Shown: positions 1 to 64,000 of the stretch, one piece after another | How the letters are laid out: each line of letters begins with the position of its first letter | Position numbering within the stretch: position 1 is the first letter of the stretch | DNA from: an uncultured Eubacteriales bacterium | Lineage (GTDB): Bacteria; Bacillota; Clostridia; Monoglobales; CAYZNM01 | Length of the DNA: 64,000 bases | Assembly: GCA_964479875.1 (NCBI GenBank) | Contig: CAYZNM010000013.1 | Span: forward strand, 21,573 to 85,572 | Direction: 5' to 3' | The notes under the pieces: generated by a model | What the model saw: the letters and a program-made list of their open reading frames with translations, nothing else | Told to the model about the DNA's origin: nothing | The model's database searches: none | Made by a program: the position numbers and the translations under genes

Positions 1-20
1 CAGTGGATTAGGAGGAAGCT

Positions 21-1010
21 ATGCAAACACAAAGCGCGGCAGCTGTAAAGCCGCAACATAAATATAAGCGAGCCATAGAAATATCCTCGCGAGTGCTTAG
101 CGCACTGTTTAAGCTGTTCTTTTTCGTAGGTTTAGGCTTCGTGCTGCTGTACCCTGTGCTTTATCTTTTAAGCAACGCATTCAAGGCGAACATAGACGCA
201 GTAGACCCAACGGTAGTATGGATTCCCAAAAACTACACGCTCAACAACTTCATACTCGCGTGGAACACAATGGACGCGACAAAGGTTATCCTTGACACCT
301 TGAAAATGCTTGTGCCAAGCGTAATATTGCAAACATTCGTATGCTTCATGGTAGGCTACGGCTTTGCGCGGTTTAAGTTTAAGGAGAGAGAAATCCTTTT
401 CGTGTTACTTCTCTTTACGATAATCGTGCCTGTGCAGACATATGTAATTCCGCTTTATGTAAACTTCCGCTACTTCGACTTCCTAGGCATAGGCAGAATA
501 ATCGGCTGGTTTACAGGAGAACCGGCAACGGTTAACCTTCTAAGCTCGCCTACACCGTTTTGGATAATGTCCGCACTCGGCATGGGCATACGCTCGCCGC
601 TGTATATATTTATATCGCGGCAATTCTTCCGCGGAATGCCGAAGGAGCTTGAGGAAGCCGCACTAATCGACGGCTGCGGCCCAATGCAAGCGTTCGTGCG
701 CATAATGCTGCCAAACGCGAAATCGGTTATGCTCACGATATTCTTGTTCTCGGTAGTGTGGCACTGGAACGATTTCTACCTCACCTCGATGATATACCAA
801 AACAACTACCCAATATCCGTAGCAGTCACACTGCTAACGCAACGCCTTAACACAATAAAAGCCACAGAGGCTACAGCCAACCTTGAGCTTATGAAATCCG
901 CTGTGGTTGAAGCCTCCTGCTTTATAGCACTAATGCCGCTTCTGATTATCTACCTATTCACGCAGAAGCACTTTACAGAAAGTATCGAGAGAACAGGTAT
1001 TGTTGGTTAG
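21..1010 (+). CDS. Carbohydrate ABC transporter permease (MalG/AraQ-like inner-membrane subunit).
   Basis: Multi-TM protein with the EAA-type loop (EEAALIDGCGPMQAFVRIMLPNAKS) typical of binding-protein-dependent sugar permeases. GGAGGA RBS before the ATG at 21. Followed directly by a solute-binding lipoprotein gene. Confidence 0.8.
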   Translation: MQTQSAAAVKPQHKYKRAIEISSRVLSALFKLFFFVGLGFVLLYPVLYLLSNAFKANIDAVDPTVVWIPKNYTLNNFILAWNTMDATKVILDTLKMLVPSVILQTFVCFMVGYGFARFKFKEREILFVLLLFTIIVPVQTYVIPLYVNFRYFDFLGIGRIIGWFTGEPATVNLLSSPTPFWIMSALGMGIRSPLYIFISRQFFRGMPKELEEAALIDGCGPMQAFVRIMLPNAKSVMLTIFLFSVVWHWNDFYLTSMIYQNNYPISVAVTLLTQRLNTIKATEATANLELMKSAVVEASCFIALMPLLIIYLFTQKHFTESIERTGIVG

Positions 1011-1080
1011 TCAATATTTATTGAAAGGGGTGATTGCGGAAGTTATCACACGCAATGCTTACTATCAAAAAATAAATTAT

Positions 1081-2940
1081 ATGGAGGAAAGCATGTTTAA
1101 AACAAAAAAGGCAGCATTGATTTTAGCTATCGTACTCGTACTAAGCTTGATTGCAACAAGCTGCGGCGGCAACACAGGCTCTAGCGCAACACCTACGCCC
1201 TCGGCCGCAACAGGCACAGACAACACAGGCGACACAGCAACAACAGACACAGGTACAGACGACCAAACAGCAGAACCCAAGAAACTCGACAACTACGACA
1301 TCACATTCTTCCGTCCGGGTATGGACATGAACAACAAGGAAGACGGCTTCGTTAAAGCAATCGAAAAGTACGAAGCGGACACAGGCGGCAAGGTTAACGT
1401 TATAATCGTTGACTGGAGCGCATGGAAGAATAAGCTGCTGGCTATGTACGCTGCAGGCGAACCTATCGACGTATTATTCGGCGGTTCATTCTGCTTCGAG
1501 CAAATGTACTGGTACAACTACTTCCAACCACTAAACAGTTACATGGATTTATCCTCAAACCTGTACTCCCAAGAGAACATGAAAACATTCACTCGCGACG
1601 GCAACACATACATCGCGTCACTGCCTGAAAGCGAATCATATTGGCTGATGTACTACAACAAGTCCAAGCTTGAAGCTGAAGGCATCAAGACACCAGGCGA
1701 ATACTACGAAGAAGGCAACTGGACATACGACACATTCGCAGACGTTTGCAGACAGTTCGCACGTGATACATCCGGCGACGGCAACTTCGACCAATGGGGT
1801 ATCGTTACATGGCAAACAAGAATTATGCCGTACGCTAACGCTTCCTCCTTCGTAACTTTAAAGGACGGCAAGCTTGTCGAAAACCTCAACGACCCGAAAT
1901 TCCAAACAGGCGTACAACAATTAATCGACGCACAAACAAAAGAAGGCTGGTTCCGTCACGACTACGGCGAAAATGAATTCTTAAACCAACAATCAGTTAT
2001 CTGGTTAGAGCGTCCGTTCCAAAGCAGAAACCTTGAAGATAAGGCTGCTGCAGGGGAAATCGACTTCGAGTGGGGCGTTGTACCTGTATTCTACGGTCCT
2101 GACAACACAGAAAAGCTGAACCTGGTAGAAGCTGACGGCTTTGGTATCGGCACAGGCGCGAAGAATCCGGAAGCTGCTGCTGTATTCCTCGACACATGGG
2201 CGAAGCTCGGAGAAGAAAGACGCGAAGCAAACGAGCGTCCTCTCCGCGACGACTTAAAGCAATTAATCAGCGAAATGAGCAAGAACACAACATCACCGTT
2301 TATCTATGATGGTATCTTAGATGAAGGCGACTACATCATCAACCAAGTATATGGCGAGATGATTTCCACATCCAACATCACAGCTACAGCTGATAAATAT
2401 CGCTCCAAGATGCAAGAATCCCTCGACGCATTCGCTAAGGGCAGAGTTGAAGCGATTATCCGCGACTTCACATGGACAGGTCCGATTGACTTCGAGGACG
2501 GCACATACGATGCAATGAAGGCGTTCGACAACAAAGAGAACACCACAATCGAAATCGTTGAAGGCGACGAAGCTATCGACGGCAAATCCTTAAAGGTGAC
2601 AATGCCTGCGGCTGACGGCGAGTGGAACACGGCTATCTCCACAAACGGCGACGTTATCTCAATCCCAGGTTGGAGAACATACAAGCTGTCCTTCGACTAT
2701 AAGCTCTTAGGCGACCATGACGCAAGCGGCTACATCTTCGTTGCAGTTAAGAGCGGTTCAGCCGGCGACTTAACATGGCACACAATCCCGTATGCAAACA
2801 TCGGCGAAAAGCAAACCTTTGAAGTTACCTACGACGCGTTGACCACCAATGCGGAAGACTTAGTAGTATCCATCGGCGGACACAAGCCGAATGGCTCTAT
2901 CGTTATCGACAACTTCAACCTCGTTGAAGTGAAGAAATAA
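1081..2940 (+). CDS. Extracellular solute-binding lipoprotein of a sugar ABC transporter (family 1 SBP; candidate mannooligosaccharide-binding protein).
   Basis: Signal peptide plus lipobox (LIATSCGG) and a Thr/Asp/Gly-rich linker. Large SBP-type body with aromatic-rich sugar-binding segments. The ORF-track start at 1000 overlaps the permease; the ATG at 1081/1093 after GGAGGA is more plausible. Confidence 0.7.
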   Translation: MEESMFKTKKAALILAIVLVLSLIATSCGGNTGSSATPTPSAATGTDNTGDTATTDTGTDDQTAEPKKLDNYDITFFRPGMDMNNKEDGFVKAIEKYEADTGGKVNVIIVDWSAWKNKLLAMYAAGEPIDVLFGGSFCFEQMYWYNYFQPLNSYMDLSSNLYSQENMKTFTRDGNTYIASLPESESYWLMYYNKSKLEAEGIKTPGEYYEEGNWTYDTFADVCRQFARDTSGDGNFDQWGIVTWQTRIMPYANASSFVTLKDGKLVENLNDPKFQTGVQQLIDAQTKEGWFRHDYGENEFLNQQSVIWLERPFQSRNLEDKAAAGEIDFEWGVVPVFYGPDNTEKLNLVEADGFGIGTGAKNPEAAAVFLDTWAKLGEERREANERPLRDDLKQLISEMSKNTTSPFIYDGILDEGDYIINQVYGEMISTSNITATADKYRSKMQESLDAFAKGRVEAIIRDFTWTGPIDFEDGTYDAMKAFDNKENTTIEIVEGDEAIDGKSLKVTMPAADGEWNTAISTNGDVISIPGWRTYKLSFDYKLLGDHDASGYIFVAVKSGSAGDLTWHTIPYANIGEKQTFEVTYDALTTNAEDLVVSIGGHKPNGSIVIDNFNLVEVKK

Positions 2941-2960
2941 GAATAGCAATTAGCGGCAGG

Positions 2961-2984
2961 TGGGACGCTCACGCGGCGTCCCAT
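2961..2984 (+). terminator. Stem-loop (gggacgc ... gcgtccc) after the SBP gene; possible weak terminator or attenuator.
   Basis: 7-bp GC-rich inverted repeat with a 7-nt loop followed by a weak T-rich tract (attt). Confidence 0.35.
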
Positions 2985-3029
2985 TTGCATAATAAGACGT
3001 AGACTAATAAAAGACAATCGGAGAGTAAT

Positions 3030-4049
3030 ATGGAAAAGATTAAGATGTATACAGGCTCGCTGCCGAATATTCCGTGGGAAGATAGGCCATTAGGCTGCGA
3101 CAATGTTGTATGGAGATATTCGGGCAATCCTGTGATAAAGCGCAATCCTGTTAAGGGCGCGGCGCGTATTTTTAACAGCGCGGTATGCCCGTACGGCGAC
3201 GGTTTCGTAGGCGTGTTCCGCGCTGACCACACCAATACTATGCCGGGCTTGCACGTTGGCTACAGCAAAAATGGTATTGATTGGGAGTTTGAGGAAAAGA
3301 CAATTTCGTGGATTGGCGTTGAGGACGGAAAGGAATACAATTGCAGCTACTCCTACGACCCGCGCTTAGTTAAGATAGATGATTGGTACTACATTATGTG
3401 GTGCGCGAATTTCAGCGGCCCAACAATCGGCTTAGGCAAAACGCAGGACTTTAAAACCTTCTATCGCTACGACAACGCATTCCTTCCGTTTAACAGAAAC
3501 GGCGTGCTGTTCCCACGCAAAATCGGCGGCAACTATGTAATGCTGTCGCGTCCGTCGGATAATGGTCATACACCCTTCGGCGATATATTCATCAGCGAAT
3601 CGCCCGACCTCACATATTGGGGCAAGCACAAGAAGGTTATGAGCGTAAGCGGCGACTGGTGGCAAGCTACCAAAATCGGCGGCGGTGCGATTCCGATTGA
3701 AACGAATAAGGGCTGGCTGCTGTTCTATCATGGCGTAACTAATACGTGCAACGGCTTTGTGTATTCCTTCGGCGCGAGCTTGCTTGACAAAGACGAGCCG
3801 TCCAAGGTATTGCTGCGCACGAAGAATTACCTGCTGACACCCGAGCTTGAGTATGAAGTAAACGGCTTTGTGCCTAACGTTGCATTCCCCTGCTGCTGCT
3901 TAGCAGACGAAGATACAGGCAGAATCGCAATCTACTACGGAGCGGCGGACACATACACCGCAGTAGCCTTCACACAATTAGACGAGCTGTACGAGCATAT
4001 GCAAAACGACAATGCGCTGCAATACGGCGACGACATAATAATAAAATAA
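3030..4049 (+). CDS. GH130 family glycoside phosphorylase (beta-1,4-mannooligosaccharide / mannosylglucose phosphorylase-like).
   Basis: N-terminal 'VWRYSGNPV', 'NGIDWEF' and 'DPRLVKIDDWYYIMWCA' match conserved GH130 blocks. Size of 339 aa is typical. GGAGAG RBS. Confidence 0.75.
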   Translation: MEKIKMYTGSLPNIPWEDRPLGCDNVVWRYSGNPVIKRNPVKGAARIFNSAVCPYGDGFVGVFRADHTNTMPGLHVGYSKNGIDWEFEEKTISWIGVEDGKEYNCSYSYDPRLVKIDDWYYIMWCANFSGPTIGLGKTQDFKTFYRYDNAFLPFNRNGVLFPRKIGGNYVMLSRPSDNGHTPFGDIFISESPDLTYWGKHKKVMSVSGDWWQATKIGGGAIPIETNKGWLLFYHGVTNTCNGFVYSFGASLLDKDEPSKVLLRTKNYLLTPELEYEVNGFVPNVAFPCCCLADEDTGRIAIYYGAADTYTAVAFTQLDELYEHMQNDNALQYGDDIIIK

Positions 4050-4056
4050 ATCAAAC

Positions 4057-4086
4057 GGGCGGATAATATCCGCCCATACATTTTTA
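4057..4086 (+). terminator. Rho-independent terminator after the GH130 gene.
   Basis: Hairpin gggcggat-aat-atccgccc followed by a T-run (acattttta). Confidence 0.55.
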
Positions 4087-4099
4087 TTGGAGAGTCATT

Positions 4100-5491
4100 A
4101 TGACAAAATATTCCATTGAACAGGCTATGCTTACTAATGCAACTCGGCATGACGATTGCGCTTCGCTGCTGGGCGAGGACGACAGTGCTATTCTTTTTGC
4201 AATAACTGCTCCGGCGGACGGCTATTATGCATTCACGGTAAATGCGCGTATATCCAAAGGCTTTGCTGTGGAGAATCCGAAGCCGGGCGAAGTTACACAT
4301 AAGCTTAACCATTTGTACGTTGATGGCAAGCAGTATGCGGAGTTTGCAATAAACAGCGGCGAGCGCGAGAATGCAGTGGTGCGCCGCATATATTTATCCA
4401 AGGGTGAACATACGGCGGCGATTGTGAAATCGTGGGGATTTATCGATGTGTTCCACATTGAAATTGCCGAAGCTGCGCCTATGCCGTCGGATATATACAC
4501 GGTCGGCAGCGAGCTGCTAAATCCCAACGCAAGCGATAACGCAAAGCGTCTGTACGCTTTCCTGCGTGAAAACTACGGCAAAAAGATAATCACAGGGCAG
4601 CAGGTGTACGGGCTTGTGAGCAAGGAGATGGAAACGCTCAAAGCTACTACGGGCAAATTGCCATTGCTCGGCGGCTTCGACTTTATCGAGAACAGCCACA
4701 ATCTCACATACCACGACGCGCCGAGCGACTTCGTAGGCAACGCGATAAAATGGCACAACGCAGGTGGTATTACGACATTCTGCTGGCACTGGACTGCCCC
4801 TTGCGACACCTTCGAGGACGATGCGGAGAATCCGGTCAACGGCTCATTCTACACCAAGCATAGCAAGTTCGACATAGCTAAAACGCTGGATAATCCCGAT
4901 AGCGAAGCGTATCGTCTGCTGATAAAGGACATCGACTTAATTTCGGATAAGATTAAGCTTCTTGCGGATAACGGCGTGCCAATACTGTGGCGTCCGCTGC
5001 ATGAAGCAAGCGGCGCATGGTTCTGGTGGGGCGCACGCGGCGCGGACGCTTGCGTGAAGCTGTGGAAGTTAATATACGACAGAATGACCAACGTGCATAA
5101 GTTGAACAATCTTATTTGGGTGTGGAATGGGCAGGACGTGAATTGGTATCCCGGCGACGAATACTGCGACATCATCGGCGAAGACATATATCCCGGAAAG
5201 CAACAGGATACGCCGCAGTACGAGCGATTCATGCAAGCATACAACACAACGCAAAGCCGCAAGATTATCGCGCTGTCCGAAAACGGCTGCATACCTGACA
5301 TCGACATGCTTGTGCGCGACAACGTGATGTGGTCGTGGTTCTGCGTATGGGGCGGCATGTTCGTGTATAAACAAGACGAAAACGGCGAAACGGTTTACAG
5401 CGATGAGTACACAAAGAAGGATATTCTGCTAAAGGCGTACAATCACGAACGCGCATTAACCCTAGACAATGCGCCGCGCATTTTTAAATAA
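4100..5491 (+). CDS. GH26 endo-beta-1,4-mannanase.
   Basis: 'WRPLHEASGAWFWWG' is the GH26 acid/base-region signature (R-x-x-HE...W-x-WWG). 'IIALSENG' is the candidate nucleophile region. GGAGAG RBS. No obvious signal peptide, so it may be intracellular. Confidence 0.8.
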   Translation: MTKYSIEQAMLTNATRHDDCASLLGEDDSAILFAITAPADGYYAFTVNARISKGFAVENPKPGEVTHKLNHLYVDGKQYAEFAINSGERENAVVRRIYLSKGEHTAAIVKSWGFIDVFHIEIAEAAPMPSDIYTVGSELLNPNASDNAKRLYAFLRENYGKKIITGQQVYGLVSKEMETLKATTGKLPLLGGFDFIENSHNLTYHDAPSDFVGNAIKWHNAGGITTFCWHWTAPCDTFEDDAENPVNGSFYTKHSKFDIAKTLDNPDSEAYRLLIKDIDLISDKIKLLADNGVPILWRPLHEASGAWFWWGARGADACVKLWKLIYDRMTNVHKLNNLIWVWNGQDVNWYPGDEYCDIIGEDIYPGKQQDTPQYERFMQAYNTTQSRKIIALSENGCIPDIDMLVRDNVMWSWFCVWGGMFVYKQDENGETVYSDEYTKKDILLKAYNHERALTLDNAPRIFK

Positions 5492-5500
5492 GAGGTAACT

Positions 5501-8041
5501 ATGGCAAAATTATTGTTTAAAGACGGAATATATAATGGCTACACAATCGAGGGCAGCAGCGTTGTTGTGGACGCAACCACATTGAAGCTGCGCGTGGATA
5601 TTCGCAATGACGACACTATGCGGCTGTGGCTTGACAAGGGTAGCTTTGAGAAGCCTGCGTCATATGGCGTGGAGGACGAAAGCTTTGCGCACACAGGCTT
5701 TTCGGTGGAGGGTAACGCGGATTGCATTTGCGTGAACACTGCGACCGTCAGCCTTTGCATAAGCAAGAATCCGCTTGGGCTATGCTTTAAATCGGGCGGC
5801 AAGGAATTGTTCAAGCTGCACGACAGCGGACTGTCCATCGATTCCGACGGCGGAGCAGTTTCAATCCGCGCAGCCTTGGGCGAGAACGAGCATTTTTTCG
5901 GCTTAGGCGAGGACAATATGGCAGAGGGCGGCAATATGGACAGGCGTGGCAGCGTACGCGACCTAATCACAGGGCAGCGCATTAACAAAGGCAAAGTAAC
6001 CGCCGACATACCAATCCCCTTCTACATCAGCACAGGCAACGACGGACATGCCTACGGCATATTCGTAGATAACAGCTACCACGGCACATTCGACATGGGT
6101 AAGTCGAGCGACGAATACATCGACCTCACCTGCGACGGCGGCGAGTTAATCTTCTACTTCTTCAACGGCCCAACCTTCAAGGACGTTATAAATCAATACA
6201 CCTTGTTAACAGGCAGACCCTCACTATTCCCGCTGTGGGTGTACGGCTATATCCAAAGCAAGTGCGCCTTCCACGATTGGTACGAGATGGACGAGATAAT
6301 CAACACCTTGCGCGAGAAGGATATACCATTCGACGGCTTCGTAATCGACGCAGTGTGGTGCCATGTCAACGTTGACTTTAAGTGGGACGACAAGTATGAG
6401 TTTAAGAGCGAGGGCAAGATTCACTCATACTCCGCGGACGGCGTAAAGTTTATCCTATCAACCACAGGCCCTATGATTAAAAAAGAAGCCTGCAACTTCC
6501 AATCAGGCTTGGACGCAGGAATATTCGCAACCGACGGCAACGGCAACACAGTAACCGCAGGATACTACAACGGCGAGCTGATGGACTTCACCTCCCCCAA
6601 CATGAAGGAGTGGCTAAAGCCGCAGATTAAGCCGCACTACGACGCAGGCATACTCGGCTGGTGGCACGACTTAGTTGAGCCGGAGAATGAGCCGGAAAAC
6701 ACAGTATACCAAGTAGGCGAAAGAGCGCGTGTGCGCAACATTTTCGCAAACCTCGTGTCCGATGTTTACCTCGACATATTCAAGGACTTCGGCAACAAAC
6801 GCCGCCTATTCATGCTATCACGCTGCGGTTGGAGCGGCATTCAAAAGAAGTACACCGCGATATGGACAGGCGACGTTTACTGCGACTACGAAACCTTAGC
6901 GGCGCACGTAAGCGAAGCTGCCAACAGCGGCCTATCGGCGATAAGCAACTGGACGTGCGACACCAGCGGCTTCATCTCCCAAACCTACGACCCCGAAAGC
7001 CTAACCTACAATCACTTGTACAAAAATGATTGGGCGGCTCAGGGAATGCTGTACGAGCGTTGGCTGCAATTCACATGCTTTACGCCCATAACGCGCGTGC
7101 ACCATGTAGGCGACGCTGCCCCGTACCAATACGGCGAGCAGGTGGAGGCTACCGCGCGATACTATCTGCAACTGCGCTACAGGCTGCTGCCGTATATCTA
7201 CAGCTATGCGCATGAAGCGAGTGTTAGCGGATTGCCAATGCTGCGCGCGTTGGTACTGGAGTATCAGCATGACACTAAAATGTATGGAATAAAAGATGAA
7301 TACCTGTTCGGCAAGGAAATGCTTGTCGCACCTGTACTCACTGAAAACACAACAGCGCGCGAGGTTTACTTCCCCGAGGGCAAGTGGATTGACATGGACT
7401 ACGACTACGAATACAGCGGCAACACAACTGCCAACGTATACGCGCCCCAGAATCGCATACCTGTATTCATCAAGTCAGGCGCAATCATACCGATGATTGA
7501 AAAGGTGAAATACGTAGACGAACGCAGGTGGGACACTGTAATCTTCAAAATCTACAGCGACACAAAAGCGCCTTCCTCCTTCCGCCTATACGCCGACGAC
7601 GGCGACAGCTTCAACCACATCACCAAAAACGAATACACCATCACCGAGATAACCTCGACCGAAGCAAACAACGCAATCGACATAGCAATCACCCAAAGCA
7701 ACAAACGCTTCACCCCATCGACCTACAAGCTTGAAATCCGAATGAATTCGCGCCCAACGAATGTATTCGCGGACGACGAGCAGCTTACGCAAAAGCGCAG
7801 TCATCACGAGGTGAAGAAAAACGTAGGCTGGTTCTACAACAAAACCAGCGGAATGCTGTACATCACCATAAACGACAGCATCGAAAACAACATCGGCGTC
7901 AAGGTAGAACTGGACGGCTCAACTGTAACGCGCCCTGCCGCACCTGCAATCAAACTTGAGGGCGGCGCAATCGAGCAAGGCAGCGACTTAAAGCACAACG
8001 ACATAAAGTTGGCGACTGCCGAGTTCATCCCGTGTGAATAA
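5501..8041 (+). CDS. GH31 family glycoside hydrolase (alpha-glucosidase/alpha-galactosidase/alpha-xylosidase-like).
   Basis: 'GWWHDLVEPE' fits the GH31 nucleophile signature ([GF]-x-W-x-D-[ML]-x-E). The 846-aa size and 'WVYGYIQSK...FDGFVIDAVW' TIM-barrel region fit GH31. GAGG RBS 9 nt after the GH26 stop points to an operon. Confidence 0.7.
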   Translation: MAKLLFKDGIYNGYTIEGSSVVVDATTLKLRVDIRNDDTMRLWLDKGSFEKPASYGVEDESFAHTGFSVEGNADCICVNTATVSLCISKNPLGLCFKSGGKELFKLHDSGLSIDSDGGAVSIRAALGENEHFFGLGEDNMAEGGNMDRRGSVRDLITGQRINKGKVTADIPIPFYISTGNDGHAYGIFVDNSYHGTFDMGKSSDEYIDLTCDGGELIFYFFNGPTFKDVINQYTLLTGRPSLFPLWVYGYIQSKCAFHDWYEMDEIINTLREKDIPFDGFVIDAVWCHVNVDFKWDDKYEFKSEGKIHSYSADGVKFILSTTGPMIKKEACNFQSGLDAGIFATDGNGNTVTAGYYNGELMDFTSPNMKEWLKPQIKPHYDAGILGWWHDLVEPENEPENTVYQVGERARVRNIFANLVSDVYLDIFKDFGNKRRLFMLSRCGWSGIQKKYTAIWTGDVYCDYETLAAHVSEAANSGLSAISNWTCDTSGFISQTYDPESLTYNHLYKNDWAAQGMLYERWLQFTCFTPITRVHHVGDAAPYQYGEQVEATARYYLQLRYRLLPYIYSYAHEASVSGLPMLRALVLEYQHDTKMYGIKDEYLFGKEMLVAPVLTENTTAREVYFPEGKWIDMDYDYEYSGNTTANVYAPQNRIPVFIKSGAIIPMIEKVKYVDERRWDTVIFKIYSDTKAPSSFRLYADDGDSFNHITKNEYTITEITSTEANNAIDIAITQSNKRFTPSTYKLEIRMNSRPTNVFADDEQLTQKRSHHEVKKNVGWFYNKTSGMLYITINDSIENNIGVKVELDGSTVTRPAAPAIKLEGGAIEQGSDLKHNDIKLATAEFIPCE

Positions 8042-8042
8042 T

Positions 8043-8082
8043 AAAAAATACCACCACGCAAATCGCATGGTGGTATTTTTTA
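8043..8082. terminator. Bidirectional rho-independent terminator between the convergent GH31 and activase genes.
   Basis: A-run, hairpin ataccacca-(11 nt loop)-tggtggtat, then T-run. The flanking runs let it work in both orientations. Confidence 0.7.
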
Positions 8083-8955
8083 TTGCAGCTTCGCCGTGAT
8101 TCCATGGGCGGCGAATTGTGCGGCTGCTTGCGCATTTTCAGCTTTGGTGCGAGGGCTTATGTTTGCGTAGGCATAGGGTATGCCTAGTGCGCGATACTTT
8201 GCTTCGCCTAGGCGATGGTAGGGCAGTAGGTCGCATTCGCTTACGCCTAGCTGCTGCATTAGCTTGCACAAATCCGCGATGTCGTCGTCGCTGTCGTTGA
8301 ATCCTGGAATGAGCGGCACGCGCACGATTGCTTTGCCGACAGCGAGTAGCTTCGAGAGGTTTCTCGCGATTAACTCGAGGTCGCCGCCGATTTGTGCATA
8401 CTTCTCTGCCGAAGCTGTCTTTATGTCGAATAGGAATAAATCCGCATATGGCAGCACCTTCTCGAACGCGGAGTACGGCGCACTTCCGGCAGTATCCACC
8501 GCAGTATGCAAGCCGTTGGCTTTGCACTCACGCAAAAGCTCCTGCATAAAATCGGGCGACAACATAGGTTCGCCGCCGGATATTGTCACACCGCCGCCGC
8601 TTGCCTCATAGAAAGCTTTATCCTGCATTACAATAGGCACAATCTCGCTCACGCCCAACGCCCTCGCAGACAAGCGCATCGCTCCGCTTGCGCAATACTC
8701 TGCGCATTTTCCGCACAGCGTACACTTCGCGCCATCTGCTTTATCCGCCGACACTCGCGCGTCGCATACCTTAGTGCACAATCCGCAGTCGCTGCACATA
8801 TTTTCAAAATACATCAGCTGCGGGTTATTCGATAAAGCCTCGGGATTATGGCACCACGGGCAACGCAAATTGCACCCCTGCAAAAACACAGTCGTGCGAA
8901 TTCCAGGGCCATCGCTCACCGAAAACTTTTGTATGTCAAACACATAGGCTTGCAT
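8080..8955 (-). CDS. Glycyl-radical enzyme activating enzyme (radical SAM, with extra ferredoxin-like clusters).
   Basis: N-terminal 'GPGIRTTVFLQGCNLRCPWCHNPE' (CxxxCxxC radical-SAM motif plus the GRE-AE Gly-rich motif). Two additional CxxCxxCxxxC clusters (CSDCGLCTKVC, CTLCGKCAEYC). Its start overlaps the stop of the upstream glycyl-radical enzyme gene. Confidence 0.85.
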   Translation of the reverse strand: MQAYVFDIQKFSVSDGPGIRTTVFLQGCNLRCPWCHNPEALSNNPQLMYFENMCSDCGLCTKVCDARVSADKADGAKCTLCGKCAEYCASGAMRLSARALGVSEIVPIVMQDKAFYEASGGGVTISGGEPMLSPDFMQELLRECKANGLHTAVDTAGSAPYSAFEKVLPYADLFLFDIKTASAEKYAQIGGDLELIARNLSKLLAVGKAIVRVPLIPGFNDSDDDIADLCKLMQQLGVSECDLLPYHRLGEAKYRALGIPYAYANISPRTKAENAQAAAQFAAHGITAKLQ

Positions 8956-11093
8956 TACTCCTGCTCCGTTCGATTAAGTATATCCTTCTGCACCTCGTCC
9001 CACAGCGAGGTGTAAAACGCACTAAAGCCCGATACACGTACAACCAAGCTCCTGTACTTGTCGGGATTCACCATAGCGTCAGCCAAAATCTCACGCGACA
9101 CCGAATTAATTTGCATCTCCTGTCCACCCATGTTGAAATAGGTTTTGATTGCAAGGGCAAGCTTTCGCTTCTTCTCCGGACTTGAAAAGATTGAGGGGCT
9201 GAACTTTTGGTTTACAACTGTGCCGCACGTCACCTTTGTGTAATCAGGCTTTGTGAGGGATTGTATCGCCGAGGTGAAGCCGTTTTTGTCCATTCCGTAC
9301 ATCGGCGACGCGGCGTCGGACATAGCTTGCTTGGCTTTTCTGCCATCGGGGCTCGCCGCGCATTCCATGCCTGCCGTGATGTTGTTGATGTTGGAGGCGA
9401 TTGCGATATAGAATGGGCCGCCGTCGCGCGTCTTGAAGCGGTTGAATAGCTCTGCTATGTGGTCGACGTACCACACTGCGTATTGGTCTACGTAGTCGTT
9501 GTTGTTGCCATACTTGGGAGCGTTCAGGCATAGTGCGCGGATTTCGTCGTAGCCTGCGAAGTCTGCTTTTAGTGCGGCGACAAGCTGCTCCATCGTCACA
9601 AGCTTTTCGTCGTACACAAGCTTTTTAATCGCGGCAAGGCAATCTGCGACCGTCGCGATTCCCATGCAGCCTGCTCCGTGCGCAGACGGATATACCGCGC
9701 CGCCGCAGTTTATGTCAAGCCCACGCGCTATGCAATCGTCGAACAGCACCGAGAGGAAAGGAGTGGTGTAGTTGCTATGGTTTATGCCATCGTTCATATT
9801 GTTGAACATGGCGACGTATTCTTGGGAGGAATAATCAAGCTGCGCCTTGAACGCTTCCATGAAATCATCGAAGGTAGCAAAGCTAGAAGCAGGTGGTGTG
9901 GCAACGCCCATCGGCTTACCCGTCAGCATACACACACCTTCATTGAGCGCAAGCTCAATATACTTAGGCACATTGTAACGCCCATCGCTCCACGGCGGCT
10001 GCTTCCCCGGAATAAAATTCTCAATGCAGCCCACCATGCAATAATTGCGCGCGTCCTCGAGCGAATACCCACGCTCAAGCAGTGCAGGCACATTCACATC
10101 ATCATTCATCATAGCAGGATATCCAAGCCCCGAGCCTATTACATCAAGGCAAGCGTTGATGAATTCAAGCGACGTTTCCTTATGAATACGCGCAGACAAA
10201 TTAGGCCCCGGCACATTGCACTCGTGTACGGCTTTCAGCAGTGCATACGACAGCTCATTCGTAGCGTCGCCGCCCTCTGGAGTTACGCCGCCGATACATA
10301 TGTTCACAACATCATCATAGCCGCCGACCTCGCGTATACCCATAATCTTGTACAACGCATTAGCGCACAACTCCACGGCCTGATCGAACGTGATACGCCC
10401 TGCCGCCTTATCCGCTTCATAAAATGGGTACAAATACTGATCCATGCGCCCCAACGCCATAGCGAATCTACCCTCGTAGCAATACGCCACATGCGTAAAC
10501 CAAACAAGCTGCAACGCCTCGGCGAAAGTTTGCGGCTTGTCGAACGCAATATTCGCACACCGCTGCGCAATCTCCGCAAGCTGCCGCTTACGCTCATCAT
10601 CGGCAGTCATGCTTTTTGCACGCGCAAGCTCTGCATACTGGGTTATGTAAACCGAAAACGCATCCAGCGTCATATCCATCGCACGCAAAAATGTCACCCT
10701 AGCTTCATCGTCCCTATGCACCCGCATAGAATCCGCAATCTCGACGCGCAATCCGCTAATCCCCACTTCCAGCAGCTTATCATATCGCGGACAAGCGTGG
10801 TCGCCATTCAACCCAAAGTGCCTATACCCAAAGCTGTTGTTGTAATTGTTCGCAATCTCCAACAATCCTTCATCAACTTCAACGTTAATGAATCCGCGAA
10901 AGCAGCCCAAGATTAAATCGTTGTCATATATATGCTTCTTATGCTCGGTAAGCAGCCCATGAAAAGCGTGCGCACGCGCAATGCAATTCGGCTGTGTCAA
11001 CGCCTTTTGATAGCCGTGATACATATAAATGCCGCGCACGTCCTTGCCCTCAAGCCTGTTTGGAGTTAGCTCCGATTTAAGCCCGTTTAACAT
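8955..11093 (-). CDS. Glycyl-radical enzyme (PFL2/dehydratase-like family), 712 aa.
   Basis: C-terminal glycine-radical motif 'RVSGFSAFYTSL'. Active-site loop 'MVGCIENF' (Cys-x-Glu, as in glycerol/propanediol dehydratase, HypD and CutC-type eliminases rather than PFL). GAGGT RBS before the ATG at 11093. Confidence 0.85.
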   Translation of the reverse strand: MLNGLKSELTPNRLEGKDVRGIYMYHGYQKALTQPNCIARAHAFHGLLTEHKKHIYDNDLILGCFRGFINVEVDEGLLEIANNYNNSFGYRHFGLNGDHACPRYDKLLEVGISGLRVEIADSMRVHRDDEARVTFLRAMDMTLDAFSVYITQYAELARAKSMTADDERKRQLAEIAQRCANIAFDKPQTFAEALQLVWFTHVAYCYEGRFAMALGRMDQYLYPFYEADKAAGRITFDQAVELCANALYKIMGIREVGGYDDVVNICIGGVTPEGGDATNELSYALLKAVHECNVPGPNLSARIHKETSLEFINACLDVIGSGLGYPAMMNDDVNVPALLERGYSLEDARNYCMVGCIENFIPGKQPPWSDGRYNVPKYIELALNEGVCMLTGKPMGVATPPASSFATFDDFMEAFKAQLDYSSQEYVAMFNNMNDGINHSNYTTPFLSVLFDDCIARGLDINCGGAVYPSAHGAGCMGIATVADCLAAIKKLVYDEKLVTMEQLVAALKADFAGYDEIRALCLNAPKYGNNNDYVDQYAVWYVDHIAELFNRFKTRDGGPFYIAIASNINNITAGMECAASPDGRKAKQAMSDAASPMYGMDKNGFTSAIQSLTKPDYTKVTCGTVVNQKFSPSIFSSPEKKRKLALAIKTYFNMGGQEMQINSVSREILADAMVNPDKYRSLVVRVSGFSAFYTSLWDEVQKDILNRTEQE

Positions 11094-11130
11094 AAATTTA
11101 CCTCTCGAATTAACTTAATTTTATACATAC

Positions 11131-11159
11131 ATTATATTAAACCTAAGTGAAAAAGTCAA
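11131..11159 (-). promoter_or_regulatory. Near-consensus sigma-A promoter for the GRE-activase operon.
   Basis: On the minus strand: TTGACT-17 nt-TATAAT, about 35 nt upstream of the GRE start codon, in an AT-rich divergent intergenic region. Confidence 0.5.
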
Positions 11160-11223
11160 TTAAAATAAAGGATATTATCGTGCTAAACGCGAACTAAATA
11201 CCAAACAGATTTAAGGAGGCAGC

Positions 11224-12321
11224 ATGAAAGCAAAAGCAGCAGTTTTCCAAGGAACAAACAAACCATTTAGCATAAATGAATACGAAGTAACGCCGCCGCA
11301 AAGCGGCTATGCGCTGGTCGAATTAATCGCAAGCGGCGTATGCGGCACGGACATACACATTCACGGCGGCAAAATCGGGGTACAGCCGCCGATGATTATC
11401 GGACACGAATTCGTCGGCAAGGTGCGCGAGATTGCCCAAAGCGATGCAAACAGCAGCGGCATAGCCATAGGCGACAACGTTATCGTGAGCGTAGCACAGC
11501 CGTGCGGCCGCTGCGTATTGTGCGGCGAGGGTGACGACGCAAACTGCGTCAACATGGGGGTTACATACTTTAAATCCCCCGAGGAAGCTCCGCACTTTTT
11601 CGGCGGCTTCGCGGAATGCACATACGCGCCCGTGGGCAACATGATAAAGCTGCCGAGTGAGATTGAGCCTGTGTCGGCGAGCGTATTCGCTTGCGCTGCA
11701 CCTACTGCGCTGCACGCGTTTAGGCTTGCGGCGGAGGCTAATGTCAAGGTTGCCGCCGCCAATGTCGCGGTGGTGCAAGGGCTTGGATCTGTTGGATTGT
11801 TCGCAGTGATATACCTTGCGTCTATCGGCGTAAAAAACATCATAGCTATAACCACAGGCGGCAATCCCGAACGCGACGGCCTTGCGCTGGAGTTAGGTGC
11901 GACAAGCATACTAAGCCTTGGCAGCATGTCCGCCGATGAATGTATCGCCGCGGTGCGCTCCGCAAGCGGAGGATTGGGCGCGGACATAGTGTTTGAAGCG
12001 TCAGGCAATCCGCAAGCCTTCAATCAAGGCGTTGCAATGCTGCGCAACAGGGGCGCGTATCTAGTGCCGGGACAGTATTCCAACAGCGGCACAATCCCAT
12101 TTTCGCCGCAGCTTGTCACCTTCAACGCGCTGCACATCATAGGCTCGTCGCAATACTCGCTCACGGACGTGCAAGCATACATCGCATTTCTGCAAAAGAA
12201 TCCGCAAATACTTCCACAGCTTGCAAAAATGTACACCGCGTACCCGCTTGCTGAAATCAACCAAGCATTCGACCACGCAAAATCCGGCAAGAACATAAAA
12301 ACAATCATAACCGCCGAATAA
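11224..12321 (+). CDS. Zinc-dependent alcohol/polyol dehydrogenase (MDR superfamily; sorbitol/threonine dehydrogenase-like).
   Basis: 'GVCGTDIHIHGG' and 'GHEFVGKV' catalytic-Zn motifs. Structural Zn site 'CGRCVLCGEGDDANC'. Rossmann GxGxxG 'VQGLGSVG'. AAGGAGG RBS. Confidence 0.8.
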   Translation: MKAKAAVFQGTNKPFSINEYEVTPPQSGYALVELIASGVCGTDIHIHGGKIGVQPPMIIGHEFVGKVREIAQSDANSSGIAIGDNVIVSVAQPCGRCVLCGEGDDANCVNMGVTYFKSPEEAPHFFGGFAECTYAPVGNMIKLPSEIEPVSASVFACAAPTALHAFRLAAEANVKVAAANVAVVQGLGSVGLFAVIYLASIGVKNIIAITTGGNPERDGLALELGATSILSLGSMSADECIAAVRSASGGLGADIVFEASGNPQAFNQGVAMLRNRGAYLVPGQYSNSGTIPFSPQLVTFNALHIIGSSQYSLTDVQAYIAFLQKNPQILPQLAKMYTAYPLAEINQAFDHAKSGKNIKTIITAE

Positions 12322-12357
12322 AACAAAAGCCCATTCCTGTCAGGAATGGGCTTTTTA
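12322..12357. terminator. Bidirectional rho-independent terminator between the convergent dehydrogenase and chemoreceptor genes.
   Basis: A-rich run, perfect hairpin gcccattcctg/caggaatgggc, then TTTTT. Confidence 0.7.
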
Positions 12358-12359
12358 AA

Positions 12360-14615
12360 TTATAAATTAATAATATCGCTGTTTTTATAAGAACCGCCGT
12401 CGCTTAAAGTCAGTAGCGGAGTGGCTTGGGGCAGCTTTAGGTTCTGCTCCTTAGTCTTAAACTCCACGATTAGTCTTTCCAGCATGTAAGCTTCGGATGA
12501 AAGCGTTTCGCTTGCGGCCGCCGATTCTTCGCTTGTTGCGGAATTGGTTTGTACCACGCTTGAAATCTGCTCAATGCCTGCCGATACCAAGGCGATAGCT
12601 TCTGCTTGCTCCTTGCACGATTGCGATATTTCCGAAATTACAGACGCTGTGGAATTTACGTTGCCCACTACAGCATTTAGCTCATTCGCGGCAATTTCCG
12701 CTAGGCGCACGCCCTCTTTTATTGAAGCGACGGAATCGTTGATTAACATCGCGGTATTCTTTGAAGCTTCGGAGGATTTGCCTGCGAGGTTGCGCACTTC
12801 TCCTGCAACTACCGAGAAGCCTTTTCCTGCGTCGCCTGCGCGTGCGGCTTCAACCGAGGCGTTTAGCGCAAGTATGTTTGTTTGGAAGGCTATGTCTTGT
12901 ATTGTCTTGATAACCTTGTTGATTTGCTTGGATTTTTTGTTCATGGCGTTCATTGCTTCCATGAGCTGCTGCATGTATTGGTTGCTGTTGCTAATCGCCG
13001 TCGACGCCTCCTCTGCCATCTCTTGAGCGGCAGATGAGTTTTTCGCGGTTTCAGTCACTTGCGCTGTGATTTCTGTCATCGTTGCGTGAAGCTCTTCGAC
13101 TGCGCCTGCTTGTTCTGTCGTGCCGTGCGCTAGGGATTGCGCGTTTGTTGCAACCATGCGCGAACCTTGCGATACGCCTTTCGCCGACACATTTATGTTG
13201 GTGACAACATTGTTTAAGATTGAAACGATGTTATTGATTGAGCTTTGAATCTTGCCGAACTCGCCTTGATATTCAACAGAGGTTTTCACATCAAGGTTCT
13301 TGCCTGAAATTGAATCAAGCACGCGCGATATGTCCACGATAACCGACCGCAGTGATTTCACCATGCTGTTAAAGGTGTGCTCCAGCATACCTATTTCATC
13401 GTTGGTCTTAGGGTGCAGCTCGATGTCAAAGTCGCCCCTTTCAATGCTGCGCGCGGCCTTTAGAATCTTGCCTATCGGCTTTAGCATTCTGTTTGTCGCA
13501 AACAAAATGCTTGCAACAAGCAACAGCTCCAAAGCGAAAGCCGATATCATCAGAAATACAACAACGTTGTTGATTATCGCGTCAATGTCGTCTGTGGCTA
13601 ACGCAGAAAGAATCCACCAATTGCCTTCCGCAAGAGGTATCGGCGTGTAGAATCGGCTCACCTTTTTGCCGTTTTCACGCGTACTCTCGTATGAGAATGG
13701 TTTGCCTTTTTCTAAAAGAGAGGATAGCTCGTTGTATTCGTTCGGGAAAGCAAAGAATGTTTGCATATTCTTGCCGATGTCGTTTAAGTCTTCTGTGTCA
13801 TAGATGATCGTCTTTTCTTCATTGTACAGCGTCGTGTACATCGAAGGGTATCTGTCGTTTTGCTTTATCATATTAGAGAATGTGGATACGTCAATATCAA
13901 CGCATATCACCCCCATTATCTCGCCTTTATGTATGATAGGAGCGCTTGCTGTGATTATGTCAATTCCTTCGTACTCATATGTCTTTGTGAAAACAAGCTC
14001 TTGATGATCCTTGGCTATGGTGTAATATTCCTCGCTGCCGTATTCGGAGAAGTTGTAAAATTCCGGTGCGACAGTTTCGATAGTATCGTCGTCGGTAATG
14101 TATACCGCGTATCCGTCGACAAACTCGCTGAACTTGTAAGGTTCAAAATAAACTCCCGCACCTGCTATGTCAGGGTTCGCTTTTATGGCATCAACAATTG
14201 TAAAGAGCATGTATTTTTCCACATCAAGCTCAAGCTCGGAGATAGGCACATTGTAAATCATGCTCTTATCATTCTTTATCCCAGGCGCTTGCCACGAATT
14301 GTAGTCCTGCCCAAGCATGTTGCGTTTTTCTTCATCTTTATATTTATAATAATGATTGATATAAAGCTGCATATCAACAGCCAAAGTTTCCGCGCTCTTC
14401 AAGATATTGCTTGCGTAAATCGCATTTGCTTTTGATGTCATGGTGAATTCATCGTGTATCGACGAATTCATCGCGCCGCGAAACGTCATTATTACGCCTG
14501 TTATCAATATTCCCAGCACTATTACAACAACGGCAGATATTACAATTGCAATTTTTGCGGAGATACCGAGCTTTAGTTTATTTGCCATGATTTTGGCTCC
14601 TTTTCGACTTGGCAA
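12360..14615 (-). CDS. Methyl-accepting chemotaxis protein (TM - Cache-like sensor - TM - HAMP - MCP signalling domain).
   Basis: N-terminal TM helix, a periplasmic domain of about 300 aa, a second TM, and a HAMP segment ([31 protein letters not shown]). Conserved MCP signalling core '[37 protein letters not shown]'. Confidence 0.85.
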
Positions 14616-14745
14616 TTACTTCTATATATAGATTATAAATAAAAAAATAGAATTTGTCAACATGATTTATTCAAATATCATATGATTTATTGTATATTTT
14701 AACGATAGAACATAAAAAATATACACGTTCGTATACCTCTTTTGA

Positions 14746-14774
14746 GTTAAAAAAAGCCCTTTCGGGCTTTTTTC
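14746..14774 (-). terminator. Rho-independent terminator downstream of the GNAT gene (minus strand).
   Basis: aaagccc-tttc-gggcttt hairpin flanked by A-run and T-run. Confidence 0.6.
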
Positions 14775-14776
14775 TA

Positions 14777-15952
14777 TTAAACTCCATCGGGTCGGCTTGT
14801 AAATAGTGGCAGGGGGAACCAATTCATAAGCTGCACTGCTATCGCAGGAGGAAGCTCTGTCACCATTTGCGGAGGCAACGGCCCGCACATTAGGCGCAGG
14901 GCGGTGAAGCTGTCACAATCTACGTCGGGCTTGCATTCGGTAAGGCTGCATGTTGCAGAGCCGCCTTTTGCTAGGATTGAAAGCGTGCCGTAATTTTGTA
15001 TGCCGATGTTGGCTTGACCTTCCATCAGCGGTTGATAGGTTGATTTTACGCTTAACAGTCCGCTTATCACCGATACCCAATCCATGATTTTCCAGCTTCC
15101 GCAGCCGCTGATGTGCATACCTTCGCTTATCATGGATAAGCGGTTTATGTAGGATATGCACCACGGCGGCATGTCTATGCCGAAGTCGCCGCGTTCGTTC
15201 GCCCACGCTGCTAATGTCGCCTCGAAGATATCGTCGTTTTCGGCGTAGATTTCTTTTACGCCGTTCCATTTGTCCGCGACAAGGTATGCGACAGGGTCGC
15301 CGTTGCTGTCAAGTGCGGCGTACGGCTTGCTGTACCAGCTGCACAGTATGTCGTATAGTCTTTCGTCGTTGCGCAAATAGTATAGCGGATTGCGGCGCAG
15401 CAGCTTTTTTGTGTAGGCAAGCAGAGCTGCGTCGTCGCGTGCGATTTCTTTTATTGTGAGAGTGATTGCTTTTGCTGTTGCTGATATTTCCTTTACGTTG
15501 CTCTTGGTTACGTAAAAGCTGTAGCAAATTCCGGAGGGCTCATAGCCGTGGTATTGGTAGCGTTTGCGCATACCGCCTAGGTATGAGAGCTGCACGCCGT
15601 CGTTTTGGTAGTGGTCGTTTACAGCGTGCATGATGTTGCGCATGTGGCCTTTGCCTGTTTCACGCTTGTGCGTAGCGACGCCGCCGATTCCTTCGGCTTT
15701 TAGTGTGTGTCCGCCCATTTGTATTTCTACAGGGAAGCTGCCTATGGACGCGACGATTCTGTCGCCTGCGCGTACGATGTAGTGGTCGTCGGCGCATTGC
15801 TGCGTGTTGTGGTACAGCTTTGGCAGCAGATTGCGGAAATCGTGCGGCTCGCTGTCTTGGCTGAAAACTAAGTCCATCAGGTCAAACATTTTCGTTAAGT
15901 CGCTAATTTCAGGCTTGTCGAGAAAGTACAGGTTGTTGCCATTTTCTGTCAT
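14777..15952 (-). CDS. GNAT-family N-acetyltransferase with a C-terminal SCP2-like extension (Eis-like architecture).
   Basis: 391 aa. The central region 'HTLKAEGIGGVATHKRETGKGHMRNIM' resembles a GNAT acetyl-CoA binding block. Overall length and layout resemble Eis-type enzymes. Assignment by pattern only. Confidence 0.45.
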   Translation of the reverse strand: MTENGNNLYFLDKPEISDLTKMFDLMDLVFSQDSEPHDFRNLLPKLYHNTQQCADDHYIVRAGDRIVASIGSFPVEIQMGGHTLKAEGIGGVATHKRETGKGHMRNIMHAVNDHYQNDGVQLSYLGGMRKRYQYHGYEPSGICYSFYVTKSNVKEISATAKAITLTIKEIARDDAALLAYTKKLLRRNPLYYLRNDERLYDILCSWYSKPYAALDSNGDPVAYLVADKWNGVKEIYAENDDIFEATLAAWANERGDFGIDMPPWCISYINRLSMISEGMHISGCGSWKIMDWVSVISGLLSVKSTYQPLMEGQANIGIQNYGTLSILAKGGSATCSLTECKPDVDCDSFTALRLMCGPLPPQMVTELPPAIAVQLMNWFPLPLFTSRPDGV

Positions 15953-15984
15953 AGTAGCCTCCTTGGTAGAATTAAAGCATTTTG

Positions 15985-17622
15985 TTAAAGCATTTTATTG
16001 AACAGCGTCATGATGTTGCCGACGAGTTGTTCGTTTGTTTTGGAGTTGATTAGGCGGTTGATTATTGTTTCGGTTACGTCTGCGGCAGGCTGCGTGCCGA
16101 AGGCTTTGCGGATTGCGTAAACTACATCAAGCTCCTGCTTGCTAAGCAGCAATTCCTCGTGGCGTGTGCCGGAGCGGTATATGTCTATCGCAGGGAATAT
16201 GCGACGCTCCTGCAATCGGCGGTCGAGGTGGATTTCCATGTTGCCTGTGCCTTTTAAGTCCTCGAAGATTACGTCGTCCATTCGGCTGCCTGTTTCGATT
16301 AGGGCGGTCGCGATAACCGTAAGGCTGCCGCCGTTTTCTACGTTGCGCGCTCTGCCGAAGAATTTTTTCGGCTTAAATAGAGCGGTGGCGTCAAGACCGC
16401 CGGACAGCGTTTTGCCACTTGTCGCTACGACTAGATTGTATGCACGCGCAAGCCGCGTAATGCTGTCTAGCAGTATTACAACGTCGCGGTTATGCTCGAC
16501 AAGCCGCTGCGCTCTCTCGAACACCATCTCGGCGATATGCACGTGATGCGTCGGCTCTTGGTCGAATGTGGAGAAGGCAACCTCGCAGTCGATTCCGCGC
16601 TGCATGTCGGTAACTTCCTCGGGACGCTCGCCTATAAGCAAAGTAATGAGCTTTACGTCAGGGTGATTTATGCGAATGCTGCGCGCCATTTCCTTTAAAA
16701 TGGTGGTCTTGCCCGCCTTGGGCGGCGATACTATTAAGCCGCGCTGCCCTTTTCCTATTGGAGCGAATAGGTCGACAAGGCGCATTGAATAGGGGCTATC
16801 GGCGTGTTCGAGGTGTATGCGTTCGTTCGGATAAATAGGAGTGAGTGTATCGAAGGGCTTGCGGGAGAATACGGCGTCCGGCTTGTCGTCGTTTATTGTG
16901 GACACAAAGTAGAGGGCGTTGTAGCGTTCGCCTTCTTTTTCGCGGCGCGCCAGACCTTTGATGTAGTCGCCGTTTTTTAGGCGAAAGCGTTTAATCATCG
17001 CAGGAGGCATGAATATGTCGCCGGCGCTAAAGCCATAGTTTTCGCAGCGCAGGAAGCCGTAGCCCTCCTCGCATAGTTCGAGTACGCCTTCTACTTCCGA
17101 ACCGGTGGAGGTTCTTTTTAAGGGGAAGCGGTTGTCGTAATTGTTTCTGCGCTGATCGAATTGCTCGGGTTGCGCAGGGGCTTGAGGGGCGGCTTCTGTT
17201 GTGGGGGTTGGTGATACTGCCGCTACAGGCTGGGATTGCTCGGGTGTAGGCTCGGGTTGCACAAGTACAGGTTCGGGCTGTACAGGTGCATGTTCAGGCT
17301 TCGCAGGTTCGGGAGTGACTTCTTGCGGCGGCGCGACTTCTGCTTCTACTTGCTTCTTGGGTCTGCCGCGGCGCGGTTTTACCTCCTCCTGCTTTTCTTC
17401 CACTACTTTCTTTGGGCGGCCGGGCTTTCGCTTGGACTCCGCGCTTTGCGGAACAGCGATAGCTTGCGCAGGCTTTCCGTTTTGCTCATTCTCTAGCTGC
17501 TTGGCGAGGATTACCTCGATAAGCTTTTCTTTGTTGTGTGACGTGTAATGTTTAACCCCGATTTGTCCGCAGTAGGTATACAAGTCCCTGATTTTGGTTT
17601 TCTGCAATTCTTCCAGTGTCAT
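15985..17622 (-). CDS. rho: Transcription termination factor Rho, with an N-terminal low-complexity insertion.
   Basis: Walker A 'PPKAGKTTILKEMARSI', Rho RNA-binding and helicase blocks, conserved C-terminus. A Pro/Glu/Gln/Ala-rich insertion of about 110 aa carries two GRPKK AT-hook-like motifs. Confidence 0.9.
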   Translation of the reverse strand: MTLEELQKTKIRDLYTYCGQIGVKHYTSHNKEKLIEVILAKQLENEQNGKPAQAIAVPQSAESKRKPGRPKKVVEEKQEEVKPRRGRPKKQVEAEVAPPQEVTPEPAKPEHAPVQPEPVLVQPEPTPEQSQPVAAVSPTPTTEAAPQAPAQPEQFDQRRNNYDNRFPLKRTSTGSEVEGVLELCEEGYGFLRCENYGFSAGDIFMPPAMIKRFRLKNGDYIKGLARREKEGERYNALYFVSTINDDKPDAVFSRKPFDTLTPIYPNERIHLEHADSPYSMRLVDLFAPIGKGQRGLIVSPPKAGKTTILKEMARSIRINHPDVKLITLLIGERPEEVTDMQRGIDCEVAFSTFDQEPTHHVHIAEMVFERAQRLVEHNRDVVILLDSITRLARAYNLVVATSGKTLSGGLDATALFKPKKFFGRARNVENGGSLTVIATALIETGSRMDDVIFEDLKGTGNMEIHLDRRLQERRIFPAIDIYRSGTRHEELLLSKQELDVVYAIRKAFGTQPAADVTETIINRLINSKTNEQLVGNIMTLFNKML

Positions 17623-17656
17623 AATGTTCTCCTAGTTAATCCGATATATTGCTTTT

Positions 17657-19291
17657 TTATAATATTGCGCCTTTTGCGGCGGAGCTTACCATTTTTGCGT
17701 AGCGTTTTAGGTAGCCATTGATTTGTTTTTCCTTGGGTTTCCAATCCTTGCGGCGAGATTCAAATTCTGCGTCGGATACTCGCGCGTTGATTGTTTTATT
17801 CGGTATGTCGACTTCGATTATATCGCCGTCGCGCAGCAGTGCTATGTTGCCGCCGTGAGCAGCTTCAGGGGAGGCGTGACCGAAGCACGCGCCGTGAGTT
17901 GCACCGCTGAAGCGGCCGTCGGTGATAAGGCTTACGTCCTCGCCTAAGCCCATGCCGCATATCGCAGAGGTCGGCGCAAGCATTTCGCGCATTCCGGGGC
18001 CGCCGGAGGGGCCTTCATAGCGGATTACAACGCAGTCGCCTTTGTTGATTTCGCCGCCGAAAATTGCGGCTATGCACTCTTCCTCGCTGTCGAAGCAGCG
18101 TGCGATTAGCTCACGCTTTAGCATGTGTTTGGATACGCCTGCGGTTTTTACAACTGCGCCCTCGAGTGCGATATTGCCGAATACGATGGATATGCCTCCT
18201 GTGGGGGAGTGCGGATTTGTAACTTCGCGGATTACGTCGTGGTCGCGCACAGGGCGTTTTGCGATTGCGTCAAATAGCATTCCGTCTACTGTCAGCGTGT
18301 TGTTTAAGAGATTCAGCTTGTTTATCTCGTTCATGCACGCGTATACGCCGCCTGCCGCGTATAGGTCTTGCATGTGGTGCTTGCCTGTGGGGGCGATTCG
18401 GCAGAGGTTGGGGGTTTTCGACGATATTTCGTTGAATAAAGGCAGGGGCAGCTCTACGCCTGCTTCGGCGGCGATTGCAGGAAGGTGCAGCACTGAATTG
18501 GAGGAGCAGCCTAGAGCCATGTCTATTGTTATGGCGTTTAACAGTGCTTCGCGTGTGATAATTTGGCGCGCAGTGATTTTGTTTTCGACTAGCTTCATTA
18601 TCGCAAAGCCCGTTTCTTTGGCTAGGCGTACGCGCTCGCTGTATACTGCGGGAATTGTGCCGTTTCCGGGGAGGGCGATTCCCAGTGCTTCGGTTAGGCA
18701 GTTCATTGAATTTGCCGTGTACATGCCGGAGCATGAGCCGCATGTGGGGCAGGCGTTGTTTTCGATTTCCTTCACTTGGTCGTCGGTTACGCTGCCTTGC
18801 TTGTATTTGCCTATAACCTCGTAGGCTGTGTTAAAGTCCATCGTGCCGCTTCCGGGATTTATCGCAAGCATTGGGCCGCCGCTTACGATTATCGCAGGAA
18901 TGTTAAGGCGTGCCGCTGCCATAATCATGCCCGGAACTACCTTGTCGCAGTTTGGGATAAGTACAATCGCGTCAAGCGCGTGAGCCTTAACCATGCACTC
19001 GATCGAGTCGCAGATAAGCTCGCGCGTGCATAGGGAGTATTTCATGCCTTCGTGTCCCATCGCTATTCCGTCGCATACTGCTATTGTGGGGAATTGCAGC
19101 GGAGTGCCTCCGGCGATGCGCACACCTGTCGCCGCCGCTTCGGCAATGGTGTCAAGGTGAATATGCCCCGGAACGATTTCATTTTTGCTGTTGACTATGC
19201 CGATTATGGGGCGGTCGAGCTCTGCATCAGTTAATCCGCTTGCTTTAAAAAGCGTGCGCTGGGGTACGTTTTCTATTTTGTTGTATTTCAT
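17657..19291 (-). CDS. ilvD: Dihydroxy-acid dehydratase.
   Basis: '[27 protein letters not shown]' and the C-terminal '[24 protein letters not shown]' are classic IlvD/EDD blocks. 544 aa. Confidence 0.9.
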
Positions 19292-19302
19292 TTGTTTTCT
19301 CC

Positions 19303-19926
19303 TTAGATTATAACTTTTGTATTTAACATTAGTAATGGGTTGTTGTCGTATAGGTAGATAGCAAAGATTGAGTTTTCGACTAACGGCTGGATTTGCTGAT
19401 TAAAGAATATGCCGCAGACTGCCAATATCAGGAACACGATTATTACACCGTTGACTAATCCGAACGCTAATCCCAGAAGCTTGTTTACAAGTGACAGCAC
19501 GGGAAGCTTGAACAATACATCAAGCACGCCTGACAGCATGAGCATGGTTATATAAACAAGCCCGAAGGTGAGTATATTACCTATTATACCCATAATGACT
19601 GCCGTTATTTGCTGCGCTATCTCTGTTTTTGCGGAGGTTATGGCGTTGTTGACGACAGGCTCGATTGATTTTGCGATAATAGCAGGGAATGCTTTGTTGC
19701 CTGACAATTCGACTTCTTGCGTACCCATTGCGTTTGTGACGTATTCGTGTACGGCCTCTGGCATCTGCGTCGTGTAAAGATACTCTGTCATGTATCCCGA
19801 TAAAAATATCACGGCGACGATTGCAATGATGAAGGCGAAAAAGCCGAAAAATGATTTGATAAATCCGCGTCTAAGCCCTGCCGCTGCGTTTAGCAGCAAA
19901 AATATTATGATTAAAATGTCCAGCAT
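19303..19926 (-). CDS. CvpA-family membrane protein.
   Basis: Four predicted TM helices. The N-terminal '[29 protein letters not shown]' matches the CvpA pattern. Confidence 0.55.
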
Positions 19927-19931
19927 ATAGT

Positions 19932-20984
19932 TTATTTGCTCTGCCCTGTCTTAAAGTAGATTCCGTTGGGTGTGACGGCGATTATGCCGTTTTTGAGTGC
20001 ATAGGCGGCTTGTGTGTCTGCTACTTCATAAATATCGGTGACGTTGCAATATTTTTCCATCACTACGACCATTTCATTTTCGGTGAGGGCGATTAGCTTG
20101 TCGTTGATTGTGACTGTTTTTGCTGTGCCTACGCTTTCATGCTCGCCGATCTTGTCGCCTTTGTAGGATAGCGCGACTGCTTTTGAATTGTTTCTGCTGC
20201 CTTCGAGAAGCAGTACGGCGAAGCTGCTGTCGTAGTCGTAGGCGACTATGTTGCTGCCTCCGTAGTCGTAGTCCCACTCGATGTCGCCGTTATTCTTTAA
20301 GTAAAGTGTTGACGCTTCTCCTATCGCTAAAACATTTTTATTTATGCAAGCTACTTTTAAGATGACACTTGCTGTGGTTATCTCCTTGATTTGCTCAGCT
20401 TTTTCAATGTCGATGAGGATTAATTTGTTGACGCGTGTGTCGTTTTTGTTTGCAATTGATGAAACAACCATGATTCCGGCGGATAGGCTTACGTCGCAGT
20501 CTATGACGTAGTCCTCACTTAAGTACCACTCGAACAGCATTTCGCCTACGGTGTCATAGACGTTAACCTTGCCGATGTAGCCTAGTTTTTTGGTTATTAC
20601 CGTGATTATTCCTTCGTTGTTTATGTTTGCGGCTACGATCGCTTCGTCTAGTTCAAGTTCGGTCATTAGTGCGTCTTTTTTGTAGGAGGAAAGGCGTTTG
20701 CCATTTTTGTCGTACATTAGAAGGTAGTTGTTGTTGACCTTCAATCGCGGATTTAGGTAGCGGCAGTATAAGGTGTACAATAGCTCGCCGCTGACGCTTT
20801 GTGCCGTCACTCTGCCGTTGCCAAGTGAATACAGCGTGCCGCCCGAAAGCTGCGACGTGTAGCTGCCATACTCATAAGCAAGCAGCTTCTTGTCGCTTGC
20901 AATAGGCTCTTCCCAAAACTTAAAATTGAAGCCGCTTAATGAAATATATGCCAGCATTATGATTGCTATAAGCGACATTGCCAA
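19932..20984 (-). CDS. Hypothetical membrane-anchored extracellular protein.
   Basis: N-terminal signal-anchor. Repetitive Y/D/G-rich body suggestive of beta-propeller/beta-sandwich repeats. No recognisable catalytic motif. Confidence 0.3.
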   Translation of the reverse strand: MAMSLIAIIMLAYISLSGFNFKFWEEPIASDKKLLAYEYGSYTSQLSGGTLYSLGNGRVTAQSVSGELLYTLYCRYLNPRLKVNNNYLLMYDKNGKRLSSYKKDALMTELELDEAIVAANINNEGIITVITKKLGYIGKVNVYDTVGEMLFEWYLSEDYVIDCDVSLSAGIMVVSSIANKNDTRVNKLILIDIEKAEQIKEITTASVILKVACINKNVLAIGEASTLYLKNNGDIEWDYDYGGSNIVAYDYDSSFAVLLLEGSRNNSKAVALSYKGDKIGEHESVGTAKTVTINDKLIALTENEMVVVMEKYCNVTDIYEVADTQAAYALKNGIIAVTPNGIYFKTGQSK

Positions 20985-21038
20985 AAAAAGTACGGTTGTT
21001 TTTTTTATAGTGCCACCTCCTTTGCGATTATTGTTTTG

Positions 21039-21587
21039 CTAAAAATCTTTTAAGTCTTTTTTCAGGATCGAGTAAACACATTCGTCATAATAGACGCCGT
21101 TAATTAACCTGACTTCTCTCATTCGTCCATCGCATATCATGCCTATGCGCTCTGCTAAGGCTACGCTTTTTGTGTTTTCGGCATTTATAAAGGCGGCAAT
21201 GCGATTTACTTCAAAATGTTTAAAAGAATAATTTACCACTTGTTTTACAGATTCGGAAGCGAAACCATATCCGCAATATTCGGGCATGAAGGCATAGCCT
21301 AACTCCCATTCCATCGTTTCGCGCCAATTGCACGTAATATGCACTTCGCCGATTTTTATGCTTTCATGTGAAACTATCCATTTTATCGCGCCATCTATTG
21401 GCAGCAAATTAGCTCGTTCGATGTATCGCTTGCATTTGTTTATAATTTCTTCGCGGGATGGCTTGTTTGTTGAGTTGAATTTGTAGGATTCATTTCGCTG
21501 TTCGAGTTTTATTAGAAACTCAATATCTTCTTCAAGTATAGGATTTAAGCGAAGTCTTTCGGTTGTAATTGCATGATTATTAGTCAT
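21039..21587 (-). CDS. GNAT-family N-acetyltransferase (RimJ/RimL-like).
   Basis: 182 aa. 'GYAFMPEYCGYGFASESVKQVVNYSF' acetyl-CoA-binding block typical of the RimL/YdaF subgroup. Confidence 0.65.
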   Translation of the reverse strand: MTNNHAITTERLRLNPILEEDIEFLIKLEQRNESYKFNSTNKPSREEIINKCKRYIERANLLPIDGAIKWIVSHESIKIGEVHITCNWRETMEWELGYAFMPEYCGYGFASESVKQVVNYSFKHFEVNRIAAFINAENTKSVALAERIGMICDGRMREVRLINGVYYDECVYSILKKDLKDF

Positions 21588-22323
21588 AGTGAACTTTCGT
21601 TAGGGCTAGGCCTTGGGGCGGCAGGGTGATTCCGGCTTTGCGACGGTCGCAGCCTTGGATTATGGTGGGGATGTCGCGTGGGTCGATTTTGCCTATGCCG
21701 CAGTATAGGAGCGTGCCGCTGATTATGCGTACCATGTTGTAGAGGTAGGCGTTGGCATTGATTGTGAAGGAGATTATGTTTGCGGAGGCGTCGTGCGATA
21801 TGTCGAGGGAGTTTACTGTGCGTACGGTGGTTTTGTGACTGCTGCCTGTTGCCATGAATGCGGCGAAGTCGTGGGTGCCGATTATGTGCGACGCTGCGAG
21901 GTGTATTGCGTCTGGGTCGACTTTTTTGGGGAAGTGGCAGCAGTAGCGTGAGTTTACCGGCAGGAGTATCGGGTTTAGGTCGGTGGTGTATGTGTAGGTT
22001 TTGCTTTTTGCGCTGTAGCGTGCGTGGAAGTCGTGCGGCATATATTGTGCGCGTAGGGCGCGAATGTCGGGAGGGAGCTTTGTGTTTAGGGCGATTGGCA
22101 GCTTTTCGGCAGGAATGCTGGTGTCGGCGAAATAGCTTACGCAAAATTCGTGCGCGTGTACGCCTGCGTCGGTGCGGCTACAGCCGATTAAATCCGTGGG
22201 CTGCATGAATGCGGATATTGCTTTGGTGAGCGTACCCTCAACGGTACGCAGGCCGATTTGCCGCTGCCAACCGTGATAGTCTGTGCCGTCGAATGCGATT
22301 GTGAGTTTTATTTTGATTTGCAT
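21580..22323 (-). CDS. truA: tRNA pseudouridine(38-40) synthase.
   Basis: 'IAFDGTDYHGWQRQ' N-terminus and the catalytic Asp block 'GCSRTDAGVHA'. Sits at the end of the ecfA1-ecfA2-ecfT operon as in Bacillota. Confidence 0.85.
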   Translation of the reverse strand: MQIKIKLTIAFDGTDYHGWQRQIGLRTVEGTLTKAISAFMQPTDLIGCSRTDAGVHAHEFCVSYFADTSIPAEKLPIALNTKLPPDIRALRAQYMPHDFHARYSAKSKTYTYTTDLNPILLPVNSRYCCHFPKKVDPDAIHLAASHIIGTHDFAAFMATGSSHKTTVRTVNSLDISHDASANIISFTINANAYLYNMVRIISGTLLYCGIGKIDPRDIPTIIQGCDRRKAGITLPPQGLALTKVHYD

Positions 22324-22343
22324 TTAAATTCCCTTAATAAAAA

Positions 22344-23144
22344 TTAAACTAAAAATTGCAATAATAACACGGCGGAAAAATAAAATGCGAAAATTGCGTA
22401 CGCGACATAGTCGCGCGCGGACATTTTCAGCACCTTCATCTTGGTGCGGTTGATGTCACCGCGATAGCAGCGCGTTTCCATCGCTACAGCTAAATCTTCA
22501 GCGCGGCGAATGCTGCTTACGAAAAGTGGCACTAGCAATGGGACTACGGCTTTTATGCGCTTCATTATGCTGCCTGTTTCAAAGTCTGCGCCGCGCGCGG
22601 ACTGGGCTTTCATCAGCTTTTCGGTTTCCTCAAGCAAGGTCGGGATAAATCGCAGGGCGATTGTCATCATCATGGCGATTGCGTGCGCAGGGAAGCCTAT
22701 GCGTTTGAGTGGCGACATGAGCGATTCCATAGCATCGGTGAGCATGATTGGCGTAGTGGTGAGGGTTAGCAGCGTCGTCGCGGTGATTAGGAAGAATATT
22801 CGCAGAATCATCAAGATTGTGAAATTTACGCCTTCCCATGTGACAGTTAGGAAATAAAAGCTGAAAATAGGCTCGCCTGGAGTGAGGAATAAATTTAGCA
22901 GGGCAGTGATTGATATGAAGATGAGTATCGGCTTGTAGCTTTTGATTATCAGCCGCAGAGGAACGTTGGACAGCATTACGGCCGCGACGTTGAAGGCGGC
23001 AATCATTACAAGCCCCCACACGCTCGTGAATGCGAAAACGCAGACCATATAAAGTACGCACAGAACAAGCTTTGTGCGTGGGTCGAGGGAGTGCAGCGTG
23101 GATTTTATTGGGTAATACTGCCCGATTGTCAGATTTTTCAGCAT
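22344..23144 (-). CDS. ecfT: Energy-coupling factor transporter transmembrane component.
   Basis: CbiQ-family membrane protein immediately downstream of two ECF ATPase genes. Confidence 0.8.
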   Translation of the reverse strand: MLKNLTIGQYYPIKSTLHSLDPRTKLVLCVLYMVCVFAFTSVWGLVMIAAFNVAAVMLSNVPLRLIIKSYKPILIFISITALLNLFLTPGEPIFSFYFLTVTWEGVNFTILMILRIFFLITATTLLTLTTTPIMLTDAMESLMSPLKRIGFPAHAIAMMMTIALRFIPTLLEETEKLMKAQSARGADFETGSIMKRIKAVVPLLVPLFVSSIRRAEDLAVAMETRCYRGDINRTKMKVLKMSARDYVAYAIFAFYFSAVLLLQFLV

Positions 23145-23987
23145 TTATTTTACTGCTCCGATTTTTTGTTTTATCAAGGCTTCTGCTTCCTCCAGCGTGA
23201 CTACTGTTTTGCCCAGAACCTTTTGCATAAGGGTAGTTATTTCAGGGGGGGTTAGCTTAACCTGCGCTAATGCTTCTGCTTGCGCGAATACTTCGGCGGG
23301 AGTGCCTTGCAGGTGGATTTTGCCTTTGTTGAGGACGTAGACGTATTTTGTGCAGGAGGCAATTTCTTCCATAGAGTGAGAGATTAGCACGCAGGCTATG
23401 CCTGTTTTGCGCTGCATTTCTACGATTTCGTGCAGGATTTCGGTGCGGCCGCGCGGGTCTAGGCCTGCCGTGGGTTCGTCAAGCACGAGGCATTGCGGCT
23501 TCATGGCGAGCACTCCTGCTATTGCGACGCGACGCTTTTGTCCGCCTGATAGCATGAAGGGGGATTTTTCCAATAGGTCGGGACTTACGCCTGTGATTGC
23601 GATTGCTTCGTGGACGCGCTGCATTGCTTCTTGCATTGATAAGCCTTGTTGCAGCGGCGCGTAGGCTATGTCGAGGCGTACATTTTCCTCGAATAGCTGA
23701 TATTCGGGGTATTGGAAAACAAGACCAATCTTGCGCCGAATTTCGCGTTTATCCGTCTTTTTATCGGTGGTGTCAGCTCCGTCGACATAGACTTTGCCTG
23801 TATCGGGCAGCATAAGCCCGTTGAGCATTTGCACAAGCGTGGACTTGCCGCTGCCTGTATGTCCGATTATTCCGACGAAGTCGCCTTTGTTTATGCTAAG
23901 GCTGATACCTTCCAACGCCGTTTTCTCGAATGGAGTGCCTTTGGAGTAGGTGTAGCCTACGTTTTCTAGTTTGATTAATTCAGTCAT
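23145..23987 (-). CDS. ecfA2: Energy-coupling factor transporter ATPase (A2 subunit).
   Basis: Walker A 'GHTGSGKST', signature 'LSGGQKRRV', Walker B 'LVLDEPTAGLD'. Confidence 0.85.
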   Translation of the reverse strand: MTELIKLENVGYTYSKGTPFEKTALEGISLSINKGDFVGIIGHTGSGKSTLVQMLNGLMLPDTGKVYVDGADTTDKKTDKREIRRKIGLVFQYPEYQLFEENVRLDIAYAPLQQGLSMQEAMQRVHEAIAITGVSPDLLEKSPFMLSGGQKRRVAIAGVLAMKPQCLVLDEPTAGLDPRGRTEILHEIVEMQRKTGIACVLISHSMEEIASCTKYVYVLNKGKIHLQGTPAEVFAQAEALAQVKLTPPEITTLMQKVLGKTVVTLEEAEALIKQKIGAVK

Positions 23988-24309
23988 GTAATTTGTTCGG
24001 CATTTTTATTAGCCCTGCTTCCGTCAATCTTTGGATAGATTCGTTTATAGAATTTTCTAATTCTTCTTTGCAGTCATAATAAATTGCAAGTTGAATTGCG
24101 ACTGTCAATACATTCTTTATTTCGTCTGCCATTTTTTGTTTGCTTGGCTCGCCGTGCTTTAAGACTTTTATTCCGCTGCCTTCAAAGTGACAGACTTCGC
24201 TTGCAACCTCCCCGCATTCTTCGGCTAAACGAGTTGCAATTTGATAGGGAGAGTTGCCGTCGGGATATTTGATGTTGAGTGCATTCGCGAGAAGAAATAA
24301 GCTTTTCAT
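23980..24309 (-). CDS. MazG-like nucleotide pyrophosphohydrolase-domain protein (small, all-alpha) inserted between ecfA1 and ecfA2.
   Basis: 'LAEECGEVASEV ... ADEIKNVLTVAIQLA' fits the MazG/YpjD E-E-x-x-E ... E-x-x-D metal-binding pattern. Overlaps the ecfA2 start by 8 nt. Confidence 0.5.
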   Translation of the reverse strand: MKSLFLLANALNIKYPDGNSPYQIATRLAEECGEVASEVCHFEGSGIKVLKHGEPSKQKMADEIKNVLTVAIQLAIYYDCKEELENSINESIQRLTEAGLIKMPNKLHD

Positions 24310-24332
24310 TTTATACCCACAAATTATAAATC

Positions 24333-25187
24333 CTAATTTTTTATTAGACGCGATAATTCTTTCTCAACTTCGTCTGAGGTTAGACAATCGCGCACGTTTA
24401 TGCCGCTTTTGCGCAAATTATGCAGCAGCATGAGGGAATGCGGCACGCCTAAGCCTATGCCGTGCAGTAAATCCACATCACTAAGTGCAACGCGCGGCGT
24501 GTCTTTTAAGATAAGTCTGCCCTTGTCCATGACGATTACGCTGTCGGCTTCAAAGATTTCGTTGACGTTGTGGGTTATTAGGATTATGCCTATGCCTTTT
24601 TCTTTGTTGAGCTTGCGCAGCGTGGATAGGACTTCGCGGCGACCCATTGGGTCTAGCATTGCGGTCGGCTCGTCTAAGACGATATATTTGGGCTGCATTG
24701 CAAGTATTCCGGCGATTGCGATACGCTGCTTTTGTCCGCCGCTTAACATTTGCGGCGCGTGATTGCGATACTCTAGCATACCTACGGCGGATAGCGCAAA
24801 TTCCACGCGTTCACGAATTAGCGTGGGCGGCAAGCCTAAATTCTCGGGCGCAAATGCTATGTCGTCTTCGACAATTGTCGCCACGATTTGATTGTCCGGA
24901 TTCTGGAAAACAACGCCAATGCGCTGTTTTACATCATAGCTGTAGTGAGAATACTTGTCGAAGTTGCTTTTATGCTCACTGATGTCAGGAATTATCTCAT
25001 CTATGAATACATCTCCGCTAGTCGGAAAATGCGTCAGGTTGAAAATTTTGGCAAGCGTAGACTTTCCGCTTCCGTTATGACCCAGTATGCCGATGAACTC
25101 GGCGTCATTTATGGTGAAGGAAACGTCGTTGAGTACATACGGCGAATCCTCGGTGTATCTAAAACTTACGTTGTCGAATTTAATCAT
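24333..25187 (-). CDS. ecfA1: Energy-coupling factor transporter ATPase (A1 subunit).
   Basis: Walker A 'GHNGSGKST', signature 'LSGGQKQRI', Walker B 'IVLDEPTAMLD'. The ORF track extends to 25298, but that basic 37-aa extension is not ABC-like. The internal Met (MIKFDNVSF) abuts the upstream gene's stop and is the likelier start. Confidence 0.8.
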   Translation of the reverse strand: MIKFDNVSFRYTEDSPYVLNDVSFTINDAEFIGILGHNGSGKSTLAKIFNLTHFPTSGDVFIDEIIPDISEHKSNFDKYSHYSYDVKQRIGVVFQNPDNQIVATIVEDDIAFAPENLGLPPTLIRERVEFALSAVGMLEYRNHAPQMLSGGQKQRIAIAGILAMQPKYIVLDEPTAMLDPMGRREVLSTLRKLNKEKGIGIILITHNVNEIFEADSVIVMDKGRLILKDTPRVALSDVDLLHGIGLGVPHSLMLLHNLRKSGINVRDCLTSDEVEKELSRLIKN

Positions 25188-26026
25188 GATTTTGTGATGT
25201 ACGCGGAAATTCCGCAGGGTAGGTTGAAGCCGGATTGCCCAATCGGTATGCCGATTTCGCTTACCGCGACTTTTAGCTCGGGGAAGGCTTTTTTGCAAAG
25301 TAGGGTGAGCAGCTCCACACTTAACACGGTGGAGTAGCAGTTGATTAGCACAAATACAGGCTCTTCACTTAATATTGTAGCACACTCGCGCAGGAATGTA
25401 AATAGGTGCTCGTCAATTTTCCAAATTTCTCCATTTGGACCTCTTCCGTATGAGGGCGGGTCCATGATGATGGCGTCGTATTTGTTGCCGCGGCGCGATT
25501 CGCGCTGCACGAATTTTAGGCAGTCGTCGACGATGTAGCGAATGTTGGTGATTCCGTTGATGTTTGCGTTATGGCGTGCGTGGGCGACTATGCCTTTTGC
25601 GCTGTCGACGTGGCATACGCTTGCGCCGGCGTGGGCTGCGTAGACGGAGGCAGCGCCTGTGTAGGCGAATAGGTTGAGCAGCTTAACGTCGTGGGACGCC
25701 GATACTTTTTCGCGGATGAATCGCCAGTTGTATAATTGCTCGGGAAATAATCCCATGTGCTTGAAGCCCATTGGCTTTACCATGAAGCGTAGGCCGTCGC
25801 TTTCAAGCTCGAAGTCGCTTATATGCGTGCGAAAATCCCAATTGCCGCCGCCTTTGTCGCTGCGGACATAGCGCGCGGCGGGTTTATGCCACAGCGGATT
25901 ATCGCCGCGTTCCCACATTGCGACAGGCTCGGGGCGAATGAGAACATGCTTGCCCCATTGCTCCAGCCGCTCGCCGCCGCCTGCATCTATTAGCTTGTAC
26001 CCCTTTATTCCCTCCGCTGTCAGCAT
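25184..26026 (-). CDS. Class I SAM-dependent (rRNA) methyltransferase (RlmI/YwbD-like).
   Basis: 'LNLFAYTGAASVYAAHAGA' SAM-binding motif I and 'IIMDPPSYGRG' motif IV (DPP[FY]). Confidence 0.65.
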   Translation of the reverse strand: MLTAEGIKGYKLIDAGGGERLEQWGKHVLIRPEPVAMWERGDNPLWHKPAARYVRSDKGGGNWDFRTHISDFELESDGLRFMVKPMGFKHMGLFPEQLYNWRFIREKVSASHDVKLLNLFAYTGAASVYAAHAGASVCHVDSAKGIVAHARHNANINGITNIRYIVDDCLKFVQRESRRGNKYDAIIMDPPSYGRGPNGEIWKIDEHLFTFLRECATILSEEPVFVLINCYSTVLSVELLTLLCKKAFPELKVAVSEIGIPIGQSGFNLPCGISAYITKS

Positions 26027-26853
26027 GATTGCAGGAAGCTGTGGGAGAGGTGCACAGGTAAGCCTAGCTTGATTGTGTATGCTTTTTCCTCGGGCGACAT
26101 TTCTTTTGTGATTTCGTCAGATAAGGTGATGAGATGATTGATGTAGCGCGCTGCGAAGTCTGTGGCCTTTACGATGTCCGCGCCTTTTGCCATGCAGCCG
26201 ATTAACGCGGAGGTGAAGATGTCGCCTGTGCCGTGGAGGTATACGTCTACTTTAGTGAATGGTATGAATTCGCTTACGCTGTCGCTGCTCACTACGATGA
26301 AGGTGTCGCCATCGATGTCTACGCCTGTGATTAGCGCAGTTTTTGCGCCCAGGGTGTTAAGCTCTTTGCCCCACTGCATAGCTTCGTCGCGGCTTTTCGG
26401 GAATGCGCTTTTGCCTAAGAGGAACATTGCTTCGGTAACATTCGGCGTGGTTATGTCTGCACGCGCAACTAGGCGGCGCATTGCGACAACCATGCTTTCA
26501 TCCATCGTCACGTATATTTTGCCGTTTTCGCCGAAGGCAGGGTCTACTACCACTGTTGCGTCGAAGTTGTCTACGGCTGTGAGGATTATGTCAACTTGGC
26601 TGCTTCCGCCTAGGAAGCCGCTGTAGATGTAGTCGAACTGTATACTTTCATTTTTCCAGTGCGCGATTGTGTCATGCATGAACTTAGTGAGGTCGACAAT
26701 TGCAAAGCCTTGGAATACGCCTGTTATCGTGGATAGCACAGCAGTCGGCAGTGGGTGTACAAGTGCGCCCATTCCGGACAGCACAGGCATTGCAGCTGTC
26801 AGCGACGCAACGCCTACTCCTGATAAATCGTGTGCAGCTAAAACCTTCTTCAT
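26020..26853 (-). CDS. Pyridoxal/pyridoxamine kinase family protein (PdxK/PdxY-like, ribokinase fold).
   Basis: 'HPLPTAVLST' (compare PdxY 'WPLNTVQFS') and C-terminal 'GTGDIFTSALIGCMAKG' anion-hole motif. Confidence 0.6.
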   Translation of the reverse strand: MKKVLAAHDLSGVGVASLTAAMPVLSGMGALVHPLPTAVLSTITGVFQGFAIVDLTKFMHDTIAHWKNESIQFDYIYSGFLGGSSQVDIILTAVDNFDATVVVDPAFGENGKIYVTMDESMVVAMRRLVARADITTPNVTEAMFLLGKSAFPKSRDEAMQWGKELNTLGAKTALITGVDIDGDTFIVVSSDSVSEFIPFTKVDVYLHGTGDIFTSALIGCMAKGADIVKATDFAARYINHLITLSDEITKEMSPEEKAYTIKLGLPVHLSHSFLQSC

Positions 26854-26873
26854 CTATATCTCCTTTGTGCAGA

Positions 26874-27674
26874 TTATTTTGTGAGCTTGCGAAGTCTTAC
26901 AACGCGCTTGGGGCATACCTCTAAGCATTTGCGGCAGTTGGTGCATTTTTCGGGGTCTACGGTCGCAAGGTTGTTGGCGATTGTGATTGCTTCAGCTTCG
27001 CAGGATTTCGCGCACAGGCGGCAACCTATGCAACCGATTGCGCATTGATTCTTCACAACGCCGCCCTTTTCTGTGTTGGCGCAGCCTACGTATACTTTGG
27101 ACGCGTGCGGAAGCATTGCGATAACCTTTTTGGGGCAGGATTTTACGCACGCACCGCAGCCTGTGCATTTGGATTCGTCTATCACTGCGACGCCGCTTTC
27201 CATTACGATTGCGTCGAATTTGCAAGCGGAAACGCATGTGCCGTAGCCTAGGCAGCCGCTGGCGCAAGCTTTGGGGCCGCCGCCTAGCCTTGACGCGGAC
27301 ACGCAATCATGCTCGCCGTCGTAGAAGTATTTGTTTATCGCTTGCTTGTCTGTGCCTACGCAGCGTACGCGCGCAGTCATGCGCACGGCTTTTTCTGCCG
27401 CGACGCCCATTATCTTGCTGATTTGGTCGACGCATTCTTGTCCGCCTGCGCTGCATAGCGTTAGCGCAGCCTTGCCTTCTACTACCGCGTTTGCATACGC
27501 GGAGCAGCCTGCGTATCCGCAGCCGCCGCAGTTTGCCGAGGGCAATGCTTCCATTATAAGCGGCACGCGCTCGTCAACTTTAACCTCAAATATTTTTCCG
27601 CATACGGCGAGCGCAAGCCCAAGCAGCAAGCCCATTCCGCCTAGCGAAATTGTAGCGTACAATATATTATTCAT
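26874..27674 (-). CDS. rnfB: Rnf electron-transport complex subunit B.
   Basis: N-terminal TM anchor, 'CGGCGYAGC' cluster, and multiple CxxCxxCxxxCP 4Fe-4S ferredoxin motifs. Confidence 0.85.
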   Translation of the reverse strand: MNNILYATISLGGMGLLLGLALAVCGKIFEVKVDERVPLIMEALPSANCGGCGYAGCSAYANAVVEGKAALTLCSAGGQECVDQISKIMGVAAEKAVRMTARVRCVGTDKQAINKYFYDGEHDCVSASRLGGGPKACASGCLGYGTCVSACKFDAIVMESGVAVIDESKCTGCGACVKSCPKKVIAMLPHASKVYVGCANTEKGGVVKNQCAIGCIGCRLCAKSCEAEAITIANNLATVDPEKCTNCRKCLEVCPKRVVRLRKLTK

Positions 27675-27713
27675 AATTATTACCTCTAAATTAGCGCGTA
27701 ATGCGCAGTCGCG

Positions 27714-28292
27714 TTAAATTTTTATTCCCGAGAAGCCCATGAACGCAATCGCAATAAGTCCGGCGGATATAAGCGCAATCGGGAAGCCTTGCAGGGGCTT
27801 CGGCACATCGGCAAGTATCAAGCGTTCGCGTACGCCTGCCATGAGTACCATCGCAAGCGTGAAGCCGATTCCGGCTGTTGCGCCGTAGGATACTGCTTCG
27901 GCGAAGTTGTAGCCTTTGTCTATGTTGAGCAGTGTTACGCCTAATACGGCGCAGTTCGTGGTGATAAGCGGAAGGTATATGCCTAATGCTTGATACAAGC
28001 CTTGGCTGTATCGTTGCAGGAACATTTCTACCACCTGCACCAGCGACGCGATTACCAATATAAATGCAATCGTCTGCAAATAATCAAGCTCAAACGGCAC
28101 AAGTATAAGGCTGTTCACAAGCCACGTAATCGCCGACGCAAGCGACATAACGAATATAACTGCCATGCCCATGCCGAGCGCAGTGTCAAGCTTCTTCGAC
28201 ACGCCCAAGAAAGGGCATATGCCTAAGAACTTCACTACTACAAAGTTTTCAACTAAAATCGCGGTCAACGCGATGTATATGATGTTGTTCAT
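27714..28292 (-). CDS. rnfA: Rnf complex subunit A.
   Basis: '[21 protein letters not shown]' is the RnfA/NqrE signature. 6-TM, 192 aa. Confidence 0.85.
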
Positions 28293-28936
28293 GCTTTTTT
28301 CCTCATGGTAACAGCGTTAATCACGCCGATGATTATGCCCAGTACGATAAAGCTTCCGGCAGGCAGTATGAATATCAGCGCAGGCATGAAGCCCTCTCCG
28401 AACAAGGATATGCCCAGAATGCTTCCGTTGCCGAGAATCTCGCGCACTGCCGCTATTATGATAAGCGCGGCCGTGAAGCCTAGCCCCATCGTAAGTCCGT
28501 CCAACGCGGACAGCCCTACGCCGTTTTTGCTTGCAAAGCTTTCCGCGCGCGCAAGGATTATGCAGTTAACCACGATAAGCGGAATGAATATGCCAAGCGA
28601 TTTGGATATTTCCGGGAAATAAGCTTTTAGCAGAATGTCAATCATGGTAACAAAGCCTGCTATGATTATGATGTAAGCCGCGATGCGAATTTTCGCAGGG
28701 ATAAATTTGCGCAGCAGCGATATTACCATGTTGGAGCAGATTAGCACTATGCTGGCAGATAAGCCCATGCCGATTGCGTTTATGACGGAGGTCGTGGTCG
28801 CAAGCGTGGGGCACATGCCTAGAAGCTGCACGTATACGGGATTTTGCTTGATGAGCCCGTTTTGCAGCATTGATTTTATTGTGGGTGTTTTGGTCATTTT
28901 TACCTCTATTGTGTTAGTTTGTATCAAAATCAACAA
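28289..28936 (-). CDS. rnfE: Rnf complex subunit E.
   Basis: '[18 protein letters not shown]' RnfE/NqrD signature. Start overlaps the rnfA stop. Confidence 0.85.
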
Positions 28937-29111
28937 AGTCCTCTTCGGCTAATTCCTCACTCCGGTTGATTGCTTCTATTTCATCAGGGAGCGGGTCATC
29001 TTCGGGGTACATTCCCATCAAAATACAAAACAACTCATTGAATTTCGATTCATCGATTTGTTCTATCATCTGTTGAAGCATTTGTTTTGTAACTTCCATC
29101 TTCATATTCAT
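28914..29111 (-). CDS. Small acidic hypothetical protein (65 aa) embedded between rnfG and rnfE.
   Basis: The ORF overlaps the rnfG stop by 4 nt and the rnfE start by 23 nt, which fits translational coupling. Highly acidic C-terminus ([12 protein letters not shown]). No known family recognised. Confidence 0.35.
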   Translation of the reverse strand: MNMKMEVTKQMLQQMIEQIDESKFNELFCILMGMYPEDDPLPDEIEAINRSEELAEEDFVDFDTN

Positions 29112-29647
29112 TTTCCTTGTGCGATTTGAATCGCATTCGCTACGCCTTCGCGTACGGCGTTGGACGTAATTGTCGCGCCGGAGATTGCTTCGACTTCGGT
29201 CGCGGGGTTTGTTACGCCTTTCTTTATCACAAGGTCGCTACCCTTGCCTACGAATTGCGTGAGGAAGGATTCGTTTTCGGCGTTGGAGCCTAGACCTGGG
29301 GTTTCGCTCATTTCAAGTATGGTTAAGCCTACGACTTTGTAGTCGCCGTCTAGGCCTACCATCAGCACGACGTCGCCGCCGTAGCCTTTGCCTGCGGCTG
29401 TTACGGCGTAGTATTTGTCGCCGGAGTTGGTTGTGATAACGCGTACGCCTTGCTTATTTTCGTCTTGTTCAACCGAGAGAATTTCGCGTCCTGGGATTGG
29501 CACTACCTTTTCTACAGCTGCTTCCTCTGCTTTTAATTGGTTTTCGGCGATTTTATCTTTGGTCAGCATGTTTGTCAGCGACAACATGAGCGCGATAACT
29601 AAGCTAATCAAGCATAGCTTTAACGCGATAACAGCAAAATTACCCAT
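29108..29647 (-). CDS. rnfG: Rnf complex subunit G (FMN-binding).
   Basis: N-terminal TM and the FMN-attachment region 'AISGATITSNAV' (S/T-G-A-T flavinylation motif). Confidence 0.8.
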   Translation of the reverse strand: MGNFAVIALKLCLISLVIALMLSLTNMLTKDKIAENQLKAEEAAVEKVVPIPGREILSVEQDENKQGVRVITTNSGDKYYAVTAAGKGYGGDVVLMVGLDGDYKVVGLTILEMSETPGLGSNAENESFLTQFVGKGSDLVIKKGVTNPATEVEAISGATITSNAVREGVANAIQIAQGK

Positions 29648-30635
29648 TCGCAGTCACCGCCTTTTTGCCTTTTGTGCCGAAACGTCGCGGCTTGATGTAT
29701 TTGTCAATCAGCGGCGTTACAATATTCATCAGCAATATGGAATATGACACGCCCTCAGGATAACCGCCGAGTAGTCGTATGAACACAGTTATGCAGCCTG
29801 CGCCTATTCCGAAAATAATCATTCCTTTGCGCGTAACAGGCGTGGTCGTGTAGTCTGTAGCCATGAAAAATGCACCGAGGAATAAGCCGCCTGTGAGTGT
29901 ATGCTCAAGCCATTCGCCGGTGAAAAATCCATCCGCGCCGAATATGAAACCAAGCAACGCCACTGTGCCAATCATGGCTACAGGCGTATGTAATGTAATT
30001 ACTCGCCTAAACAACAGATATGCCGCGCCGATTAATATCGCGAGCTTGGACGTTTCGCCGATACAGCCGCCGATATTTCCGATGAATAAATCGAGATACT
30101 TAGGCATATCGCCCTCGGCTAAGCCTTTCATAATCGCAAGCGGAGTTGCTGATGAAACCGCATCGTTTACAAAAAGCGACAGCTTTGGGAAAGCAGCGAC
30201 GAATCCGCCTGTAACAAACGCAGGCCAGCAGGCTGTTAAAAACGCGCGCCCTGCCAACGCAGGATTCACGATGTTCTGCCCTAATCCGCCGAAGCACATC
30301 TTTACAATTACAATCATAAACAACGCGCCTACAACAGGCACCCATAACGGCACTGTCACAGGCAGGTTAAATGCAAGCAGCATTCCCGAAACGATCGCCG
30401 AGCCGTCCTTAACTGTAGTAGGCTGCTTTGTCGCAACGCACCATAGCATTTCAAACAAAACGCTCGCGGCAACTGTTACCGCTGTAACAACAGCAGCGCG
30501 GTACCCGAAAAAGTACACGCCCGCGACAAGCATGGGCAGCATTGCGATAACCACGTCAAACATGACAAAGCTTGTGTTGCTCCGCGCACGTATATGAGGT
30601 GGCTGTGATACTGTCAATAATTCGCTCATCTTCAT
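29640..30635 (-). CDS. rnfD: Rnf complex subunit D.
   Basis: Polytopic membrane protein with the 'FFMATDYTTTPVT' FMN-binding threonine motif of RnfD/NqrB. Confidence 0.85.
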   Translation of the reverse strand: MKMSELLTVSQPPHIRARSNTSFVMFDVVIAMLPMLVAGVYFFGYRAAVVTAVTVAASVLFEMLWCVATKQPTTVKDGSAIVSGMLLAFNLPVTVPLWVPVVGALFMIVIVKMCFGGLGQNIVNPALAGRAFLTACWPAFVTGGFVAAFPKLSLFVNDAVSSATPLAIMKGLAEGDMPKYLDLFIGNIGGCIGETSKLAILIGAAYLLFRRVITLHTPVAMIGTVALLGFIFGADGFFTGEWLEHTLTGGLFLGAFFMATDYTTTPVTRKGMIIFGIGAGCITVFIRLLGGYPEGVSYSILLMNIVTPLIDKYIKPRRFGTKGKKAVTANG

Positions 30636-30763
30636 TTTCCTTTTTAATATTTTTCATCTTGCATTATATCACGAAGATTGCGAAAATGCAATATTAATTT
30701 ATGGATTTTGCATGTTGCACAAATTAGAGCGTGTGCAGAGCGCGGAACGCATAAATGCGTTCC

Positions 30764-32065
30764 CTACAGTTTGAGGCTGAACCAAAATACGCTGCCTGCA
30801 CCTTCGCGCGATTTCACGCCGTAGCCGCCGTTGTGCAGCTCTATCACCTTTTTTACGATGGAGAGGCCTAAGCCTGTGCCTGTGATTGCGCGCTTGTGCT
30901 TTTTGTCAACCTTGTAGTATCTGTCCCATATATATGGAAGGTTTTCTGGGGCTATGCCCTCGCCGTTGTCGACTACTTCTATTTTTACTGAACCTAAGTC
31001 GATTGTTTGGATTACTGTGATGTGTTTGTCGTTCACTGAATAGTTGATTGCGTTTATTAGGAGGTTGTAGAAGGCTTGGGTGATTTTTACTTCGTCGGCG
31101 ATTATTGTTACGTCGCGGTCGTGGTCGAATGCGATTGTGTAGTTGTCTTTTTTTGCAAGCGCGGCTATTCGTTCGGTGGTGGCTTTTAGGGTTTGGGTTA
31201 GGTTGAAGGGGGCGGCGTTTAGCTGCTGTATGCCTGATTCGAGCTTGGATATGTCGAGTACGTCGTTGACTAGGGTGGACAGGCGTTTGGCTTCGTCCAT
31301 GATGATTTGGGTTTGTTCGGGTGAAATTTCGTCGGGGAAGTCGTGCATAACTTCGGCGTAGCTGTAGATTAGGCTTAGGGGGGTGCGCAGGTCGTGGGAG
31401 ATGTTTGCAAGTAGCTCGCGGCGTAGGCTTTCGGTTTTTGATAGCTCTGCTGCCGCGGTGTTTAGTGTGTCGGATAGCTCGCGTATTTCGAGAAAACCCC
31501 TGCCGCGGAAGTTTGCGTCATAGTTTCCTCTTGCAAGATTTTTTGCGGCTTTGTTGAGCGATTCTATCGGCGCGGAGATGTTGCGTGCGATGAGCAGCGC
31601 AAGCACTATCGACAGCAGCAGCACTGTGCCTGTGATGAAGAAAAGCTGATAGCGCAGCGTGTTGACAGTTGCGTCGAGGGGGGAGATTATCGCGTTGAAG
31701 GTGATGGATATATTTTTGCCGTTGGTTAGGGTGAAGGTGTGCGTTTGAGTTACTATTTCAAGCTTGCGCCTGTTTGGGTCGCGTTCGGGGCGCATGGGTT
31801 TGAATGTTTCGCCGTCTTCAAAGGTGATGAATATGTCGCTGCTTGCTGCGACTTCATTTAAAATGTAGGCTAAGTCGGCGGAGTTTATGTTTTGTTCGAC
31901 GTAGTTTATTACGCGCTGTAATTCCTGTTTACGAATGTATTTGTATGTGTCGCCTAGGAAAACTGTTTGCGCAAGCCAAAGCACTGCGAGCAGAAGTGCG
32001 CAGAACGCTAGGACATACGCGAATATTTTCCATTTTATGCGGAGGTTGTTTGTGTTGAGTTTCAT
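30764..32065 (-). CDS. Sensor histidine kinase (TM sensor - HisKA - HATPase_c).
   Basis: H-box 'LANISHDLRTPLS', N-box and G-boxes ('VVDNGEGI', 'GTGLGLSIV'). The ORF track starts at 32173; the Met at MKLNTNN directly precedes the TM helix and is the likelier start. No response regulator is adjacent. Confidence 0.8.
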   Translation of the reverse strand: MKLNTNNLRIKWKIFAYVLAFCALLLAVLWLAQTVFLGDTYKYIRKQELQRVINYVEQNINSADLAYILNEVAASSDIFITFEDGETFKPMRPERDPNRRKLEIVTQTHTFTLTNGKNISITFNAIISPLDATVNTLRYQLFFITGTVLLLSIVLALLIARNISAPIESLNKAAKNLARGNYDANFRGRGFLEIRELSDTLNTAAAELSKTESLRRELLANISHDLRTPLSLIYSYAEVMHDFPDEISPEQTQIIMDEAKRLSTLVNDVLDISKLESGIQQLNAAPFNLTQTLKATTERIAALAKKDNYTIAFDHDRDVTIIADEVKITQAFYNLLINAINYSVNDKHITVIQTIDLGSVKIEVVDNGEGIAPENLPYIWDRYYKVDKKHKRAITGTGLGLSIVKKVIELHNGGYGVKSREGAGSVFWFSLKL

Positions 32066-32301
32066 TCTGCACCTTGGGTTTTTGTTTATTTTATCATGGT
32101 GGTGTGATATTAATTTGTGCTTTATCTGAATTATAGGTGAAGATTGTGGTATAGTCAAATGCGTTTCAATCAATTATCACAGAAGTACGACGAACGCCGA
32201 TAGAATCAAGGAAACGCATTTGACTAGCAGTTCGTTTTAGAGTTATGTAACTATAGTTGAAATATTATGTATGATTTGGTATACTGCTTTAAAGGGGTGA
32301 T

Positions 32302-33324
32302 TTGATGAGAAAGGTAAAGCTTGGCAGCACGGGGATTATGGCGACGCATGTGTCGCTTGGATTGCTGCCGTTGCAGCGCGTCGATATGGACGAGGCCGCG
32401 CGTATACTTGAGCGTGCGTATGGGGCAGGGATTAACTTTTACGATACCGCGCGCGGATATTCCGATAGTGAGGAAAAGTTGGGGAACGCATTGTCGAGCG
32501 TGCGAGATAAAATTTACATCGCTACAAAGTCAGGCGCACAATCGGGCGAGGGCTTGCGCAGGGAATTGGAAACTAGCTTGTCCAATTTGAAGACGGATTA
32601 TGTTGATGTTTTGCAGCTGCACAATCCGGCGTTCTGCCCGATTCCGGGAGGTGTTGACGGGATATATGACGCGGCACTGCAAGCTAAAGCGGAAGGCTTA
32701 GTTCGACATATAGGAATAACCAATCACAGGAAGCATGTCGCGGACGAAGCGGTGGCAAGCGGATTGTACGAGCTGTTGCAATTTCCGCTGTCGTATTTGT
32801 CAAGCGAGAGCGAGCTTGAGCTTGCGCGGAATTGCGCTGCTGCGGATATGGGGTTTGTGGCGATGAAGCCGCTTGCAGGCGGCGTGCTTACAAATGCTAA
32901 GGCTGTGTATAGCTTTTTTGAAACCGTGCCGCATGTTGTGCCGATTTACGGCGTGCAGCGCATGGAGGAGCTTGAGGAGTTTTTGGGATTTGTCGACAAT
33001 CCTCCTGCGCTTGCGGAGGTGCGTGAGGTTATGGAGAAGGATATTGCAGAGCTTCGCGGAAGCTTTTGCCGCAACTGCGGCTATTGCTTGCCTTGCCCGG
33101 AGGGGATTCGCGTCGACCACGTGTGCCGCTCATACTATAACCTGCGCAGGCTGCCGCAGCAGAATCTGCTCACGCCTGAGTGGAGGCAGATGATGGAGGA
33201 TACAAAGAAGTGTAAAAAGTGCGGCGCGTGCAGTAAACGCTGCCCGTATGAGCTTGACCCTCCGTCGCGCTTTGAGTTTATGTACGACGATTATATGAAG
33301 CATTACGAAAAGACAGGGGGATAA
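32302..33324 (+). CDS. Aldo/keto reductase fused to a C-terminal Fe-S cluster-binding segment.
   Basis: AKR TIM-barrel blocks (YDTARGY, 'IGITNH'). C-terminal Cys cluster 'CRNCGYCLPCP ... CKKCGACSKRCP'. Confidence 0.7.
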   Translation: MMRKVKLGSTGIMATHVSLGLLPLQRVDMDEAARILERAYGAGINFYDTARGYSDSEEKLGNALSSVRDKIYIATKSGAQSGEGLRRELETSLSNLKTDYVDVLQLHNPAFCPIPGGVDGIYDAALQAKAEGLVRHIGITNHRKHVADEAVASGLYELLQFPLSYLSSESELELARNCAAADMGFVAMKPLAGGVLTNAKAVYSFFETVPHVVPIYGVQRMEELEEFLGFVDNPPALAEVREVMEKDIAELRGSFCRNCGYCLPCPEGIRVDHVCRSYYNLRRLPQQNLLTPEWRQMMEDTKKCKKCGACSKRCPYELDPPSRFEFMYDDYMKHYEKTGG

Positions 33325-33359
33325 TATAGACAGGCTTGCGCTGGCAAGCCTGTCGTTTT

Positions 33360-34898
33360 TTAGTATGGATTAGCCGCGTCCATGTCCCATGCGGTGATGT
33401 TCGCGATTGTGCTGTTTTCGGCGAAAATCGATATGCCGCAGCCTAGCTGCGTTGGGTATGCACGGCGGCAGATTGCTTGACGCTCGTTTGCGTATACTTC
33501 GATTACGGATTTGTCTATGAAAATATTTAGGGTAAGGGTTTCGTTCGGCGATAGCTCGAATGGGGCGGACTCTACGGCGGGGCGGCCTATGCTGCCGCAT
33601 TTGGTTGTGTCCATGGCGAGTTGCTTTGCCGTGGGGTCGTAGTAGACTTCGGCGTATTCGTCGCCGTCAGGAGATACGCGCAGACGTGCGCCAATTTTGC
33701 CCGATACGTTTTCGGCGGTGAGTGTAATTTCGCAGGATTCGCCGTTTGTGCCGCGCAAGCTATATCCGGCTTCATCTAGGGTAACTCTTCCTATGTTATT
33801 ATCGTTGTAGCGCAGGGTGCGCATTTCGTCGGCAGGAGCCATTCGCAGAGTATTTGTTGCGGCGTCAAGCCATAGCAGGCGCGGCATTCCGTATACTCCG
33901 CTCCAGCCGCGCTCGTCTTCGGCAGGGGGATTGTCTAGCAGCCATGCCCACATTATGTGCCTGTTGCTTGGGTCGAGGATTGCTTCGGGAGCGAAGTAGG
34001 TGTTGTCTGTCCATGTCATTCTGCCGTGAGTTTCGGGGGTGAAGATGTCGCGGGATTTGTCGTAGTCGCCGATGTAGTATTGGCAGCCTTTGTTGTGTGC
34101 TATGAAAAGTTGCAGGTATTTGTCGCTTAGTTTGCCGCCTTGCTTTGATAGCGGGAGGGGCAGGAAGCTGGGGCACATGTCGTCCTCGGATTCGTCCGTC
34201 CACTTATTGCTTGCGTCGCGCTCGTAGAATCGGTGCAGGAATTTCCAAGACTTTAGGTCGTCCGACTCGAACAGGTCTACCCAATCGCCGCGATATTTCG
34301 CAGGGGAATCCTCTTGCCGCCCGTATCTTTCAAGTGCAAGCAGGTTGCCTGCCTGCATGTAGTATTTGCCGTCCTTTTTCCAGATGTTGCTTGGGTCGGC
34401 ACAAGATATAGGCTCGCCGTCTGCCATTGCTGTGCCGTAGCCTTCGCACTTGATTGCGAACTCCGGCATTATTTCCCAATTCTCGTACATTGGGTCGCTG
34501 CTTTTGGCAATGCGGATTCCGCCGTCGCTGCTTTCGTCCGAGATGAAGTCCCAGAATGAGATGTATGCCGTGCCGTCGTCGTCAACGAATGCGCCGCCGC
34601 TGAAACAGCCGCGTGCGTTTTCACCCGGAGTGATACAATCAGGGTGATGTCGCCAATGCACTAAATCCGCCGACGAGATATGCCCCCAACAGAATCCGCG
34701 CTGCATGTGATTGTACAAATACATCAGGTGGTAGCGTCCGTTTGCGTAGAATCCGCCATTTGGGTCGCCGGGCATACCCATGCCTTCGGGTATCGCAAAG
34801 TGATACATCGGACGGTAGGGGTCTGCAAGCAGTTTTTCGCGGTAGTCCTTTACAGTTGCTGCAAGCTCGATTAACTTTTCCATTCTTCCTCCGTGCAT
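33360..34898 (-). CDS. GH32-family glycoside hydrolase (beta-fructofuranosidase/levanase-like).
   Basis: 'YHF...PGDPNG...GRYHLMYLY' (NDPNG block with the nucleophile Asp), 'WGHISSADLVHWRH' (GH32 WGHA.S.DLVHW block), 'FSGGAFVDD'. The WMNDPNG motif is divergent (MPGDPNG). Confidence 0.65.
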   Translation of the reverse strand: MHGGRMEKLIELAATVKDYREKLLADPYRPMYHFAIPEGMGMPGDPNGGFYANGRYHLMYLYNHMQRGFCWGHISSADLVHWRHHPDCITPGENARGCFSGGAFVDDDGTAYISFWDFISDESSDGGIRIAKSSDPMYENWEIMPEFAIKCEGYGTAMADGEPISCADPSNIWKKDGKYYMQAGNLLALERYGRQEDSPAKYRGDWVDLFESDDLKSWKFLHRFYERDASNKWTDESEDDMCPSFLPLPLSKQGGKLSDKYLQLFIAHNKGCQYYIGDYDKSRDIFTPETHGRMTWTDNTYFAPEAILDPSNRHIMWAWLLDNPPAEDERGWSGVYGMPRLLWLDAATNTLRMAPADEMRTLRYNDNNIGRVTLDEAGYSLRGTNGESCEITLTAENVSGKIGARLRVSPDGDEYAEVYYDPTAKQLAMDTTKCGSIGRPAVESAPFELSPNETLTLNIFIDKSVIEVYANERQAICRRAYPTQLGCGISIFAENSTIANITAWDMDAANPY

Positions 34899-34902
34899 AT
34901 AT

Positions 34903-36378
34903 TTATTCGGATGATTCGGATTTTTTCTCCCAGATTCGGCTTTCTTGCAGTATGTCGATGATGTCCTTGTCGAGTGCGCCTTCCTCCGACATTTTGTAGA
35001 GTATTGATAAGGCTTTTTCGGGCGGCATTGGTTGCTTGTAGGGTCTGTCGTCGGCTGTTAGGGCGTCGAATACGTCGATTACGGCGAGTAGGCGCATTTC
35101 TATGTCAAGGTCGCTTCCGCCGATTTTGTTGGGGTAGCCTTTGCCGTCTACGCGTTCGTGGTGGCTTTCTGCCCAGCGTGTCACCTTGGAGTAGTGCTTG
35201 CTGAATTTTATTTTGCGCAGGAGTTTGCCCGTGAGGATTACATGGCTTTCTATGACTTTGCGCTCTTCGGGGGTGAGTGTGCCGCGGACGATTAGTAGGT
35301 TGTATAGCTCATCTTGAGTGAGCCACGGCTTTTCGGTTGCGTCGGTGTCGATGTATTTCTTTTCGCCTAGTTGCTTTATGCGTTCAATTGTTTCGGGTGG
35401 ATTGAAGCCGGCGGAATTTGCCGTTTTGATTAGAGCGAGGGCTTCGGCGGCTTCGGCCACGATTGCGTCGCATTCGGCGGCGGATATTGCGCCTTCGTGC
35501 ATACGGAGTTTTGCGATGAGGGTTATTTTCTCGAACCTGTACTCAATGTCCTTTAGCTTGCTGTCAAGGCGCGTCGCCTTGTCCATGATTTCGAGGGGGG
35601 TTGCGATTTTGCCTGCGTCGTGCAGGTAGGCTGCCATGACAAGCTGCTCCATGTCGCTATCGGAAATAGGCGGGTCTTGGTCATTGTGTGCCGCGCGTTC
35701 GTTTATATCCTGCGCAAGCAGCTTGGTATATTTTGCGACATTGCGTGTGTGGTTCGCGTTATAAGGGGAACGTTCGTCGATTGCGGCAGCTAACAGCTCG
35801 ATTACCGAATTGAGCAAGTCTTTAATCTCGCGTGTGTACTCGAGGTTTGTTATTGCAATCGCAGCTTGTGAAGCCAGCGACTGTACGACTTTGTGCAGCT
35901 CCTTGTCGAACTCTATGACATTGCCGTCGCCGTCCTGCGCGTTCATTAATTGCAGCACTCCGTTAAGCTCGTCTTGATTATTTTGCAGCGGCACGACTAA
36001 CATCGAGGTCGTCTTATATCCAGTCATCGCGTCATACCTTCGCGGACCTGAAAAGTCGAACTCCTTACAGTTATACACATCGGCAATATTTACAAGATGG
36101 TTATGTATCGCAGTGTACGCACAAACATTCTCCTCCTTCAACTCAACAGGTGGCAATCCGATAGGCTCGCCAAGCCCGCCGAGGTATGTGTTCAGGGTGT
36201 TGTTGCGCATTATAACAAAATTCAACTTATCCCCGTCGTACATATACAGCGTACCTGCGTCGCAGCCTGTAATTGCCATAGCTGAGGATAGGATTAAGTC
36301 GAACAGCTTCTTATGGTCGCGCTGAGCGGCCATTTGAATGCCTATATCAATAATACTGTTTAAACCTGAATTTGTCAT
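34903..36378 (-). CDS. GAF domain-containing HD-GYP phosphodiesterase (cyclic-di-nucleotide signalling).
   Basis: N-terminal GAF-like region. HD motif 'AAYLHDAGKIATP' and 'HHERVDGKGYP' (HD-GYP signature), then 'IDVFDALTADDRPYK'. Unusually long insert between the HD and GYP segments. Confidence 0.75.
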   Translation of the reverse strand: MTNSGLNSIIDIGIQMAAQRDHKKLFDLILSSAMAITGCDAGTLYMYDGDKLNFVIMRNNTLNTYLGGLGEPIGLPPVELKEENVCAYTAIHNHLVNIADVYNCKEFDFSGPRRYDAMTGYKTTSMLVVPLQNNQDELNGVLQLMNAQDGDGNVIEFDKELHKVVQSLASQAAIAITNLEYTREIKDLLNSVIELLAAAIDERSPYNANHTRNVAKYTKLLAQDINERAAHNDQDPPISDSDMEQLVMAAYLHDAGKIATPLEIMDKATRLDSKLKDIEYRFEKITLIAKLRMHEGAISAAECDAIVAEAAEALALIKTANSAGFNPPETIERIKQLGEKKYIDTDATEKPWLTQDELYNLLIVRGTLTPEERKVIESHVILTGKLLRKIKFSKHYSKVTRWAESHHERVDGKGYPNKIGGSDLDIEMRLLAVIDVFDALTADDRPYKQPMPPEKALSILYKMSEEGALDKDIIDILQESRIWEKKSESSE

Positions 36379-37208
36379 AGTGTGAACTCTTCTCCTTCCC
36401 TACCAAGCGCAAATTTTATGGGTAGGTTTGATGTGGCTTTGTCTATGTCGTGTTGGCGATTGTCGAGTGCGTTGTCGTCGGCGTTTGGGTCGTGGTGGAT
36501 AAAAAGCATTTGTTTGACTGATGCGGCTTTTACAATTGAAACGCCGCACTCCCATGTGGAGTGTCCCCAGCCTTGCTTGCTGAATTTGCCGCCCCTGTTG
36601 AAGCTTGCCTCGTCATACGTTGCGTCGAACAGCATTAAGTCAGAGCCGCGCGCAAATTCCACAAGCGCGCTATCCGGCACTAATTCCGCCTCGTAGTCAA
36701 AGCAGCACACCACGCTTTTGCCAAAGCAGGAGAGCTTGTACAACGTGCATTCATTCGGGTGAATGCTGCGCATTGTCGACACAATCACATCACCAATGCA
36801 AAAGCTTTCGCCCACGACAATATCGCGGTACGCTATCTTCGCGCCGAAATGCTCAATCCCAATCGGAAAATACGGCGCGGACATAAGCCGCGACAGCTGC
36901 TCCCTTATGCTGAGTCCACCCCTACTCTCGCCGTAAATCGTCGCGGTGACGCTTGGATTAAACAGGTGCTGGCACAGCGTAGTGCCGTACACATGGTCGT
37001 AGTGCATATGCGTAAGCAGCAGGTGAAAGTCGCACGGCGCAGGCAAATACTGCCGCAGCCGCATAATGCCCGTGCCGCCGTCCACCACTATATTCTGCTC
37101 GCCTATCTGAATTAACACACAAGTTGTGTTGCCGCCGTATTTTATAAATTCAGAGCCGGACACAGGTATCGACCCGCGTACGCCCAGCAGTTTTACAGTG
37201 AATTCCAT
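36375..37208 (-). CDS. MBL-fold metallo-hydrolase.
   Basis: 'LLLTHMHYDHVYG' (HxHxDH) metal-binding motif. Overlaps the HD-GYP gene start by 4 nt. Confidence 0.7.
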   Translation of the reverse strand: MEFTVKLLGVRGSIPVSGSEFIKYGGNTTCVLIQIGEQNIVVDGGTGIMRLRQYLPAPCDFHLLLTHMHYDHVYGTTLCQHLFNPSVTATIYGESRGGLSIREQLSRLMSAPYFPIGIEHFGAKIAYRDIVVGESFCIGDVIVSTMRSIHPNECTLYKLSCFGKSVVCCFDYEAELVPDSALVEFARGSDLMLFDATYDEASFNRGGKFSKQGWGHSTWECGVSIVKAASVKQMLFIHHDPNADDNALDNRQHDIDKATSNLPIKFALGREGEEFTL

Positions 37209-37209
37209 A

Positions 37210-38481
37210 TCATTTTTTCCTGTCCGTTACCCAATTTTCCTTTACGGATTGCTTGTTGCGTGCAATTGCCAACGCTTCGGAAGGCACATCGTCTGTGATA
37301 GTGGAGCCTGCCGCAGTGAATGAGTTTTCGCCCACGACAACAGGTGCTACTAAGTTTGAATTGCTGCCTACGAATGCGCCGTCTTTTATTATAGTGCGGC
37401 TTTTAGCTATGCCGTTGTAGTTTGCCGTGATTGCTCCGCAGCCGAAGTTTACCTTTTTGCCCATGTCCGTGTCGCCTACATACGCAAGGTGCGGCACTTT
37501 ACTTCCGTCGCCGACTACAGAGTTTTTCACCTCAACAAAGTCGCCTATCTTCACGTTGTCGCCGATAACGCTTCCAGGACGAATGTACGCGAACGGGCCT
37601 ACGCTAACCTTGTTGCCGACCGTAGAGCTTAAGATTACGGCGTTGCTGATATGGCAATCCTCGCCGATAACCGAATCGGTTATCTCCACATTCGAGCCAA
37701 TCGTCGTACCCGAGCCTATCTTAACCGCGCCGCGCAAAATGCATCCTGGCAGCAGCGTCACGTCCTTGCCGAACGACACATTGCCCTCGATGAAAACCGA
37801 ATCTGGGTCATACATCGTAACTCCTGCTATCATGTGCAGGTTGTTAATGCGCTCACGCATAATCCTGCTAGCGTTCATCAAATCAAGCTTGGTGCGCACT
37901 TGAATAAGCTCACTCTCATCCGCAACAGAGTAATATCCTATTTTATTGCGCATCGTGCGCATAAGCTCAATGCACTCACTTAACATCAATTCACCCGCCG
38001 CATTATGCACAGACACGCAGCCTAAGCTTGCAAGCAGCGCAGGCACGCGGCATATTATCGCGCCGCGGAATGCTATGTCGCGGCGATTCGCATGTTCCGT
38101 TTTCGCCAAGATGGTGAGGTCATTGCCCTCCTGCATATGCTTCGCGTATGCGTTTTGTATAGTATCGGCGCGTACAAGCGGAATATTCGCGCTAAGGATA
38201 ATCACGTTGGACGCTCCGTCCATATGCGGCATACATAGTTGCACGGCGTGCGCTGTACCCAACTGCTTTTCCTGCACGACATAGTTGATTCCGCTGTGCG
38301 TACACTCGCGCATAGCGTCAATGTTGCCGCTGTTGCCTACGACAACAAGCCGACCTTGTATATTGTGCGCGGCGTTTACGACGTGCATAAACATAGGTGC
38401 GGTGCATATATTGTGCAGGGACGCACTGACCCTGCTGTTGAACCCAGTGGAGCTTCCTCCGGCTAATATGATTGTGAGCAT
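37210..38481 (-). CDS. GlmU-like bifunctional protein (sugar-1-phosphate nucleotidyltransferase fold plus left-handed beta-helix acetyltransferase) with a degenerate nucleotidyltransferase motif.
   Basis: N-terminal 'ILAGGSSTGFNSR' replaces the canonical L-A-G-G-x-G-T-R motif. C-terminal half is full of hexapeptide repeats. 423 aa. Confidence 0.55.
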   Translation of the reverse strand: MLTIILAGGSSTGFNSRVSASLHNICTAPMFMHVVNAAHNIQGRLVVVGNSGNIDAMRECTHSGINYVVQEKQLGTAHAVQLCMPHMDGASNVIILSANIPLVRADTIQNAYAKHMQEGNDLTILAKTEHANRRDIAFRGAIICRVPALLASLGCVSVHNAAGELMLSECIELMRTMRNKIGYYSVADESELIQVRTKLDLMNASRIMRERINNLHMIAGVTMYDPDSVFIEGNVSFGKDVTLLPGCILRGAVKIGSGTTIGSNVEITDSVIGEDCHISNAVILSSTVGNKVSVGPFAYIRPGSVIGDNVKIGDFVEVKNSVVGDGSKVPHLAYVGDTDMGKKVNFGCGAITANYNGIAKSRTIIKDGAFVGSNSNLVAPVVVGENSFTAAGSTITDDVPSEALAIARNKQSVKENWVTDRKK

Positions 38482-38499
38482 AAATTGCTACCTCCCATT

Positions 38500-39297
38500 T
38501 TAAATCGACAATTCGTTTCGTGCCGTGAATAGGTATTGCTGCGCTATCCCTTGGTAGGGTGCAAAGTGCGCGGCGGCGTAGGCTTCGCACTCTTTCTTTG
38601 GTACATTGTATAATTCTTCCATCATGCGGTAAATCCATACGTCTTTCGGGAAAACTTCTTGGCGTGCGTATGAGTAAAGCATTATGCAGTCGGCTACTTT
38701 TTCGCCTATGCCGTGGTATTGTGTGAGCAGCTTCCGTAAGGTGGGTGTATCTATTTCGCTGTAGCTTTCTAGGTCGATGTTATTGTGTACTGTGCGTCGT
38801 GCGGCTTCCAGTATATATTTTGCCCTGAATCCTGCTTTTATCACGTCAAGGTCAGGCAAAGTCAGCTCCGCGATTTGTTCGGGTGTGGGGAATGCGTAAA
38901 GGTCGCCGTCGATTCGGTCGCCGAAGTTTAGGCATAAGCTTTCGACTATCTTAGTTATGCGCGGTATGTTGTTACAGGCGGAGATTATGAAGCTGATTAG
39001 CGTTTCCCACTTATTTTGGTTAAGTATATGTAGCCCGTTGCAGTATTCGATTGCGCGCTCCATTATCGGGTCGTGACTTAGATATGCCGCCGCGTTTTTG
39101 TACAGCTCCTCGTTGTGCAGGTCGAGATAGCGCGAAAAATAAGGGACATCGCCGTCTATGCAGACGCATTCTCCCTTCTTATATACGTATGCGGCTTTAT
39201 CTGCCGATATGCAGAGGTAGCCGTCGCCTATTCTTCTAAAGCGGAACACCTGCCCGCATTCCATTGTATGTTTTAAATTTATGTCAGATTTTATCAT
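38500..39297 (-). CDS. ogg: 8-oxoguanine DNA glycosylase / AP lyase (Ogg-type, HhH-GPD superfamily).
   Basis: OGG_N-like start 'ECGQVFRF'. Helix-hairpin-helix 'LRKLLTQYHGIGEKVADCI' followed by the catalytic Asp region. Confidence 0.7.
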   Translation of the reverse strand: MIKSDINLKHTMECGQVFRFRRIGDGYLCISADKAAYVYKKGECVCIDGDVPYFSRYLDLHNEELYKNAAAYLSHDPIMERAIEYCNGLHILNQNKWETLISFIISACNNIPRITKIVESLCLNFGDRIDGDLYAFPTPEQIAELTLPDLDVIKAGFRAKYILEAARRTVHNNIDLESYSEIDTPTLRKLLTQYHGIGEKVADCIMLYSYARQEVFPKDVWIYRMMEELYNVPKKECEAYAAAHFAPYQGIAQQYLFTARNELSI

Positions 39298-39343
39298 TTG
39301 TTCCCTTCGCGTTCACTTAATAAATGTAATATACGGATTATGC

Positions 39344-40054
39344 TCATTTGGCGAAGTTGAAATCATTAAGTATTCCGAAAAGCTCATCAAGAGAGCTTAT
39401 GGTATGGTTTTGGCTAAATTCCTTAACGGTATCGCTTCTGTTAATCAATACCGAAACTGCTCGAATATTGTTAGCTCCTAAAATATCTTTTTCTTCATCT
39501 CCGACATATATCATTTCATTTGGCGATATATAGAAATACTCTACTATTTTCAAAAATCCCGATTTATTAGGTTTTCTATAACCTACATCTACTGAAGTTA
39601 AAGTTAAATCAATATATTCTGAAAGCATTTTAAAGTCTTTCAATGAAAATTCGTTATCCATACCATAGGCAACATCGGTCAAAACTGCAATTTTTATCCC
39701 CATGTTTTTAAGTACTTTTAGTGTTTCGATTGTTTCGGGAAATGGGTAAGCATTTACCTGAAAGAAAGAGTAAAAAGCAGATTTAATGGCGTGTATGTTT
39801 GCACTCGAACAGTTCCATGCTGTAATAATTTCATTGAAAATAGTATTAGAAACGACTTCAATCTCTCGATAATTTATTCTTGTGTTGTATTTTGTAAGAA
39901 TTTCTATAGCATTACCTATCATACAATCCGATAAAACCATATTGCAATCAGTGGCTATTTTACAAAGTGCATGGCGGTATAATGAAGCCCAATTTAATGG
40001 AGTATCATATTTTATTAAAGTATGTCCAACATCAAACGCTACGACTTTTATCAT
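39344..40054 (-). CDS. HAD-superfamily hydrolase.
   Basis: Motif I 'VAFDVGHTL' (DxG/D), 'KIAVLTD' and 'YVGDEEKDI' motif IV. Markedly AT-rich compared with neighbours. Confidence 0.7.
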   Translation of the reverse strand: MIKVVAFDVGHTLIKYDTPLNWASLYRHALCKIATDCNMVLSDCMIGNAIEILTKYNTRINYREIEVVSNTIFNEIITAWNCSSANIHAIKSAFYSFFQVNAYPFPETIETLKVLKNMGIKIAVLTDVAYGMDNEFSLKDFKMLSEYIDLTLTSVDVGYRKPNKSGFLKIVEYFYISPNEMIYVGDEEKDILGANNIRAVSVLINRSDTVKEFSQNHTISSLDELFGILNDFNFAK

Positions 40055-40140
40055 CTTTTTTTACCTCCTATTATATAAATTATCTGTAGCCTTCAATCAA
40101 CCTTACTCGCAAAGCGGGTTGGAGGTCGTTTTAAATTCTC

Positions 40141-40169
40141 TTGCATATTCAAGGCAATGCTGATATAAT
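40141..40169 (+). promoter_or_regulatory. Candidate sigma-A promoter for ychF.
   Basis: TTGCAT-17 nt-TATAAT about 60 nt upstream of the ychF ATG. Confidence 0.35.
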
Positions 40170-40226
40170 TATAGCATAATTAATTTGGATAAGTAAAGTA
40201 AAAATAATTAGAAATGAGATTGCATA

Positions 40227-41312
40227 ATGAAGCTTGGACTTATAGGCTTGCCTAACGTGGGCAAGAGCACTTTGTTTAACGCAATAACAAAAGCAGGCGC
40301 AGGAGCTGCGAATTATCCCTTCTGCACAATTGAGCCGAATGTCGGCATTACGCCTGTGCCTGATAAGCGATTGGACACGCTTGCGGAGATGTATAAGCCG
40401 CAGAAGCTTACTCCTGCTGTGCTGGAGTGCGTCGACATCGCAGGGCTTGTGAAGGGCGCAAGCAAGGGCGAGGGCTTGGGCAACAAATTCCTGTCGCACA
40501 TTCGCGAGGTGGACGCATGTATGCACATCGTGCGCTGCTTCGAGGACAGCGAGATTGTGAATGTGAATGACACCGTTGACCCATTGCGCGATATTGGAAT
40601 AATCAATTTTGAGTTAATGCTTGCAGACCTTGAGCACGTGGACAAGCAGCTTAATAAAAAAACAAAAACTCCCGATAAGGAGTTGGAACAAAAGGCGTTT
40701 GCGAAAATACGCGCTTGCCTTGAAAATGAGCAAATGGCAAAATCCGCCGACTTAACTCCTGAAGAGCTTGACGCCGTGAAGGGCAAAGGCTTGCTCACGC
40801 TAAAGCCGCAGGTGGTTGTCGCGAATATGTCGCTTGAAGAATTGGCAGACTACAAAAATAACAAGCATTTTATCGCGCTTAAACAATATGCCGATAAAGA
40901 AGGCTACACTATAATTCCTGTAAACGCAAAGGTCGAGGAGGATATCGCGGACTTTACGCCGCAGGAGCAAGTGGAATACCTGAACGAGCTTGGCATAAAC
41001 GTAGAAGCCGCAGGGCTTGACACTGTGATACAGGCAGGCTATGCCGTGCTTGGCCTCATAAGCTTCCTCACCGCAGGCGAAAAGGAAGTGCGCGCATGGA
41101 CTATCACCAACGGAAGCACTGCCAGAACTGCCGCAGGTAAAATTCACTCCGACATGGAGCGCGGCTTTATCCGCGCCGAAATTGTAGCATACGACGAGCT
41201 AATCGCCCTAGGCGGAATGCAAGCTGCCAAGGATAAAGGCAGAGTGCGCAGCGAAGGTAAAGAGTATATAATGCAGGACGGCGATGTTGTTCTGTTCAGA
41301 TTTAATGTTTAA
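40227..41312 (+). CDS. ychF: Ribosome-binding ATPase YchF (Obg-family GTPase-like).
   Basis: 'GLIGLPNVGKSTLFNAIT' P-loop, 'YPFCTIEPNVG', C-terminal TGS domain. 361 aa. Confidence 0.9.
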   Translation: MKLGLIGLPNVGKSTLFNAITKAGAGAANYPFCTIEPNVGITPVPDKRLDTLAEMYKPQKLTPAVLECVDIAGLVKGASKGEGLGNKFLSHIREVDACMHIVRCFEDSEIVNVNDTVDPLRDIGIINFELMLADLEHVDKQLNKKTKTPDKELEQKAFAKIRACLENEQMAKSADLTPEELDAVKGKGLLTLKPQVVVANMSLEELADYKNNKHFIALKQYADKEGYTIIPVNAKVEEDIADFTPQEQVEYLNELGINVEAAGLDTVIQAGYAVLGLISFLTAGEKEVRAWTITNGSTARTAAGKIHSDMERGFIRAEIVAYDELIALGGMQAAKDKGRVRSEGKEYIMQDGDVVLFRFNV

Positions 41313-41339
41313 TTTATTTTTAGGAGGTTTCAAGCTTCA

Positions 41340-42029
41340 ATGACAGCCATAAAAAAAGAAGTGGTCGAAGCAAACAAAAAGCTCCCGAAAGCCAACCTTG
41401 TTAAATTCACATGGGGCAACGCAAGCTTTTACGACAGGTCGACAGGTAAAATCTACATCAAGCCATCAGGCGTGGAATACGACGACCTTACCATAAACGA
41501 CATAATCGTGCTAAACATAGACGGCGAGCTAATCGAGGGCAACCTGCGTCCGTCGAGTGATACACCTACACATTTGGAGCTTTACCGTGCATTTGATGAT
41601 GTTAACGCAATCGTGCATACGCATTCGCCGTGGGCGACAGCGTTCGCACAAAGCGGCGAGCCTATCCCTGCATTCGGCACAACGCACGCCGATTATTTCG
41701 ACGGCTTAATCCCAATCACGCGGCAGCTTGCAATGCGCGACACAGTAGAAAACTATGAGGCAAACACAGGCAAGGTTATCGTCGACACGATGAACGGCGG
41801 CGGACATAAGCCGCTGGAAATTCCCGCGTGCTTAGTCTACAGTCACGGCCCGTTCGTGTGGAGCGACACGCTCTCGGGCGCAGTGCATAACGCAATCGTC
41901 CTAGAAGACGTGGCGTGTATCGCCTACCACACACTAATGCTCAACCGAAAAACTCCCGCAATCCCCAACTTCCTAGTCGAAAAGCACTTCAAGAGAAAGC
42001 ACGGACCTTCAGCCTACTACGGGAACTAA
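41340..42029 (+). CDS. araD: L-ribulose-5-phosphate 4-epimerase (class II aldolase family).
   Basis: Near-collinear match to the E. coli AraD pattern: 'FTWGNAS...IKPSGVEYDDLT...RPSSDTPTHLELYR...VHTHSPWATAFAQ...AFGTTHADYF...HGPFVW...KHFKRKHGPSAYYG'. Confidence 0.8.
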   Translation: MTAIKKEVVEANKKLPKANLVKFTWGNASFYDRSTGKIYIKPSGVEYDDLTINDIIVLNIDGELIEGNLRPSSDTPTHLELYRAFDDVNAIVHTHSPWATAFAQSGEPIPAFGTTHADYFDGLIPITRQLAMRDTVENYEANTGKVIVDTMNGGGHKPLEIPACLVYSHGPFVWSDTLSGAVHNAIVLEDVACIAYHTLMLNRKTPAIPNFLVEKHFKRKHGPSAYYGN

Positions 42030-42032
42030 TAT

Positions 42033-42722
42033 ATGGAAAAGATACTTGTTGTTGATGATGATTTGAACATATGCGAGCTGCTTCGCCTTTGTCTAAGCAA
42101 GGCAGGATATGAGGTGAGCATGGCGCACAACGGCGTTCGCGCAATCGAAGCGTTGCAGTATTTTTCGCCGGATTTGGTAATTCTTGACATAATGATGCCG
42201 GGTAAAGATGGGTTGTCCGTGGCAAAAAGCATTCGTCTTGTTTCGCAGGATATAGCCATAATGATGTTGACTGCCAAAGGCGAGGTCGAGGACAAGGTAA
42301 CAGCTTTCACTTACGGCGCGGACGACTACATGGTAAAGCCTTTTGACACAAAAGAGCTGGTCGCACGCGTAAAGGCATTGCTTCGCCGCGCTCAAACCAA
42401 GAAAGAACCGAAAACTACATTAGAATTCGACAACCTCATCATCGACATAGCTAACTACTCAATCACAGCGGCAGGTGTAAAAACCGAGCTTCCCCCAAAA
42501 GAAATCGAACTGTTATTCCACTTAGCGTCAAATCCCAACACCGTCTACACTCGCGACCAACTTTTAGATGAGGTATGGGGCTACGAATACTTCGGCGACT
42601 CGCGCACGGTCGACGTACACATCAAACGCCTCCGCGACAAGCTAGACAACCTAAGCAGCGAATGGCAAATTAAAACAGTGTGGGGCGTAGGCTACAAGTT
42701 TGAGCTGACGCCTAAGCTATAA
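42033..42722 (+). CDS. OmpR-family response regulator (receiver + winged-helix DNA-binding).
   Basis: 'ILVVDDD', phospho-acceptor 'LVILDIMMPGKDG', 'KPFDTKEL', C-terminal 'TVWGVGYKF'. Confidence 0.85.
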   Translation: MEKILVVDDDLNICELLRLCLSKAGYEVSMAHNGVRAIEALQYFSPDLVILDIMMPGKDGLSVAKSIRLVSQDIAIMMLTAKGEVEDKVTAFTYGADDYMVKPFDTKELVARVKALLRRAQTKKEPKTTLEFDNLIIDIANYSITAAGVKTELPPKEIELLFHLASNPNTVYTRDQLLDEVWGYEYFGDSRTVDVHIKRLRDKLDNLSSEWQIKTVWGVGYKFELTPKL

Positions 42723-42736
42723 AAGGAGATGTTATC

Positions 42737-43612
42737 ATGCTGCCTTCCCTTTTGCTTATATACTACGGCGACTGCCGCGATATGATTGACTTTTACTCAA
42801 CCATTTTCGACAATATCGAAAAGAAAATTCAAACATACTCCGAAATGCCTTTGTTTGAATCATATGGTATCAAAGAGCAGGAGCTTGACATGGTTTGGCA
42901 AGCGTCGCTAAAAATCCATTATGGAAATAACGCTGTCAGCCTAAAGCTGTCGGACTCAATGCTAACTGCAATGCGCAGCCCCATTACCTATCAAGGTCAA
43001 GCATACAATCCTCTAATTTGCATAGAGCACAACGACGAACAATACGTACGCGATTTATTTGCCAATCTGTATTGCGGCGAACATAGTTTTGATGAAATTC
43101 AAAAAGGCATTCATAGCGATAAGTACGGAATACGATGGGTTTACAAAAAGAGCGATAATTGCAGCATATATTATTGCTTTGAATTCAACGGAGATTGCAT
43201 TGATGTAGTAGAGTATATTAAAGATACATTCATAGTAAATTCAAGGGAATTGATAACTTATGCGGATTCGCCGCATGTTGATAAAATAAAGTTGTCTGCT
43301 CCGAATAAAATTTACAGTGCTGTACTGTCTTTTGAGCACGGCGGTTGCTGCTATGCGTTAAAGTTTTCCGACAACTTAGATTCTGCCATCCACGGCTTTA
43401 ATGGTTATAGTCCCGATGCTAAGTTGTCCTATCAAATTATATTGGCAGTAGAAGACGATGACGCAGAGCAGTTAATCCAATCCTTTGGCAGATTAAGTGT
43501 CGGCGCGAAATTAAACAAGCCAATCGCGCGCAATGCAGACGGAAGTGTCAATGGCAGTTTGATAGACAGGTACGGCTTAGTGTGGGAACTTATGACCTGC
43601 AATAATTCTTAA
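42737..43612 (+). CDS. Hypothetical protein with tandem VOC/PhnB-like (glyoxalase/bleomycin-resistance fold) halves.
   Basis: 'LLIYYGDCRDMIDFYSTIF ... DKYGIRWVY' and again 'YALKFSDNLDSAIHGFNG ... DRYGLVWELM' resemble the PhnB pattern (L-x-F-x-G-x-[AC]-EEA-x-x-FY ... DKFG-x-SWQI) twice. Sits 15 nt after the response regulator. Confidence 0.4.
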   Translation: MLPSLLLIYYGDCRDMIDFYSTIFDNIEKKIQTYSEMPLFESYGIKEQELDMVWQASLKIHYGNNAVSLKLSDSMLTAMRSPITYQGQAYNPLICIEHNDEQYVRDLFANLYCGEHSFDEIQKGIHSDKYGIRWVYKKSDNCSIYYCFEFNGDCIDVVEYIKDTFIVNSRELITYADSPHVDKIKLSAPNKIYSAVLSFEHGGCCYALKFSDNLDSAIHGFNGYSPDAKLSYQIILAVEDDDAEQLIQSFGRLSVGAKLNKPIARNADGSVNGSLIDRYGLVWELMTCNNS

Positions 43613-43671
43613 TTACAACAGCAGTTGAGTGAAGTTGTGCAGGTATAGTGAAACAACTTTAAAACAATCTG

Positions 43672-43746
43672 CTAGTCAATCACGTTTCTTTGATTATATC
43701 TGCATTCGTCGTAGTTCTGATGTATCGGATTGAAACGTGATTGACT
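43672..43746. repeat. Perfect 16-bp inverted repeat (TAGTCAATCACGTTTC / GAAACGTGATTGACTA) separated by 43 nt.
   Basis: Read directly from the sequence in the intergenic region upstream of the DUF378 gene. Arms at 43672-43687 and 43731-43746. Confidence 0.8.
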
Positions 43747-43839
43747 ATATAGCATATTTGAAAAAATTACATGTTTATAAATCTCCTTAAAAGCAATAAT
43801 ATGAACAAGAAACATATTTTTTATTAAGGAGATGAAATA

Positions 43840-44052
43840 ATGGATAGAACCGCATTGGTATTAATTATCATCGGCGCTCTCAATTGGGGCTCCATCGGTA
43901 TATTCGGCGTGGATTTAGTTGCCGCTATTTTCGGCGGTCAGCTTGCAGTTGTAAGCAGAATCATATATACCCTCGTCGGCTTAGGCGGACTTTGGGCTAT
44001 AACCCTCCTCTTTAGAAGCAAAGAAGAAATTCACTCATCTGACAGAATATAA
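43840..44052 (+). CDS. DUF378-family small membrane protein.
   Basis: 'ALVLIIIGALNWGSIGIFGVDLVAAIFGG' is essentially the DUF378 consensus (ALNWGLIG...DLVA.IFG). Two TM helices, 70 aa. GGAG RBS. Confidence 0.75.
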   Translation: MDRTALVLIIIGALNWGSIGIFGVDLVAAIFGGQLAVVSRIIYTLVGLGGLWAITLLFRSKEEIHSSDRI

Positions 44053-44084
44053 TTTTGTCTAACAATTACATCGCAGCTTAGAAT

Positions 44085-44108
44085 GCCCACCGCACGGTGG
44101 GTTTTTTG
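44085..44108 (+). terminator. Rho-independent terminator after the DUF378 gene.
   Basis: gcccaccg-ca-cggtgggt hairpin followed by TTTTTT. Confidence 0.65.
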
Positions 44109-44169
44109 TTGCATATTTATGTGCGGTATGTTAGAATTAAGATGTAACCTATATTAAGGAGGGATTAGC

Positions 44170-45777
44170 ATGATAGGGTTTATTTATCAGTTGAGTGACA
44201 ACCTTTGGTATATTGTTGGGATTGTGTTGCTCATCATTTTATTTGGCGCATTTTTATCCGTGTCTTACTTGAAGGCTCCGCCGGATATTGCATACATAAT
44301 TTCCGGCTTGCGTAAGGGCAAGGATAATACAAGTGGGGCGCGTATTGTTGTGGGACGCGCGACGATTCGCATACCGTTTTTTGAGCGTGTGGATAAGCTG
44401 CCGCTTAATCTTATGCAGGTGGATATTAAGACTAACTCGGCTGTACCTACGGCGGAGTATATCAATGTGTTTATCGATGGCGTTGCTAATATAAAGGTGG
44501 CGTCGGATAGGTCGTCTATATTGCGTGCGGCGGAGAATTTTCTGGGGCGAAAGCAGGCGGAGGTCGCGGTGGTTGCGCAGCAGGTGCTTGAAGGAAATAT
44601 GCGCGAAATCGTGGGACAGATGAAGCTGAATGAGCTTGTGCAGAACCGCGATTTGTTCGCAAGCAAGGTGCTGCAAAATGCCGCTGAAGATATGCGCCGA
44701 ATGGGACTTGAAATTGTCAACCTCACGGTGCAAAACTTCACTGACAAAGAAGGTATAATTCAAGACTTAGGTATAGACAACATTGCAAGAATTCGCAAGG
44801 ATGCCGCTATTGCAAAGGCTAACGCCGAGAAGGATATTGCAGTTGCGCAAGCTACCGCGCAGGAGGAAAGCAATCGCGCGGTTGCACTCGCTTCCATCAA
44901 CATTGCCGAGCAGAATAAGGAAGTCGAGCTGAAGAAGTCCGAATACAAGCGTCAACAGGACATCAAGAAGGCCGAAGCCGACGCGGCTTACGCAATTCAA
45001 GAACAAGAGCAGCGTCGCAGCATAGAAACCGCAAGCGTTAACGCCGACATCGCGCGCCGCGAAAAAGAAATCGAGCTGCAAGATAAGGAAATCTCCTTAA
45101 CCGAACGTACACTCGACGCGCAGATTAAAAAGCAAGCCGACGCGCAAAAATATGCAATTGAACAGAAAGCGCAAGCTGATAAATATCGCCGCGAGCAGGA
45201 AGCTGTCGCGCACAGAATAGAACTGGAGCAGGAAGCCGAAGCAGGAAAGTTTGCAATAGAGCAAAAGGCAATTGCCGATAAATATCAACTCGAGCAGCAA
45301 GCAATGGCGCGCAGAATTGAGCTGGAGCAGGAAGCCGAGGCCGAAAGATTCGCAACCGAGCAGAAAGCGCAAGCCGAAAAGTTCCGCATGGAGCAGGAAG
45401 CCGAAGCAAACAGGCTCACAGCTGCAGCAAGCCGCTATGCCGACGAGCAAGCTGCCGCAGGTATCCAAGCCAAGGGTCAAGCCGAAGCCGACGCAATCCT
45501 AGCAAAAGCCGAAGCGATGAAGGCTATGGGAGAAGCGTCCGTGCTCGAAATGTACTTGCAGACGCTGCCTGAAATGGTGAAAAACGCCGCAGCTCCGCTT
45601 GCGCAGACCGAGAAAATTATTATGTACGGCGAGGGCAACTCCGCGAAATTGGTCAAGGACGTAATGCAGTCGTCGCAGCAAATATTCGACGGATTGAGCG
45701 AGTCCACAGGCATAAACGTGAAGGAAATGCTGGAATCCTTCTTGAACAAGCAGCCTCCCGCTCCGCCTAAAAAATAA
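44170..45777 (+). CDS. Flotillin-like protein (SPFH/band-7 domain plus long coiled coil; FloT/YuaG-like).
   Basis: N-terminal TM, SPFH domain, then a periodic EA/EQ-rich repeat region (KYAIEQKAQADKYRREQEA... repeated) as in flotillins. 535 aa. AGGAGG RBS. Confidence 0.8.
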   Translation: MIGFIYQLSDNLWYIVGIVLLIILFGAFLSVSYLKAPPDIAYIISGLRKGKDNTSGARIVVGRATIRIPFFERVDKLPLNLMQVDIKTNSAVPTAEYINVFIDGVANIKVASDRSSILRAAENFLGRKQAEVAVVAQQVLEGNMREIVGQMKLNELVQNRDLFASKVLQNAAEDMRRMGLEIVNLTVQNFTDKEGIIQDLGIDNIARIRKDAAIAKANAEKDIAVAQATAQEESNRAVALASINIAEQNKEVELKKSEYKRQQDIKKAEADAAYAIQEQEQRRSIETASVNADIARREKEIELQDKEISLTERTLDAQIKKQADAQKYAIEQKAQADKYRREQEAVAHRIELEQEAEAGKFAIEQKAIADKYQLEQQAMARRIELEQEAEAERFATEQKAQAEKFRMEQEAEANRLTAAASRYADEQAAAGIQAKGQAEADAILAKAEAMKAMGEASVLEMYLQTLPEMVKNAAAPLAQTEKIIMYGEGNSAKLVKDVMQSSQQIFDGLSESTGINVKEMLESFLNKQPPAPPKK

Positions 45778-45798
45778 CAAAATTACAAGGAGGTTATC

Positions 45799-46323
45799 AT
45801 GAACATCAAAGGTACAAAAACCGAAGCAAACATCAAGGAAGCATTCGCCGGCGAATCAATGGCACGCAACCGCTACAACTATTGGGCAGATCAAGCGCGT
45901 CAAACAAGTCACGACTTGGAAGCCGACCTCTTCGACAAAATGGCTGCAAACGAAAAGGAGCACGCGAAAATTTGGTTCAAGCTGCTCAACAACGGATTGG
46001 GCGATACCGAGATAAACCTCCTTTCCGCGGCTCACGGCGAGCATTTCGAGTGGAAAAACATGTATCCCGAATTTGCGAAAGTCGCGCGCGACGAAGGCTT
46101 GGATAGTATCGCGCAAATGTTCGAGCGCGTAGCGGCAATCGAAAAAGACCACGAAGCACGCTTCCTAAAAGAATACAACGCACACACAAAGCCTAACGCA
46201 ACTCAATCAAGCGAACAGCCCGAAATGAAATATCGATGTATGTTTTGCGGAGCTTTAGCCAATGATTATCTTGATGTGTGTTATGTTTGCGAAGCTATTG
46301 GAGCGTTTGAACCAAACGAGTAA
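45799..46323 (+). CDS. Rubrerythrin (diiron ferritin-like domain plus C-terminal rubredoxin-like domain).
   Basis: ExxH diiron motifs ('ANEKEHAKIW', 'AIEKDHEARF'). C-terminal 'CMFCG ... CYVCE' rubredoxin-like Cys4. Confidence 0.85.
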   Translation: MNIKGTKTEANIKEAFAGESMARNRYNYWADQARQTSHDLEADLFDKMAANEKEHAKIWFKLLNNGLGDTEINLLSAAHGEHFEWKNMYPEFAKVARDEGLDSIAQMFERVAAIEKDHEARFLKEYNAHTKPNATQSSEQPEMKYRCMFCGALANDYLDVCYVCEAIGAFEPNE

Positions 46324-46380
46324 CACGCCGCAGCAAAAATGCCCCTGTGCATACGCATAGGGGCGTCAAAGGAGAACAGT

Positions 46381-47004
46381 ATGAATAACTTAAACATCAA
46401 GCAAATAGAAGTAGGCAAAAACAGCACAAACTGCTACATTTTGTCGTTAGGCGAGGATTGCGTCATCATAGACGCAGGCGGCGACAGCGACGTAATTATG
46501 AACTATATCGCAGAGGAATGCCTGAAGCCGCACTGCGTTGTACTAACGCACGGTCACTTCGACCACTTCATGGGGGCGAAGCAAGTCGCCGACGCCTACT
46601 CCATTCCGATAATCTGCCATGAAGCCGAGTTCAACATCTTGCAGGACGCAAACAACAACGGCTCCAACCTCGTACTGCGCAAAAACCTCACGCTCATTCC
46701 GGATAAAACAGTTGCCGACGGCGATATAATCACCGCAGGTGGATTGTCGCTCAAATGTATGCACACGCCCGGACATACCATAGGCGGCATGTGCTTACTG
46801 CACGAGGGCTTCGCATTCACAGGCGACACACTTTTCTTTGAATCCATCGGGCGCACAGACCTACCCACCGGCGACTACGACACAATCGTGCAATCCATCA
46901 AAAAGCTGTACACCCTAGACGAAGGCACAATCTGCTACCCAGGACACGGTCCGCGCACCACAATCGCATACGAAAAGGAAAACAACGCGTATGTGCAAAG
47001 CTAA
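46381..47004 (+). CDS. MBL-fold metallo-hydrolase (glyoxalase-II-like).
   Basis: 'VVLTHGHFDHFMG' HxHxDH motif plus later His/Asp ligands. Start moved to the MNNLNIKQ Met with an AAGGAG RBS (ORF-track start at 46339). Confidence 0.7.
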   Translation: MNNLNIKQIEVGKNSTNCYILSLGEDCVIIDAGGDSDVIMNYIAEECLKPHCVVLTHGHFDHFMGAKQVADAYSIPIICHEAEFNILQDANNNGSNLVLRKNLTLIPDKTVADGDIITAGGLSLKCMHTPGHTIGGMCLLHEGFAFTGDTLFFESIGRTDLPTGDYDTIVQSIKKLYTLDEGTICYPGHGPRTTIAYEKENNAYVQS

Positions 47005-48091
47005 CGCGTGGGGCAAGCTGACAGGCGTACGCCCAACTAAGCTGTACATGGATTATGTAAACCGATACGGCGCAGCAGACGCATCAGAATTATTCATGCG
47101 CGACTACGCCGTATCGCAAGCAAAAACAAAACAGCTTGCCGAAATCGCGCAGCAGGAAAAGCAAATAATTGCCGAGGTAGGCGAAAATTCTGCCGCGGTT
47201 TATGTAAATATACCTTTCTGCCCATCGCGCTGCCTTTATTGTTCGTTTGTGACTTGCATTAAGCAAACGCCTAAGATTATGGACGATTATGTTGCCGCTG
47301 TGATGCGCGAAATTGAGCGGCGGCAGTTTCCTGCGGCGAAGATTGCGTCTGTGTACATCGGCGGCGGCACGCCTATTTCAATCGGCGCGGCGCGATTGAG
47401 TGCGATTATTTCAGCATTGAAGCAGCGGTATGAAATTGCGCCCGACGTTGAATTTACTGTAGAAGCAGGGCGACCCGATTGCATTGACGGCGAAATATTG
47501 GACATGCTGCAATCCCACGGCGTAACGCGAATCTGCATTAATCCGCAAACGCTTAATGATTCCACGCTGGAATTAATCGGGCGCAAGCATTCGGCGGAGG
47601 ATTTTTTCGCAGCATATGCTATGTCACGCGGCAGATTCCGCATAAACTGCGACATAATCGTAGGGCTTCCCAACGAGAGCATGGACGACTTTACTGCAAC
47701 TTTAGACGGAGTACTGTCGTGCGAACCGCAGGGGATTACCGTGCATACATTATGCGTAAAACGCGGCTCGCGCTTGAATGAATATATCGGCGACTACGAC
47801 CTATCGACCGGGAACACTCGCGAAATGACCGACTACGCCTATCGCAAGCTATCGACAAGCGGCTACCCTCCCTACTACCTCTATCGTCAAAAGAAAACGC
47901 TCGGCAACCTCGAAAACATCGGCTACAGCAAGCCCTCGCACCATTGTCTGTACAACATCATCAGCATTGCCGAAAGCCACAGCATTTACGCCTACGGCGC
48001 AGGCGCAGTGACAAAAATTGTCGCGGACAATATCACGCGCGAGTGGAACAACAAAGAACCGATGGCATACATCAGGGAGCAGCTCACTTGA
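46991..48091 (+). CDS. Radical SAM protein of the coproporphyrinogen-III oxidase-like (HemN/HemW/HemZ) family.
   Basis: 'VNIPFCPSRCLYCSF' CxxxCxxC motif and 'VYIGGGTP' SAM-binding block. About 70-aa N-terminal extension before the radical-SAM core. Confidence 0.65.
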   Translation: MCKANAWGKLTGVRPTKLYMDYVNRYGAADASELFMRDYAVSQAKTKQLAEIAQQEKQIIAEVGENSAAVYVNIPFCPSRCLYCSFVTCIKQTPKIMDDYVAAVMREIERRQFPAAKIASVYIGGGTPISIGAARLSAIISALKQRYEIAPDVEFTVEAGRPDCIDGEILDMLQSHGVTRICINPQTLNDSTLELIGRKHSAEDFFAAYAMSRGRFRINCDIIVGLPNESMDDFTATLDGVLSCEPQGITVHTLCVKRGSRLNEYIGDYDLSTGNTREMTDYAYRKLSTSGYPPYYLYRQKKTLGNLENIGYSKPSHHCLYNIISIAESHSIYAYGAGAVTKIVADNITREWNNKEPMAYIREQLT

Positions 48092-48482
48092 ACACGACAA
48101 AGCGGCTGAAAATATAGTTCAGCACCACCACGATAAAGTTGGACACAACCTTCACAAGAAGGTCGTTTATTCCGAAATTCGTGACAAATACATACAAAAT
48201 CACTGTGTCGATGATTAAGGTCGCAACGCGAATGGTGAAAAAACGCACAAGTTGTTTTGTGGCGTGAACCTTGCTCTCCGATTTGTTGCGGAACACGAAT
48301 TGCTTGTTTGTGACAAATGCGAAGAACACCGATATGATGAAGGCGGGAATGTTGCTGTCGACGACGTTCCAGCCTAAAAAGCGCGTGCAAAAGCTGTAGA
48401 CGCCGAAGTTTATCACGGTCGTGACGCCGCCGAACAGCATGTAGTAGATGTAGCTTTGATATTTATGGAATAATTGTTTCAT
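48084..48482 (-). CDS. GtrA-family membrane protein.
   Basis: 132 aa, 4 TM. 'FGGVTTVINFGVY...' GtrA-like N-terminus. Last gene of the minus-strand operon. Confidence 0.65.
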   Translation of the reverse strand: MKQLFHKYQSYIYYMLFGGVTTVINFGVYSFCTRFLGWNVVDSNIPAFIISVFFAFVTNKQFVFRNKSESKVHATKQLVRFFTIRVATLIIDTVILYVFVTNFGINDLLVKVVSNFIVVVLNYIFSRFVVFK

Positions 48483-48485
48483 ACT

Positions 48486-49145
48486 TTACCTACGTTCCAA
48501 GTTGTACTTTTTTAGGACGCGACGGATTATGCGCGCGAAGGGTGCGCCTGCGGTTAGCAGCAATGTGACATTTGTCGCGGCGTGCGCTATGTCCATCGGC
48601 AGTGACGCTGCCAATGCCGCGATATACGCAGGAAGCCCAAGCTCCTCGCCGGAGATTACATACCACTGCAAATTCATTATCGCACCGAAAACCATTGCCG
48701 ATACCGCTCCGTATATCGCGAGTACATACTTATTTTTGTTCGGGATAACTCCCGCACCCAGACCCATTAAGCCCCAGCCGATTATCTGGAACAGCGTCCA
48801 CATGCCCTGACCTAGTGTGATGTTGGAAGTCACTGCTGATATTATGCCCACGAGCATACCTGCTCCGCCGCCCATTGCCCAGCCGCTGATTATTACGATG
48901 AATGACGACGGAGTGATGTTCGGCAGTGCAGCGAAGGCTATGCGCGAAACTGCGGCGGTCGCAGATAATACGGCGAGCAGCACCATGTATTCGATCGCCG
49001 CGCCGCGCTCATACTTGTACACACACGCGGCTATCGCAAGCAAAGAGGCGCACATCGCTGAATACGCGTACTGCCGCGATATAGCCAACGCAATCACTCC
49101 TGCCGCGCAAGCAATCGCAATCAAAGCCAATGCAATCTTACGCAT
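48486..49145 (-). CDS. Putative ECF-transporter substrate-specific (S) component of unknown specificity.
   Basis: About 6-TM small hydrophobic protein immediately downstream of the fused ECF ATPase and T component. The ORF-track start (49268) adds a basic non-membrane extension; MRKIALALIA abuts the ATPase stop. Confidence 0.45.
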   Translation of the reverse strand: MRKIALALIAIACAAGVIALAISRQYAYSAMCASLLAIAACVYKYERGAAIEYMVLLAVLSATAAVSRIAFAALPNITPSSFIVIISGWAMGGGAGMLVGIISAVTSNITLGQGMWTLFQIIGWGLMGLGAGVIPNKNKYVLAIYGAVSAMVFGAIMNLQWYVISGEELGLPAYIAALAASLPMDIAHAATNVTLLLTAGAPFARIIRRVLKKYNLERR

Positions 49146-49146
49146 A

Positions 49147-50667
49147 CTACAATCCCTCGATGGTGCGCAGATTGCACGCTTGCGCGGCTTGCGCGAATGT
49201 GAGCGCGTTGCCGCCGATTGCTTTGTGCAGCTGCGTTGTGTAGAATATGTTGTCGGCGAAGAAATCAAGCGGTGGGGCTTCGTGCGCGATTTGTCCGTCG
49301 AAAACTAGGGCGCAGCGGTCGGCGGCTTGTGCCGCGAAATCCAGGTCGTGGGTTGTGATTATTGTTGTGATTTGCAGTTCGTGAAGCAGTCGCAGCAGCG
49401 TTTGCTTTGTGTTGTCGTCCATGCCTTTGGTTGGCTCGTCGAGAAGCAGCAGCTGCGGCTTTTCAAGCAATGCGGCGGCAATCGCGACACGCTGACGCTC
49501 GCCGCCGCTTAGGTCGTATGGGTGCGCATTTAGCAAATGCGACAGGTTGAATTGCTCGATGATTTTATGCTTTTGCTCACATTCTATCAGCTCATCTCCC
49601 ACTTTTTCGTGGCGAAAGTATGCGTTGATATTTTGTGGAATGTATGCCGCTTTAAGCTTGGGTGATTTACCCGAGGTAGGCTTGATGATTCCTGCGATAA
49701 TCTTCAGCAGCGTAGTTTTGCCGCTACCGTTGCCACCGATTATGCACAAGCATTCGCCGCTGTAAATCGTGAGGTTCAGGCGATTTAGTACAGGTGCGCT
49801 GTCTTTGTTGTAGATTTGTATTATGTCAACTAGCTTAAATAGTACATCGCGCTTTTGTGGAATTTCAGCTATAACCTTCGCGGCAGGCAGACTTTCCGCA
49901 AGCGCACGGCTCTCCTTCACAGAAAGCGGCGGATTATCACCGTCGGTCGCGGCAAAATATAGCTTTTGCAGCGGTGGAATATGCGCGTATGCTTGCTTAT
50001 CCCTTTTCTGCCAAATATCGCGCAGCACAGCCTTAGGGCTGCCACTGTAGCGCATTGTCGTATTCAGCACGAACATTTTGTCCGCATAGGGCAGTATGTT
50101 CTCAATATTATGCTCCGCAATCAGCACAGTTATGCCGCACTCGCGGTTGAGCCGCAGCACTAGGTCGAGCAAATCCCGCGCGTTAATCGGGTCTAGCATA
50201 GACAGCGGTTCGTCAAGCAGAAGCAGCTTCGGCTGCGTCATCAAAGCCGACGCAAGCGTCACAAGCTGCTTCTGTCCTCCCGATAAAGTTTCGCAGTCTG
50301 CGTCGAGCAATCGTTCGATTCCAAGAAAGCTCGCGGTTTCCGCAAGCCGCTTCCGCATTATAGCATTGGGCAAGCCGTGATTTTCCATAGGGAAAACAAG
50401 TTCCTGCCGCACAGTGCTTCGCACAATCTGCGTGTTAGGGTTCTGTGATACAATTGCAATCTCACTGTCGTCGCAGCCGATGTATATCTCTCCCGATACA
50501 GTGCCGTTAGGGCGCAGCGCTTTCTTTAGCAAATGCAGCAGCGTAGACTTTCCGCTGCCCGAAATTCCGCACAACGCGCCAATCTCGTGCCGCGCAAGCG
50601 ATAGTGTGACGTTGGATAGTATCGGCGTATTCTCATATGAAAAATGTAGGCTGTTAATCTTTAACAT
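49147..50667 (-). CDS. Fused tandem ECF-type ABC ATPase (EcfA1-EcfA2 duplication in one polypeptide).
   Basis: Two complete nucleotide-binding domains: Walker A 'GISGSGKST' and 'GGNGSGKTT', signatures 'LSGGQKQLV' and 'LSGGERQRV', Walker B 'LLLDEPLSMLD' and 'LLLDEPTKGMD'. Confidence 0.8.
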   Translation of the reverse strand: MLKINSLHFSYENTPILSNVTLSLARHEIGALCGISGSGKSTLLHLLKKALRPNGTVSGEIYIGCDDSEIAIVSQNPNTQIVRSTVRQELVFPMENHGLPNAIMRKRLAETASFLGIERLLDADCETLSGGQKQLVTLASALMTQPKLLLLDEPLSMLDPINARDLLDLVLRLNRECGITVLIAEHNIENILPYADKMFVLNTTMRYSGSPKAVLRDIWQKRDKQAYAHIPPLQKLYFAATDGDNPPLSVKESRALAESLPAAKVIAEIPQKRDVLFKLVDIIQIYNKDSAPVLNRLNLTIYSGECLCIIGGNGSGKTTLLKIIAGIIKPTSGKSPKLKAAYIPQNINAYFRHEKVGDELIECEQKHKIIEQFNLSHLLNAHPYDLSGGERQRVAIAAALLEKPQLLLLDEPTKGMDDNTKQTLLRLLHELQITTIITTHDLDFAAQAADRCALVFDGQIAHEAPPLDFFADNIFYTTQLHKAIGGNALTFAQAAQACNLRTIEGL

Positions 50668-51475
50668 TAATTTGCACGTCCATTATAATAGGAAGCAATG
50701 TGTAAAACGCAATCAAAGGCAGCGCGGCAGCTTGTGCAACAAATATCGCAGTCACCACAACTGAGCACAGCGTTAAAAACGCAGCGTCGCTTGCCTTAAA
50801 CTCCTGCCGTGCATACGCGGTGCGCGACACGGTGTCGTACCCCTTCACCTTGATGCTTTGCGCAAGCTGCATACCTTCCTCGAGCGACCAAGTAAGCAGT
50901 GTCTTGATTGTATCGGATGCTTGCGCGAGGGGATTCGCGGACTTTGCGCGCAAACCCTGCACCTCCGCTATCTCCTTGATGCGCTTGCCGTACAAAAACA
51001 TCAGCCGCACCGACATATCAACGGTCAGCGCAAGCTTGGGCATAACCTTCGCAAACAGCAGCATAACCCTGTCGCCTGTTACTACAGCGTTGTAAAACTG
51101 AAACAGCGTGTAGCTGTTGAATATCAGCAGCGCAAAAACCACGCCTAGGATAATCGCTTCGACCGTGATGGGGTTGTCCATGAAGTAGAACAATATCCCC
51201 CTGCCGCGATGGTTGAACAGCGGCGTAAGTATCGCATACGCAATCATCGCCGCGGCGACAAATTTGTACGAACTCATGCGCAATCTCGCATAAGCCGCCG
51301 CGCAAATCAGCAACATCACTGCCAACAGCAAGCTTTCAACAAGCTCGCGCCGCGTAAACACAATTGCAAACAGTGCGGTAAAATAAACAAAAAGCGACAG
51401 CGGATGTACATTATAAAAGCGCGACAATGCAAGCCGCGCTAATCTATCTTTGTAGGCTTTTCCAAAAATCGCCAT
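50654..51475 (-). CDS. ECF-transporter T component (CbiQ family).
   Basis: Polytopic membrane protein with the CbiQ-like C-terminal region, overlapping the ATPase gene start. Confidence 0.65.
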   Translation of the reverse strand: MAIFGKAYKDRLARLALSRFYNVHPLSLFVYFTALFAIVFTRRELVESLLLAVMLLICAAAYARLRMSSYKFVAAAMIAYAILTPLFNHRGRGILFYFMDNPITVEAIILGVVFALLIFNSYTLFQFYNAVVTGDRVMLLFAKVMPKLALTVDMSVRLMFLYGKRIKEIAEVQGLRAKSANPLAQASDTIKTLLTWSLEEGMQLAQSIKVKGYDTVSRTAYARQEFKASDAAFLTLCSVVVTAIFVAQAAALPLIAFYTLLPIIMDVQINVKD

Positions 51476-52170
51476 TCTACAATATCACCTGCTGCTAGGT
51501 CGCACTTTCCTGCGCTCACCTTGGGTATTTCGCCGTTGACGTAGTATTGCCAGCCGCTTTCCGCGCCGTTGTCGCCTTCATAAAGGTTGTCGATTCCCTT
51601 TATGTATACGTTGCTGCCTACGCCGCCGAATTCCATTTGAATTTTGTTGGCGCGAGTTATGTCTTTGAGGAGGGAGAATACGGTCATTTCGTCGGAGTAT
51701 TCGGCTTGGGTCTGGGCCAGGATTGTGCTATCAAAGCCTTCGATTGTGATTGAAACAGTTGCGGCAGCCGGAGTTTGCTCCGGTTCTGCTGTAGTTTCTT
51801 GTGTTTGCTCCGGCTCTTTGGTTTTATCATCAGATTTAGCCACTGTCGTCACGGTAGAGTTTAATGTGGTGGACAGTGTTGTGGTTACAGTCGAATCAAG
51901 TGTTGTTGCGATTTGCTTGGTCGGTTCAGGCGAAGGCTCGGGGGTTGCTTCCTCAGTTGCTTCAGGCTCTTCCGTAGGCTCTTCGGATTGTTCCGGCTCT
52001 ATTTTCTTTATGGTGGCAGGAGAGGGCGGCTCGGTCGGTTCAGGCTCGGGCTGCTCCGCATATGTTTCGACCGCAGCAGGAGGAACGTCCTCCTGCGCAG
52101 TCGGAGTTATCGTAATCGTGCAGGCCGACAGCAGCAATACCGCAGCCAGTATCATCATTATAAGCTTCAT
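51439..52170 (-). CDS. Secreted lipoprotein with a C-terminal DUF4430 (transcobalamin beta-domain-like) domain.
   Basis: Lipobox 'LLSACT'. Pro/Glu/Thr-rich linker. The C-terminal ~90 aa 'VSITIEGFDSTILAQT...GAESGWQYYVNGEIPKVSAGKCDLAAGDIVEWRF' resembles the DUF4430 pattern (GWMY.VNG ... L.DGD.IEWRY). Confidence 0.6.
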   Translation of the reverse strand: MKLIMMILAAVLLLSACTITITPTAQEDVPPAAVETYAEQPEPEPTEPPSPATIKKIEPEQSEEPTEEPEATEEATPEPSPEPTKQIATTLDSTVTTTLSTTLNSTVTTVAKSDDKTKEPEQTQETTAEPEQTPAAATVSITIEGFDSTILAQTQAEYSDEMTVFSLLKDITRANKIQMEFGGVGSNVYIKGIDNLYEGDNGAESGWQYYVNGEIPKVSAGKCDLAAGDIVEWRFLEKPTKID

Positions 52171-53561
52171 CTATTCGCAGCGTCCCTCATTTCTTGTTCA
52201 GCGAAAAATTCGATTATCGCCGTAATTACTATGTCGCGGCGCATGTAGTCGTTTACATCGAAGTTGTGGCGTTTCTTGAACGATTCCATGAATGCGCTGC
52301 CGAAGTTTGCTTCCAGGTTTTCCATATAAATGTTCGCACTTAGCGAAATGTTGTCAAGGTTAAGCTCCATTATGCTTTTAGTGACTTGCTTTTTGTATTC
52401 GTTTTCGCCGCCCTCGGATAGGGTGATGTGGTAAAAGTTGAGGTGCTTGCATAGGTCGTAGTAGCCTGTGCCCTCGAATATGTCCATGTAGCGGAGCAGC
52501 ATTAGCACGTAGTCGGTCATGCGCACGTATTCGTTCGGGTATAGCTTGCCCTCGCTGCCTAAGGCTACGCCTTTTTGCCTTGCTGTTTTGATTGCGTTCA
52601 ATGTTGTGGGTAACGCTTTGCCGATGTCGAAATACTGCGGATAGTAGCGTTCGCCGCTTAGGTATGCGTAGTAGTCACATAATGCCATGAGTGCTTGCTC
52701 GTTGGAATAATCGTCCGCCGCGGAATTGTCCATGTAGCCGAAGCCGCCGCCCTCTGCCTTAAATGTCAGCAGATTGTCAAGCAAGCTCGCGTCTTTAACG
52801 AATCTCTCGTCGCTCGCGGAATCAACTCCAAGCGCAGACAGTGCGGAAATCACGGTCGCGGCAGTGTTGGAGTTTTCGCTGCCCCACGACATAAATCCGC
52901 CGCCAGAAGTTTGCGTCTGCGACAATAGCTCCACACACTTGTCCGCGATCGCGGAGGCTTTCGCGTACAGCGGATGGCTTTCGATTGCGCAGTACGGTGC
53001 AAGCGCGATTAGCACAAGCGATGTCGCGTCAGGGTCGAAATCCTCGCCTGTGAAGGAGAATCCGCCGCCTTCAAGCTGCCCTTCGGCGATTGCGTCGATG
53101 TACTTCTCTGCGCTGTTGCTTGCGTCATAGGGGAACGCGTAGTTCACCTCGGTCAACGCGCGCAGTGCGTAAGCGTAGGAAATAGGCGACAGCATTAAGC
53201 TTGAATCTGCGTTGGCGATTACGCTGTATAGGTTAATCTTGCCGCTCTCGGTCTTGATGTTTGCGCAGTCCACGCCAAGGCTGCTAAGGCACATTGCAAG
53301 CTTTGCATAATCCGTAACAGAGGTGCGTTTTCCTGTTTGCGCAGCTTTGTCCAAATAGTAGTCGATGTGCTTCTGCTTGTCGAATTCAACCCCTGCCTTC
53401 ACAAGTGAAATCACAGCCCACTCCGACAATATCTCGGAATCCTGCATAGTCGCGTAAAGCTGTTCAATCTCCTGTGAAATATCCTCGCGCGGCGATTCGG
53501 CATACACTGTAAAGCTGCACGCAAGCACAACCAACGCAATCAAGCATGTCTTTATTTTCAT
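52167..53561 (-). CDS. Secreted alpha/alpha-toroid protein (prenyltransferase/squalene-oxidase repeat-like).
   Basis: Signal peptide (MKIKTCLIALVVLACSFTVYA). Repeated helical hairpins with 'GGGF' motifs (EGGGFSFTG, SGGGFMSWG, EGGGFGYMD) typical of terpenoid-cyclase-like alpha6/alpha6 toroids. ORF-track start at 53624. Confidence 0.5.
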   Translation of the reverse strand: MKIKTCLIALVVLACSFTVYAESPREDISQEIEQLYATMQDSEILSEWAVISLVKAGVEFDKQKHIDYYLDKAAQTGKRTSVTDYAKLAMCLSSLGVDCANIKTESGKINLYSVIANADSSLMLSPISYAYALRALTEVNYAFPYDASNSAEKYIDAIAEGQLEGGGFSFTGEDFDPDATSLVLIALAPYCAIESHPLYAKASAIADKCVELLSQTQTSGGGFMSWGSENSNTAATVISALSALGVDSASDERFVKDASLLDNLLTFKAEGGGFGYMDNSAADDYSNEQALMALCDYYAYLSGERYYPQYFDIGKALPTTLNAIKTARQKGVALGSEGKLYPNEYVRMTDYVLMLLRYMDIFEGTGYYDLCKHLNFYHITLSEGGENEYKKQVTKSIMELNLDNISLSANIYMENLEANFGSAFMESFKKRHNFDVNDYMRRDIVITAIIEFFAEQEMRDAANR

Positions 53562-53592
53562 TATTTTTCCTTCCATCAATAAGGCTTTGAGG

Positions 53593-54852
53593 TTATTTTT
53601 TCCTCTTGCGCCTTTTATATGCACTGCGCAGAATCGCGCGAATGATAAAGTATAAAGCTATCAAAATCACACAGACGCCGCCTGTGAGCAGCAAGCCTGT
53701 CGATACCCATTTTTCGCCCAGCATGTCGATTAGCTTTGCTTGATACAGCGATATGTAATCGAGCTGCACATTGTCTGCGGCGGCAAGCGGCACTGCCGCA
53801 ATAAGCTTGCCGTTGACGTAGTAGCGCGCTTCGGCGTAAATCTCGCCCTTTGTAACAGGGGCGGTCAGCGGCTCGACTTCGATTTCCGTTTCTACCTTGT
53901 CGCCGCTGCCTAACAGGCAGTTGACGTTATCGGTCGACAGCAGCAGCACATGCCCCTTATTCTTACCATGGGTAACAGGTACTTCGCGTACAATTTCGTC
54001 CAGTCGCATAAGCGACACGTTGCCGTAATCAGTTTCCACGTAGTCGTAGAGCTGCTGCGCCATTGCGTAGCTTTGCTTGATTCCGTCAACTATGTCCGCA
54101 TTCGCGATAATCGCCGTGACAAATGCGCCGTCCTTCTTCCAGAACACGGCCATGGTTTCGCCGTTTACAGGGCAAAAGCCGCCGATGAATCGCTCGTCGA
54201 TAAGCCTGTCGTCGTGGAAAACTTCGATAAAGTGGTTGTTGGAGTAGATGTATCGCGCAGGACCTATGTTTGTCGCGGGATATGACACTCTCCCGGTCGA
54301 CAATATCGATTGCAGATGAGGATTGCGCATTGCCTCATTAAATAATATGTTCAGGTCAGCTAGGGTTGTGTATCCCTGTGACGCAGGTATTCCTGCCGGA
54401 TTGGTGAAGTTGGAGTTGCTCATGCCAAGCTCCGCCGCTTTTTTATTCATAAGACGCGCGAATTGCTCGAGGCTGCCGCTTATCTCGTACGCAAGCGCGT
54501 ACGCCGCGTCGACAGCGTTGCCGACCAGCATTCCGTTAAGGCACATCTCGGCCGTGACAACCTCGCCCACCTTCAAGCGCATGTTGCGGTAGCTGTTGAA
54601 ATACGCGACACGCATGTCCTCGGTAAAGACAATGTTTCGGCTCATGCCTATATTTTCGACGGCGACAAGCGCAGTCATCAGCATTGCGTAATCCTGCCCC
54701 ACGATACGCATGTCCGCGTTTTGCGAAAATATAACCGAGCCGCCGTCCGCCGAAAGCAACACTGCCGCATTAGGGGTAAAAGTCGGCGCGGCAAAACAAA
54801 CCTGCACCGTAAGCACAATCGCAAGCAGCAACAGCACTAGCTTAAATCTCAT
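53593..54852 (-). CDS. PBP5/DacA-like D,D-carboxypeptidase homologue lacking the catalytic SxxK Ser and Lys (predicted pseudo-enzyme), C-terminally membrane-anchored.
   Basis: Signal peptide. 'SQNADMRIVGQDYAMLMT' aligns to DacA 'EQNADVRRDPASLTKMMT' with Ser to Asp and Lys to Met. C-terminal TM plus RKRKK stop-transfer. Confidence 0.55.
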   Translation of the reverse strand: MRFKLVLLLLAIVLTVQVCFAAPTFTPNAAVLLSADGGSVIFSQNADMRIVGQDYAMLMTALVAVENIGMSRNIVFTEDMRVAYFNSYRNMRLKVGEVVTAEMCLNGMLVGNAVDAAYALAYEISGSLEQFARLMNKKAAELGMSNSNFTNPAGIPASQGYTTLADLNILFNEAMRNPHLQSILSTGRVSYPATNIGPARYIYSNNHFIEVFHDDRLIDERFIGGFCPVNGETMAVFWKKDGAFVTAIIANADIVDGIKQSYAMAQQLYDYVETDYGNVSLMRLDEIVREVPVTHGKNKGHVLLLSTDNVNCLLGSGDKVETEIEVEPLTAPVTKGEIYAEARYYVNGKLIAAVPLAAADNVQLDYISLYQAKLIDMLGEKWVSTGLLLTGGVCVILIALYFIIRAILRSAYKRRKRKK

Positions 54853-55475
54853 ACAAAACTTTCTGTTATAACATTAATAGCGTCGTCCTTGACAATAAGC
54901 TGGCCGCGCTCGCTTAGCTGCCCAAGCTTAATAAGACTGTTATCCTGCTTCATCGCAAATTCATGCAGCAGATTGTCTATGTCCTCGCCATTGAGCGGAC
55001 TTTTAAGTTCCAGCGACAAATAGTAAGTATTTTCCAGCATATACAACGCGCTCAACCCAATGAATCGGTTCTTGATAACATTGCACGCGTCAATCAAATC
55101 GTCAAGCTGCGTAAACTCGTACACGATGGGGTTGTGGAACACGCGCGTGGTTTTAAGCCGCGCGCGAATCTCATTCTTGCGAATGCGCGACTTCACAATG
55201 CGCTCAAACCGCGCCTCATCCTCATCAAGCTTGGTGATTATCATAACAAAGCCCTCGCTGCGTGCAGGCATAGCCTCCACGATAAGCTGTGAGCCGTCGA
55301 TAAAAAAGTTCGCCTCCGTTTCAGCCTTGCGAATCATGCTCCAAAACAGCTCCTGCGTTTCGGGCGAATTATATGAAATTGCGTTCAAATCTATATCCCA
55401 CTCACGCAGGTCGTCCATTGTAAGAGTAACTTTAATTTTGTTTGGGGAAATGCGCTCTATCTTAATAATAATCAC
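54849..55475 (-). CDS. mecA: MecA-family adaptor protein (ClpC adaptor).
   Basis: 'IERISPNKIKVTLTMDDLRE...ELFWSMIRKAETE...FIDGSQLIVEAMP...NTYYLSLEL...ERGQLIVKD' is collinear with the B. subtilis MecA pattern (IERINEHTVKF...ELFWEVMDE...YYLYVDF...EYGKLIISE). Confidence 0.75.
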   Translation of the reverse strand: MIIIKIERISPNKIKVTLTMDDLREWDIDLNAISYNSPETQELFWSMIRKAETEANFFIDGSQLIVEAMPARSEGFVMIITKLDEDEARFERIVKSRIRKNEIRARLKTTRVFHNPIVYEFTQLDDLIDACNVIKNRFIGLSALYMLENTYYLSLELKSPLNGEDIDNLLHEFAMKQDNSLIKLGQLSERGQLIVKDDAINVITESFV

Positions 55476-55572
55476 CTCTTTGGCAAATCAGTTACATATA
55501 TTATAACTTTTATTAGCCGCATTGTCAAGGCTATATGCGACTTCGGCACTAATTCCCAACAACGACGCTGTT

Positions 55573-57351
55573 TCATTCCACGTACCATTTAGCTTGTGCG
55601 CGGTACATTTTCGCGTACAGGCCGTCGTGCGAAATTAGCTCGGCGTGGCTTCCGTCCTCGACAATTCTGCCCTTGTCGAACACAAGCACGCGGTCAACCA
55701 CGCTTGTGATACCTAGTCTGTGAGAGATGAGGATTGTCGTTTTGTCGCCTGTTAGCTGCGTGAAGTTGCGGTAGATTCCGGCTTCGGCGATTGGGTCTAG
55801 TGCGGCGGTGGGTTCGTCTAAGATGTACACGCGTGCGCTTTTGCGATAGAGTGCCCGAGTTATCGCAACCTTTTGCCACTGTCCGCCCGACAGATTGTTG
55901 CCTTCGTCCGAGAATATGCCAATCATTTCATCTAGCGAATTTTCCTGCCCCTTTATCACTTCGTCGGCGCCTGTGCGATGCGCAAGTTCCAGTATTTCAC
56001 TGCTTTCTCCGGCGCGCGTCGGGTCTGAAATGGTGATGTTGTTGCGTAGGGTGTCTTGATATTGGCAAAAGCTTTGGAATATAACCGAGAGTGATTTGCG
56101 AACCCTTGAGAGGTTTTGCGTTATCTCTGCGCCATTTATTTTTGCGCTGCCGCTTTCGGGCGCATACAATCCGCATAGGAGGTTTACGAAGGTTGATTTG
56201 CCACTGCCGTTTGCGCCTACTATCGCAACCTTTTCGCCCTGCCGAATTTTTATTGAAAGTCCGTCTAATGCTTTAAATTCGCTGTGCGGATAGGTGAAGC
56301 TTACGTTGGCAAACTCAATTTCCGCATTTGCGTAACCTACTTGTGCGTCGTCCAAAACTTCCTTTTCGGTTTCCAATAATTCGAAGAAGTCCTCGATGTA
56401 TTTTGCGTCGGAAAATATGCTGACTGCGTTGATTAGCAGCGTCGTCGTGATGGATTGCAGCTGCCCTGCCGCTGTGACAACTAGCATAAACGCGCCTAGC
56501 CCCTTGGTCGGATTCTGAAATATCTCCCACGCGGCCATCAATATAACTGCCAGATAAACACCATTGCGCAGCAAATCGGCAATGCCGTTGTACAACACAT
56601 GCTTGCGCGTTATTTTATTCTTCTCATTGATAAATATCTCGCCCAAAGCGAACCACTTCGCTTTAAGATACTGATAAAGCCCGAAGAATCGTATCTCCTT
56701 CATGGCTTGATTGGAGCGGCAGGTGTCGGAAAGCTGAAGCGTCAATCGCCCTTCCTTCATCCATTTGGTGCGTCCGCGATATGTTTCGTCCTTTTGCAGC
56801 ATGGACAAAATTACCGACGGAATGCAGGTGACAATCAGCACGGCGACAATCCATATGCTGACCTCCGACAGGATAAATGTTATGCTTGCGAACGAGATTA
56901 TTCCGGCAATCCAACCGAATATGAGCGATACGCTGCCTGCTGTTTTTTCGCCTGCGTAGGTTTTTACGAAGTCTACTCGTTCGCGGAAATCGCCGTGGTT
57001 TTCTATATATTTGTACGGCACGCTTGATAGTAGGTGCAGCATTTGCTCCTTCAAATATCTCTTAATCCGCGCGGAATCCTCGCCGGCATAATAGTTTTGC
57101 GCAAGGGTGAAGAGCGTTTGCAGCGTGTACAGCACGGCTAGTATGCCGAAGGATAGTATAACTGCATTGAGAGTTTCGGGGTTATCGAACAAGGCTTGCA
57201 CGCCGTTTGTAAACGCCGCAAGCCTAAGCGATATGAACATAGGCAGAAATGCGGCGGCGAATCCGAGAATGCTTACGATAAATGACATCGGGCTTTTGAT
57301 TCGCACGCTAAGAGCGACTGCGCGCATAAAATATTTGAATTTACTCATCAC
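55573..57351 (-). CDS. ABC exporter, fused permease/ATPase (type I exporter, half-transporter).
   Basis: Six N-terminal TM helices. NBD with Walker A 'GANGSGKST', signature 'LSGGQWQKV', Walker B 'YILDEPTAALD'. Confidence 0.85.
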   Translation of the reverse strand: MMSKFKYFMRAVALSVRIKSPMSFIVSILGFAAAFLPMFISLRLAAFTNGVQALFDNPETLNAVILSFGILAVLYTLQTLFTLAQNYYAGEDSARIKRYLKEQMLHLLSSVPYKYIENHGDFRERVDFVKTYAGEKTAGSVSLIFGWIAGIISFASITFILSEVSIWIVAVLIVTCIPSVILSMLQKDETYRGRTKWMKEGRLTLQLSDTCRSNQAMKEIRFFGLYQYLKAKWFALGEIFINEKNKITRKHVLYNGIADLLRNGVYLAVILMAAWEIFQNPTKGLGAFMLVVTAAGQLQSITTTLLINAVSIFSDAKYIEDFFELLETEKEVLDDAQVGYANAEIEFANVSFTYPHSEFKALDGLSIKIRQGEKVAIVGANGSGKSTFVNLLCGLYAPESGSAKINGAEITQNLSRVRKSLSVIFQSFCQYQDTLRNNITISDPTRAGESSEILELAHRTGADEVIKGQENSLDEMIGIFSDEGNNLSGGQWQKVAITRALYRKSARVYILDEPTAALDPIAEAGIYRNFTQLTGDKTTILISHRLGITSVVDRVLVFDKGRIVEDGSHAELISHDGLYAKMYRAQAKWYVE

Positions 57352-59167
57352 CTGCCACCTCCGCGTCTTTTTGATACCACTGGGCTTGCTCGTTGAAAAA
57401 TTGAGCGTATAAGCCGTTTTTCGCCATCAGCTCGTCGTGGGTGCCGATTTCGGCAACCTTGCCGCTGTCGAGCAGGATAATCCTGTCGGCAAGCCGCGCA
57501 AAGCCTACGCGGTGGCTGATTAATATTGCGGTACGTCCTTCGATTTTCTCCTTGATGTTGGTGAATTGTTCGAGTTCGGATATGGGGTCGAGCATTGACG
57601 CAGGCTCGTCGAAAATTAAAATGTCCTTGTCGCTCATGTGTGCGCGGGATACAGCGAGTTTTTGCTTCTCACCTCCCGAAAACTCTGCTCCTGTTTCTTC
57701 AATCCATTTGTATATGAAGGTGTCCTTGCCTTTTTCGAGGCGTGATACAAAGCTTGACGCTCCGCCTTTTGTCAGGGCGGCGTTTATCTTTTCATCATCT
57801 GCCACGTGGTCGATGTCGCCGAAGCCGATGTTTTCGCCGATTGGCGAGTGGAATAGGTAGTAGTCTTGGAAAAACGCACCTATTTTGTTTTTGAGGAAGC
57901 CATGCTCCAGTTTTTCGTAGTCGTCGCCGTTGAAGAATAGCTTGCCCGAAAGCGGCTTGTATAGTTGCAGCAGCAGCTTGATGAGCGTGGATTTGCCGCT
58001 GCCGTTTACGCCTACTAATGCGATTGTTTCGCCTTTTTTGATTGACAGCGACACATTGTCAAGTGCAAGCTTGTCACTCTTGTAGGAGTAGGATAGATTT
58101 TTTGTTTCAAATACAATGTCTGATTCCGCGGCCGCCTTTGATTTAGCTTGCGACTGCGTCGGCGCAGGTTTGCGTAAGCCGAATATGCGATACTGCCGCT
58201 CCAACGCGTACATGCCGTGGTCGGTTAGCATTAGCGTGCGCGCTATGCCTGACACCGATGTGAAAATGTTCATGCAGAACGTGTATATCACAAGCAGCAC
58301 TGCCGCCGTCATACTTCCGTTTGCCACAGCGAACAGCGAATAAATCGTCATAGCAGCAAGGAATATGTAAAAGCCAAAGCCGCTGATGAATGTTCGTATT
58401 TCCACAGCGAGATTGTTTTCCACCTCGTAGTTGTATATCGCGGAATATGCTTCCTTCCAATTCTTGATAAGCCGCTCCTTCGACTCGAAAATACGCAGCT
58501 CCTTCGCGTATTCCTGCGAATAGGGCATGTCCTCGTAATGGCCTGCAAGCCGATCCTTGTCGCGAATTTTGTGCCAATTATACCGCAGCTTTTCTACAAA
58601 CACGAGGTTCAGCCAAATAATGCCAATCACATATACAAGCGAAATTACAAATATCAGCTTAGACAAAGTGAACGCGACCGTGAGCAATGACACAAGCCCC
58701 ACGAATTTGCCGAGCAACGTGCAGCAGCCGCTGATTACATCGGTAAGCGAGCCCTCGCGCATTACGCAAGCGTAGTATTCGTCGTTGGTGTCCTTTTTGA
58801 GCAGCTCCTCCATCGAGAAAGTTTGTACGCTGTCCATCAACAATTCCGACATACCGAAGTAATATTTGTTGTACATGACCGAGTAAAGGAACTCGACGTT
58901 GAAGCGATTGGAAAGTCCGATTAACGCTGTGATGATTCCGAACATTACAATCGTCGGCAGTATGTCGTCGAAGCTTCCGCTGCCTGTTGAGATAAAGCTG
59001 TTCAGCGCGGTGATGATTGCTTTGTTGTACGCAAGTGCAATCGCAGGCAGCACCGATATTGCCGACACTAGCAAGCACCACGTAAGCAGCACAACCTTGT
59101 CGACCTTCCACGCAAGCGAAAACGCCCAGACCATTGCTTTGAGCTTGTGCCCTTTGGTTTGATTCAT
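57341..59167 (-). CDS. ABC exporter, fused permease/ATPase (partner half-transporter).
   Basis: TMD plus NBD with 'GVNGSGKST', 'FSGGEKQKL', 'LIFDEPASMLD'. Its stop overlaps the downstream partner's start by 11 nt, which fits a heterodimer. Confidence 0.85.
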   Translation of the reverse strand: MNQTKGHKLKAMVWAFSLAWKVDKVVLLTWCLLVSAISVLPAIALAYNKAIITALNSFISTGSGSFDDILPTIVMFGIITALIGLSNRFNVEFLYSVMYNKYYFGMSELLMDSVQTFSMEELLKKDTNDEYYACVMREGSLTDVISGCCTLLGKFVGLVSLLTVAFTLSKLIFVISLVYVIGIIWLNLVFVEKLRYNWHKIRDKDRLAGHYEDMPYSQEYAKELRIFESKERLIKNWKEAYSAIYNYEVENNLAVEIRTFISGFGFYIFLAAMTIYSLFAVANGSMTAAVLLVIYTFCMNIFTSVSGIARTLMLTDHGMYALERQYRIFGLRKPAPTQSQAKSKAAAESDIVFETKNLSYSYKSDKLALDNVSLSIKKGETIALVGVNGSGKSTLIKLLLQLYKPLSGKLFFNGDDYEKLEHGFLKNKIGAFFQDYYLFHSPIGENIGFGDIDHVADDEKINAALTKGGASSFVSRLEKGKDTFIYKWIEETGAEFSGGEKQKLAVSRAHMSDKDILIFDEPASMLDPISELEQFTNIKEKIEGRTAILISHRVGFARLADRIILLDSGKVAEIGTHDELMAKNGLYAQFFNEQAQWYQKDAEVAGDE

Positions 59168-59236
59168 TTGGCTACATCCTCCAATTTTTATTTATAGTAT
59201 GAAAAATTCCATTGATTTTTGCCTCGTTGTTTTGTA

Positions 59237-59308
59237 GGGGCGCGCATTGCGCGTCCGCGGATAACCCACAAAATCGCGGTAAAACCACGGACGCGCAAAG
59301 CGCGCCCC
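59237..59308. repeat. GC-rich 24-bp imperfect inverted repeat with a 24-nt spacer in an otherwise AT-rich divergent intergenic region.
   Basis: GGGGCGCGCATTGCGCGTCCGCGG (59237-59260) and CCACGGACGCGCAAAGCGCGCCCC (59285-59308) match as reverse complements at 22 of 24 positions. The spacer contains a nested CCGCGG...CGCGG repeat. Confidence 0.75.
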
Positions 59309-59476
59309 GACATGTTTTCGAATATTATGGGTTTATGAAATGAACGTGGATGTTTTATGATTCCGGTTGATATTTTATGTAAAGCGTGCTATAATTTTTG
59401 TGTAGCAAGTGATTTATCAAGATGAAAATTCGGGAGTTGCATTAAATATATTTTTGTTTAAAATTCGGAGGGAATT

Positions 59477-59698
59477 ATGAGGAACAACAGGATTAACAAT
59501 TATGTTGCAGCAGGAATGCTGCTGTTTGCAATAAGCCAATTGGCGACGCGGCTTATTCCTATGCCTGATGGCGCGATTGAATTTGCGAGGGGCGCAGCAA
59601 GCGGCGGATCGCTATTGTTGTTTGCGTTGGGATTTATGCCGAAGCTTCATGCGAAGCTGCGCGGATTTAAGAAGTCATTGGTGTCACGTGCAAAGTGA
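59477..59698 (+). CDS. Small hypothetical membrane protein (73 aa).
   Basis: Two hydrophobic helices. GGAGGG RBS. No family recognised. Confidence 0.3.
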   Translation: MRNNRINNYVAAGMLLFAISQLATRLIPMPDGAIEFARGAASGGSLLLFALGFMPKLHAKLRGFKKSLVSRAK

Positions 59699-59700
59699 CA

Positions 59701-60660
59701 TTACGCAATTGCGAACCCTTGCGACAGTACAGGTTTGTCGGCGACAATCATTTGCCGCAGCCATGACTTGTACTCGCCGTAGGGGTTATTTTCTTTTTGT
59801 GGGTACAGTTTGTCTATGAAGGCATAGACGCATACGCGCCTATACTTTAGCATGAATTGGGAAATTTCGCTCCATCGTGGGTCGAGGGAGAAATGCTGTG
59901 TGTATCCGCGTACGAATTCCGCGAAGAATTGGCGTGCGAAAATGTCGCGGGCGTGTTGGTCGCCGTATGGTATCGTGGAGATGAAGGAATGAAGCGTGAC
60001 TGCGATATCGTAGGCATACCATCCGCATATGCAGTCGTCGAAGTCGAAGATTGTGATGTTTGTGCCGTCGGCGAAAAAGTTGCGGTGGTGTATGTCCGCG
60101 TGGATTACGCCGTAGGTGCTGCTGCTTTTGGGCAGCGCGGCTAATTGTTGCAATAGCGATTGCCGCTGCGCGAAAACTTCCGCGTCGTGTGCGATTGAAT
60201 ATTCGGGTGAAAAGAATATGTCGCTGTCCCATTGGAACGCGGCTTCCTCCTGCATAGTTAGCGTGTAGTGCGAGGATAGCGCGTGCATTTTCCCCATTGC
60301 CGCGCCTACGTTCGCGAACAAATCGTCGTTCCACTGCGAGTTATCTTGTTGATTCGCCAATCCGCCGCGTGCTTTCTCGAATGCTGCAACAATTACACGA
60401 CCTCCGTCTAATTCCGCACATTCGCACACATTGCCGCACAAGCTTGGGATAACGCGCGCAACCTCACTCATGCCATCGGCAAGATAGTGCAGCCAACGCA
60501 GCTCAAACTGCACATGCGCAAGCTTCTCCGCCGAATAATCCGATACGCGCAATATCGCGCCGCCCTCAAGCTCATACATACGATTCGTCGAATTACCAAT
60601 CAACTCTGCATTAATCAAGCCCCTGCCATACAGCTTTCTAGATATGTTGTTTACGTACAT
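59701..60660 (-). CDS. Phosphotransferase-family protein (APH / choline-kinase-like protein kinase fold).
   Basis: 'VIHADIHHRNFFADGTNITIFDFDD' is the Brenner HxDxxxxN catalytic loop plus the D[FY]D/DFG-equivalent motif of the aminoglycoside/homoserine kinase family. Confidence 0.7.
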   Translation of the reverse strand: MYVNNISRKLYGRGLINAELIGNSTNRMYELEGGAILRVSDYSAEKLAHVQFELRWLHYLADGMSEVARVIPSLCGNVCECAELDGGRVIVAAFEKARGGLANQQDNSQWNDDLFANVGAAMGKMHALSSHYTLTMQEEAAFQWDSDIFFSPEYSIAHDAEVFAQRQSLLQQLAALPKSSSTYGVIHADIHHRNFFADGTNITIFDFDDCICGWYAYDIAVTLHSFISTIPYGDQHARDIFARQFFAEFVRGYTQHFSLDPRWSEISQFMLKYRRVCVYAFIDKLYPQKENNPYGEYKSWLRQMIVADKPVLSQGFAIA

Positions 60661-60711
60661 ACATTCCTCATCAAAAAACGGGCGGATATGGAATCCGCCC
60701 TTGATTATATA

Positions 60712-63489
60712 TTACTTCGTTTGCTCTTCGATTGCGTTTATAGTTTCCTCAAGCGATTGCATAGCCTTGCCGAAGCCTTCCCAATCGCCGCTTTGTGACG
60801 CGTCCTTGACCATGGTGAAGTTTGAGATTGCTTGCTCCAGCATTTGCAGCAGTGCCGCGTCTATGATTGGCTGCTCGGTTTCGTCTGTGCCTACATTGGG
60901 TGCGCTCGGAATCGCCACCGCGCCTTTGCCGAACAGGTCGGTCAACGCTTCGGTCAGCGTAGGCCTGGACACAACCTTATCGCCGTAGGCTACGATTATG
61001 CGCTTTAATTCAGGCAGCGCACGCTCGTCCGCGCCGCTGGAAATATACATCGGCTCAACATACAGCAGCGAATCCTTTATAGGAATAACCAAAAGGTTGC
61101 CGCGTACAACCGATGAGCCGCCTTGGCTCCACAGCGTCATTTCCTGGGAAATACTCGGGTCGGTGTCGATGCGGTTCTCGATTTGATATGTGCCGTAGAC
61201 GTTTTCGCCTTCGGGGAAGCGATAGTTCACAAGCTGACCGTAATTATCTGCGCCGCAGCGTACCGCAAGCCACGCCACCATGTTATCCTTGTTCACGAGG
61301 GTGTACGGCATCATCAGCACCAGCTCGGCTTCGTCCGCGCCGTCGATTCCAAGCTTCATCATGTTGTAGTAAGGCGCAACGTTCACCTGTCCATTAGTTT
61401 CGTACTTCTCGCGCGAAACTGCCCACATGCCGCGCTTTTGGTAGAAGTCCTCGACGTCGACGATGTTGTATTTGAGAAGCATGTTGCTTTGCATTGTGAA
61501 GAGGGCTTCGGGATAGCGCATGTGCTTGCGTAAGTCCTCGGGGAAGCTTTCCTTCTCGAACAGGGTCGGGTAGATGTTGGCGTATACTTGCGCTACTTTG
61601 TCGGTTTCGTCGATGATGTAGAACTTGACTGTGCCGTCGTATGCGTCTACCACTGCTTTTACGCTGTTGCGGATATAGTTGATGTTGCTGTATGATTGCG
61701 CGTAGGGGTATGCGTCCGACACTGTGTAGCAGTCGATAACCCACTTTAGTTTGCCGCTGTCGTCGATTACGATTGCGGCATCGTAGTCAGGGTTTAGGAA
61801 TGGCGCGATTTTTTCAACGCGCTCGACTGCGTTGCGGTTTAATAGCAGCTTGCTGTCTTGCTGAATTTGGTCGCTGATTAAGAGGTTTAGGTCGCTGAAG
61901 CGTATCGCGTAGATTAGGCGATTGAGCAGCGTCATGGGTAGACCGCTGCTGCCGCTGTAGCTGTATGCGGCTTCGATTTCATCAAGCTCCTGCCCTTTTG
62001 TGCCGACTATTACGTAGTCGTCGGTGGATTCGCCGTAGTAAATGCGCGGCTGTGTGATTGTTGGTGCGCCTTGGACTGATGATGGGGGAATGTCGCGAAT
62101 GATGTATTGCGGCTGCCCTTGGCTTGTGATTTGGTTGAGGGGGTTCATCACGACGCCCATTCCGTGGGTGTACTTCATCTTTAGGTTGATGTAGTTTTTC
62201 GCGGAAACGTCAAGGCGTTCCTTGTTCATCTCGCGTGCGGATAATGCGACTGCGGTCTTTTCACCGTTGATGTCGTAAATCATGATGTCCATGTCGTTGA
62301 AGGAGTAATAGTTGCGGATAGACTGGACTTGGTTGCTGATTTTAAGCGTCTGCGGGAAGTCGATTATGCGAATGTTGTTGACAGTTTCCGCGTTGTCGAT
62401 TAAATCCTGTTGCGTGAGGTCGTAGGAGATGTTGAGGTTTTTCGTCACCATTTTGTCGAGGTTGAAAGCAGCGCGAGTGTTAGCGATGTTGTACTCGAGG
62501 TAGGGAGCTTCCACCGCGATTTCGTTGGGCGACACTATAAATGTCTGCACAGCTCCTGCGATTACGCCAACTATAACCAACGCCGCAGGGTATAGCGCAA
62601 CAACAATTACCGCCGGAATCAGCTTCTTGCGGAACAAGAAGAATATGCAAAGCAGCACCACGCCCAACAGGAAGTACGGCGCGATTCGGTAGAAGGTGAG
62701 CCACACATTTACATCTGTGTAGCCGCCGCCTTGGAATTGCCCTGTGCGCTTAAATAGAATGCTTTCGGCTGTGAATTTGTACTCGACTGCTTTCAGCGCG
62801 AAAAAGCCGATGATGAGCGTGATTGTGTGGAACACCATGCCGCGCTCCTGCAAAATTGTGCGGAAGGAGAAAAATTCAAGCGAGCGTGCGCCTATCAAGT
62901 ACAGCACAACTGTGATTACGATGAGGAAGAACACAAGCCCTGTCAGCGACTGCACAAGCGTCGTGTAAAAAGGACGCTGGAAAAAGTAGTAGCCTAAATC
63001 CTGTGCGAACAGTGGGTCGGTTACGTCGAATGCGACGCTGTTGAGCGCAGGCAGCACCTTGTCGACTATGCCCGAATACAGAATGTTGCCCACGATATAG
63101 GAGAACACAATAGCAATCGGGACTGTCAGCTTTTTGCTCTTTAAGAGGGAGATATTCGCCCCTCTGCGGGACAAGTACCCCTTGATGAATATCAGGTTGA
63201 TGAAAAACAGCACAAAGCATAGCGCGTACGCGGCAATGCGCGTTATCCACTCCACGCCTATGTTTTTCATAAATATTGACGTAAACTGCTCGCCGATTTC
63301 GGCGTACTGCTGGTACTCGATGTACAAGCCCACGCCTATCACCGCTGCGATTATTAGCAGCGCGACTACACCGATTGCGACCGCAAGCTTCGTCGGAAAC
63401 TTGAAGTCGCGCGCGTCAAAGTTAAAGTTGAAGCCTTGTTCTTCGTTCATGTGATGTCCTTTCGTTTGGTTGATTGGTATTACGCTCAT
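60712..63489 (-). CDS. UPF0182-family large membrane protein.
   Basis: 925 aa. Seven N-terminal TM helices followed by a large soluble region. Architecture and length typical of UPF0182. The internal Met (MNEEQGF) is a possible alternative start. Confidence 0.7.
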   Translation of the reverse strand: MSVIPINQTKGHHMNEEQGFNFNFDARDFKFPTKLAVAIGVVALLIIAAVIGVGLYIEYQQYAEIGEQFTSIFMKNIGVEWITRIAAYALCFVLFFINLIFIKGYLSRRGANISLLKSKKLTVPIAIVFSYIVGNILYSGIVDKVLPALNSVAFDVTDPLFAQDLGYYFFQRPFYTTLVQSLTGLVFFLIVITVVLYLIGARSLEFFSFRTILQERGMVFHTITLIIGFFALKAVEYKFTAESILFKRTGQFQGGGYTDVNVWLTFYRIAPYFLLGVVLLCIFFLFRKKLIPAVIVVALYPAALVIVGVIAGAVQTFIVSPNEIAVEAPYLEYNIANTRAAFNLDKMVTKNLNISYDLTQQDLIDNAETVNNIRIIDFPQTLKISNQVQSIRNYYSFNDMDIMIYDINGEKTAVALSAREMNKERLDVSAKNYINLKMKYTHGMGVVMNPLNQITSQGQPQYIIRDIPPSSVQGAPTITQPRIYYGESTDDYVIVGTKGQELDEIEAAYSYSGSSGLPMTLLNRLIYAIRFSDLNLLISDQIQQDSKLLLNRNAVERVEKIAPFLNPDYDAAIVIDDSGKLKWVIDCYTVSDAYPYAQSYSNINYIRNSVKAVVDAYDGTVKFYIIDETDKVAQVYANIYPTLFEKESFPEDLRKHMRYPEALFTMQSNMLLKYNIVDVEDFYQKRGMWAVSREKYETNGQVNVAPYYNMMKLGIDGADEAELVLMMPYTLVNKDNMVAWLAVRCGADNYGQLVNYRFPEGENVYGTYQIENRIDTDPSISQEMTLWSQGGSSVVRGNLLVIPIKDSLLYVEPMYISSGADERALPELKRIIVAYGDKVVSRPTLTEALTDLFGKGAVAIPSAPNVGTDETEQPIIDAALLQMLEQAISNFTMVKDASQSGDWEGFGKAMQSLEETINAIEEQTK

Positions 63490-63663
63490 TTGGTGTGGCC
63501 GTATGAGCCTTTCTTTCAGCTAATTTTTCCAGCATTTCATTCGCACCTAAATTAATTTCATTGATTATTTCACTTGGCGTCATTTTTATATGTCTACTTG
63601 AATTATTATCTCGAATACGTCGAATATCGTCCATATCAAATCTGTCGCTGACAAAAACATCAT

Positions 63664-64000
63664 TACTCATCATCATAATCCCCTTCTATAAATATTGTCG
63701 GGGAGTAAATTAAAACATCGTGGTAACCCTCCAAAGTTGTTATAACCTTAACCCCTTGCATGGTCTTGTGGTTTACAATATGCTTGAAATTCCATGAAAC
63801 GATAACATCACATTCGGAAATTATAGCAGCCGCAATGTGAGTGCAGTCATCAAAGCTCTTTTGCCTTAATATACCAAAATTAATAAACTTCTCCGCTAAT
63901 TTAATCGTGTTTTCGTCTGCAAATGTAACTTCGTATTCAATTTGATTTAGAACCTGTATTCATAAGCGACGAAGCAAGACGCAGAGATGTGCAACAATCA
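63664..64000 (-). CDS. PIN-domain protein, C-terminal part only (N-terminus lies beyond the window edge).
   Basis: Minus-strand translation of 63664-64000 reads '...FADENTIKLAEKFINFGILRQKSFDDCTHIAAAIISECDVIVSWNFKHI...', a PIN-like D...T/S...D-x-H-[IL]-A pattern. Stop (TAA) at 63664-63666. Confidence 0.4.

What the first reader, a model, noticed from the sequence alone, without database searches (positions are those of the whole stretch)
26874..30635. rnfDGEAB operon with no rnfC in place.
Subunits D, G, E, A and B are all recognisable by signature motifs and are translationally coupled, but the NADH-binding RnfC normally encoded first (rnfCDGEAB) is missing. The 128-nt region upstream of rnfD is intergenic and is followed by a histidine-kinase gene. 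The complex may use a trans-encoded RnfC, or it may be a variant coupling ferredoxin to a different donor or acceptor.
Basis: partly seen in the sequence, partly recalled or inferred. Interest (0 to 1): 0.5.

Follow-up and report, generated by a model that had tools for sequence, protein, structure and literature searches.

The report
Rnf operon split from its rnfC
This is an ordinary clostridial Rnf ion pump whose first gene, rnfC, was moved away from the other five by a recent genome rearrangement; an intact rnfC that almost certainly belongs to the same organism sits on another contig, so nothing suggests a new kind of enzyme.

Summary
On the minus strand the window encodes rnfD, rnfG, rnfE, rnfA and rnfB (26874-30635). 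No rnfC or remnant of one exists anywhere in the 64 kb. A histidine-kinase gene lies 128 nt upstream of rnfD.

The closest relatives (RnfD 62-75% identical) share the downstream gene order and all carry rnfC directly upstream of rnfD, so the loss of adjacency is recent. In the same run series that holds the window's contig (SRR10912415-18) there is a 9.6-kb contig with an intact 442-aa rnfC. Its upstream genes match those of the closest relative, a strong hairpin terminator follows it, and unrelated genes sit where rnfD should be. GC content, tetranucleotide profile and divergence from the relative all match the window.

The two contigs are therefore best read as the two halves of one ancestral rnfCDGEAB locus. 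rnfDGEAB now has its own extended -10 promoter. Best reading (about 0.8): a split operon with RnfC supplied in trans. A variant Rnf with another donor has no support.

Physical linkage of the two contigs is inferred, not shown. Interest is low.

The parts
29640..30635 (-). rnfD, the membrane subunit that carries covalent FMN. The more likely start is the second ATG at 30629, giving 329 aa.
   Evidence: PF03116 E 1.6e-115 and TIGR01946 319 bits. It aligns end to end with solved RnfD 7ZC6_D (E 3.5e-92), with the 'SSATPLA' flavinylation motif opposite 'TTATPLA'. The GGA core of the ribosome-binding site lies 8 nt from the second ATG and only 2 nt from the first. The NCBI gene call is 329 aa.
29108..29647 (-). 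rnfG, the FMN-binding subunit. It overlaps rnfD by 8 nt.
   Evidence: PF04205 E 1.5e-21; TIGR01947 100.4 bits, just below its cutoff of 102. An 'SGATITS' motif is present in the translation.
28914..29111 (-). orf65, a small acidic ORF inserted between rnfG and rnfE. It is probably a hitch-hiking small gene rather than an Rnf subunit.
   Evidence: It has no Pfam, NCBIfam or PHROG family. It is absent from L003, L004 and L005, where rnfG and rnfE overlap. It belongs to a family of about 63-aa proteins with 1185 hits and the motif IPEDxPLPDEIEAI. Homologues sit in unrelated contexts.
28289..28897 (-). rnfE, a membrane subunit. The start is taken at ATG 28897, which follows an AGAGGT ribosome-binding site.
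   Evidence: PF02508 E 1.5e-63 and TIGR01948 250 bits. The N-terminus [22 protein letters not shown] corresponds by eye to that of L003 RnfE. It is 82% identical to L003 RnfE.
27714..28292 (-). rnfA, a membrane subunit. It overlaps rnfE by 4 nt.
   Evidence: PF02508 E 2.2e-62 and TIGR01943 272 bits. It is 82% identical to L003 RnfA.
26874..27674 (-). rnfB, the ferredoxin-side polyferredoxin subunit with an N-terminal membrane anchor.
   Evidence: PF04060 FeS plus several Fer4 domains; TIGR01944 114 bits. Two CxxCxxCxxxCP motifs are present.
30663..30691 (-). Candidate promoter for rnfDGEAB: TTGCAT (30691-30686), a 17-nt spacer, then TGaTATAAT (30671-30663).
   Evidence: Read directly from the sequence. 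The -10 hexamer is perfect and has the TGn extension. The -35 matches only 3 of 6, so the consensus scanner did not list the site. Function is inferred.
30744..30763 (-). An 8-bp hairpin (GGAACGCA-TTTA-TGCGTTCC) directly after the kinase stop codon. It may be a weak terminator that insulates rnfD from kinase transcription.
   Evidence: Read directly from the sequence. No T-run follows, and the terminator scan did not flag it.
30764..32173 (-). Orphan histidine kinase in the position where relatives carry rnfC. This is the new left-hand neighbour created by the rearrangement.
   Evidence: HAMP, HisKA and HATPase_c domains. It has its own TTGACT-17-TATAAT promoter at 32158-32130. The next gene upstream is a divergent aldo/keto reductase and not a response regulator.

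Best explanation
The locus encodes five of the six subunits of a standard clostridial-type (rnfCDGEAB) ferredoxin:NAD+ oxidoreductase ion pump. A recent rearrangement, with a breakpoint exactly between rnfC and rnfD, removed rnfC from the locus.

rnfC survives intact elsewhere in the same genome. There it is still attached to its ancestral upstream genes (fumarase C subunit, DUF1858, a 97-aa ORF) and now ends at a strong intrinsic terminator. rnfDGEAB has acquired its own extended -10 promoter in the new 128-nt spacer.

RnfC is the peripheral NADH/FMN/2x[4Fe-4S] subunit. It would be made from the second locus and would dock on the RnfD/G/E/A/B membrane core as usual.

Shown here:
- the gene content and the intactness of all six genes;
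- conservation of the cofactor motifs;
- the ancestral adjacency of rnfC and rnfD in relatives;
- the existence of the orphan rnfC contig and its compositional match to the window.

Inferred:
- that the two contigs belong to one genome;
- that the promoter and terminator function;
- that the two units are co-expressed and the complex assembles.
For: 1. Relatives carry rnfC directly upstream of rnfD. This holds for RnfD relatives at 75% (L003, GCA_964412285.1), 65% (L004) and 62% (L005) identity, and for L008. The first three also share the window's downstream order: pyridoxal/HMP kinase, methyltransferase, two ECF ATPases, CbiQ, TruA, DUF5711, CvpA, IlvD.

2. A search with the L003 RnfC found only two close relatives. 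One of them, P0128 (about 72% identical), lies on Logan contigs from SRR10912415 and SRR10912418. The window's own contigs occur in SRR10912416, 17 and 18.

3. On that contig (L009) rnfC is a full 442-aa ORF. It is preceded by fumC', DUF1858 and a 97-aa ORF, the same order as upstream of rnfC in L003. It is followed by unrelated genes, not by rnfD.

4. L009 has GC 0.493 against 0.490 for the window. Its tetranucleotide correlation with the window is 0.926, inside the range of the window's own 9.6-kb pieces against the rest (0.90-0.95). Every other locus tested scores 0.83 or lower.

5. L009's divergence from L003 (56-77% per protein) matches that of the window (52-82%).

6. The protein searches show exactly one RnfD and one RnfC of this clade in that run series.

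7. L009 RnfC aligns end to end with solved RnfC 9ERI_C (E 9e-133) and 7ZC6_C. The GMGGATFPTHVKL and NGAECEPYLT motifs and both CxxCxxCxxxCP motifs are intact.

8. A hairpin of -48 kcal/mol (z -7.9) followed by a U-rich tract lies directly after rnfC. A TGaTATAAT element precedes rnfD.

9. All five window genes are intact and keep their cofactor motifs.
Against: - Physical linkage of L009 and the window is not shown. L009 does not overlap the window.
- The 90%-identity protein cluster of this RnfC has no NCBI member, although the window's proteins do.
- A scan of 185,579 species-representative genomes with the L009 RnfC gave no hit above 56% identity. If the window's MAG is in that collection, its assembly lacks this contig. 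This fits a short unbinned contig, but it also fits true absence.
- The exact-sequence look-ups did not find the window's rnfB in SRR10912415. The two contigs were named together in only one run, SRR10912418.
- There are no expression data.
Confidence: 0.8

Rival explanations
1. rnfC really has been lost from this organism, and L009 belongs to another strain or species. The remaining RnfDGEAB is either a decaying remnant or a core that takes or gives electrons through some partner other than RnfC.
For: - There is no rnfC in 64 kb.
- No NCBI-sourced copy of the L009-type RnfC exists, and the genome-contig scan gave no hit above 56% identity.
- orf65 is a lineage-specific addition inside the operon.
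Against: - All five genes are intact and keep their cofactor motifs, and RnfA and RnfE are 82% identical to the relative's.
- An intact orphan rnfC with matching composition, matching divergence and complementary gene order occurs in the same run series.
- No second RnfD of this clade exists in those data to go with that rnfC.
- No candidate replacement redox module sits next to the operon.
- Homologues of orf65 occur in contexts unrelated to Rnf.
Confidence: 0.1
2. The kinase-rnfD junction is an assembly artefact (a chimeric contig), and the real genome still has rnfC next to rnfD.
For: Two Logan contigs from other runs begin inside the spacer upstream of rnfD, at window 30726 and 30669, so assemblies tend to break there.
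Against: - The kinase-rnfD junction is recovered with 100% identity in the NCBI contig and in Logan contig SRR10912416_50800.
- The complementary junction (rnfC, terminator, 182-aa ORF) is recovered in two separate runs as contigs of identical length.
- Each junction carries sensible signals: a terminator after rnfC, and a promoter plus ribosome-binding site before rnfD.
- No contig with rnfC joined to this rnfD was found.
Confidence: 0.05
3. The L009 gene is not the Rnf subunit. It would instead be an RnfC-like paralogue serving another enzyme, such as RnfC2 of the MetFV methylene-tetrahydrofolate reductase.
For: Of 80 RnfC-like loci in genome contigs, 22 lack rnfD. These are MetV-RnfC2 fusions followed by metV and metF, so orphan RnfC-like genes are common in this family.
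Against: - L009 RnfC has no MetV N-terminal domain and no metV or metF neighbour.
- It is 72% identical to the L003 RnfC that sits directly upstream of rnfD, and only about 46% identical to the RnfC2-type loci.
- It shares the upstream genes of the L003 rnfC.
Confidence: 0.03

Closest known systems
Clostridial/acetogen-type Rnf complex encoded by rnfCDGEAB (Acetobacterium woodii PDB 9ERI; Clostridium tetanomorphum PDB 7ZC6)
   Same: The subunits and their order D-G-E-A-B are the same. End-to-end alignments give E 3.5e-92 for RnfD against 7ZC6_D and E 9e-133 for the L009 RnfC against 9ERI_C. The flavinylation, Fe-S and NADH/FMN motifs are conserved.
   Different: rnfC is not contiguous with rnfD. 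It lies at least 33 kb away or on another replicon or contig. An extra 65-codon ORF sits between rnfG and rnfE. rnfDGEAB has its own promoter.
Split nqr operon of Chlamydiae (the homologous Na+-NQR, encoded in three fragments; cited in PMC4014512)
   Same: It is a precedent for a complex of the same superfamily being encoded at several loci.
   Different: It is a different enzyme (NQR, with NqrF and no RnfB) in a different lineage, and the split is ancient. Here the split arose after divergence from a relative whose RnfD is 75% identical.
RnfC2 of the MetF/MetV/RnfC2 methylene-THF reductase of acetogens (the A. woodii RnfC2-MetV-MetF complex is named from my own knowledge)
   Same: It is an RnfC-family protein encoded away from rnfD. 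It is common in Oscillospiraceae MAGs (22 of 80 loci).
   Different: Those genes carry an N-terminal MetV-like domain and are followed by metV and metF. The L009 rnfC has neither, and it is the orthologue of operon-encoded rnfC.

Membership tests
Rnf complex (RnfABCDGE-type ferredoxin:NAD+ oxidoreductase) | Membrane core subunits RnfD, RnfG, RnfE and RnfA are present and intact | tested here: met
   TIGR01946, TIGR01948 and TIGR01943 score above their curated cutoffs. TIGR01947 (RnfG) scores 100.4 against a cutoff of 102, with a strong FMN_bind match. RnfD aligns end to end with 7ZC6_D.
Rnf complex (RnfABCDGE-type ferredoxin:NAD+ oxidoreductase) | RnfB: membrane-anchored polyferredoxin with the PF04060 Fe-S domain | tested here: met
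   PF04060 E 1.7e-12 plus several Fer4 domains; TIGR01944 114 bits against a cutoff of 68.7.
Rnf complex (RnfABCDGE-type ferredoxin:NAD+ oxidoreductase) | RnfC (NADH/FMN-binding subunit with 2x[4Fe-4S]) is encoded in the same genome | tested here: inconclusive
   RnfC is absent from the window. An intact orthologue lies on L009, from the same run series, with matching composition and complementary gene order. Linkage to the window's genome is inferred, not shown.
Rnf complex (RnfABCDGE-type ferredoxin:NAD+ oxidoreductase) | Covalent-FMN attachment motifs (S/T-x-A-T) in RnfD and RnfG, and paired cysteines in RnfA and RnfE | tested here: met
   RnfD has 'SSATPLA', aligned opposite 'TTATPLA' of 7ZC6_D. 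RnfG has 'SGATITS'. RnfE has 'GMCPTLA' and 'VVNCIIL'. RnfA has 'GICPFLG' and 'TTNCAVL'. The last three are read from the translations. That these motifs are the attachment and cluster sites comes from my own knowledge of the Rnf/NQR structures.
Rnf complex (RnfABCDGE-type ferredoxin:NAD+ oxidoreductase) | Ferredoxin:NAD+ oxidoreductase activity coupled to ion translocation | not testable with these tools
   This needs biochemistry on membranes or on the purified complex.
Canonical contiguous rnfCDGEAB operon (Clostridia type) | rnfC lies immediately upstream of rnfD in one transcription unit | tested here: not met
   A histidine kinase and a 128-nt spacer precede rnfD. By contrast, 55 of 80 RnfC-like loci in genome contigs have rnfD detected just downstream of rnfC, and so do L003, L004, L005 and L008.
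Na+-NQR (nqrABCDEF) | NqrF is present, RnfB is absent, and the Nqr equivalog models are satisfied | tested here: not met
   RnfB is present. Every Nqr equivalog model scores far below its cutoff, for example nqrB at 172 bits against 350.
RnfC2 / MetFV-associated RnfC paralogue | N-terminal MetV-like domain and adjacent metV and metF genes | tested here: not met
   tblastn with MetV and MetF queries finds nothing on L009, while 22 control loci are positive. The L009 rnfC ORF begins at the RnfC_N region.

The most novel reading that the evidence does not exclude
The organism truly lacks RnfC. Its RnfDGEAB core, perhaps together with the lineage-specific 65-aa protein encoded between rnfG and rnfE, would then work with a different cytoplasmic electron partner. 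That would be a naturally RnfC-less Rnf variant.
Probability: 0.05. Interest if true: 0.6.

Novelty: new member of a known kind. Interest (0 to 1): 0.15.

Why it matters
It matters little for Rnf mechanism. The practical lesson is for annotation. Pathway-completeness calls on MAGs that require a contiguous rnfCDGEAB operon would score this organism as Rnf-incomplete, when the sixth gene has most likely been moved and then left out of the bin. The case also dates a clean operon split to the interval after divergence from a relative with 75% RnfD identity. In that interval a new promoter appeared before rnfD and a terminator after rnfC. This makes a small, tidy example of how operons break and are re-wired.

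Tried and rejected
- Searching the window for rnfC by ORF listing, motif scan and relaxed tblastn found nothing.
- I tried to recover the window's own NCBI contig and assembly accession. P0002 is not on record, and P0003 returned only Logan contigs. The organism's assembly therefore could not be named.
- The genome-contig scan with the L009 RnfC gave a best hit of only 56%. It neither confirmed nor excluded rnfC in the window's MAG.
- A look-up of the 925-aa protein at the right end of the window, meant to extend the contig toward a possible link with L009, was not on record.
- The L009 terminator repeat was tested as a genome-specific repeat shared with the window. No copies were found.
- blastn of L009 against the window showed no overlap.
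- orf65 was considered as an Rnf accessory subunit or an antitoxin. It matches no family in Pfam, NCBIfam or PHROGs, and its homologues sit in unrelated contexts. I rejected it as an Rnf-specific part.
- Orphan RnfC-like genes in Faecousia and Oscillospiraceae MAGs were considered as precedents for split rnf operons. They are RnfC2-MetV-MetF loci, so I rejected them.
- Literature searches for described split rnf operons found none. The only precedent found was the split nqr operon of Chlamydiae.
Full report
**Observation**

On the minus strand the window carries five intact rnf genes.
- rnfD, 29640-30635: PF03116 E 1.6e-115; TIGR01946 319 bits.
- rnfG, 29108-29647: FMN_bind; TIGR01947 100.4 bits, just under its cutoff of 102.
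- rnfE, 28289-28897: TIGR01948 250 bits.
- rnfA, 27714-28292: TIGR01943 272 bits.
- rnfB, 26874-27674: PF04060 plus several 4Fe-4S domains.

A 128-nt spacer and a HAMP/HisKA/HATPase_c histidine kinase (30764-32173) lie upstream.

No rnfC exists anywhere in the 64 kb.
- None of the 42 ORFs of 250 aa or more is RnfC-like.
- No GGxGFP motif occurs in any frame.
- tblastn with four RnfC or RnfC2 queries at E<=10 returns only ferredoxin cysteine-motif cross-hits, and nothing in the spacer or the kinase.

Two details need correcting.
- Coupling is partial. D/G and E/A overlap, but A-B are 39 nt apart.
- G and E are separated by a 65-codon ORF (28914-29111). It overlaps the rnfG stop codon and ends 16 nt before the rnfE start.

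**What relatives look like**

The closest RnfD proteins are poorly sampled. After the window's own cluster come one at 75% (NCBI MAG GCA_964412285.1), one at 65%, and many at about 60%. The named ones are Oscillospiraceae under NCBI taxonomy (Petroclostridium, Ructibacterium).

I read the genomic context of the 75%, 65% and 62% relatives (L003, L004, L005). All three have rnfC directly upstream of rnfD. All three continue downstream with the same genes as the window: pyridoxal/HMP kinase, SAM methyltransferase, two ECF ATPases, CbiQ, TruA, DUF5711, CvpA and IlvD. None has an ORF between rnfG and rnfE.

The window's arrangement is therefore derived and recent. One breakpoint falls exactly between rnfC and rnfD.

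**Where rnfC went**

A search with the L003 RnfC found only two close relatives.
- P0127 (67%) lies on a 4-kb contig of another MAG and is followed by an rnfD (L008).
- P0128 (about 72%) lies on 9,595-bp Logan contigs from SRR10912415 and SRR10912418.

The window's own sequence occurs, at 100% identity, in Logan contigs from SRR10912416, 17 and 18.

On the P0128 contig (L009), rnfC is a complete 442-aa ORF (1130-2458). It is preceded by a partial fumarase C subunit, DUF1858 and a 97-aa ORF, which is the order found upstream of rnfC in L003. After rnfC comes a hairpin of -48 kcal/mol (z = -7.9) with a U-rich tail. Then come a 182-aa ORF of no known family, a GNAT, a cupin and further genes. There is no rnfD.

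**Are L009 and the window one genome?**

Four lines of evidence support this.
- Gene order is complementary. L009 keeps the left half of the L003 locus and the window keeps the right half.
- Divergence from L003 is equal: 56-77% per protein for L009 and 52-82% for the window.
- Composition matches. GC is 0.493 against 0.490. The tetranucleotide correlation is 0.926, inside the range of the window's own 9.6-kb pieces against the rest (0.90-0.95). L008 scores 0.83 and every other locus tested scores 0.57 or lower.
- In that run series the databases hold exactly one RnfD and one RnfC of this clade.

Against this, there is no physical link. The RnfC cluster has no NCBI member. A scan of the species-representative genome collection with this RnfC returned nothing above 56%. 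So the MAG that holds the window, if it is in that collection, does not include this contig. A 9.6-kb contig is easily left unbinned, but true absence cannot be excluded.

I put "same genome" at roughly 0.85.

**Is the L009 gene a real RnfC?**

It aligns end to end with the solved RnfC subunits of A. woodii (9ERI_C, E 9e-133) and C. tetanomorphum (7ZC6_C). The GMGGATFPTHVKL and NGAECEPYLT segments and both CxxCxxCxxxCP motifs are intact.

Orphan RnfC-like genes are common. Of 80 RnfC-like loci from the genome collection, 55 have rnfD detected just downstream. Another 22 lack it, but these are MetV-RnfC2 fusions followed by metV and metF, that is, the methylene-THF reductase module. Three (Calditrichaeota-type) remain unclear. 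L009 has no MetV domain and no metV or metF, so it is not that paralogue.

**How it most likely works**

RnfC is the peripheral NADH-side subunit, and nothing in its role requires it to be encoded in cis.
- After the split, rnfC stays at the end of its ancestral transcription unit. It starts 22 nt after the 97-aa ORF, and the unit is now closed by a strong terminator.
- rnfDGEAB has a new 5' region. An 8-bp hairpin follows the kinase stop codon (30763-30744). Then come TTGCAT, a 17-nt spacer and TGaTATAAT (30691-30663), and then an AGGA ribosome-binding site 8 nt before the ATG at 30629.
- The consensus scanner does not list this promoter, because the -35 matches only 3 of 6. The extended -10 is my reading of the sequence.
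- All window subunits keep their cofactor motifs. These are SSATPLA in RnfD (aligned to TTATPLA of 7ZC6_D), SGATITS in RnfG, the paired cysteines in RnfA and RnfE, and the Fe-S motifs in RnfB.

The operon therefore looks functional. Promoter and terminator activity, co-expression and assembly are inferences.

**Rival readings**

- True loss of rnfC, leaving a remnant or re-partnered core (about 0.10). This is disfavoured because all genes are intact and the matching orphan rnfC exists.
- Chimeric assembly (about 0.05). Two Logan contigs do start inside the spacer, at 30726 and 30669. However, the kinase-rnfD junction was recovered in two assemblies and the rnfC-182aa junction in two separate runs, and each junction carries proper signals.
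- L009 encoding a non-Rnf paralogue (about 0.03). Orthology and gene context reject this.

**The 65-codon ORF**

It has no Pfam, NCBIfam or PHROG family. It does belong to a large family of about 63-aa proteins of gut Clostridia, with 1185 profile hits and the conserved motif IPEDxPLPDEIEAI.
- A 50%-identical homologue sits inside a glutamate mutase operon, among other small or selfish-looking genes (DUF5680, Uma2, a PIN toxin pair).
- A Roseburia homologue stands alone between unrelated genes.

It behaves like a small hitch-hiking gene, not an Rnf component.

**Comparison with what is known, and novelty**

This is a clostridial-type Rnf complex. The only departures are in gene organisation: rnfC in trans and one extra small ORF.

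The papers I read describe three contiguous operon types (rnfABCDGE, rnfBCDGEA, rnfCDGEAB). They mention a split operon only for the homologous nqr genes of Chlamydiae. I found no described split rnf operon. That is a gap in description, not a biological surprise.

**Verdict**

Interest is 0.15. It is a new member of a known kind with an atypical gene arrangement.

Noticed in passing
window 28914-29111 (minus strand); L092 4001-4201; L095 4001-4192: A 65-aa acidic ORF is inserted between rnfG and rnfE. It belongs to an unannotated family of about 63-aa proteins (1185 hits; motif IPEDxPLPDEIEAI). A 50%-identical homologue is likewise inserted inside a glutamate mutase operon, next to DUF5680, Uma2 and a PIN toxin pair. 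This may be a small gene that hitch-hikes inside operons, or an antitoxin-like gene.
   Followed up: partly
window 30764-32173 (minus strand): An orphan histidine kinase (HAMP, HisKA, HATPase_c) has its own near-consensus promoter (TTGACT-17-TATAAT, 32158-32130). No response regulator is adjacent; the next gene is a divergent aldo/keto reductase with a C-terminal 4Fe-4S domain (32302-33324). Its isolation may mark a second rearrangement breakpoint.
   Followed up: no
window 30669 and 30726 (starts of Logan contigs L007 and L002): Two independent per-run assemblies break inside the 128-nt spacer upstream of rnfD. The rnfC contig has exactly the same length (9,595 bp) in two runs. This suggests assembly-graph branch points (strain variation or repeats) at these places. 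The cause is unexplained.
   Followed up: no
L069 9326-12814, and 21 other loci among L026-L088: Many Faecousia and other Oscillospiraceae MAGs, and also Alkalibaculum sporogenes (L026), carry a 653-aa fusion of a MetV-like zinc-ribbon domain to an RnfC-like protein, followed by metV and metF. This looks like an RnfC2-type NADH-dependent methylene-THF reductase module, which points to the Wood-Ljungdahl pathway in those organisms.
   Followed up: partly
L005 8649-9979: In GCA_022706765.1 rnfC is called as two ORFs: 270 aa (RnfC_N + Complex1_51K) and 173 aa (SLBB + Fer4). This is either a frameshift or sequencing error, or a genuinely split rnfC.
   Followed up: no
P0010: A 509-aa protein combining RnfD and an FMN_bind (RnfG) domain occurs in 'Firmicutes bacterium ADurb.Bin193'. 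It appears to be an RnfD-RnfG fusion.
   Followed up: no
window 54849-55475 (minus strand): A mecA homologue lies 24 kb upstream of rnfD and runs in the same direction. In the more distant relatives L004 and L005, mecA is the immediate divergent neighbour of rnfC. In the closest relative L003 and on L009, the upstream neighbours of rnfC are instead fumC-DUF1858-small ORF. The region upstream of rnf has been rearranged repeatedly in this clade.
   Followed up: partly
L009 2458-2564: The terminator after the orphan rnfC is unusually long: arms of about 35 nt built from short tandem repeats (ACTAAAG x2, GACTAATGGTGAAT x2). No copy occurs in the window. It may be a footprint of the rearrangement or of a small mobile element.
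   Followed up: partly

Follow-up and report, generated by a model that had tools for sequence, protein, structure and literature searches.

Organisation of the Locus

The window, i.e., the whole 64-kb stretch of DNA that was analysed, carries on its minus strand the genes ogg, glmU', MBL and GAF-HD-GYP arranged head-to-tail, and all four open reading frames were recovered at the coordinates listed below. The initial annotation of four minus-strand genes separated by gaps or overlaps of 0–19 nt was borne out: the gap is 18 nt between ogg and glmU' and 1 nt between glmU' and MBL, and the MBL and HD-GYP genes overlap by 4 nt. The same-strand run extends past these four genes: a HAD hydrolase gene precedes ogg by 46 nt, and 4 nt separate HD-GYP from a GH32 gene that follows it (19 nt if the second ATG is the start). 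The GH32 start is probably 34883, as this second ATG is preceded by a GGAGGA ribosome-binding site.

40168–40197, minus strand: promoter-like site, TTTACT-18 nt-TATAAT with TG before the -10 (10/12 matches, extended -10)
39344–40054, minus strand: HAD-IA family phosphatase-like hydrolase, 236 aa, first gene of the run, with a strong AGGAGG ribosome-binding site
38500–39297, minus strand: bacterial Ogg1-type 8-oxoguanine DNA glycosylase, 265 aa (OGG_N + HhH-GPD)
37210–38481, minus strand: glmU', 423 aa, intact acetyltransferase half and, almost certainly, dead uridyltransferase half
36375–37208, minus strand: MBL-fold phosphodiesterase-type hydrolase, 277 aa (Lactamase_B_2), complete metal ligands
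34903–36378, minus strand: GAF-HD-GYP phosphodiesterase, 491 aa (476 aa if the start is 36333)
33360–34898, minus strand: GH32 beta-fructosidase-like gene, last gene of the run
33329–33354, unstranded: GC-rich 11-bp hairpin between the convergent GH32 and aldo-keto reductase genes

Based on spacing and consensus scans, HAD-ogg-glmU'-MBL-HD-GYP-GH32 probably forms a six-gene transcription unit, since the only good promoter-like site (40197–40168) and the only strong hairpin (33329–33354) flank all six genes. The hairpin is probably a bidirectional terminator. The promoter-like site falls in the divergent HAD/ychF intergenic region and is the probable start of the unit.

The Ogg protein gave full-length matches to 4EJY (1e-51) and to Clostridium acetobutylicum Ogg 3F0Z (1e-43), and both the catalytic Lys (GIGEKVADC) and the catalytic Asp (PKDVW) are present. 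It is homologous to these bacterial Ogg1-type glycosylases over its full length, shares their catalytic motifs and shows no notable difference from them.

The Two Halves of GlmU'

The domains matched by glmU' are NTP_transf_3 and Hexapep/Hexapep_GlmU. The protein passes the TIGR01173 cut-off (386 vs. 366.85 bits) and lies below that of PRK14354 (414 vs. 450 bits), and annotation pipelines would still call it a bifunctional GlmU.

37837–38481, minus strand: N-terminal domain, residues 1–215, degenerate uridyltransferase fold
38431–38469, minus strand: degenerate signature loop ILAGGSSTGFNSR, residues 5–17; Gly13 stands in place of R18 and, farther downstream, Ala20 in place of K25
38071–38106, minus strand: site of a 28-residue deletion, at about residues 126–137; the sugar-binding lobe GYGRIxR...IVE(x)KD (G140, E154) is gone
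37210–37836, minus strand: C-terminal left-handed beta-helix acetyltransferase domain, residues 216–423

The bifunctional architecture with a degenerate nucleotidyltransferase, as proposed in the initial annotation, was confirmed, and the altered signature that it reported is exact; the decay reaches well past this loop. In the numbering of E. coli GlmU, the substitutions are R18->G, K25->A, D105->N, N169->F, Y197->M and N227->R, while G140 and E154 are deleted. GlmU' thus has neither the catalytic Arg and Lys nor the two Mg2+ ligands nor the GlcNAc-binding lobe, and on these residues its nucleotidyltransferase half is almost certainly inactive. The suggestion of a nucleotidyltransferase of altered specificity, or of a second-messenger synthase, is not supported, because the lost residues are needed by every sugar-1-phosphate nucleotidyltransferase. 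The uracil-contacting Q76, G81 and T82 are still kept, and with them some capacity to bind nucleotides may remain.

The two halves also differ in their conservation. The C-terminal 270 residues align with the S. pneumoniae, M. tuberculosis and E. coli GlmU structures at E ~1e-65, whereas the N-terminal half gives only a weak, two-piece alignment in which about 30 residues are absent. Ten acetyltransferase residues were checked (E. coli R333, E349, K351, H363, Y366, N377, N386, K392, S405 and R440), and GlmU' has the equivalent of each. Columns conserved in at least 90% of 62 canonical GlmUs (63 N-terminal and 67 C-terminal) are kept in 29/63 and 61/67 cases, respectively. Identity to canonical GlmUs is 29% in the N-terminal and 55% in the C-terminal half, a ratio of 0.53; in 923 pairs of canonical GlmUs matched for C-terminal identity, this ratio has a median of 0.87 and never falls below 0.69. 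As the C-terminal value is close to the 57% typical of sole-copy GlmUs, this half is, on sequence comparison, evolving at a normal rate and under normal purifying selection.

The AlphaFold model of GlmU' has a pLDDT of 91, its sole low-confidence patch is the deletion site, and it superposes on the GlmU structures 1G97/1HM0 with a TM score of 0.90. According to this model, the N-terminal domain is retained as a folded pseudo-domain.

Relatives and Ancestry of GlmU'

The same decay was found in only one other protein, P0004, among 5.8 billion. The two are 48% identical overall and have the derived residues R196, E169, M166 and C83 in common. All ten acetyltransferase residues are likewise kept in P0004, with 60/67 C-terminal and 15/63 N-terminal columns and an N/C-terminal identity ratio of 0.34; even the uridine-binding residues are missing. 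An exhaustive HMMER search with the GlmU' N-terminal domain in 1.84 billion cluster representatives returned only itself below 1e-30, the next match having an E-value of 1.8e-20. Clustered at 90% identity, GlmU' remains a singleton, as does every window protein tested, so that the isolation belongs to the lineage.

The position of ogg upstream of glmU or glmU' is conserved across three distant genomes. The P0004 gene, in another MAG, directly follows ogg and has no MBL or HD-GYP neighbour, and in a Clostridia MAG (L006) ogg is followed by canonical glmU-prs-pth. Since P0004 lies beside ogg, and ogg stands ahead of a normal glmU-prs-pth in this third MAG, glmU' looks like a descendant of the Bacillota housekeeping glmU. 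Genes prs-pth follow glmU in 67 of the 80 canonical loci and follow neither degenerate glmU'. The case for positional orthology of glmU' with housekeeping glmU comes from one ogg-glmU-prs-pth example.

The MBL Hydrolase and the GAF-HD-GYP Protein

The metal ligands of the MBL protein are complete (H67, H69, D71, H72, H150, D171, H216 and H238). By structure it is closest to BA1088 and YhfI, and then to RNase Z, PhnP, yeast PDE1 and Apyc1. It shares the MBL phosphodiesterase fold and complete metal ligands with the YhfI/BA1088-type enzymes and phage Apyc1, and the cyclases and cNMP/GAF sensors that accompany its relatives fit cNMP hydrolysis. Unlike them, it has only 18% identity to YhfI (TM ~0.7), falls below the cut-off of the Apyc1 Pfam family PF23023, which many members of its own family match, and scores 49 bits against the 400-bit cut-off of the NCBIfam cyclic-nucleotide phosphodiesterase NF041851. 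The JGI label of the family is a PhnP-like 'phosphoribosyl 1,2-cyclic phosphodiesterase'. YhfI prefers cAMP/cGMP as substrates (PMC9117128). PADLOC gave no matches for the MBL protein, which is therefore not a known defence or anti-defence gene.

The HD-GYP protein matches GAF, HD and HD_5. Gene callers of public assemblies start it 15 codons later (476 aa), but a better Shine-Dalgarno site precedes the 491-aa form, whose homologues can be aligned with it from residue 1 onwards.

35845–36321, minus strand: GAF domain, residues 20–178, from a domain match and solved relatives
35299–35556, minus strand: insert of about 86 residues, residues 275–360, between the HD and HHE/GYP parts, family-wide

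The best solved relatives of the GAF domain are the cNMP-binding GAFs of PDE5 (GAF-A), CyaB2 and PDE2A (GAF-B). The protein resembles PmGH (4MCW) and Tlr0485 in its GAF + HD-GYP architecture and in all HD, HHE and GYP motifs; both the metal and the GYP motifs are conserved. Tlr0485 is a GAF-HD-GYP c-di-GMP phosphodiesterase switched on by cAMP, and the cNMP-type GAF together with the neighbouring cyclases in relatives would fit such cAMP control here. Unlike PmGH, the window protein carries the insert inside its HD-GYP domain: the alignment to PmGH breaks at residue 274 and resumes at 361, and the distance from HD (253–254) to GYP (414–416) is about 95 residues longer. The insert of about 100 aa proposed earlier is thus real, but it is not peculiar to this gene, as all 118 of the 118 aligned family members have it. 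Moreover, the protein has Tyr, as in V-cGAP3 5Z7C, at the position of the PmGH Glu that is a third-metal ligand.

Distribution of the MBL and GAF-HD-GYP Pair

An MBL gene followed by an overlapping or adjacent GAF-HD-GYP gene was found in loci L087, L097, L168 and L170. The MBL identity to the window protein in these four is 34–41%, that of HD-GYP is 45–50% in L087, L168 and L170, and the L097 HD-GYP was matched by phmmer only (E 3e-128). A CHASE2-Guanylate_cyc gene shares the operon in L168, L169, L084/085, L174/175 and L176. In some loci the gene preceding GAF-HD-GYP is not MBL but encodes an unrelated AP_endonuc_2 TIM-barrel protein. Among 80 metagenomic MBL loci, a class III cyclase occurs in 9, a cNMP-binding protein in 7 and a GAF-sigma54 activator directly downstream in 6–7; none of the three was found in the 1.49 Mb surrounding 80 glmU genes that served as a taxonomically unmatched control. 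Genes for a cyclase or for a FecR, GGDEF or EAL protein are absent from the window itself, as is any c-di-GMP riboswitch.

Neither glmU nor ogg occurs in the nine other HD-GYP or MBL loci with an examined neighbourhood (L084/085, L086, L087, L097, L168, L169, L170, L174/175 and L176), and neither MBL nor HD-GYP in the 80 canonical glmU loci. Judged by this distribution, MBL and GAF-HD-GYP are a cassette independent of ogg-glmU'. It is a conserved part of a Clostridial neighbourhood for cyclic-nucleotide signalling that runs from a CHASE2 class III cyclase through an MBL or EndoIV-like TIM-barrel hydrolase and GAF-HD-GYP to a FecR-domain protein. By analogy with Tlr0485, a cyclic mononucleotide, probably cAMP, would bind the PDE5/CyaB2-type GAF and activate hydrolysis of c-di-GMP by HD-GYP, and the MBL protein, with YhfI-type cAMP/cGMP phosphodiesterases as its nearest solved relatives, would clear the cNMP signal. 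The cassette is most likely a cAMP-controlled c-di-GMP phosphodiesterase combined with a cNMP phosphodiesterase. The earlier proposal of second-messenger degradation by these two proteins is plausible, as the pair recurs with overlapping genes and often with a class III cyclase.

Alternative Explanations of the Locus

We favour, with reasonable though far from complete confidence, the explanation that the block is a transcriptional neighbourhood joining two unrelated parts, ogg-glmU' with an acetyltransferase-only GlmU' and the cNMP/c-di-GMP cassette. The initial annotation viewed the four genes as one second-messenger module in which MBL and HD-GYP degrade the product of the GlmU-like protein. 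The tight co-directional spacing, a signature that is altered but not absent (with Q76, G81 and T82 retained) and the nucleotide phosphodiesterase families of both hydrolases agree with this, yet it is highly improbable given the loss of the catalytic residues, Mg2+ ligands and sugar-binding lobe, P0004 with neither uridine-binding residues nor these neighbours, the cassettes paired with class III cyclases in place of glmU or ogg, and the 80 glmU loci lacking both hydrolases. The co-occurrence across genomes that had been called for was examined, and MBL and HD-GYP recur together without glmU or ogg. Within the cassette, action in series, from c-di-GMP to pGpG by HD-GYP and on to GMP by MBL with no cyclic mononucleotide, is unlikely: some HD-GYP enzymes do stop at pGpG, the MBL belongs to the RNase Z/ElaC-like branch of cutters of linear phosphodiesters and the genes overlap by 4 nt, but in HD-GYP-free loci the MBL relatives adjoin class III cyclases, cNMP-binding proteins and GAF-sigma54 activators, the TIM-barrel protein can replace MBL before GAF-HD-GYP, and the nearest characterised MBL relatives favour cAMP/cGMP.

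With respect to glmU' itself, it is possible, although we doubt it, that the gene represents an accessory paralogue whose acetyltransferase is either spare or of different specificity (e.g., for another hexosamine-1-phosphate), with UDP-GlcNAc made through a canonical glmU-prs-pth elsewhere. The lack of prs-pth after both degenerate genes points this way, as do Clostridium collagenovorans, which has a full-length GlmU plus extra truncated domain copies, and the relaxed selection on one domain expected following duplication. The near-typical C-terminal conservation and the retention of every GlcN-1-P and acetyl-CoA contact residue argue against new specificity or redundancy, however, and the ogg-glmU linkage is shared with the L006 locus of a clear housekeeping glmU; a second glmU is also absent from the 64-kb window. 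That glmU' is a functionless pseudogene in decay, or an artefact of assembly or binning, is the least credible explanation. The data are at MAG level, the protein is a singleton and its N-terminal domain is highly divergent, but the ORF has 423 intact codons behind a good GGGAGG ribosome-binding site, the identical protein is present in an NCBI MAG and two independent SRA-run assemblies (SRR10912416 and SRR10912417), and the other tested window proteins are singletons too. Moreover, purifying selection on the C-terminal half is normal, and the N-terminal half is open, of similar length and confidently folded in two lineages only 48% identical.

Proposed Role of GlmU' and Comparison with Known Systems

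Under the favoured explanation, the retained residues suggest that GlmU' turns GlcN-1-P into GlcNAc-1-P only, and UDP-GlcNAc would be completed by an unlinked uridyltransferase. Candidate partners are a NagU/UAP-like enzyme, a stand-alone GlmU N-domain protein of about 250 aa or a second full glmU, none of which was found within the 64-kb window; stand-alone N-domain proteins of about 254 aa with intact motifs do occur. A PBP5-type D-Ala-D-Ala carboxypeptidase encoded at 53593–54852 indicates that the organism has peptidoglycan, for which UDP-GlcNAc is required.

GlmU' has the two-domain architecture and the identical acetyltransferase active site of the bifunctional E. coli, S. pneumoniae and M. 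tuberculosis enzymes, but differs from them in the missing uridyltransferase residues, the deleted 28-residue lobe and the absence of prs after the gene. Impaired or truncated GlmUs cooperate with NagU (Fong et al. 2026, bioRxiv 10.64898/2026.06.23.733835); many bacteria with NagU lack GlmU wholly or partly, NagU is sporadic across Clostridia, and acetyltransferase-only GlmU forms have been reported (bioRxiv 10.64898/2026.06.23.733835). GlmU' resembles these NagU-partnered GlmUs in a weakened or absent uridyltransferase, with another enzyme expected to finish UDP-GlcNAc. They carry a single substitution, N169S (Staphylococcaceae), or are truncated or split genes (bioRxiv 10.64898/2026.06.23.733835), while GlmU' is a full-length two-domain protein. 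Its N-domain, unlike theirs, is multiply mutated, internally deleted and folded.

A retained dead nucleotidyltransferase fold joined to a left-handed beta-helix is also seen in GMPPA (7D72 among the Foldseek matches), by analogy rather than close homology (TM 0.43). GMPPA is the catalytically inactive paralogue of the GDP-mannose pyrophosphorylase GMPPB; it binds nucleotide-sugar and works as an allosteric regulator. For GlmU' and P0004, a shared sensor role is doubtful because the uridine-binding residues are not conserved across this two-member clade.

Gene run on the minus strand

Four minus-strand open reading frames occupy the places at which the initial annotation had put them, and Pfam together with NCBIfam backs each assignment. 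They are listed here with the adjacent GH32 gene.

38500-39297, minus strand: ogg (8-oxoguanine glycosylase), open reading frame with Pfam/NCBIfam support
37210-38481, minus strand: GlmU-like gene (glmU'), open reading frame with Pfam/NCBIfam support
36375-37208, minus strand: MBL-fold hydrolase gene, open reading frame with Pfam/NCBIfam support
34903-36378, minus strand: GAF-HD-GYP gene, open reading frame with Pfam/NCBIfam support
33360-34898, minus strand: GH32 gene, longest open reading frame starting at 34898, with a second ATG at 34883 preceded by a GGAGGA ribosome-binding site

From ogg to the HD-GYP gene, the successive junctions are gaps of 18 nt and 1 nt and an overlap of 4 nt, and the four co-directional, tightly packed genes without an internal terminator form a probable operon. 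The same-strand run exceeds these four genes, with a HAD hydrolase gene 46 nt upstream and the GH32 gene 4 nt downstream, and all six are flanked by the sole good promoter-like site (40197-40168, extended -10) and the sole strong hairpin (33329-33354). Good ribosome-binding sites were found for the HAD gene, glmU' and the 491-aa start of the HD-GYP gene. The true start of the GH32 gene is probably 34883, given the GGAGGA site there and the 507 aa of the public gene calls. The Ogg protein has the OGG_N and HhH-GPD domains with the catalytic Lys and Asp; it scored 135 bits against the 398-bit cut-off of TIGR00588, a threshold that is eukaryote-centred.

Catalytic residues of the GlmU-like protein

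The GlmU-like protein (GlmU', 423 aa) was assigned to Pfam NTP_transf_3 and Hexapep_GlmU and consists of a nucleotidyltransferase fold, a long helix and a left-handed beta-helix. Its AlphaFold model has an overall pLDDT of 91, with low values only at residues 130-140, which correspond to a deletion site, and superposes whole on GlmU crystal structures (TM 0.90). Against TIGR01173, the protein scored 386.4 bits, above the cut-off of 366.85 bits, so pipelines will call it a bifunctional GlmU; against PRK14354, it scored 414 bits, below the cut-off of 450 bits, and all the remaining GlmU equivalogs failed too.

The ~270 C-terminal residues match solved GlmUs at E ~1e-65, and the N-terminal half gives a weak, two-piece alignment with ~30 residues missing. 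We aligned 64 sequences, including 62 canonical GlmUs; among the columns at least 90% conserved in the canonical proteins, GlmU' keeps 61 of 67 in the C-terminal part and 29 of 63 in the N-terminal part. Its identity to canonical GlmUs is 55% at the C-terminus, where canonical pairs typically share 57%, and 29% at the N-terminus, where they typically share 49%. The N/C identity ratio is 0.53, and none of 923 canonical pairs with matching C-terminal identity falls below 0.69. As the C-terminal identity is near canonical and the ratio lies outside the canonical range, the asymmetry does not simply reflect a divergent lineage.

Residue sites are given in the numbering of E. coli GlmU, for which the reference sequence used was one residue short after position 227; the C-terminal sites of GlmU' were placed with a -1 offset and verified by residue identity. 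Residues 5-17 read ILAGGSSTGFNSR, exactly the motif quoted in the initial annotation, and the loop, LAGGSSTGFNSRVSASLH, departs from the signature L-x2-G-x-G-T-R-x(n)-K. The catalytic R18 and K25 are replaced by Gly13 and Ala20, and the Mg2+ ligands D105 and N227 by N99 and R196 (canonical GlmUs carry Asp at 105 in 61/62 and Asn at 227 in 62/62). The GlcNAc contact N169, at which a Ser substitution cripples the GlmU of S. aureus, is F138 in GlmU'. G140 and E154, located in the sugar-binding lobe at the GlcNAc-1-P site, are gone together with a deleted stretch of 28 residues. The proposal of a degenerate nucleotidyltransferase is thus borne out by the lost N-terminal columns and by the lost catalytic and Mg2+ residues, and, judged from these residues, the uridyltransferase half is very probably dead. 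An altered nucleotide or sugar specificity of the N-domain, also suggested at first, was rejected because the lost residues are shared throughout the sugar-1-phosphate nucleotidyltransferase superfamily. Likewise, the idea that GlmU' makes a second messenger found no support, and we consider it highly unlikely that the protein is a messenger synthase.

All ten acetyltransferase residues (R333, E349, K351, H363, Y366, N377, N386, K392, S405 and R440) are present in GlmU', the acetyltransferase of which is likely to be active. A second degenerate GlmU, P0004, encoded in the metagenome-assembled genome (MAG) GCA_964412285.1, has nine of them, with Cys at the S405 position, which is the majority residue in canonical GlmUs. 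Another homologue, P0003 (493 aa), is a canonical GlmU whose beta-helix turns include an internal tandem duplication of 36 residues.

Distribution and ancestry of the degenerate GlmU

GlmU' is a singleton among 5.8 billion clustered proteins, and the next match is a canonical GlmU with 43% identity. Of ten window proteins checked in the 90% clusters, eight were found, each either a singleton or with a variant from its own contig as the sole cluster mate, and none of these eight (YchF, IlvD and Rho among them) had a relative of at least 90% identity from another organism among ~15 billion sequences. The organism was seen only in the NCBI MAG and the runs SRR10912416-18. As YchF, IlvD and Rho are also singletons at 90% identity, the organism belongs to a rarely sampled lineage. 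A protein identical to GlmU' was recovered from the NCBI MAG and from independent assemblies of SRR10912416 and SRR10912417, which shows that glmU' is not an assembly artefact.

P0004 is degenerate as well and further gone, with 15 of 63 N-terminal and 60 of 67 C-terminal columns kept; the derived residues common to both proteins include Arg at N227, Glu at D199 and Met at Y197. When the N-domain by itself served as the query of an exhaustive HMMER search covering 1.84 billion representatives, nothing closer than E = 1.8e-20 came up, so the clade of degenerate GlmUs stays at two members; it is real but tiny.

A scan of genome contigs yielded 80 loci with a canonical glmU, from Bacillota genomes other than those of the window and of P0004. 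The prs gene lies beside glmU at 67 of the 80 loci, and an MBL or HD-GYP gene at 0 of 80. One of them, in the Clostridia MAG locus L006, has the order ogg-glmU(canonical)-prs-pth. The P0004 locus reads relA-ogg-glmU'-phosphoribosyltransferase, without MBL or HD-GYP, and its Ogg is 42% identical to the Ogg of the window. The classical locus purR-spoVG-glmU-prs-pth-mfd was found for the GlmU P0056, from unrelated samples and an unrelated organism.

Since the ogg-glmU linkage exists where glmU is a plain housekeeping gene, the simplest reading is that such a housekeeping gene is the ancestor of glmU'. The absence of prs-pth downstream of glmU' in both degenerate lineages leaves room for glmU' being a paralogue, with the canonical locus surviving elsewhere in the genome; however, a tblastn search of the window with two canonical GlmUs gave glmU' as the sole match, with no second glmU within the 64 kb. 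Overall, the chances that glmU' is the only glmU homologue in its genome appear roughly even.

UDP-GlcNAc route and the retained N-domain

A PBP5-type D-Ala-D-Ala carboxypeptidase is encoded in the window, which indicates peptidoglycan synthesis and hence a requirement for UDP-GlcNAc. Because its acetyltransferase site is normal and its uridyltransferase half offers no plausible chemistry, GlmU' should take GlcN-1-P to GlcNAc-1-P and stop there, and the uridylylation of GlcNAc-1-P would be supplied by another protein. S. aureus depends on a eukaryote-like NagU because its GlmU carries N169S; many NagU-bearing bacteria are without GlmU or have one half only, and NagU is sporadic in Clostridia (Fong et al. 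2026, bioRxiv 10.64898/2026.06.23.733835). Listeria GlmR is reported as an accessory uridyltransferase. No NagU/UDPGP or NTP_transferase genes were detected in the window among the open reading frames of at least 150 aa, nearly all of which were scanned, and no glmS riboswitch was found there.

Stand-alone GlmU N-domains of ~254 aa with intact motifs top the N-domain search and make up many of its best matches. Such halves could partner an acetyltransferase-only GlmU' as a 'split GlmU'. P0255, P0256, P0260, P0261 and P0263 are stand-alone proteins of this kind, ~250 aa long, with intact uridyltransferase motifs and without the acetyltransferase domain. The APH family includes anomeric N-acetylhexosamine and MurNAc kinases; an APH-family phosphotransferase of 319 aa is encoded at 59701-60660 on the minus strand and could feed an alternative route to GlcNAc-1-P.

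Unlike the impaired or truncated GlmUs of Fong et al., GlmU' keeps its dead domain, folded and in frame. Such retention in two lineages that share just 48% identity overall implies that the N-domain has a structural or regulatory role. The GMPPA/GMPPB pair offers an analogy for such a retained pseudo-domain. The uridine-contacting residues Q76, G81 and T82 are present in GlmU' and lost in P0004, which makes a nucleotide-sensing role common to both doubtful. Taken as a whole, the reading that the lineages of the window and of GCA_964412285.1 have no functional GlmU uridyltransferase, obtain UDP-GlcNAc via a non-GlmU enzyme and retain the dead N-domain as a pseudo-enzyme with a structural or regulatory function is tentative, and we rate it below even chances.

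GlmU is treated as a universal, essential and bifunctional antibiotic target. If the reading is true, GlmU' would represent a full-length 'half-dead' GlmU occurring in nature, with a dead N-domain fused to an active acetyltransferase, and a wall-bearing bacterium whose GlmU has lost the uridyltransferase site would be natural evidence for alternative UDP-GlcNAc routes in Clostridia, a point that experiments made for S. aureus in 2026. With its pseudo-uridyltransferase domain, this full-length GlmU adds to the impaired and truncated forms described recently. The bifunctional name given by standard pipelines would lead metabolic reconstructions to close the pathway wrongly.

The MBL and GAF-HD-GYP proteins

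The metal site of the MBL protein is complete, consisting of HxHxDH and the distal His/Asp/His (H67, H69, D71, H72, H150, D171, H216 and H238), and these ligands are invariant in 62 sequences. The structure model has a pLDDT of 94; BA1088 and YhfI are the closest solved structures, ahead of RNase Z, PhnP, yeast PDE1 and Apyc1. YhfI prefers cAMP/cGMP (PMC9117128). The protein scored 49 bits against the 400 bits of the curated model NF041851, and PF23023, carried by many homologues, was not reported for it at E<=0.01. Membership in anti-phage defence was considered and rejected, as there were no PADLOC matches. The family is widespread, occurring in Myxococcota, Smithella, Leptospira and probably cyanobacteria. 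The window also encodes another MBL that is unrelated to this one (Lactamase_B, 221 aa; 46339-47004, plus strand), and its gene overlaps the 5' end of a radical SAM gene (46991-48091, plus strand).

The HD-GYP protein matches Pfam HD_5 (E-value 1.6e-32) and carries the motif set H210, H253-D254, H379, H406-H407-E408, G414-Y415-P416 and D435, conserved in 118 homologues. Homology to PmGH and V-cGAP3 suggests that it would hydrolyse c-di-GMP (or cGAMP). Its GAF domain matches Pfam GAF, GAF_2 and GAF_3 and aligns to the GAFs of PmGH, PDE5 and CyaB2, its closest solved relatives being the cNMP-binding GAFs of PDE5, CyaB2 and PDE2A. The protein is one of a large family in Clostridia, whose members are 480-500 aa long and 45-50% identical over the full length. 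The insert noticed at first comprises ~86 residues (275-360) and occurs in 118/118 aligned family members; it is thus a family trait, and its reading as an anomaly was rejected.

Neighbourhoods of the cassette

An orthologous MBL (34-41% identical) lies directly 5' of the GAF-HD-GYP gene in four loci (L087, L097, L168 and L170); in L168, the next gene of this overlapping operon encodes a CHASE2 class III cyclase. The Butyrivibrio locus runs from a cNMP-binding protein through FecR and MBL to a CHASE2 cyclase. Agathobacter and three more loci have CHASE2 cyclase, AP_endonuc_2, GAF-HD-GYP and FecR-domain protein, and here an EndoIV-like TIM-barrel protein (AP_endonuc_2) fills the MBL slot. This alternation in one slot suggests that the MBL and AP_endonuc_2 proteins are functionally equivalent. 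In order, the parts of the recurrent Clostridial neighbourhood (L084/L085, L174/L175, L176, L086, L168, L169, L170, L087 and L097) are a CHASE2 class III cyclase, AP_endonuc_2 or MBL, an insert-bearing GAF-HD-GYP, and a large and/or FecR-domain protein.

Among 80 metagenomic MBL loci, a class III cyclase was present at 9 and a cNMP-binding protein at 7, and a GAF-sigma54 activator lies directly downstream of the MBL at 6-7; cyclases, cNMP-binding and GAF-sigma54 proteins were absent from the 1.49 Mb around glmU genes that served as a control, which was not taxon-matched. The MBL relatives followed directly by a GAF-sigma54 (AAA+) activator are 32-36% identical and include L116, L124 and 4-5 others among L088-L167. 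Further metagenomic relatives adjoin a ribF, aroC or Methyltransf_24 gene.

The initial annotation took the four genes of the window as one module. The single module finds no support: it is only the ogg-glmU and MBL-HD-GYP pairs that recur across genomes, each apart from the other, and the tight gene spacing on its own had misled that first reading. Its view of the MBL and GAF-HD-GYP proteins as a degradation pair remains plausible, given the recurrence of the pair in other loci.

Based on the relatives of the GAF domain and the MBL and on the cyclase/cNMP context, we propose a model in which the cassette (the MBL and GAF-HD-GYP gene pair) would couple c-di-GMP turnover to a cyclic mononucleotide: the cNMP would bind the GAF domain and activate the HD-GYP domain, and the MBL would clear the cNMP. 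The main rival is a serial pathway from c-di-GMP through pGpG to GMP. In the window, the cassette is without cyclase and FecR partners: no cyclase, FecR, GGDEF or EAL genes were detected among nearly all open reading frames of at least 150 aa, and no c-di-GMP riboswitch or other RNAs were found there. Participation of the cassette in cNMP-linked signalling is, on balance, somewhat favoured.

The insert-bearing GAF-HD-GYP, the MBL or EndoIV-like partner, the CHASE2 cyclase and the FecR-domain protein may constitute an undescribed Clostridial signalling system, in which the HD-GYP may act on the cyclase's product, not on c-di-GMP. The cyclase-hydrolase-GAF-HD-GYP-FecR neighbourhood, of which this analysis covered a sample, appears to be undescribed in the papers searched. 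The recurrent operon suggests a testable cross-talk from cAMP to c-di-GMP in gut Lachnospiraceae and Oscillospiraceae.

Other genes of the window

Three open reading frames, 42737-43612 (plus strand, 291 aa), 50654-51475 (minus strand, 273 aa) and 52167-53624 (minus strand, 485 aa), had no Pfam match at E<=1e-6; the latter two share a run with an ABC ATPase, DUF4430 and the PBP5-type carboxypeptidase. The window looks like a typical chromosome of anaerobic Clostridia. The Rho gene lies at 15985-17622 and the Rnf complex at 26874-30635. A PFL-like glycyl radical enzyme (712 aa) and its radical-SAM activase are encoded at 8080-11093 on the minus strand. A glycan-utilisation cluster at 21-8041 on the plus strand encodes an ABC permease, a solute-binding protein, GH130 (mannoside phosphorylase family), GH26 (mannanase family) and GH31.

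Follow-up and report, generated by a model that had tools for sequence, protein, structure and literature searches.

A CbrTUV-type ECF importer cassette, probably for corrinoids, behind a mecA/dead-PBP5 gene pair in an uncultured Eubacteriales bacterium

The substrates of ECF-CbrT (Santos et al. eLife 2018, PDB 6FNP) are cobalamin and cobinamide; hemin is not a competitor. In Lactobacillus delbrueckii, CbrT relies on the shared EcfAA'T housekeeping module and lacks an extracellular binder. In L. sakei the genes lsa1836-1840 encode a surface protein resembling the alpha domain of transcobalamin, a DUF4430 protein resembling its beta domain, a T component, a fused A-A' ATPase and an S component; their deletion impaired heme accumulation. 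Transcobalamins have DUF4430 as their C-terminal domain (PMC4350170; PMC1796856), and B12 scavenging was predicted for exactly the context of a toroid, SLBB and CbiO/CbiQ (Burroughs et al. 2007; PMC1796856). The locus described here is located in a 64,000-nucleotide stretch of contig CAYZNM010000013.1 (the window) and is likely to contain an importer for corrinoids whose transcobalamin-like binder is split into two proteins; its transcription is probably by read-through from the promoter of a mecA gene.

The minus strand contains eight ORFs, packed from mecA to gtrA (Table 1), as had been claimed from the sequence alone, and the eight gene identities proposed at that time were correct. Pfam backs six of the labels (MecA, Peptidase_S11/PBP5_C, DUF4430, ABC_tran, ECF_trnsprt, GtrA) and tblastn supports ecfT. 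Five of the six junctions that had been described as overlapping or abutting hold. ATGA overlaps connect mecA with the PBP5-like gene (54852/54849) and the toroid gene with the DUF4430 gene (52170/52167). The DUF4430 gene, with its stop at 51439, overlaps ecfT by 37 nt, and the ecfT start (ATG 51475) is supported by tblastn, in which the match to EcfT as annotated in L. curvatus begins at residue 3. ecfT overlaps the ATPase gene by 14 nt (50667/50654), the latter is separated from ecfS by 1 nt (TAG 49149-49147, then ATG 49145), and ecfS is separated from gtrA by 3 nt. The exception is the PBP5-like/toroid junction, where the overlap 53624/53593 requires the GTG of the longest ORF at 53624. ATG 53561 is the likelier start, judged from the sequence: it is preceded by GGAAGG and followed immediately by the signal peptide MKIKTCLIALVVLAC..., and a database protein 100% identical to the toroid protein (P0067) also comprises 464 aa. 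A 31-nt gap then follows the PBP5-like gene.

Table 1. Features of the gene cluster, in the order of transcription
Feature	Position	Strand	Evidence
Sigma-70 consensus promoter (TTGACA, 17 nt, TATAAT), just upstream of mecA	55500..55528	-	12/12 match
mecA-type adaptor gene, start GTG 55475, 208 aa	54849..55475	-	Pfam MecA 1.6e-37
Catalytically dead PBP5-like (S11) protein	53593..54852	-	Peptidase_S11 80 bits (2e-22) and PBP5_C 35 bits
Secreted alpha/alpha-toroid protein, transcobalamin alpha-domain-like	52167..53561	-	AF2 model and Foldseek
DUF4430 lipoprotein, transcobalamin beta-domain-like C-terminal domain	51439..52170	-	PF14478 61.6 bits (1e-16), residues 163-235
Dedicated ECF T component (CbrU-like)	50654..51475	-	tblastn to annotated T components
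Fused A-A' ECF ATPase (CbrV-like)	49147..50667	-	Two ABC_tran domains
ECF S component, CbrT family	48486..49145	-	PF12822 (ECF_trnsprt) 43 bits, 1e-10
GtrA-family small membrane protein, last cluster gene	48084..48482	-	PF04138 89 bits, 2.5e-25

The cluster is likely a composite of three separable evolutionary units: mecA with the PBP5-like gene, a five-gene ECF cassette, and gtrA, which is an orphan. Judged by homology and gene order, the cassette is of a widespread known type, the CbrTUV / Lsa1836-1840 group-I (dedicated) ECF importer. Its order (toroid lipoprotein, DUF4430 lipoprotein, T, fused A-A' ATPase, S) agrees with that of L. sakei/L. curvatus lsa1840-1836 and, where an S homologue is present, of most long metagenome loci; of the 36 metagenome loci that extend 6.5 kb or more upstream of S, 27 contain all five families. 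With identities of 24-42% (E 7e-11 to 3e-80), the five proteins match in order those of the L. curvatus locus (LPXTG-toroid, DUF4430, EcfT, fused ABC, S). In Lactobacillus the alpha protein has an LPXTG anchor whereas that of the window appears to be lipid-anchored and has an extra C-terminal region; moreover, the L. sakei system lacks the preceding mecA/dead-PBP5 pair and gtrA. CbrU, CbrV and CbrT encoded on the L. plantarum plasmid pMF1298-5, together with DUF4430 and beside cobS, match the T, A-A' and S proteins of the window. In contrast to L. delbrueckii CbrT, the window S component is accompanied by dedicated T and fused A-A' genes and two binder genes. Physical linkage within the cassette type is evident from natural S-toroid, AA'-S and toroid-DUF4430 fusion proteins.

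The T component yielded no Pfam match even at E<=10 and no PDB sequence match, and it was identified by tblastn from its matches to annotated T components that occupy the same place in the operon (4.6e-17 to L. curvatus EcfT, 1.7e-15 to the EcfT of pMF1298-5). The ATPase had correctly been read as a single-polypeptide fusion. It contains two complete nucleotide-binding domains, for which ECF_ATPase_1 and ECF_ATPase_2 are the best NCBIfam models, and is 38% (3e-80) and 34% (3e-87) identical to the fused ATPases of loci L091 and L092, respectively. A second, dedicated ECF system had been claimed as well; indeed, a housekeeping methyltransferase-ecfA-ecfA-ecfT(CbiQ)-truA cluster lies separately at 21580-26026. 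The only significant PDB sequence match of the S component is 6FNP_A (E 3.7e-11, residues 51-202), a 182-aa chain named 'Membrane protein' that is presumably CbrT of the ECF-CbrT B12 transporter. S-component homologues comprise 1718 library representatives at E<=1e-3; in a star-like tree the window protein forms a long unaffiliated branch.

The toroid and DUF4430 proteins probably form a split transcobalamin-like binder, a pairing that the sequence-only reading had not recognised. The AF2 model of the toroid protein has pLDDT values >90 at residues ~25-305, followed by a further ~160-aa C-terminal region that has no assigned domain. Pfam gives only sub-threshold Prenyltrans/SQHop matches, and Foldseek finds terpene cyclases, prenyltransferases and transcobalamin/haptocorrin, such that, for the window toroid by itself, the comparison of folds does not tell transcobalamin and terpene cyclases apart. 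For P0136, a natural toroid-DUF4430 fusion homologue located in the same cassette type, every one of the 15 best PDB fold matches is a transcobalamin, an intrinsic factor or a haptocorrin (E 1e-8 to 1e-6), with terpene cyclases ranking lower (E 2.7e-5 or weaker). Many toroid homologues are fused to DUF4430 or bear SLH, LPXTG or dockerin domains. The window toroid is 26% identical (7e-11) to the LPXTG protein that takes its place in the L. curvatus operon, and the DUF4430 proteins of the two loci are 38% identical (1e-16). The toroid protein is probably lipid-anchored, and the DUF4430 protein has the lipobox LLSAC followed by a Pro/Glu/Thr-rich linker. A secreted toroid and a beta-grasp DUF4430 domain are shared with transcobalamin, intrinsic factor and haptocorrin and with the bacterial transcobalamin-like SLBB-toroid proteins predicted by Burroughs et al. 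2007, the CbiO/CbiQ-like genes alongside included; however, the window domains are two polypeptides, each with a lipoprotein-type signal, and are 12-14% identical in sequence to the animal proteins. According to the proposed mechanism, the two extracellular, lipid-anchored proteins, toroid (alpha) and DUF4430 (beta), would jointly bind a corrinoid, either vitamin B12 or cobinamide, and pass it on to the CbrT-like S component, which would be powered by its own T component and the fused A-A' ATPase.

The substrate could instead be heme or another iron-tetrapyrrole, as reported for L. sakei Lsa1836-1840, where the only genetic experiment on a cassette of the same order found heme uptake impaired, not B12 uptake. 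The gene order is identical to that of the L. curvatus orthologue of lsa1836-1840, to whose S protein the window S component is 42% identical, a similarity on a par with that to riboswitch-controlled ones (33-40%), and a HemZ-type radical SAM gene adjoins the cluster (46991-48091); the latter is convergent and is therefore not co-transcribed with it. Of 24 homologous loci that could be assessed, 16 have an Rfam Cobalamin riboswitch upstream on the same strand, and in 12 of these it directly adjoins the first gene of the cassette. Most homologous cassettes are thus under cobalamin riboswitches whereas the window contains neither a riboswitch nor a relic, so that this copy bears no direct B12 signal. 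Heme import is nevertheless rather unlikely: the riboswitches occur ahead of homologous cassettes in every major branch of the S family, the only solved S relative is the presumed CbrT chain of 6FNP, with whose transport hemin does not compete, the binder has the architecture of the B12 carriers, and the L. plantarum homologue lies among cobalamin salvage genes.

The proposal that MecA is functionally linked to the uptake module is not supported by comparison. That MecA is a dedicated paralogue through which ClpC-dependent proteolysis acts on the module, for instance to break down or assemble module components, would fit the position of mecA at the head of a tightly spaced cluster with a single strong promoter, but it is very improbable. 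None of 79 other MecA loci links mecA to this type of cassette, and by tblastn none of 80 GTDB species-representative MecA loci matches the toroid, DUF4430, ecfT, ecfS or gtrA; the PBP5-like gene was found only in one of them (L009), on the same contig as locus L005. Conversely, none of 80 loci carrying S-component homologues contains mecA, the PBP5-like gene or gtrA. Recurrence of mecA beside toroid/DUF4430/ECF genes, for which a comparative check had been suggested, was thus not found, and absent synteny had been named as speaking against the link. The two closest mecA orthologues (L005 and L089, 58% and 54% identical) retain the dead PBP5-like gene and an equally perfect promoter (1398-1426 and 1868-1896, respectively) yet are followed by unrelated genes, without ECF genes. 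Being extracellular, the toroid and DUF4430 proteins lie beyond the reach of a cytoplasmic adaptor. The window protein shows no sign of being a dedicated paralogue, aligning full length with MecA proteins from varied housekeeping contexts. The cassette is widespread and in this one genome lies behind a housekeeping mecA/dead-PBP5 pair, so that its link to mecA seems to have arisen by a chance arrangement of genes and not to be a new regulatory system. Co-transcription, also claimed earlier, is plausible from the gene spacing and a scan confined to sigma-70: the mecA-to-toroid interval contains no promoter-like site of at least 9/12, and the eight genes are probably transcribed together from the strong mecA promoter. 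Because of the lacking riboswitch and the position of the cassette 31 nt behind the PBP5-like gene, its expression would track the constitutive mecA promoter by read-through rather than B12 levels. It is less probable, though slightly likelier than heme import, that the mecA/PBP5-like pair and the cassette (with gtrA) are neighbouring transcription units, the cassette being driven by a separate promoter, weak or not of the sigma-70 type, within the 3' end of the PBP5-like gene. The 31-nt gap falls exactly on the evolutionary seam, unrelated genes follow the pair in the relatives (a gene on the opposite strand in L005, genes on the same strand in L089), and a terminator-like hairpin with a T-run lies at 53686-53670, 75 nt ahead of the PBP5-like stop. 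Another weak terminator-like hairpin occurs at 51440-51418. However, the hairpin at 53686-53670 is weak (7 pairs, 4 GC) and lies within coding sequence, terminator-like sites are about as numerous in the region as chance would give (23 versus 17.2 +/- 4.4 expected), and the minus strand of 53562-54850 contains no sigma-70-like site of at least 9/12.

The mecA gene and the gene of the membrane-anchored, catalytically dead PBP5-like protein are, by sequence comparison, a lineage-specific conserved pair with their own conserved consensus promoter. Like the ClpC adaptor MecA of Bacillus subtilis, the window protein gives a full-length Pfam MecA match spanning the N- and C-terminal domains (129.7 bits, positions 2-220 of the 221-position profile), but it scores far below every NCBIfam MecA equivalog cutoff (92.9 versus 224), and in this lineage the PBP5-like gene is next to it. 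It aligns full length with 25 homologues, all starting MKIERI, and its true start may be ATT 55466. The PBP5-like protein shares the S11 fold, the PBP5 C-terminal domain, export by an N-terminal signal peptide and a C-terminal membrane tether with PBP5/DacA-type class C low-molecular-weight PBPs (MEROPS S11). It differs in that a true transmembrane helix with a polybasic tail takes the place of the amphipathic anchor, and its description as dead was confirmed by alignments in which all three catalytic motifs are replaced (SxxK by DYAM, SxN by NAV, KTG by FCP); the motifs are likewise lost in the orthologues of L005 and L089.

ORF calling recovered the eight co-directional minus-strand genes of the cluster as described in the sequence-only reading: mecA, a dead PBP5-like gene, genes for a toroid and a DUF4430 protein, ecfT, a fused ecfAA, ecfS and gtrA. 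Inspection of the sequence revealed ATGA overlaps at the mecA/PBP5-like and toroid/DUF4430 junctions, overlaps of 37 nt (DUF4430/ecfT) and 14 nt (ecfT/ecfAA), and gaps of 1 nt (ecfAA/ecfS) and 3 nt (ecfS/gtrA). The overlap proposed between the PBP5-like and toroid genes is doubtful, as it hinges on the GTG of the longest ORF; an ATG further downstream is the more likely toroid start because it is preceded by a Shine-Dalgarno-like GGAAGG and opens a signal peptide, which would leave a 31-nt gap. A database protein identical to the window toroid likewise has 464 residues. Exactly at the DUF4430 stop and within the 5' end of ecfT, an 8-bp stem (6 GC) is followed by TTTATAAT; it could be an attenuator or mRNA stabiliser yielding more binder than membrane subunits, or it could be a chance occurrence. 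Two ABC exporter genes of the same strand lie upstream of the cluster, and the other neighbours in the window are generic (YchF, aldolase, response regulator, SPFH protein, rubrerythrin, APH, UPF0182). The cluster is a second, dedicated ECF system, as had been proposed: a housekeeping module (methyltransferase, two A genes, CbiQ-type T, truA) is encoded separately.

Coordinates of the features discussed, in the window and in the comparator loci
Feature	Locus	Coordinates	Strand
Eight-gene cluster	window	48084-55475	-
ABC exporter genes	window	55573-59167	-
Promoter before mecA	window	55528-55500	-
mecA start region	window	55455-55485	-
Annotated mecA GTG	window	55475	-
ATT at the mecA start	window	55466	-
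Proposed PBP5-like/toroid overlap	window	53624/53593	-
Likelier toroid ATG	window	53561	-
Toroid residues ~306-464	window	52167-52640	-
Stem at the DUF4430 stop	window	51418-51440	-
T component	window	50654-51475	-
S component	window	48486-49145	-
HemZ-type gene	window	46991-48091	+
Housekeeping ECF module	window	21580-26026	
Promoter before mecA	L005	1398-1426	
Promoter before mecA	L089	1868-1896	
Toroid + DUF4430 pair	L090	8001-9603	
'Fucose-binding lectin II'	L092	8623-9675	
Two T + A-A' sets, single S	L099	3764-9585	
Cobalamin riboswitch	L099	9803-10002	opposite
T-position gene	L173	3666-4544	

The five proteins from the toroid to the S component match, in order, those of an annotated L. 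curvatus locus, in which genes for an LPXTG protein and DUF4430 precede those for EcfT, a fused ABC ATPase and S (toroid 7e-11, DUF4430 1e-16, T 4.6e-17, A-A' 3e-80, S 2.6e-35). In this locus, as in L. sakei, a Dyp peroxidase is encoded close by. The ordered match establishes the identity of the T component, whose tblastn matches to annotated EcfT genes in the same operon position have E values of 4.6e-17 (L. curvatus) and 1.7e-15 (L. plantarum pMF1298-5). The T component had no Pfam match even at E<=10, the CbiQ model included, and no PDB sequence match; PDB sequence searches with the toroid and DUF4430 proteins likewise gave nothing usable. The T-position gene of a further homologous locus (L173) has no Pfam match either, and in automatic annotation T components of such cassettes are likely to end up as 'hypothetical'. 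The ATPase contains two ABC_tran domains, its best NCBIfam models are ECF ATPase models, and in both halves Walker A, signature and Walker B are intact in the translation (GSGKST/LSGGQ/LLLDEP and GSGKTT/LSGGE/LLLDEP), which bears out the single-polypeptide A-A' fusion. Pfam supports an ECF S component, the only significant PDB sequence match of which is 6FNP_A (E 3.7e-11), a 182-aa chain named 'Membrane protein' that we infer to be CbrT itself.

The same components were described in L. sakei, where lsa1836-1840 encode S, a fused A-A', T, and a transcobalamin-beta-like and a transcobalamin-alpha-like protein (Verplaetse et al.). L. plantarum pMF1298-5 carries T, a fused ABC ATPase, S, a mislabelled 'lectin' and DUF4430 adjoining cobS, genes named CbrV/U/T in published work. 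The 'fucose-binding lectin II' gene between S and DUF4430 on this plasmid had no tblastn match to the window toroid; by its position, it is probably the binder alpha subunit. An exhaustive search yielded 1718 S-component representatives at E<=1e-3, S-toroid and AA'-S fusions among them. For pattern scanning an 11-sequence S alignment was used, a 41-sequence alignment being too diverse, and eighty metagenome loci with S homologues were fetched. Thirty-six of these have 6.5 kb or more of sequence upstream of S, and in 27 of the 36 every one of the five families is present, nearly always arranged as in the window. Based on these comparisons, the cassette is assigned to the known CbrTUV/Lsa1836-1840-type ECF importers with a split transcobalamin-like binder; it is a further example, lacking the riboswitch, of an uptake system that is widespread among Gram-positive bacteria (~1,700 cluster representatives of the S component). 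In one homologous locus (L099), two consecutive T + A-A' sets lie ahead of a single S gene, and a cobalamin riboswitch is found on the opposite strand just downstream.

The extracellular binder would be the bacterial counterpart of transcobalamin. The DUF4430 protein matches PF14478, a transcobalamin-like SLBB beta domain, with 61.6 bits (cutoff 23.8); the toroid protein has only sub-threshold Prenyltrans/SQHop scores in Pfam. Signal peptides with lipobox-like motifs (VLAC, LSAC) were read in the translations of both proteins, which are thus predicted to be extracellular. Among the toroid homologues, fusion to DUF4430 or an SLH, LPXTG or dockerin anchor is very common, which identifies them, by sequence, as cell-surface proteins. 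The toroid model is confident over residues ~25-305 and poor over the C-terminal ~160 residues, a stretch with a low-confidence helical prediction and no family match; in the homologues, the SLH, LPXTG or dockerin anchors occupy this C-terminal position. Foldseek matches of the window toroid were generic alpha/alpha toroids, a mix of terpene cyclases, prenyltransferases and transcobalamin/haptocorrin. Because the toroid alone could not separate transcobalamin from terpene cyclases, a natural toroid-DUF4430 fusion (P0136), whose gene belongs to a cassette of the same T, A-A', S type, was modelled (mean pLDDT 85). Transcobalamin, intrinsic factor and haptocorrin account for all of its 15 best PDB fold matches, which cover both domains and have E values of 1e-8 to 1e-6, compared with 2.7e-5 or weaker for terpene cyclases. 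The isolated transcobalamin beta domain superposes on the fusion at 2.8 A; the whole-chain rmsd is 12-17 A, so that domain identities and order are matched and the domain arrangement is not reproduced. Together with the DUF4430 fusions of the homologues, these matches give indirect support to a transcobalamin-type alpha6/alpha6 domain in the window toroid. In the literature, DUF4430 forms the C-terminal part of transcobalamins (PMC4350170), and B12 scavenging was predicted for bacterial proteins that pair a toroid with a transcobalamin-like SLBB and have CbiO/CbiQ-like genes alongside (Burroughs et al. 2007; PMC1796856). A role of the toroid as a prenyltransferase or cyclase was rejected on three counts: the protein is secreted, its Pfam scores stay under the thresholds, and it has homologues fused to DUF4430 or S. 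In existing annotation the toroid is labelled 'prenyltransferase', 'LPXTG protein' or even 'lectin', and T escapes Pfam CbiQ. A toroid + DUF4430 pair without any ECF genes follows genes for a MoxR-type AAA protein, DUF58 and a transglutaminase and precedes a recombinase gene block in locus L090, which shows that the two binder genes also occur independently of a transporter.

In the proposed mechanism, the two exported lipobox-signal proteins, as the putative halves of a transcobalamin-like binder encoded with a dedicated T, a fused ATPase and a CbrT-family S, would enclose a corrinoid between them at the cell surface and hand it to S for ATP-driven import. B12-type transport (cobalamin/cobinamide) is the putative function of the window cassette. 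The rival substrate is heme, whose uptake was claimed for L. sakei. The structure matched by the window S component, ECF-CbrT (6FNP), moves cobalamin and cobinamide, and hemin is no competitor. Among 28 cassette loci, 16 contain the Cobalamin riboswitch RF00174 upstream on the same strand (37-135 bits; 16 of 24 when the four loci cut off upstream by a contig end are set aside), and 12 of these riboswitches directly adjoin the first gene of the cassette. The L. curvatus and L. plantarum comparator loci gave no riboswitch. The window gave no Rfam match at the gathering threshold across its 64 kb, tRNA and riboswitch included, and a permissive Rfam scan (E<=5) detected no riboswitch in 47500-56500. 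In a neighbour-joining tree of S components, which is star-like, the riboswitch-positive loci are spread over all branches and the window S forms a long unaffiliated branch, so that the tree places it in neither a 'B12' nor a 'heme' clade. Heme uptake is regarded as unlikely for the window cassette; for the family, B12 or heme has been directly tested in one species only.

Since the usual riboswitch is missing and the cassette abuts the mecA/PBP5-like pair, corrinoid import genes in this genome would be expressed by read-through from the strong constitutive promoter before mecA, a perfect TTGACA-17-TATAAT. Separate transcription of the cassette from its own internal promoter, located at the evolutionary seam between the PBP5-like and toroid genes, is a somewhat less remote alternative than heme uptake but still improbable; a promoter scan of the mecA-to-toroid interval found no sigma-70-like site of at least 9/12. 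The sequence-only reading had proposed that MecA may be functionally coupled to the uptake module, and had named a lack of synteny in related genomes as a refuting result. This synteny is absent from the loci compared. When the eight window proteins were compared by tblastn with 80 MecA loci of GTDB species representatives, the toroid, DUF4430, T, S and gtrA products had no match, and the PBP5-like gene was matched in a single locus (L009), on the same contig as the locus of the closest MecA. Conversely, mecA, the dead PBP5-like gene and gtrA occur in none of the 80 metagenome loci with S homologues. Functional coupling of MecA to uptake is thus graded unlikely, and is the least probable of these alternatives.

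The best MecA homologue (58% identity), from the uncultured Eubacteriales CAYPOE01 (L005), is followed by a PBP5-like gene and then by an opposite-strand peptidase gene; downstream of the second-closest (54%), from CAZWQG01 (L089), come, in this order, a PBP5-like gene, a Lon_C/ChlI-type gene and DegV. The two PBP5-like genes are 38% and 35% identical, respectively, to the window copy. MecA homologues with 45-49% identity have an Orn/Lys/Arg decarboxylase gene next instead. Since the relatives keep the pair without the cassette, gene order identifies mecA and the dead PBP5-like gene as a conserved pair of a small clade, and its junction with the transporter as a feature of this genome alone among the loci compared. 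The 12/12 promoter also precedes mecA in L005 and L089; retention of the ideal site in three genomes, despite MecA identities of only 54-58%, is unusual conservation.

The window MecA matches PF05389 over its full length (129.7 bits, cutoff 22.5, positions 2-220 of 221), that is, over the N-terminal substrate-binding and the C-terminal ClpC-binding domains, and aligns end to end with 25 homologues. The NCBIfam equivalog cutoffs were not reached, the best model, NF002781, scoring 92.9 bits against 224. The protein is accordingly classed by its profile match as a divergent PF05389 member with a putative ClpC-adaptor role. Where 25/25 aligned homologues begin MKIERI the window has ATT, at which position L005 and L089 have ATG, and the annotated GTG falls within a Shine-Dalgarno-like AAGAGGTGA; either ATT, rare as a start codon, or a poorly placed GTG may be used for initiation.

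The gtrA product contains the GtrA/DPMS transmembrane domain (PF04138, 89.4 bits, cutoff 26.1) and was rejected as a part of the transporter because the gene is missing from the 80 related loci. No GtrB-type glycosyltransferase partner is encoded in the cluster; the neighbour is a convergent HemZ-type radical SAM gene (TIGR03994, 408 bits, cutoff 321), itself preceded by an MBL-fold hydrolase gene. The hemZ gene and the 3' end of gtrA share 8 nt, with no clear terminator between the two genes; hemZ is a tetrapyrrole-related gene next to an importer of tetrapyrrole type, but it is not co-transcribed with the cluster.

The PBP5-like protein contains Peptidase_S11 (80.3 bits, cutoff 27.6) and the PBP5 C-terminal domain (34.7 bits, cutoff 21.2) and has 35 PDB relatives by sequence search. 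Alignments to solved PBPs and database homologues revealed that the catalytic motifs are absent (SxxK is DYAM, SxN is NAV, KTG is FCP), and the catalytic Ser and Lys are also missing in the L005 and L089 orthologues. By these motifs the protein is a predicted pseudoenzyme rather than a carboxypeptidase; it retains its N-terminal signal peptide as well as a C-terminal TM helix with a polybasic tail. The mecA/dead-PBP5 pairing, a small observation newly made in a lineage of uncultured Clostridia, could by its gene order point to a link between a ClpC adaptor and the cell wall. It is a long shot that the two genes act as one module, with the pseudo-PBP sensing or binding peptidoglycan stem peptides outside the cell and its polybasic cytoplasmic tail engaging MecA/ClpCP; such a module would link regulated proteolysis to cell-wall status, with B12 import co-expressed in this genome. 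In the database, the dead PBP5-like gene is most similar to P0002 (32% identity), which is found in an unrelated setting with ribF. This protein and two further relatives (P0004 and P0019; loci L001-L004) keep SxxK and SxN, carry NAG at the KTG position, terminate with a TM helix and basic tail, and are encoded downstream of ribF; they may represent a partly degenerate PBP5-like subfamily.
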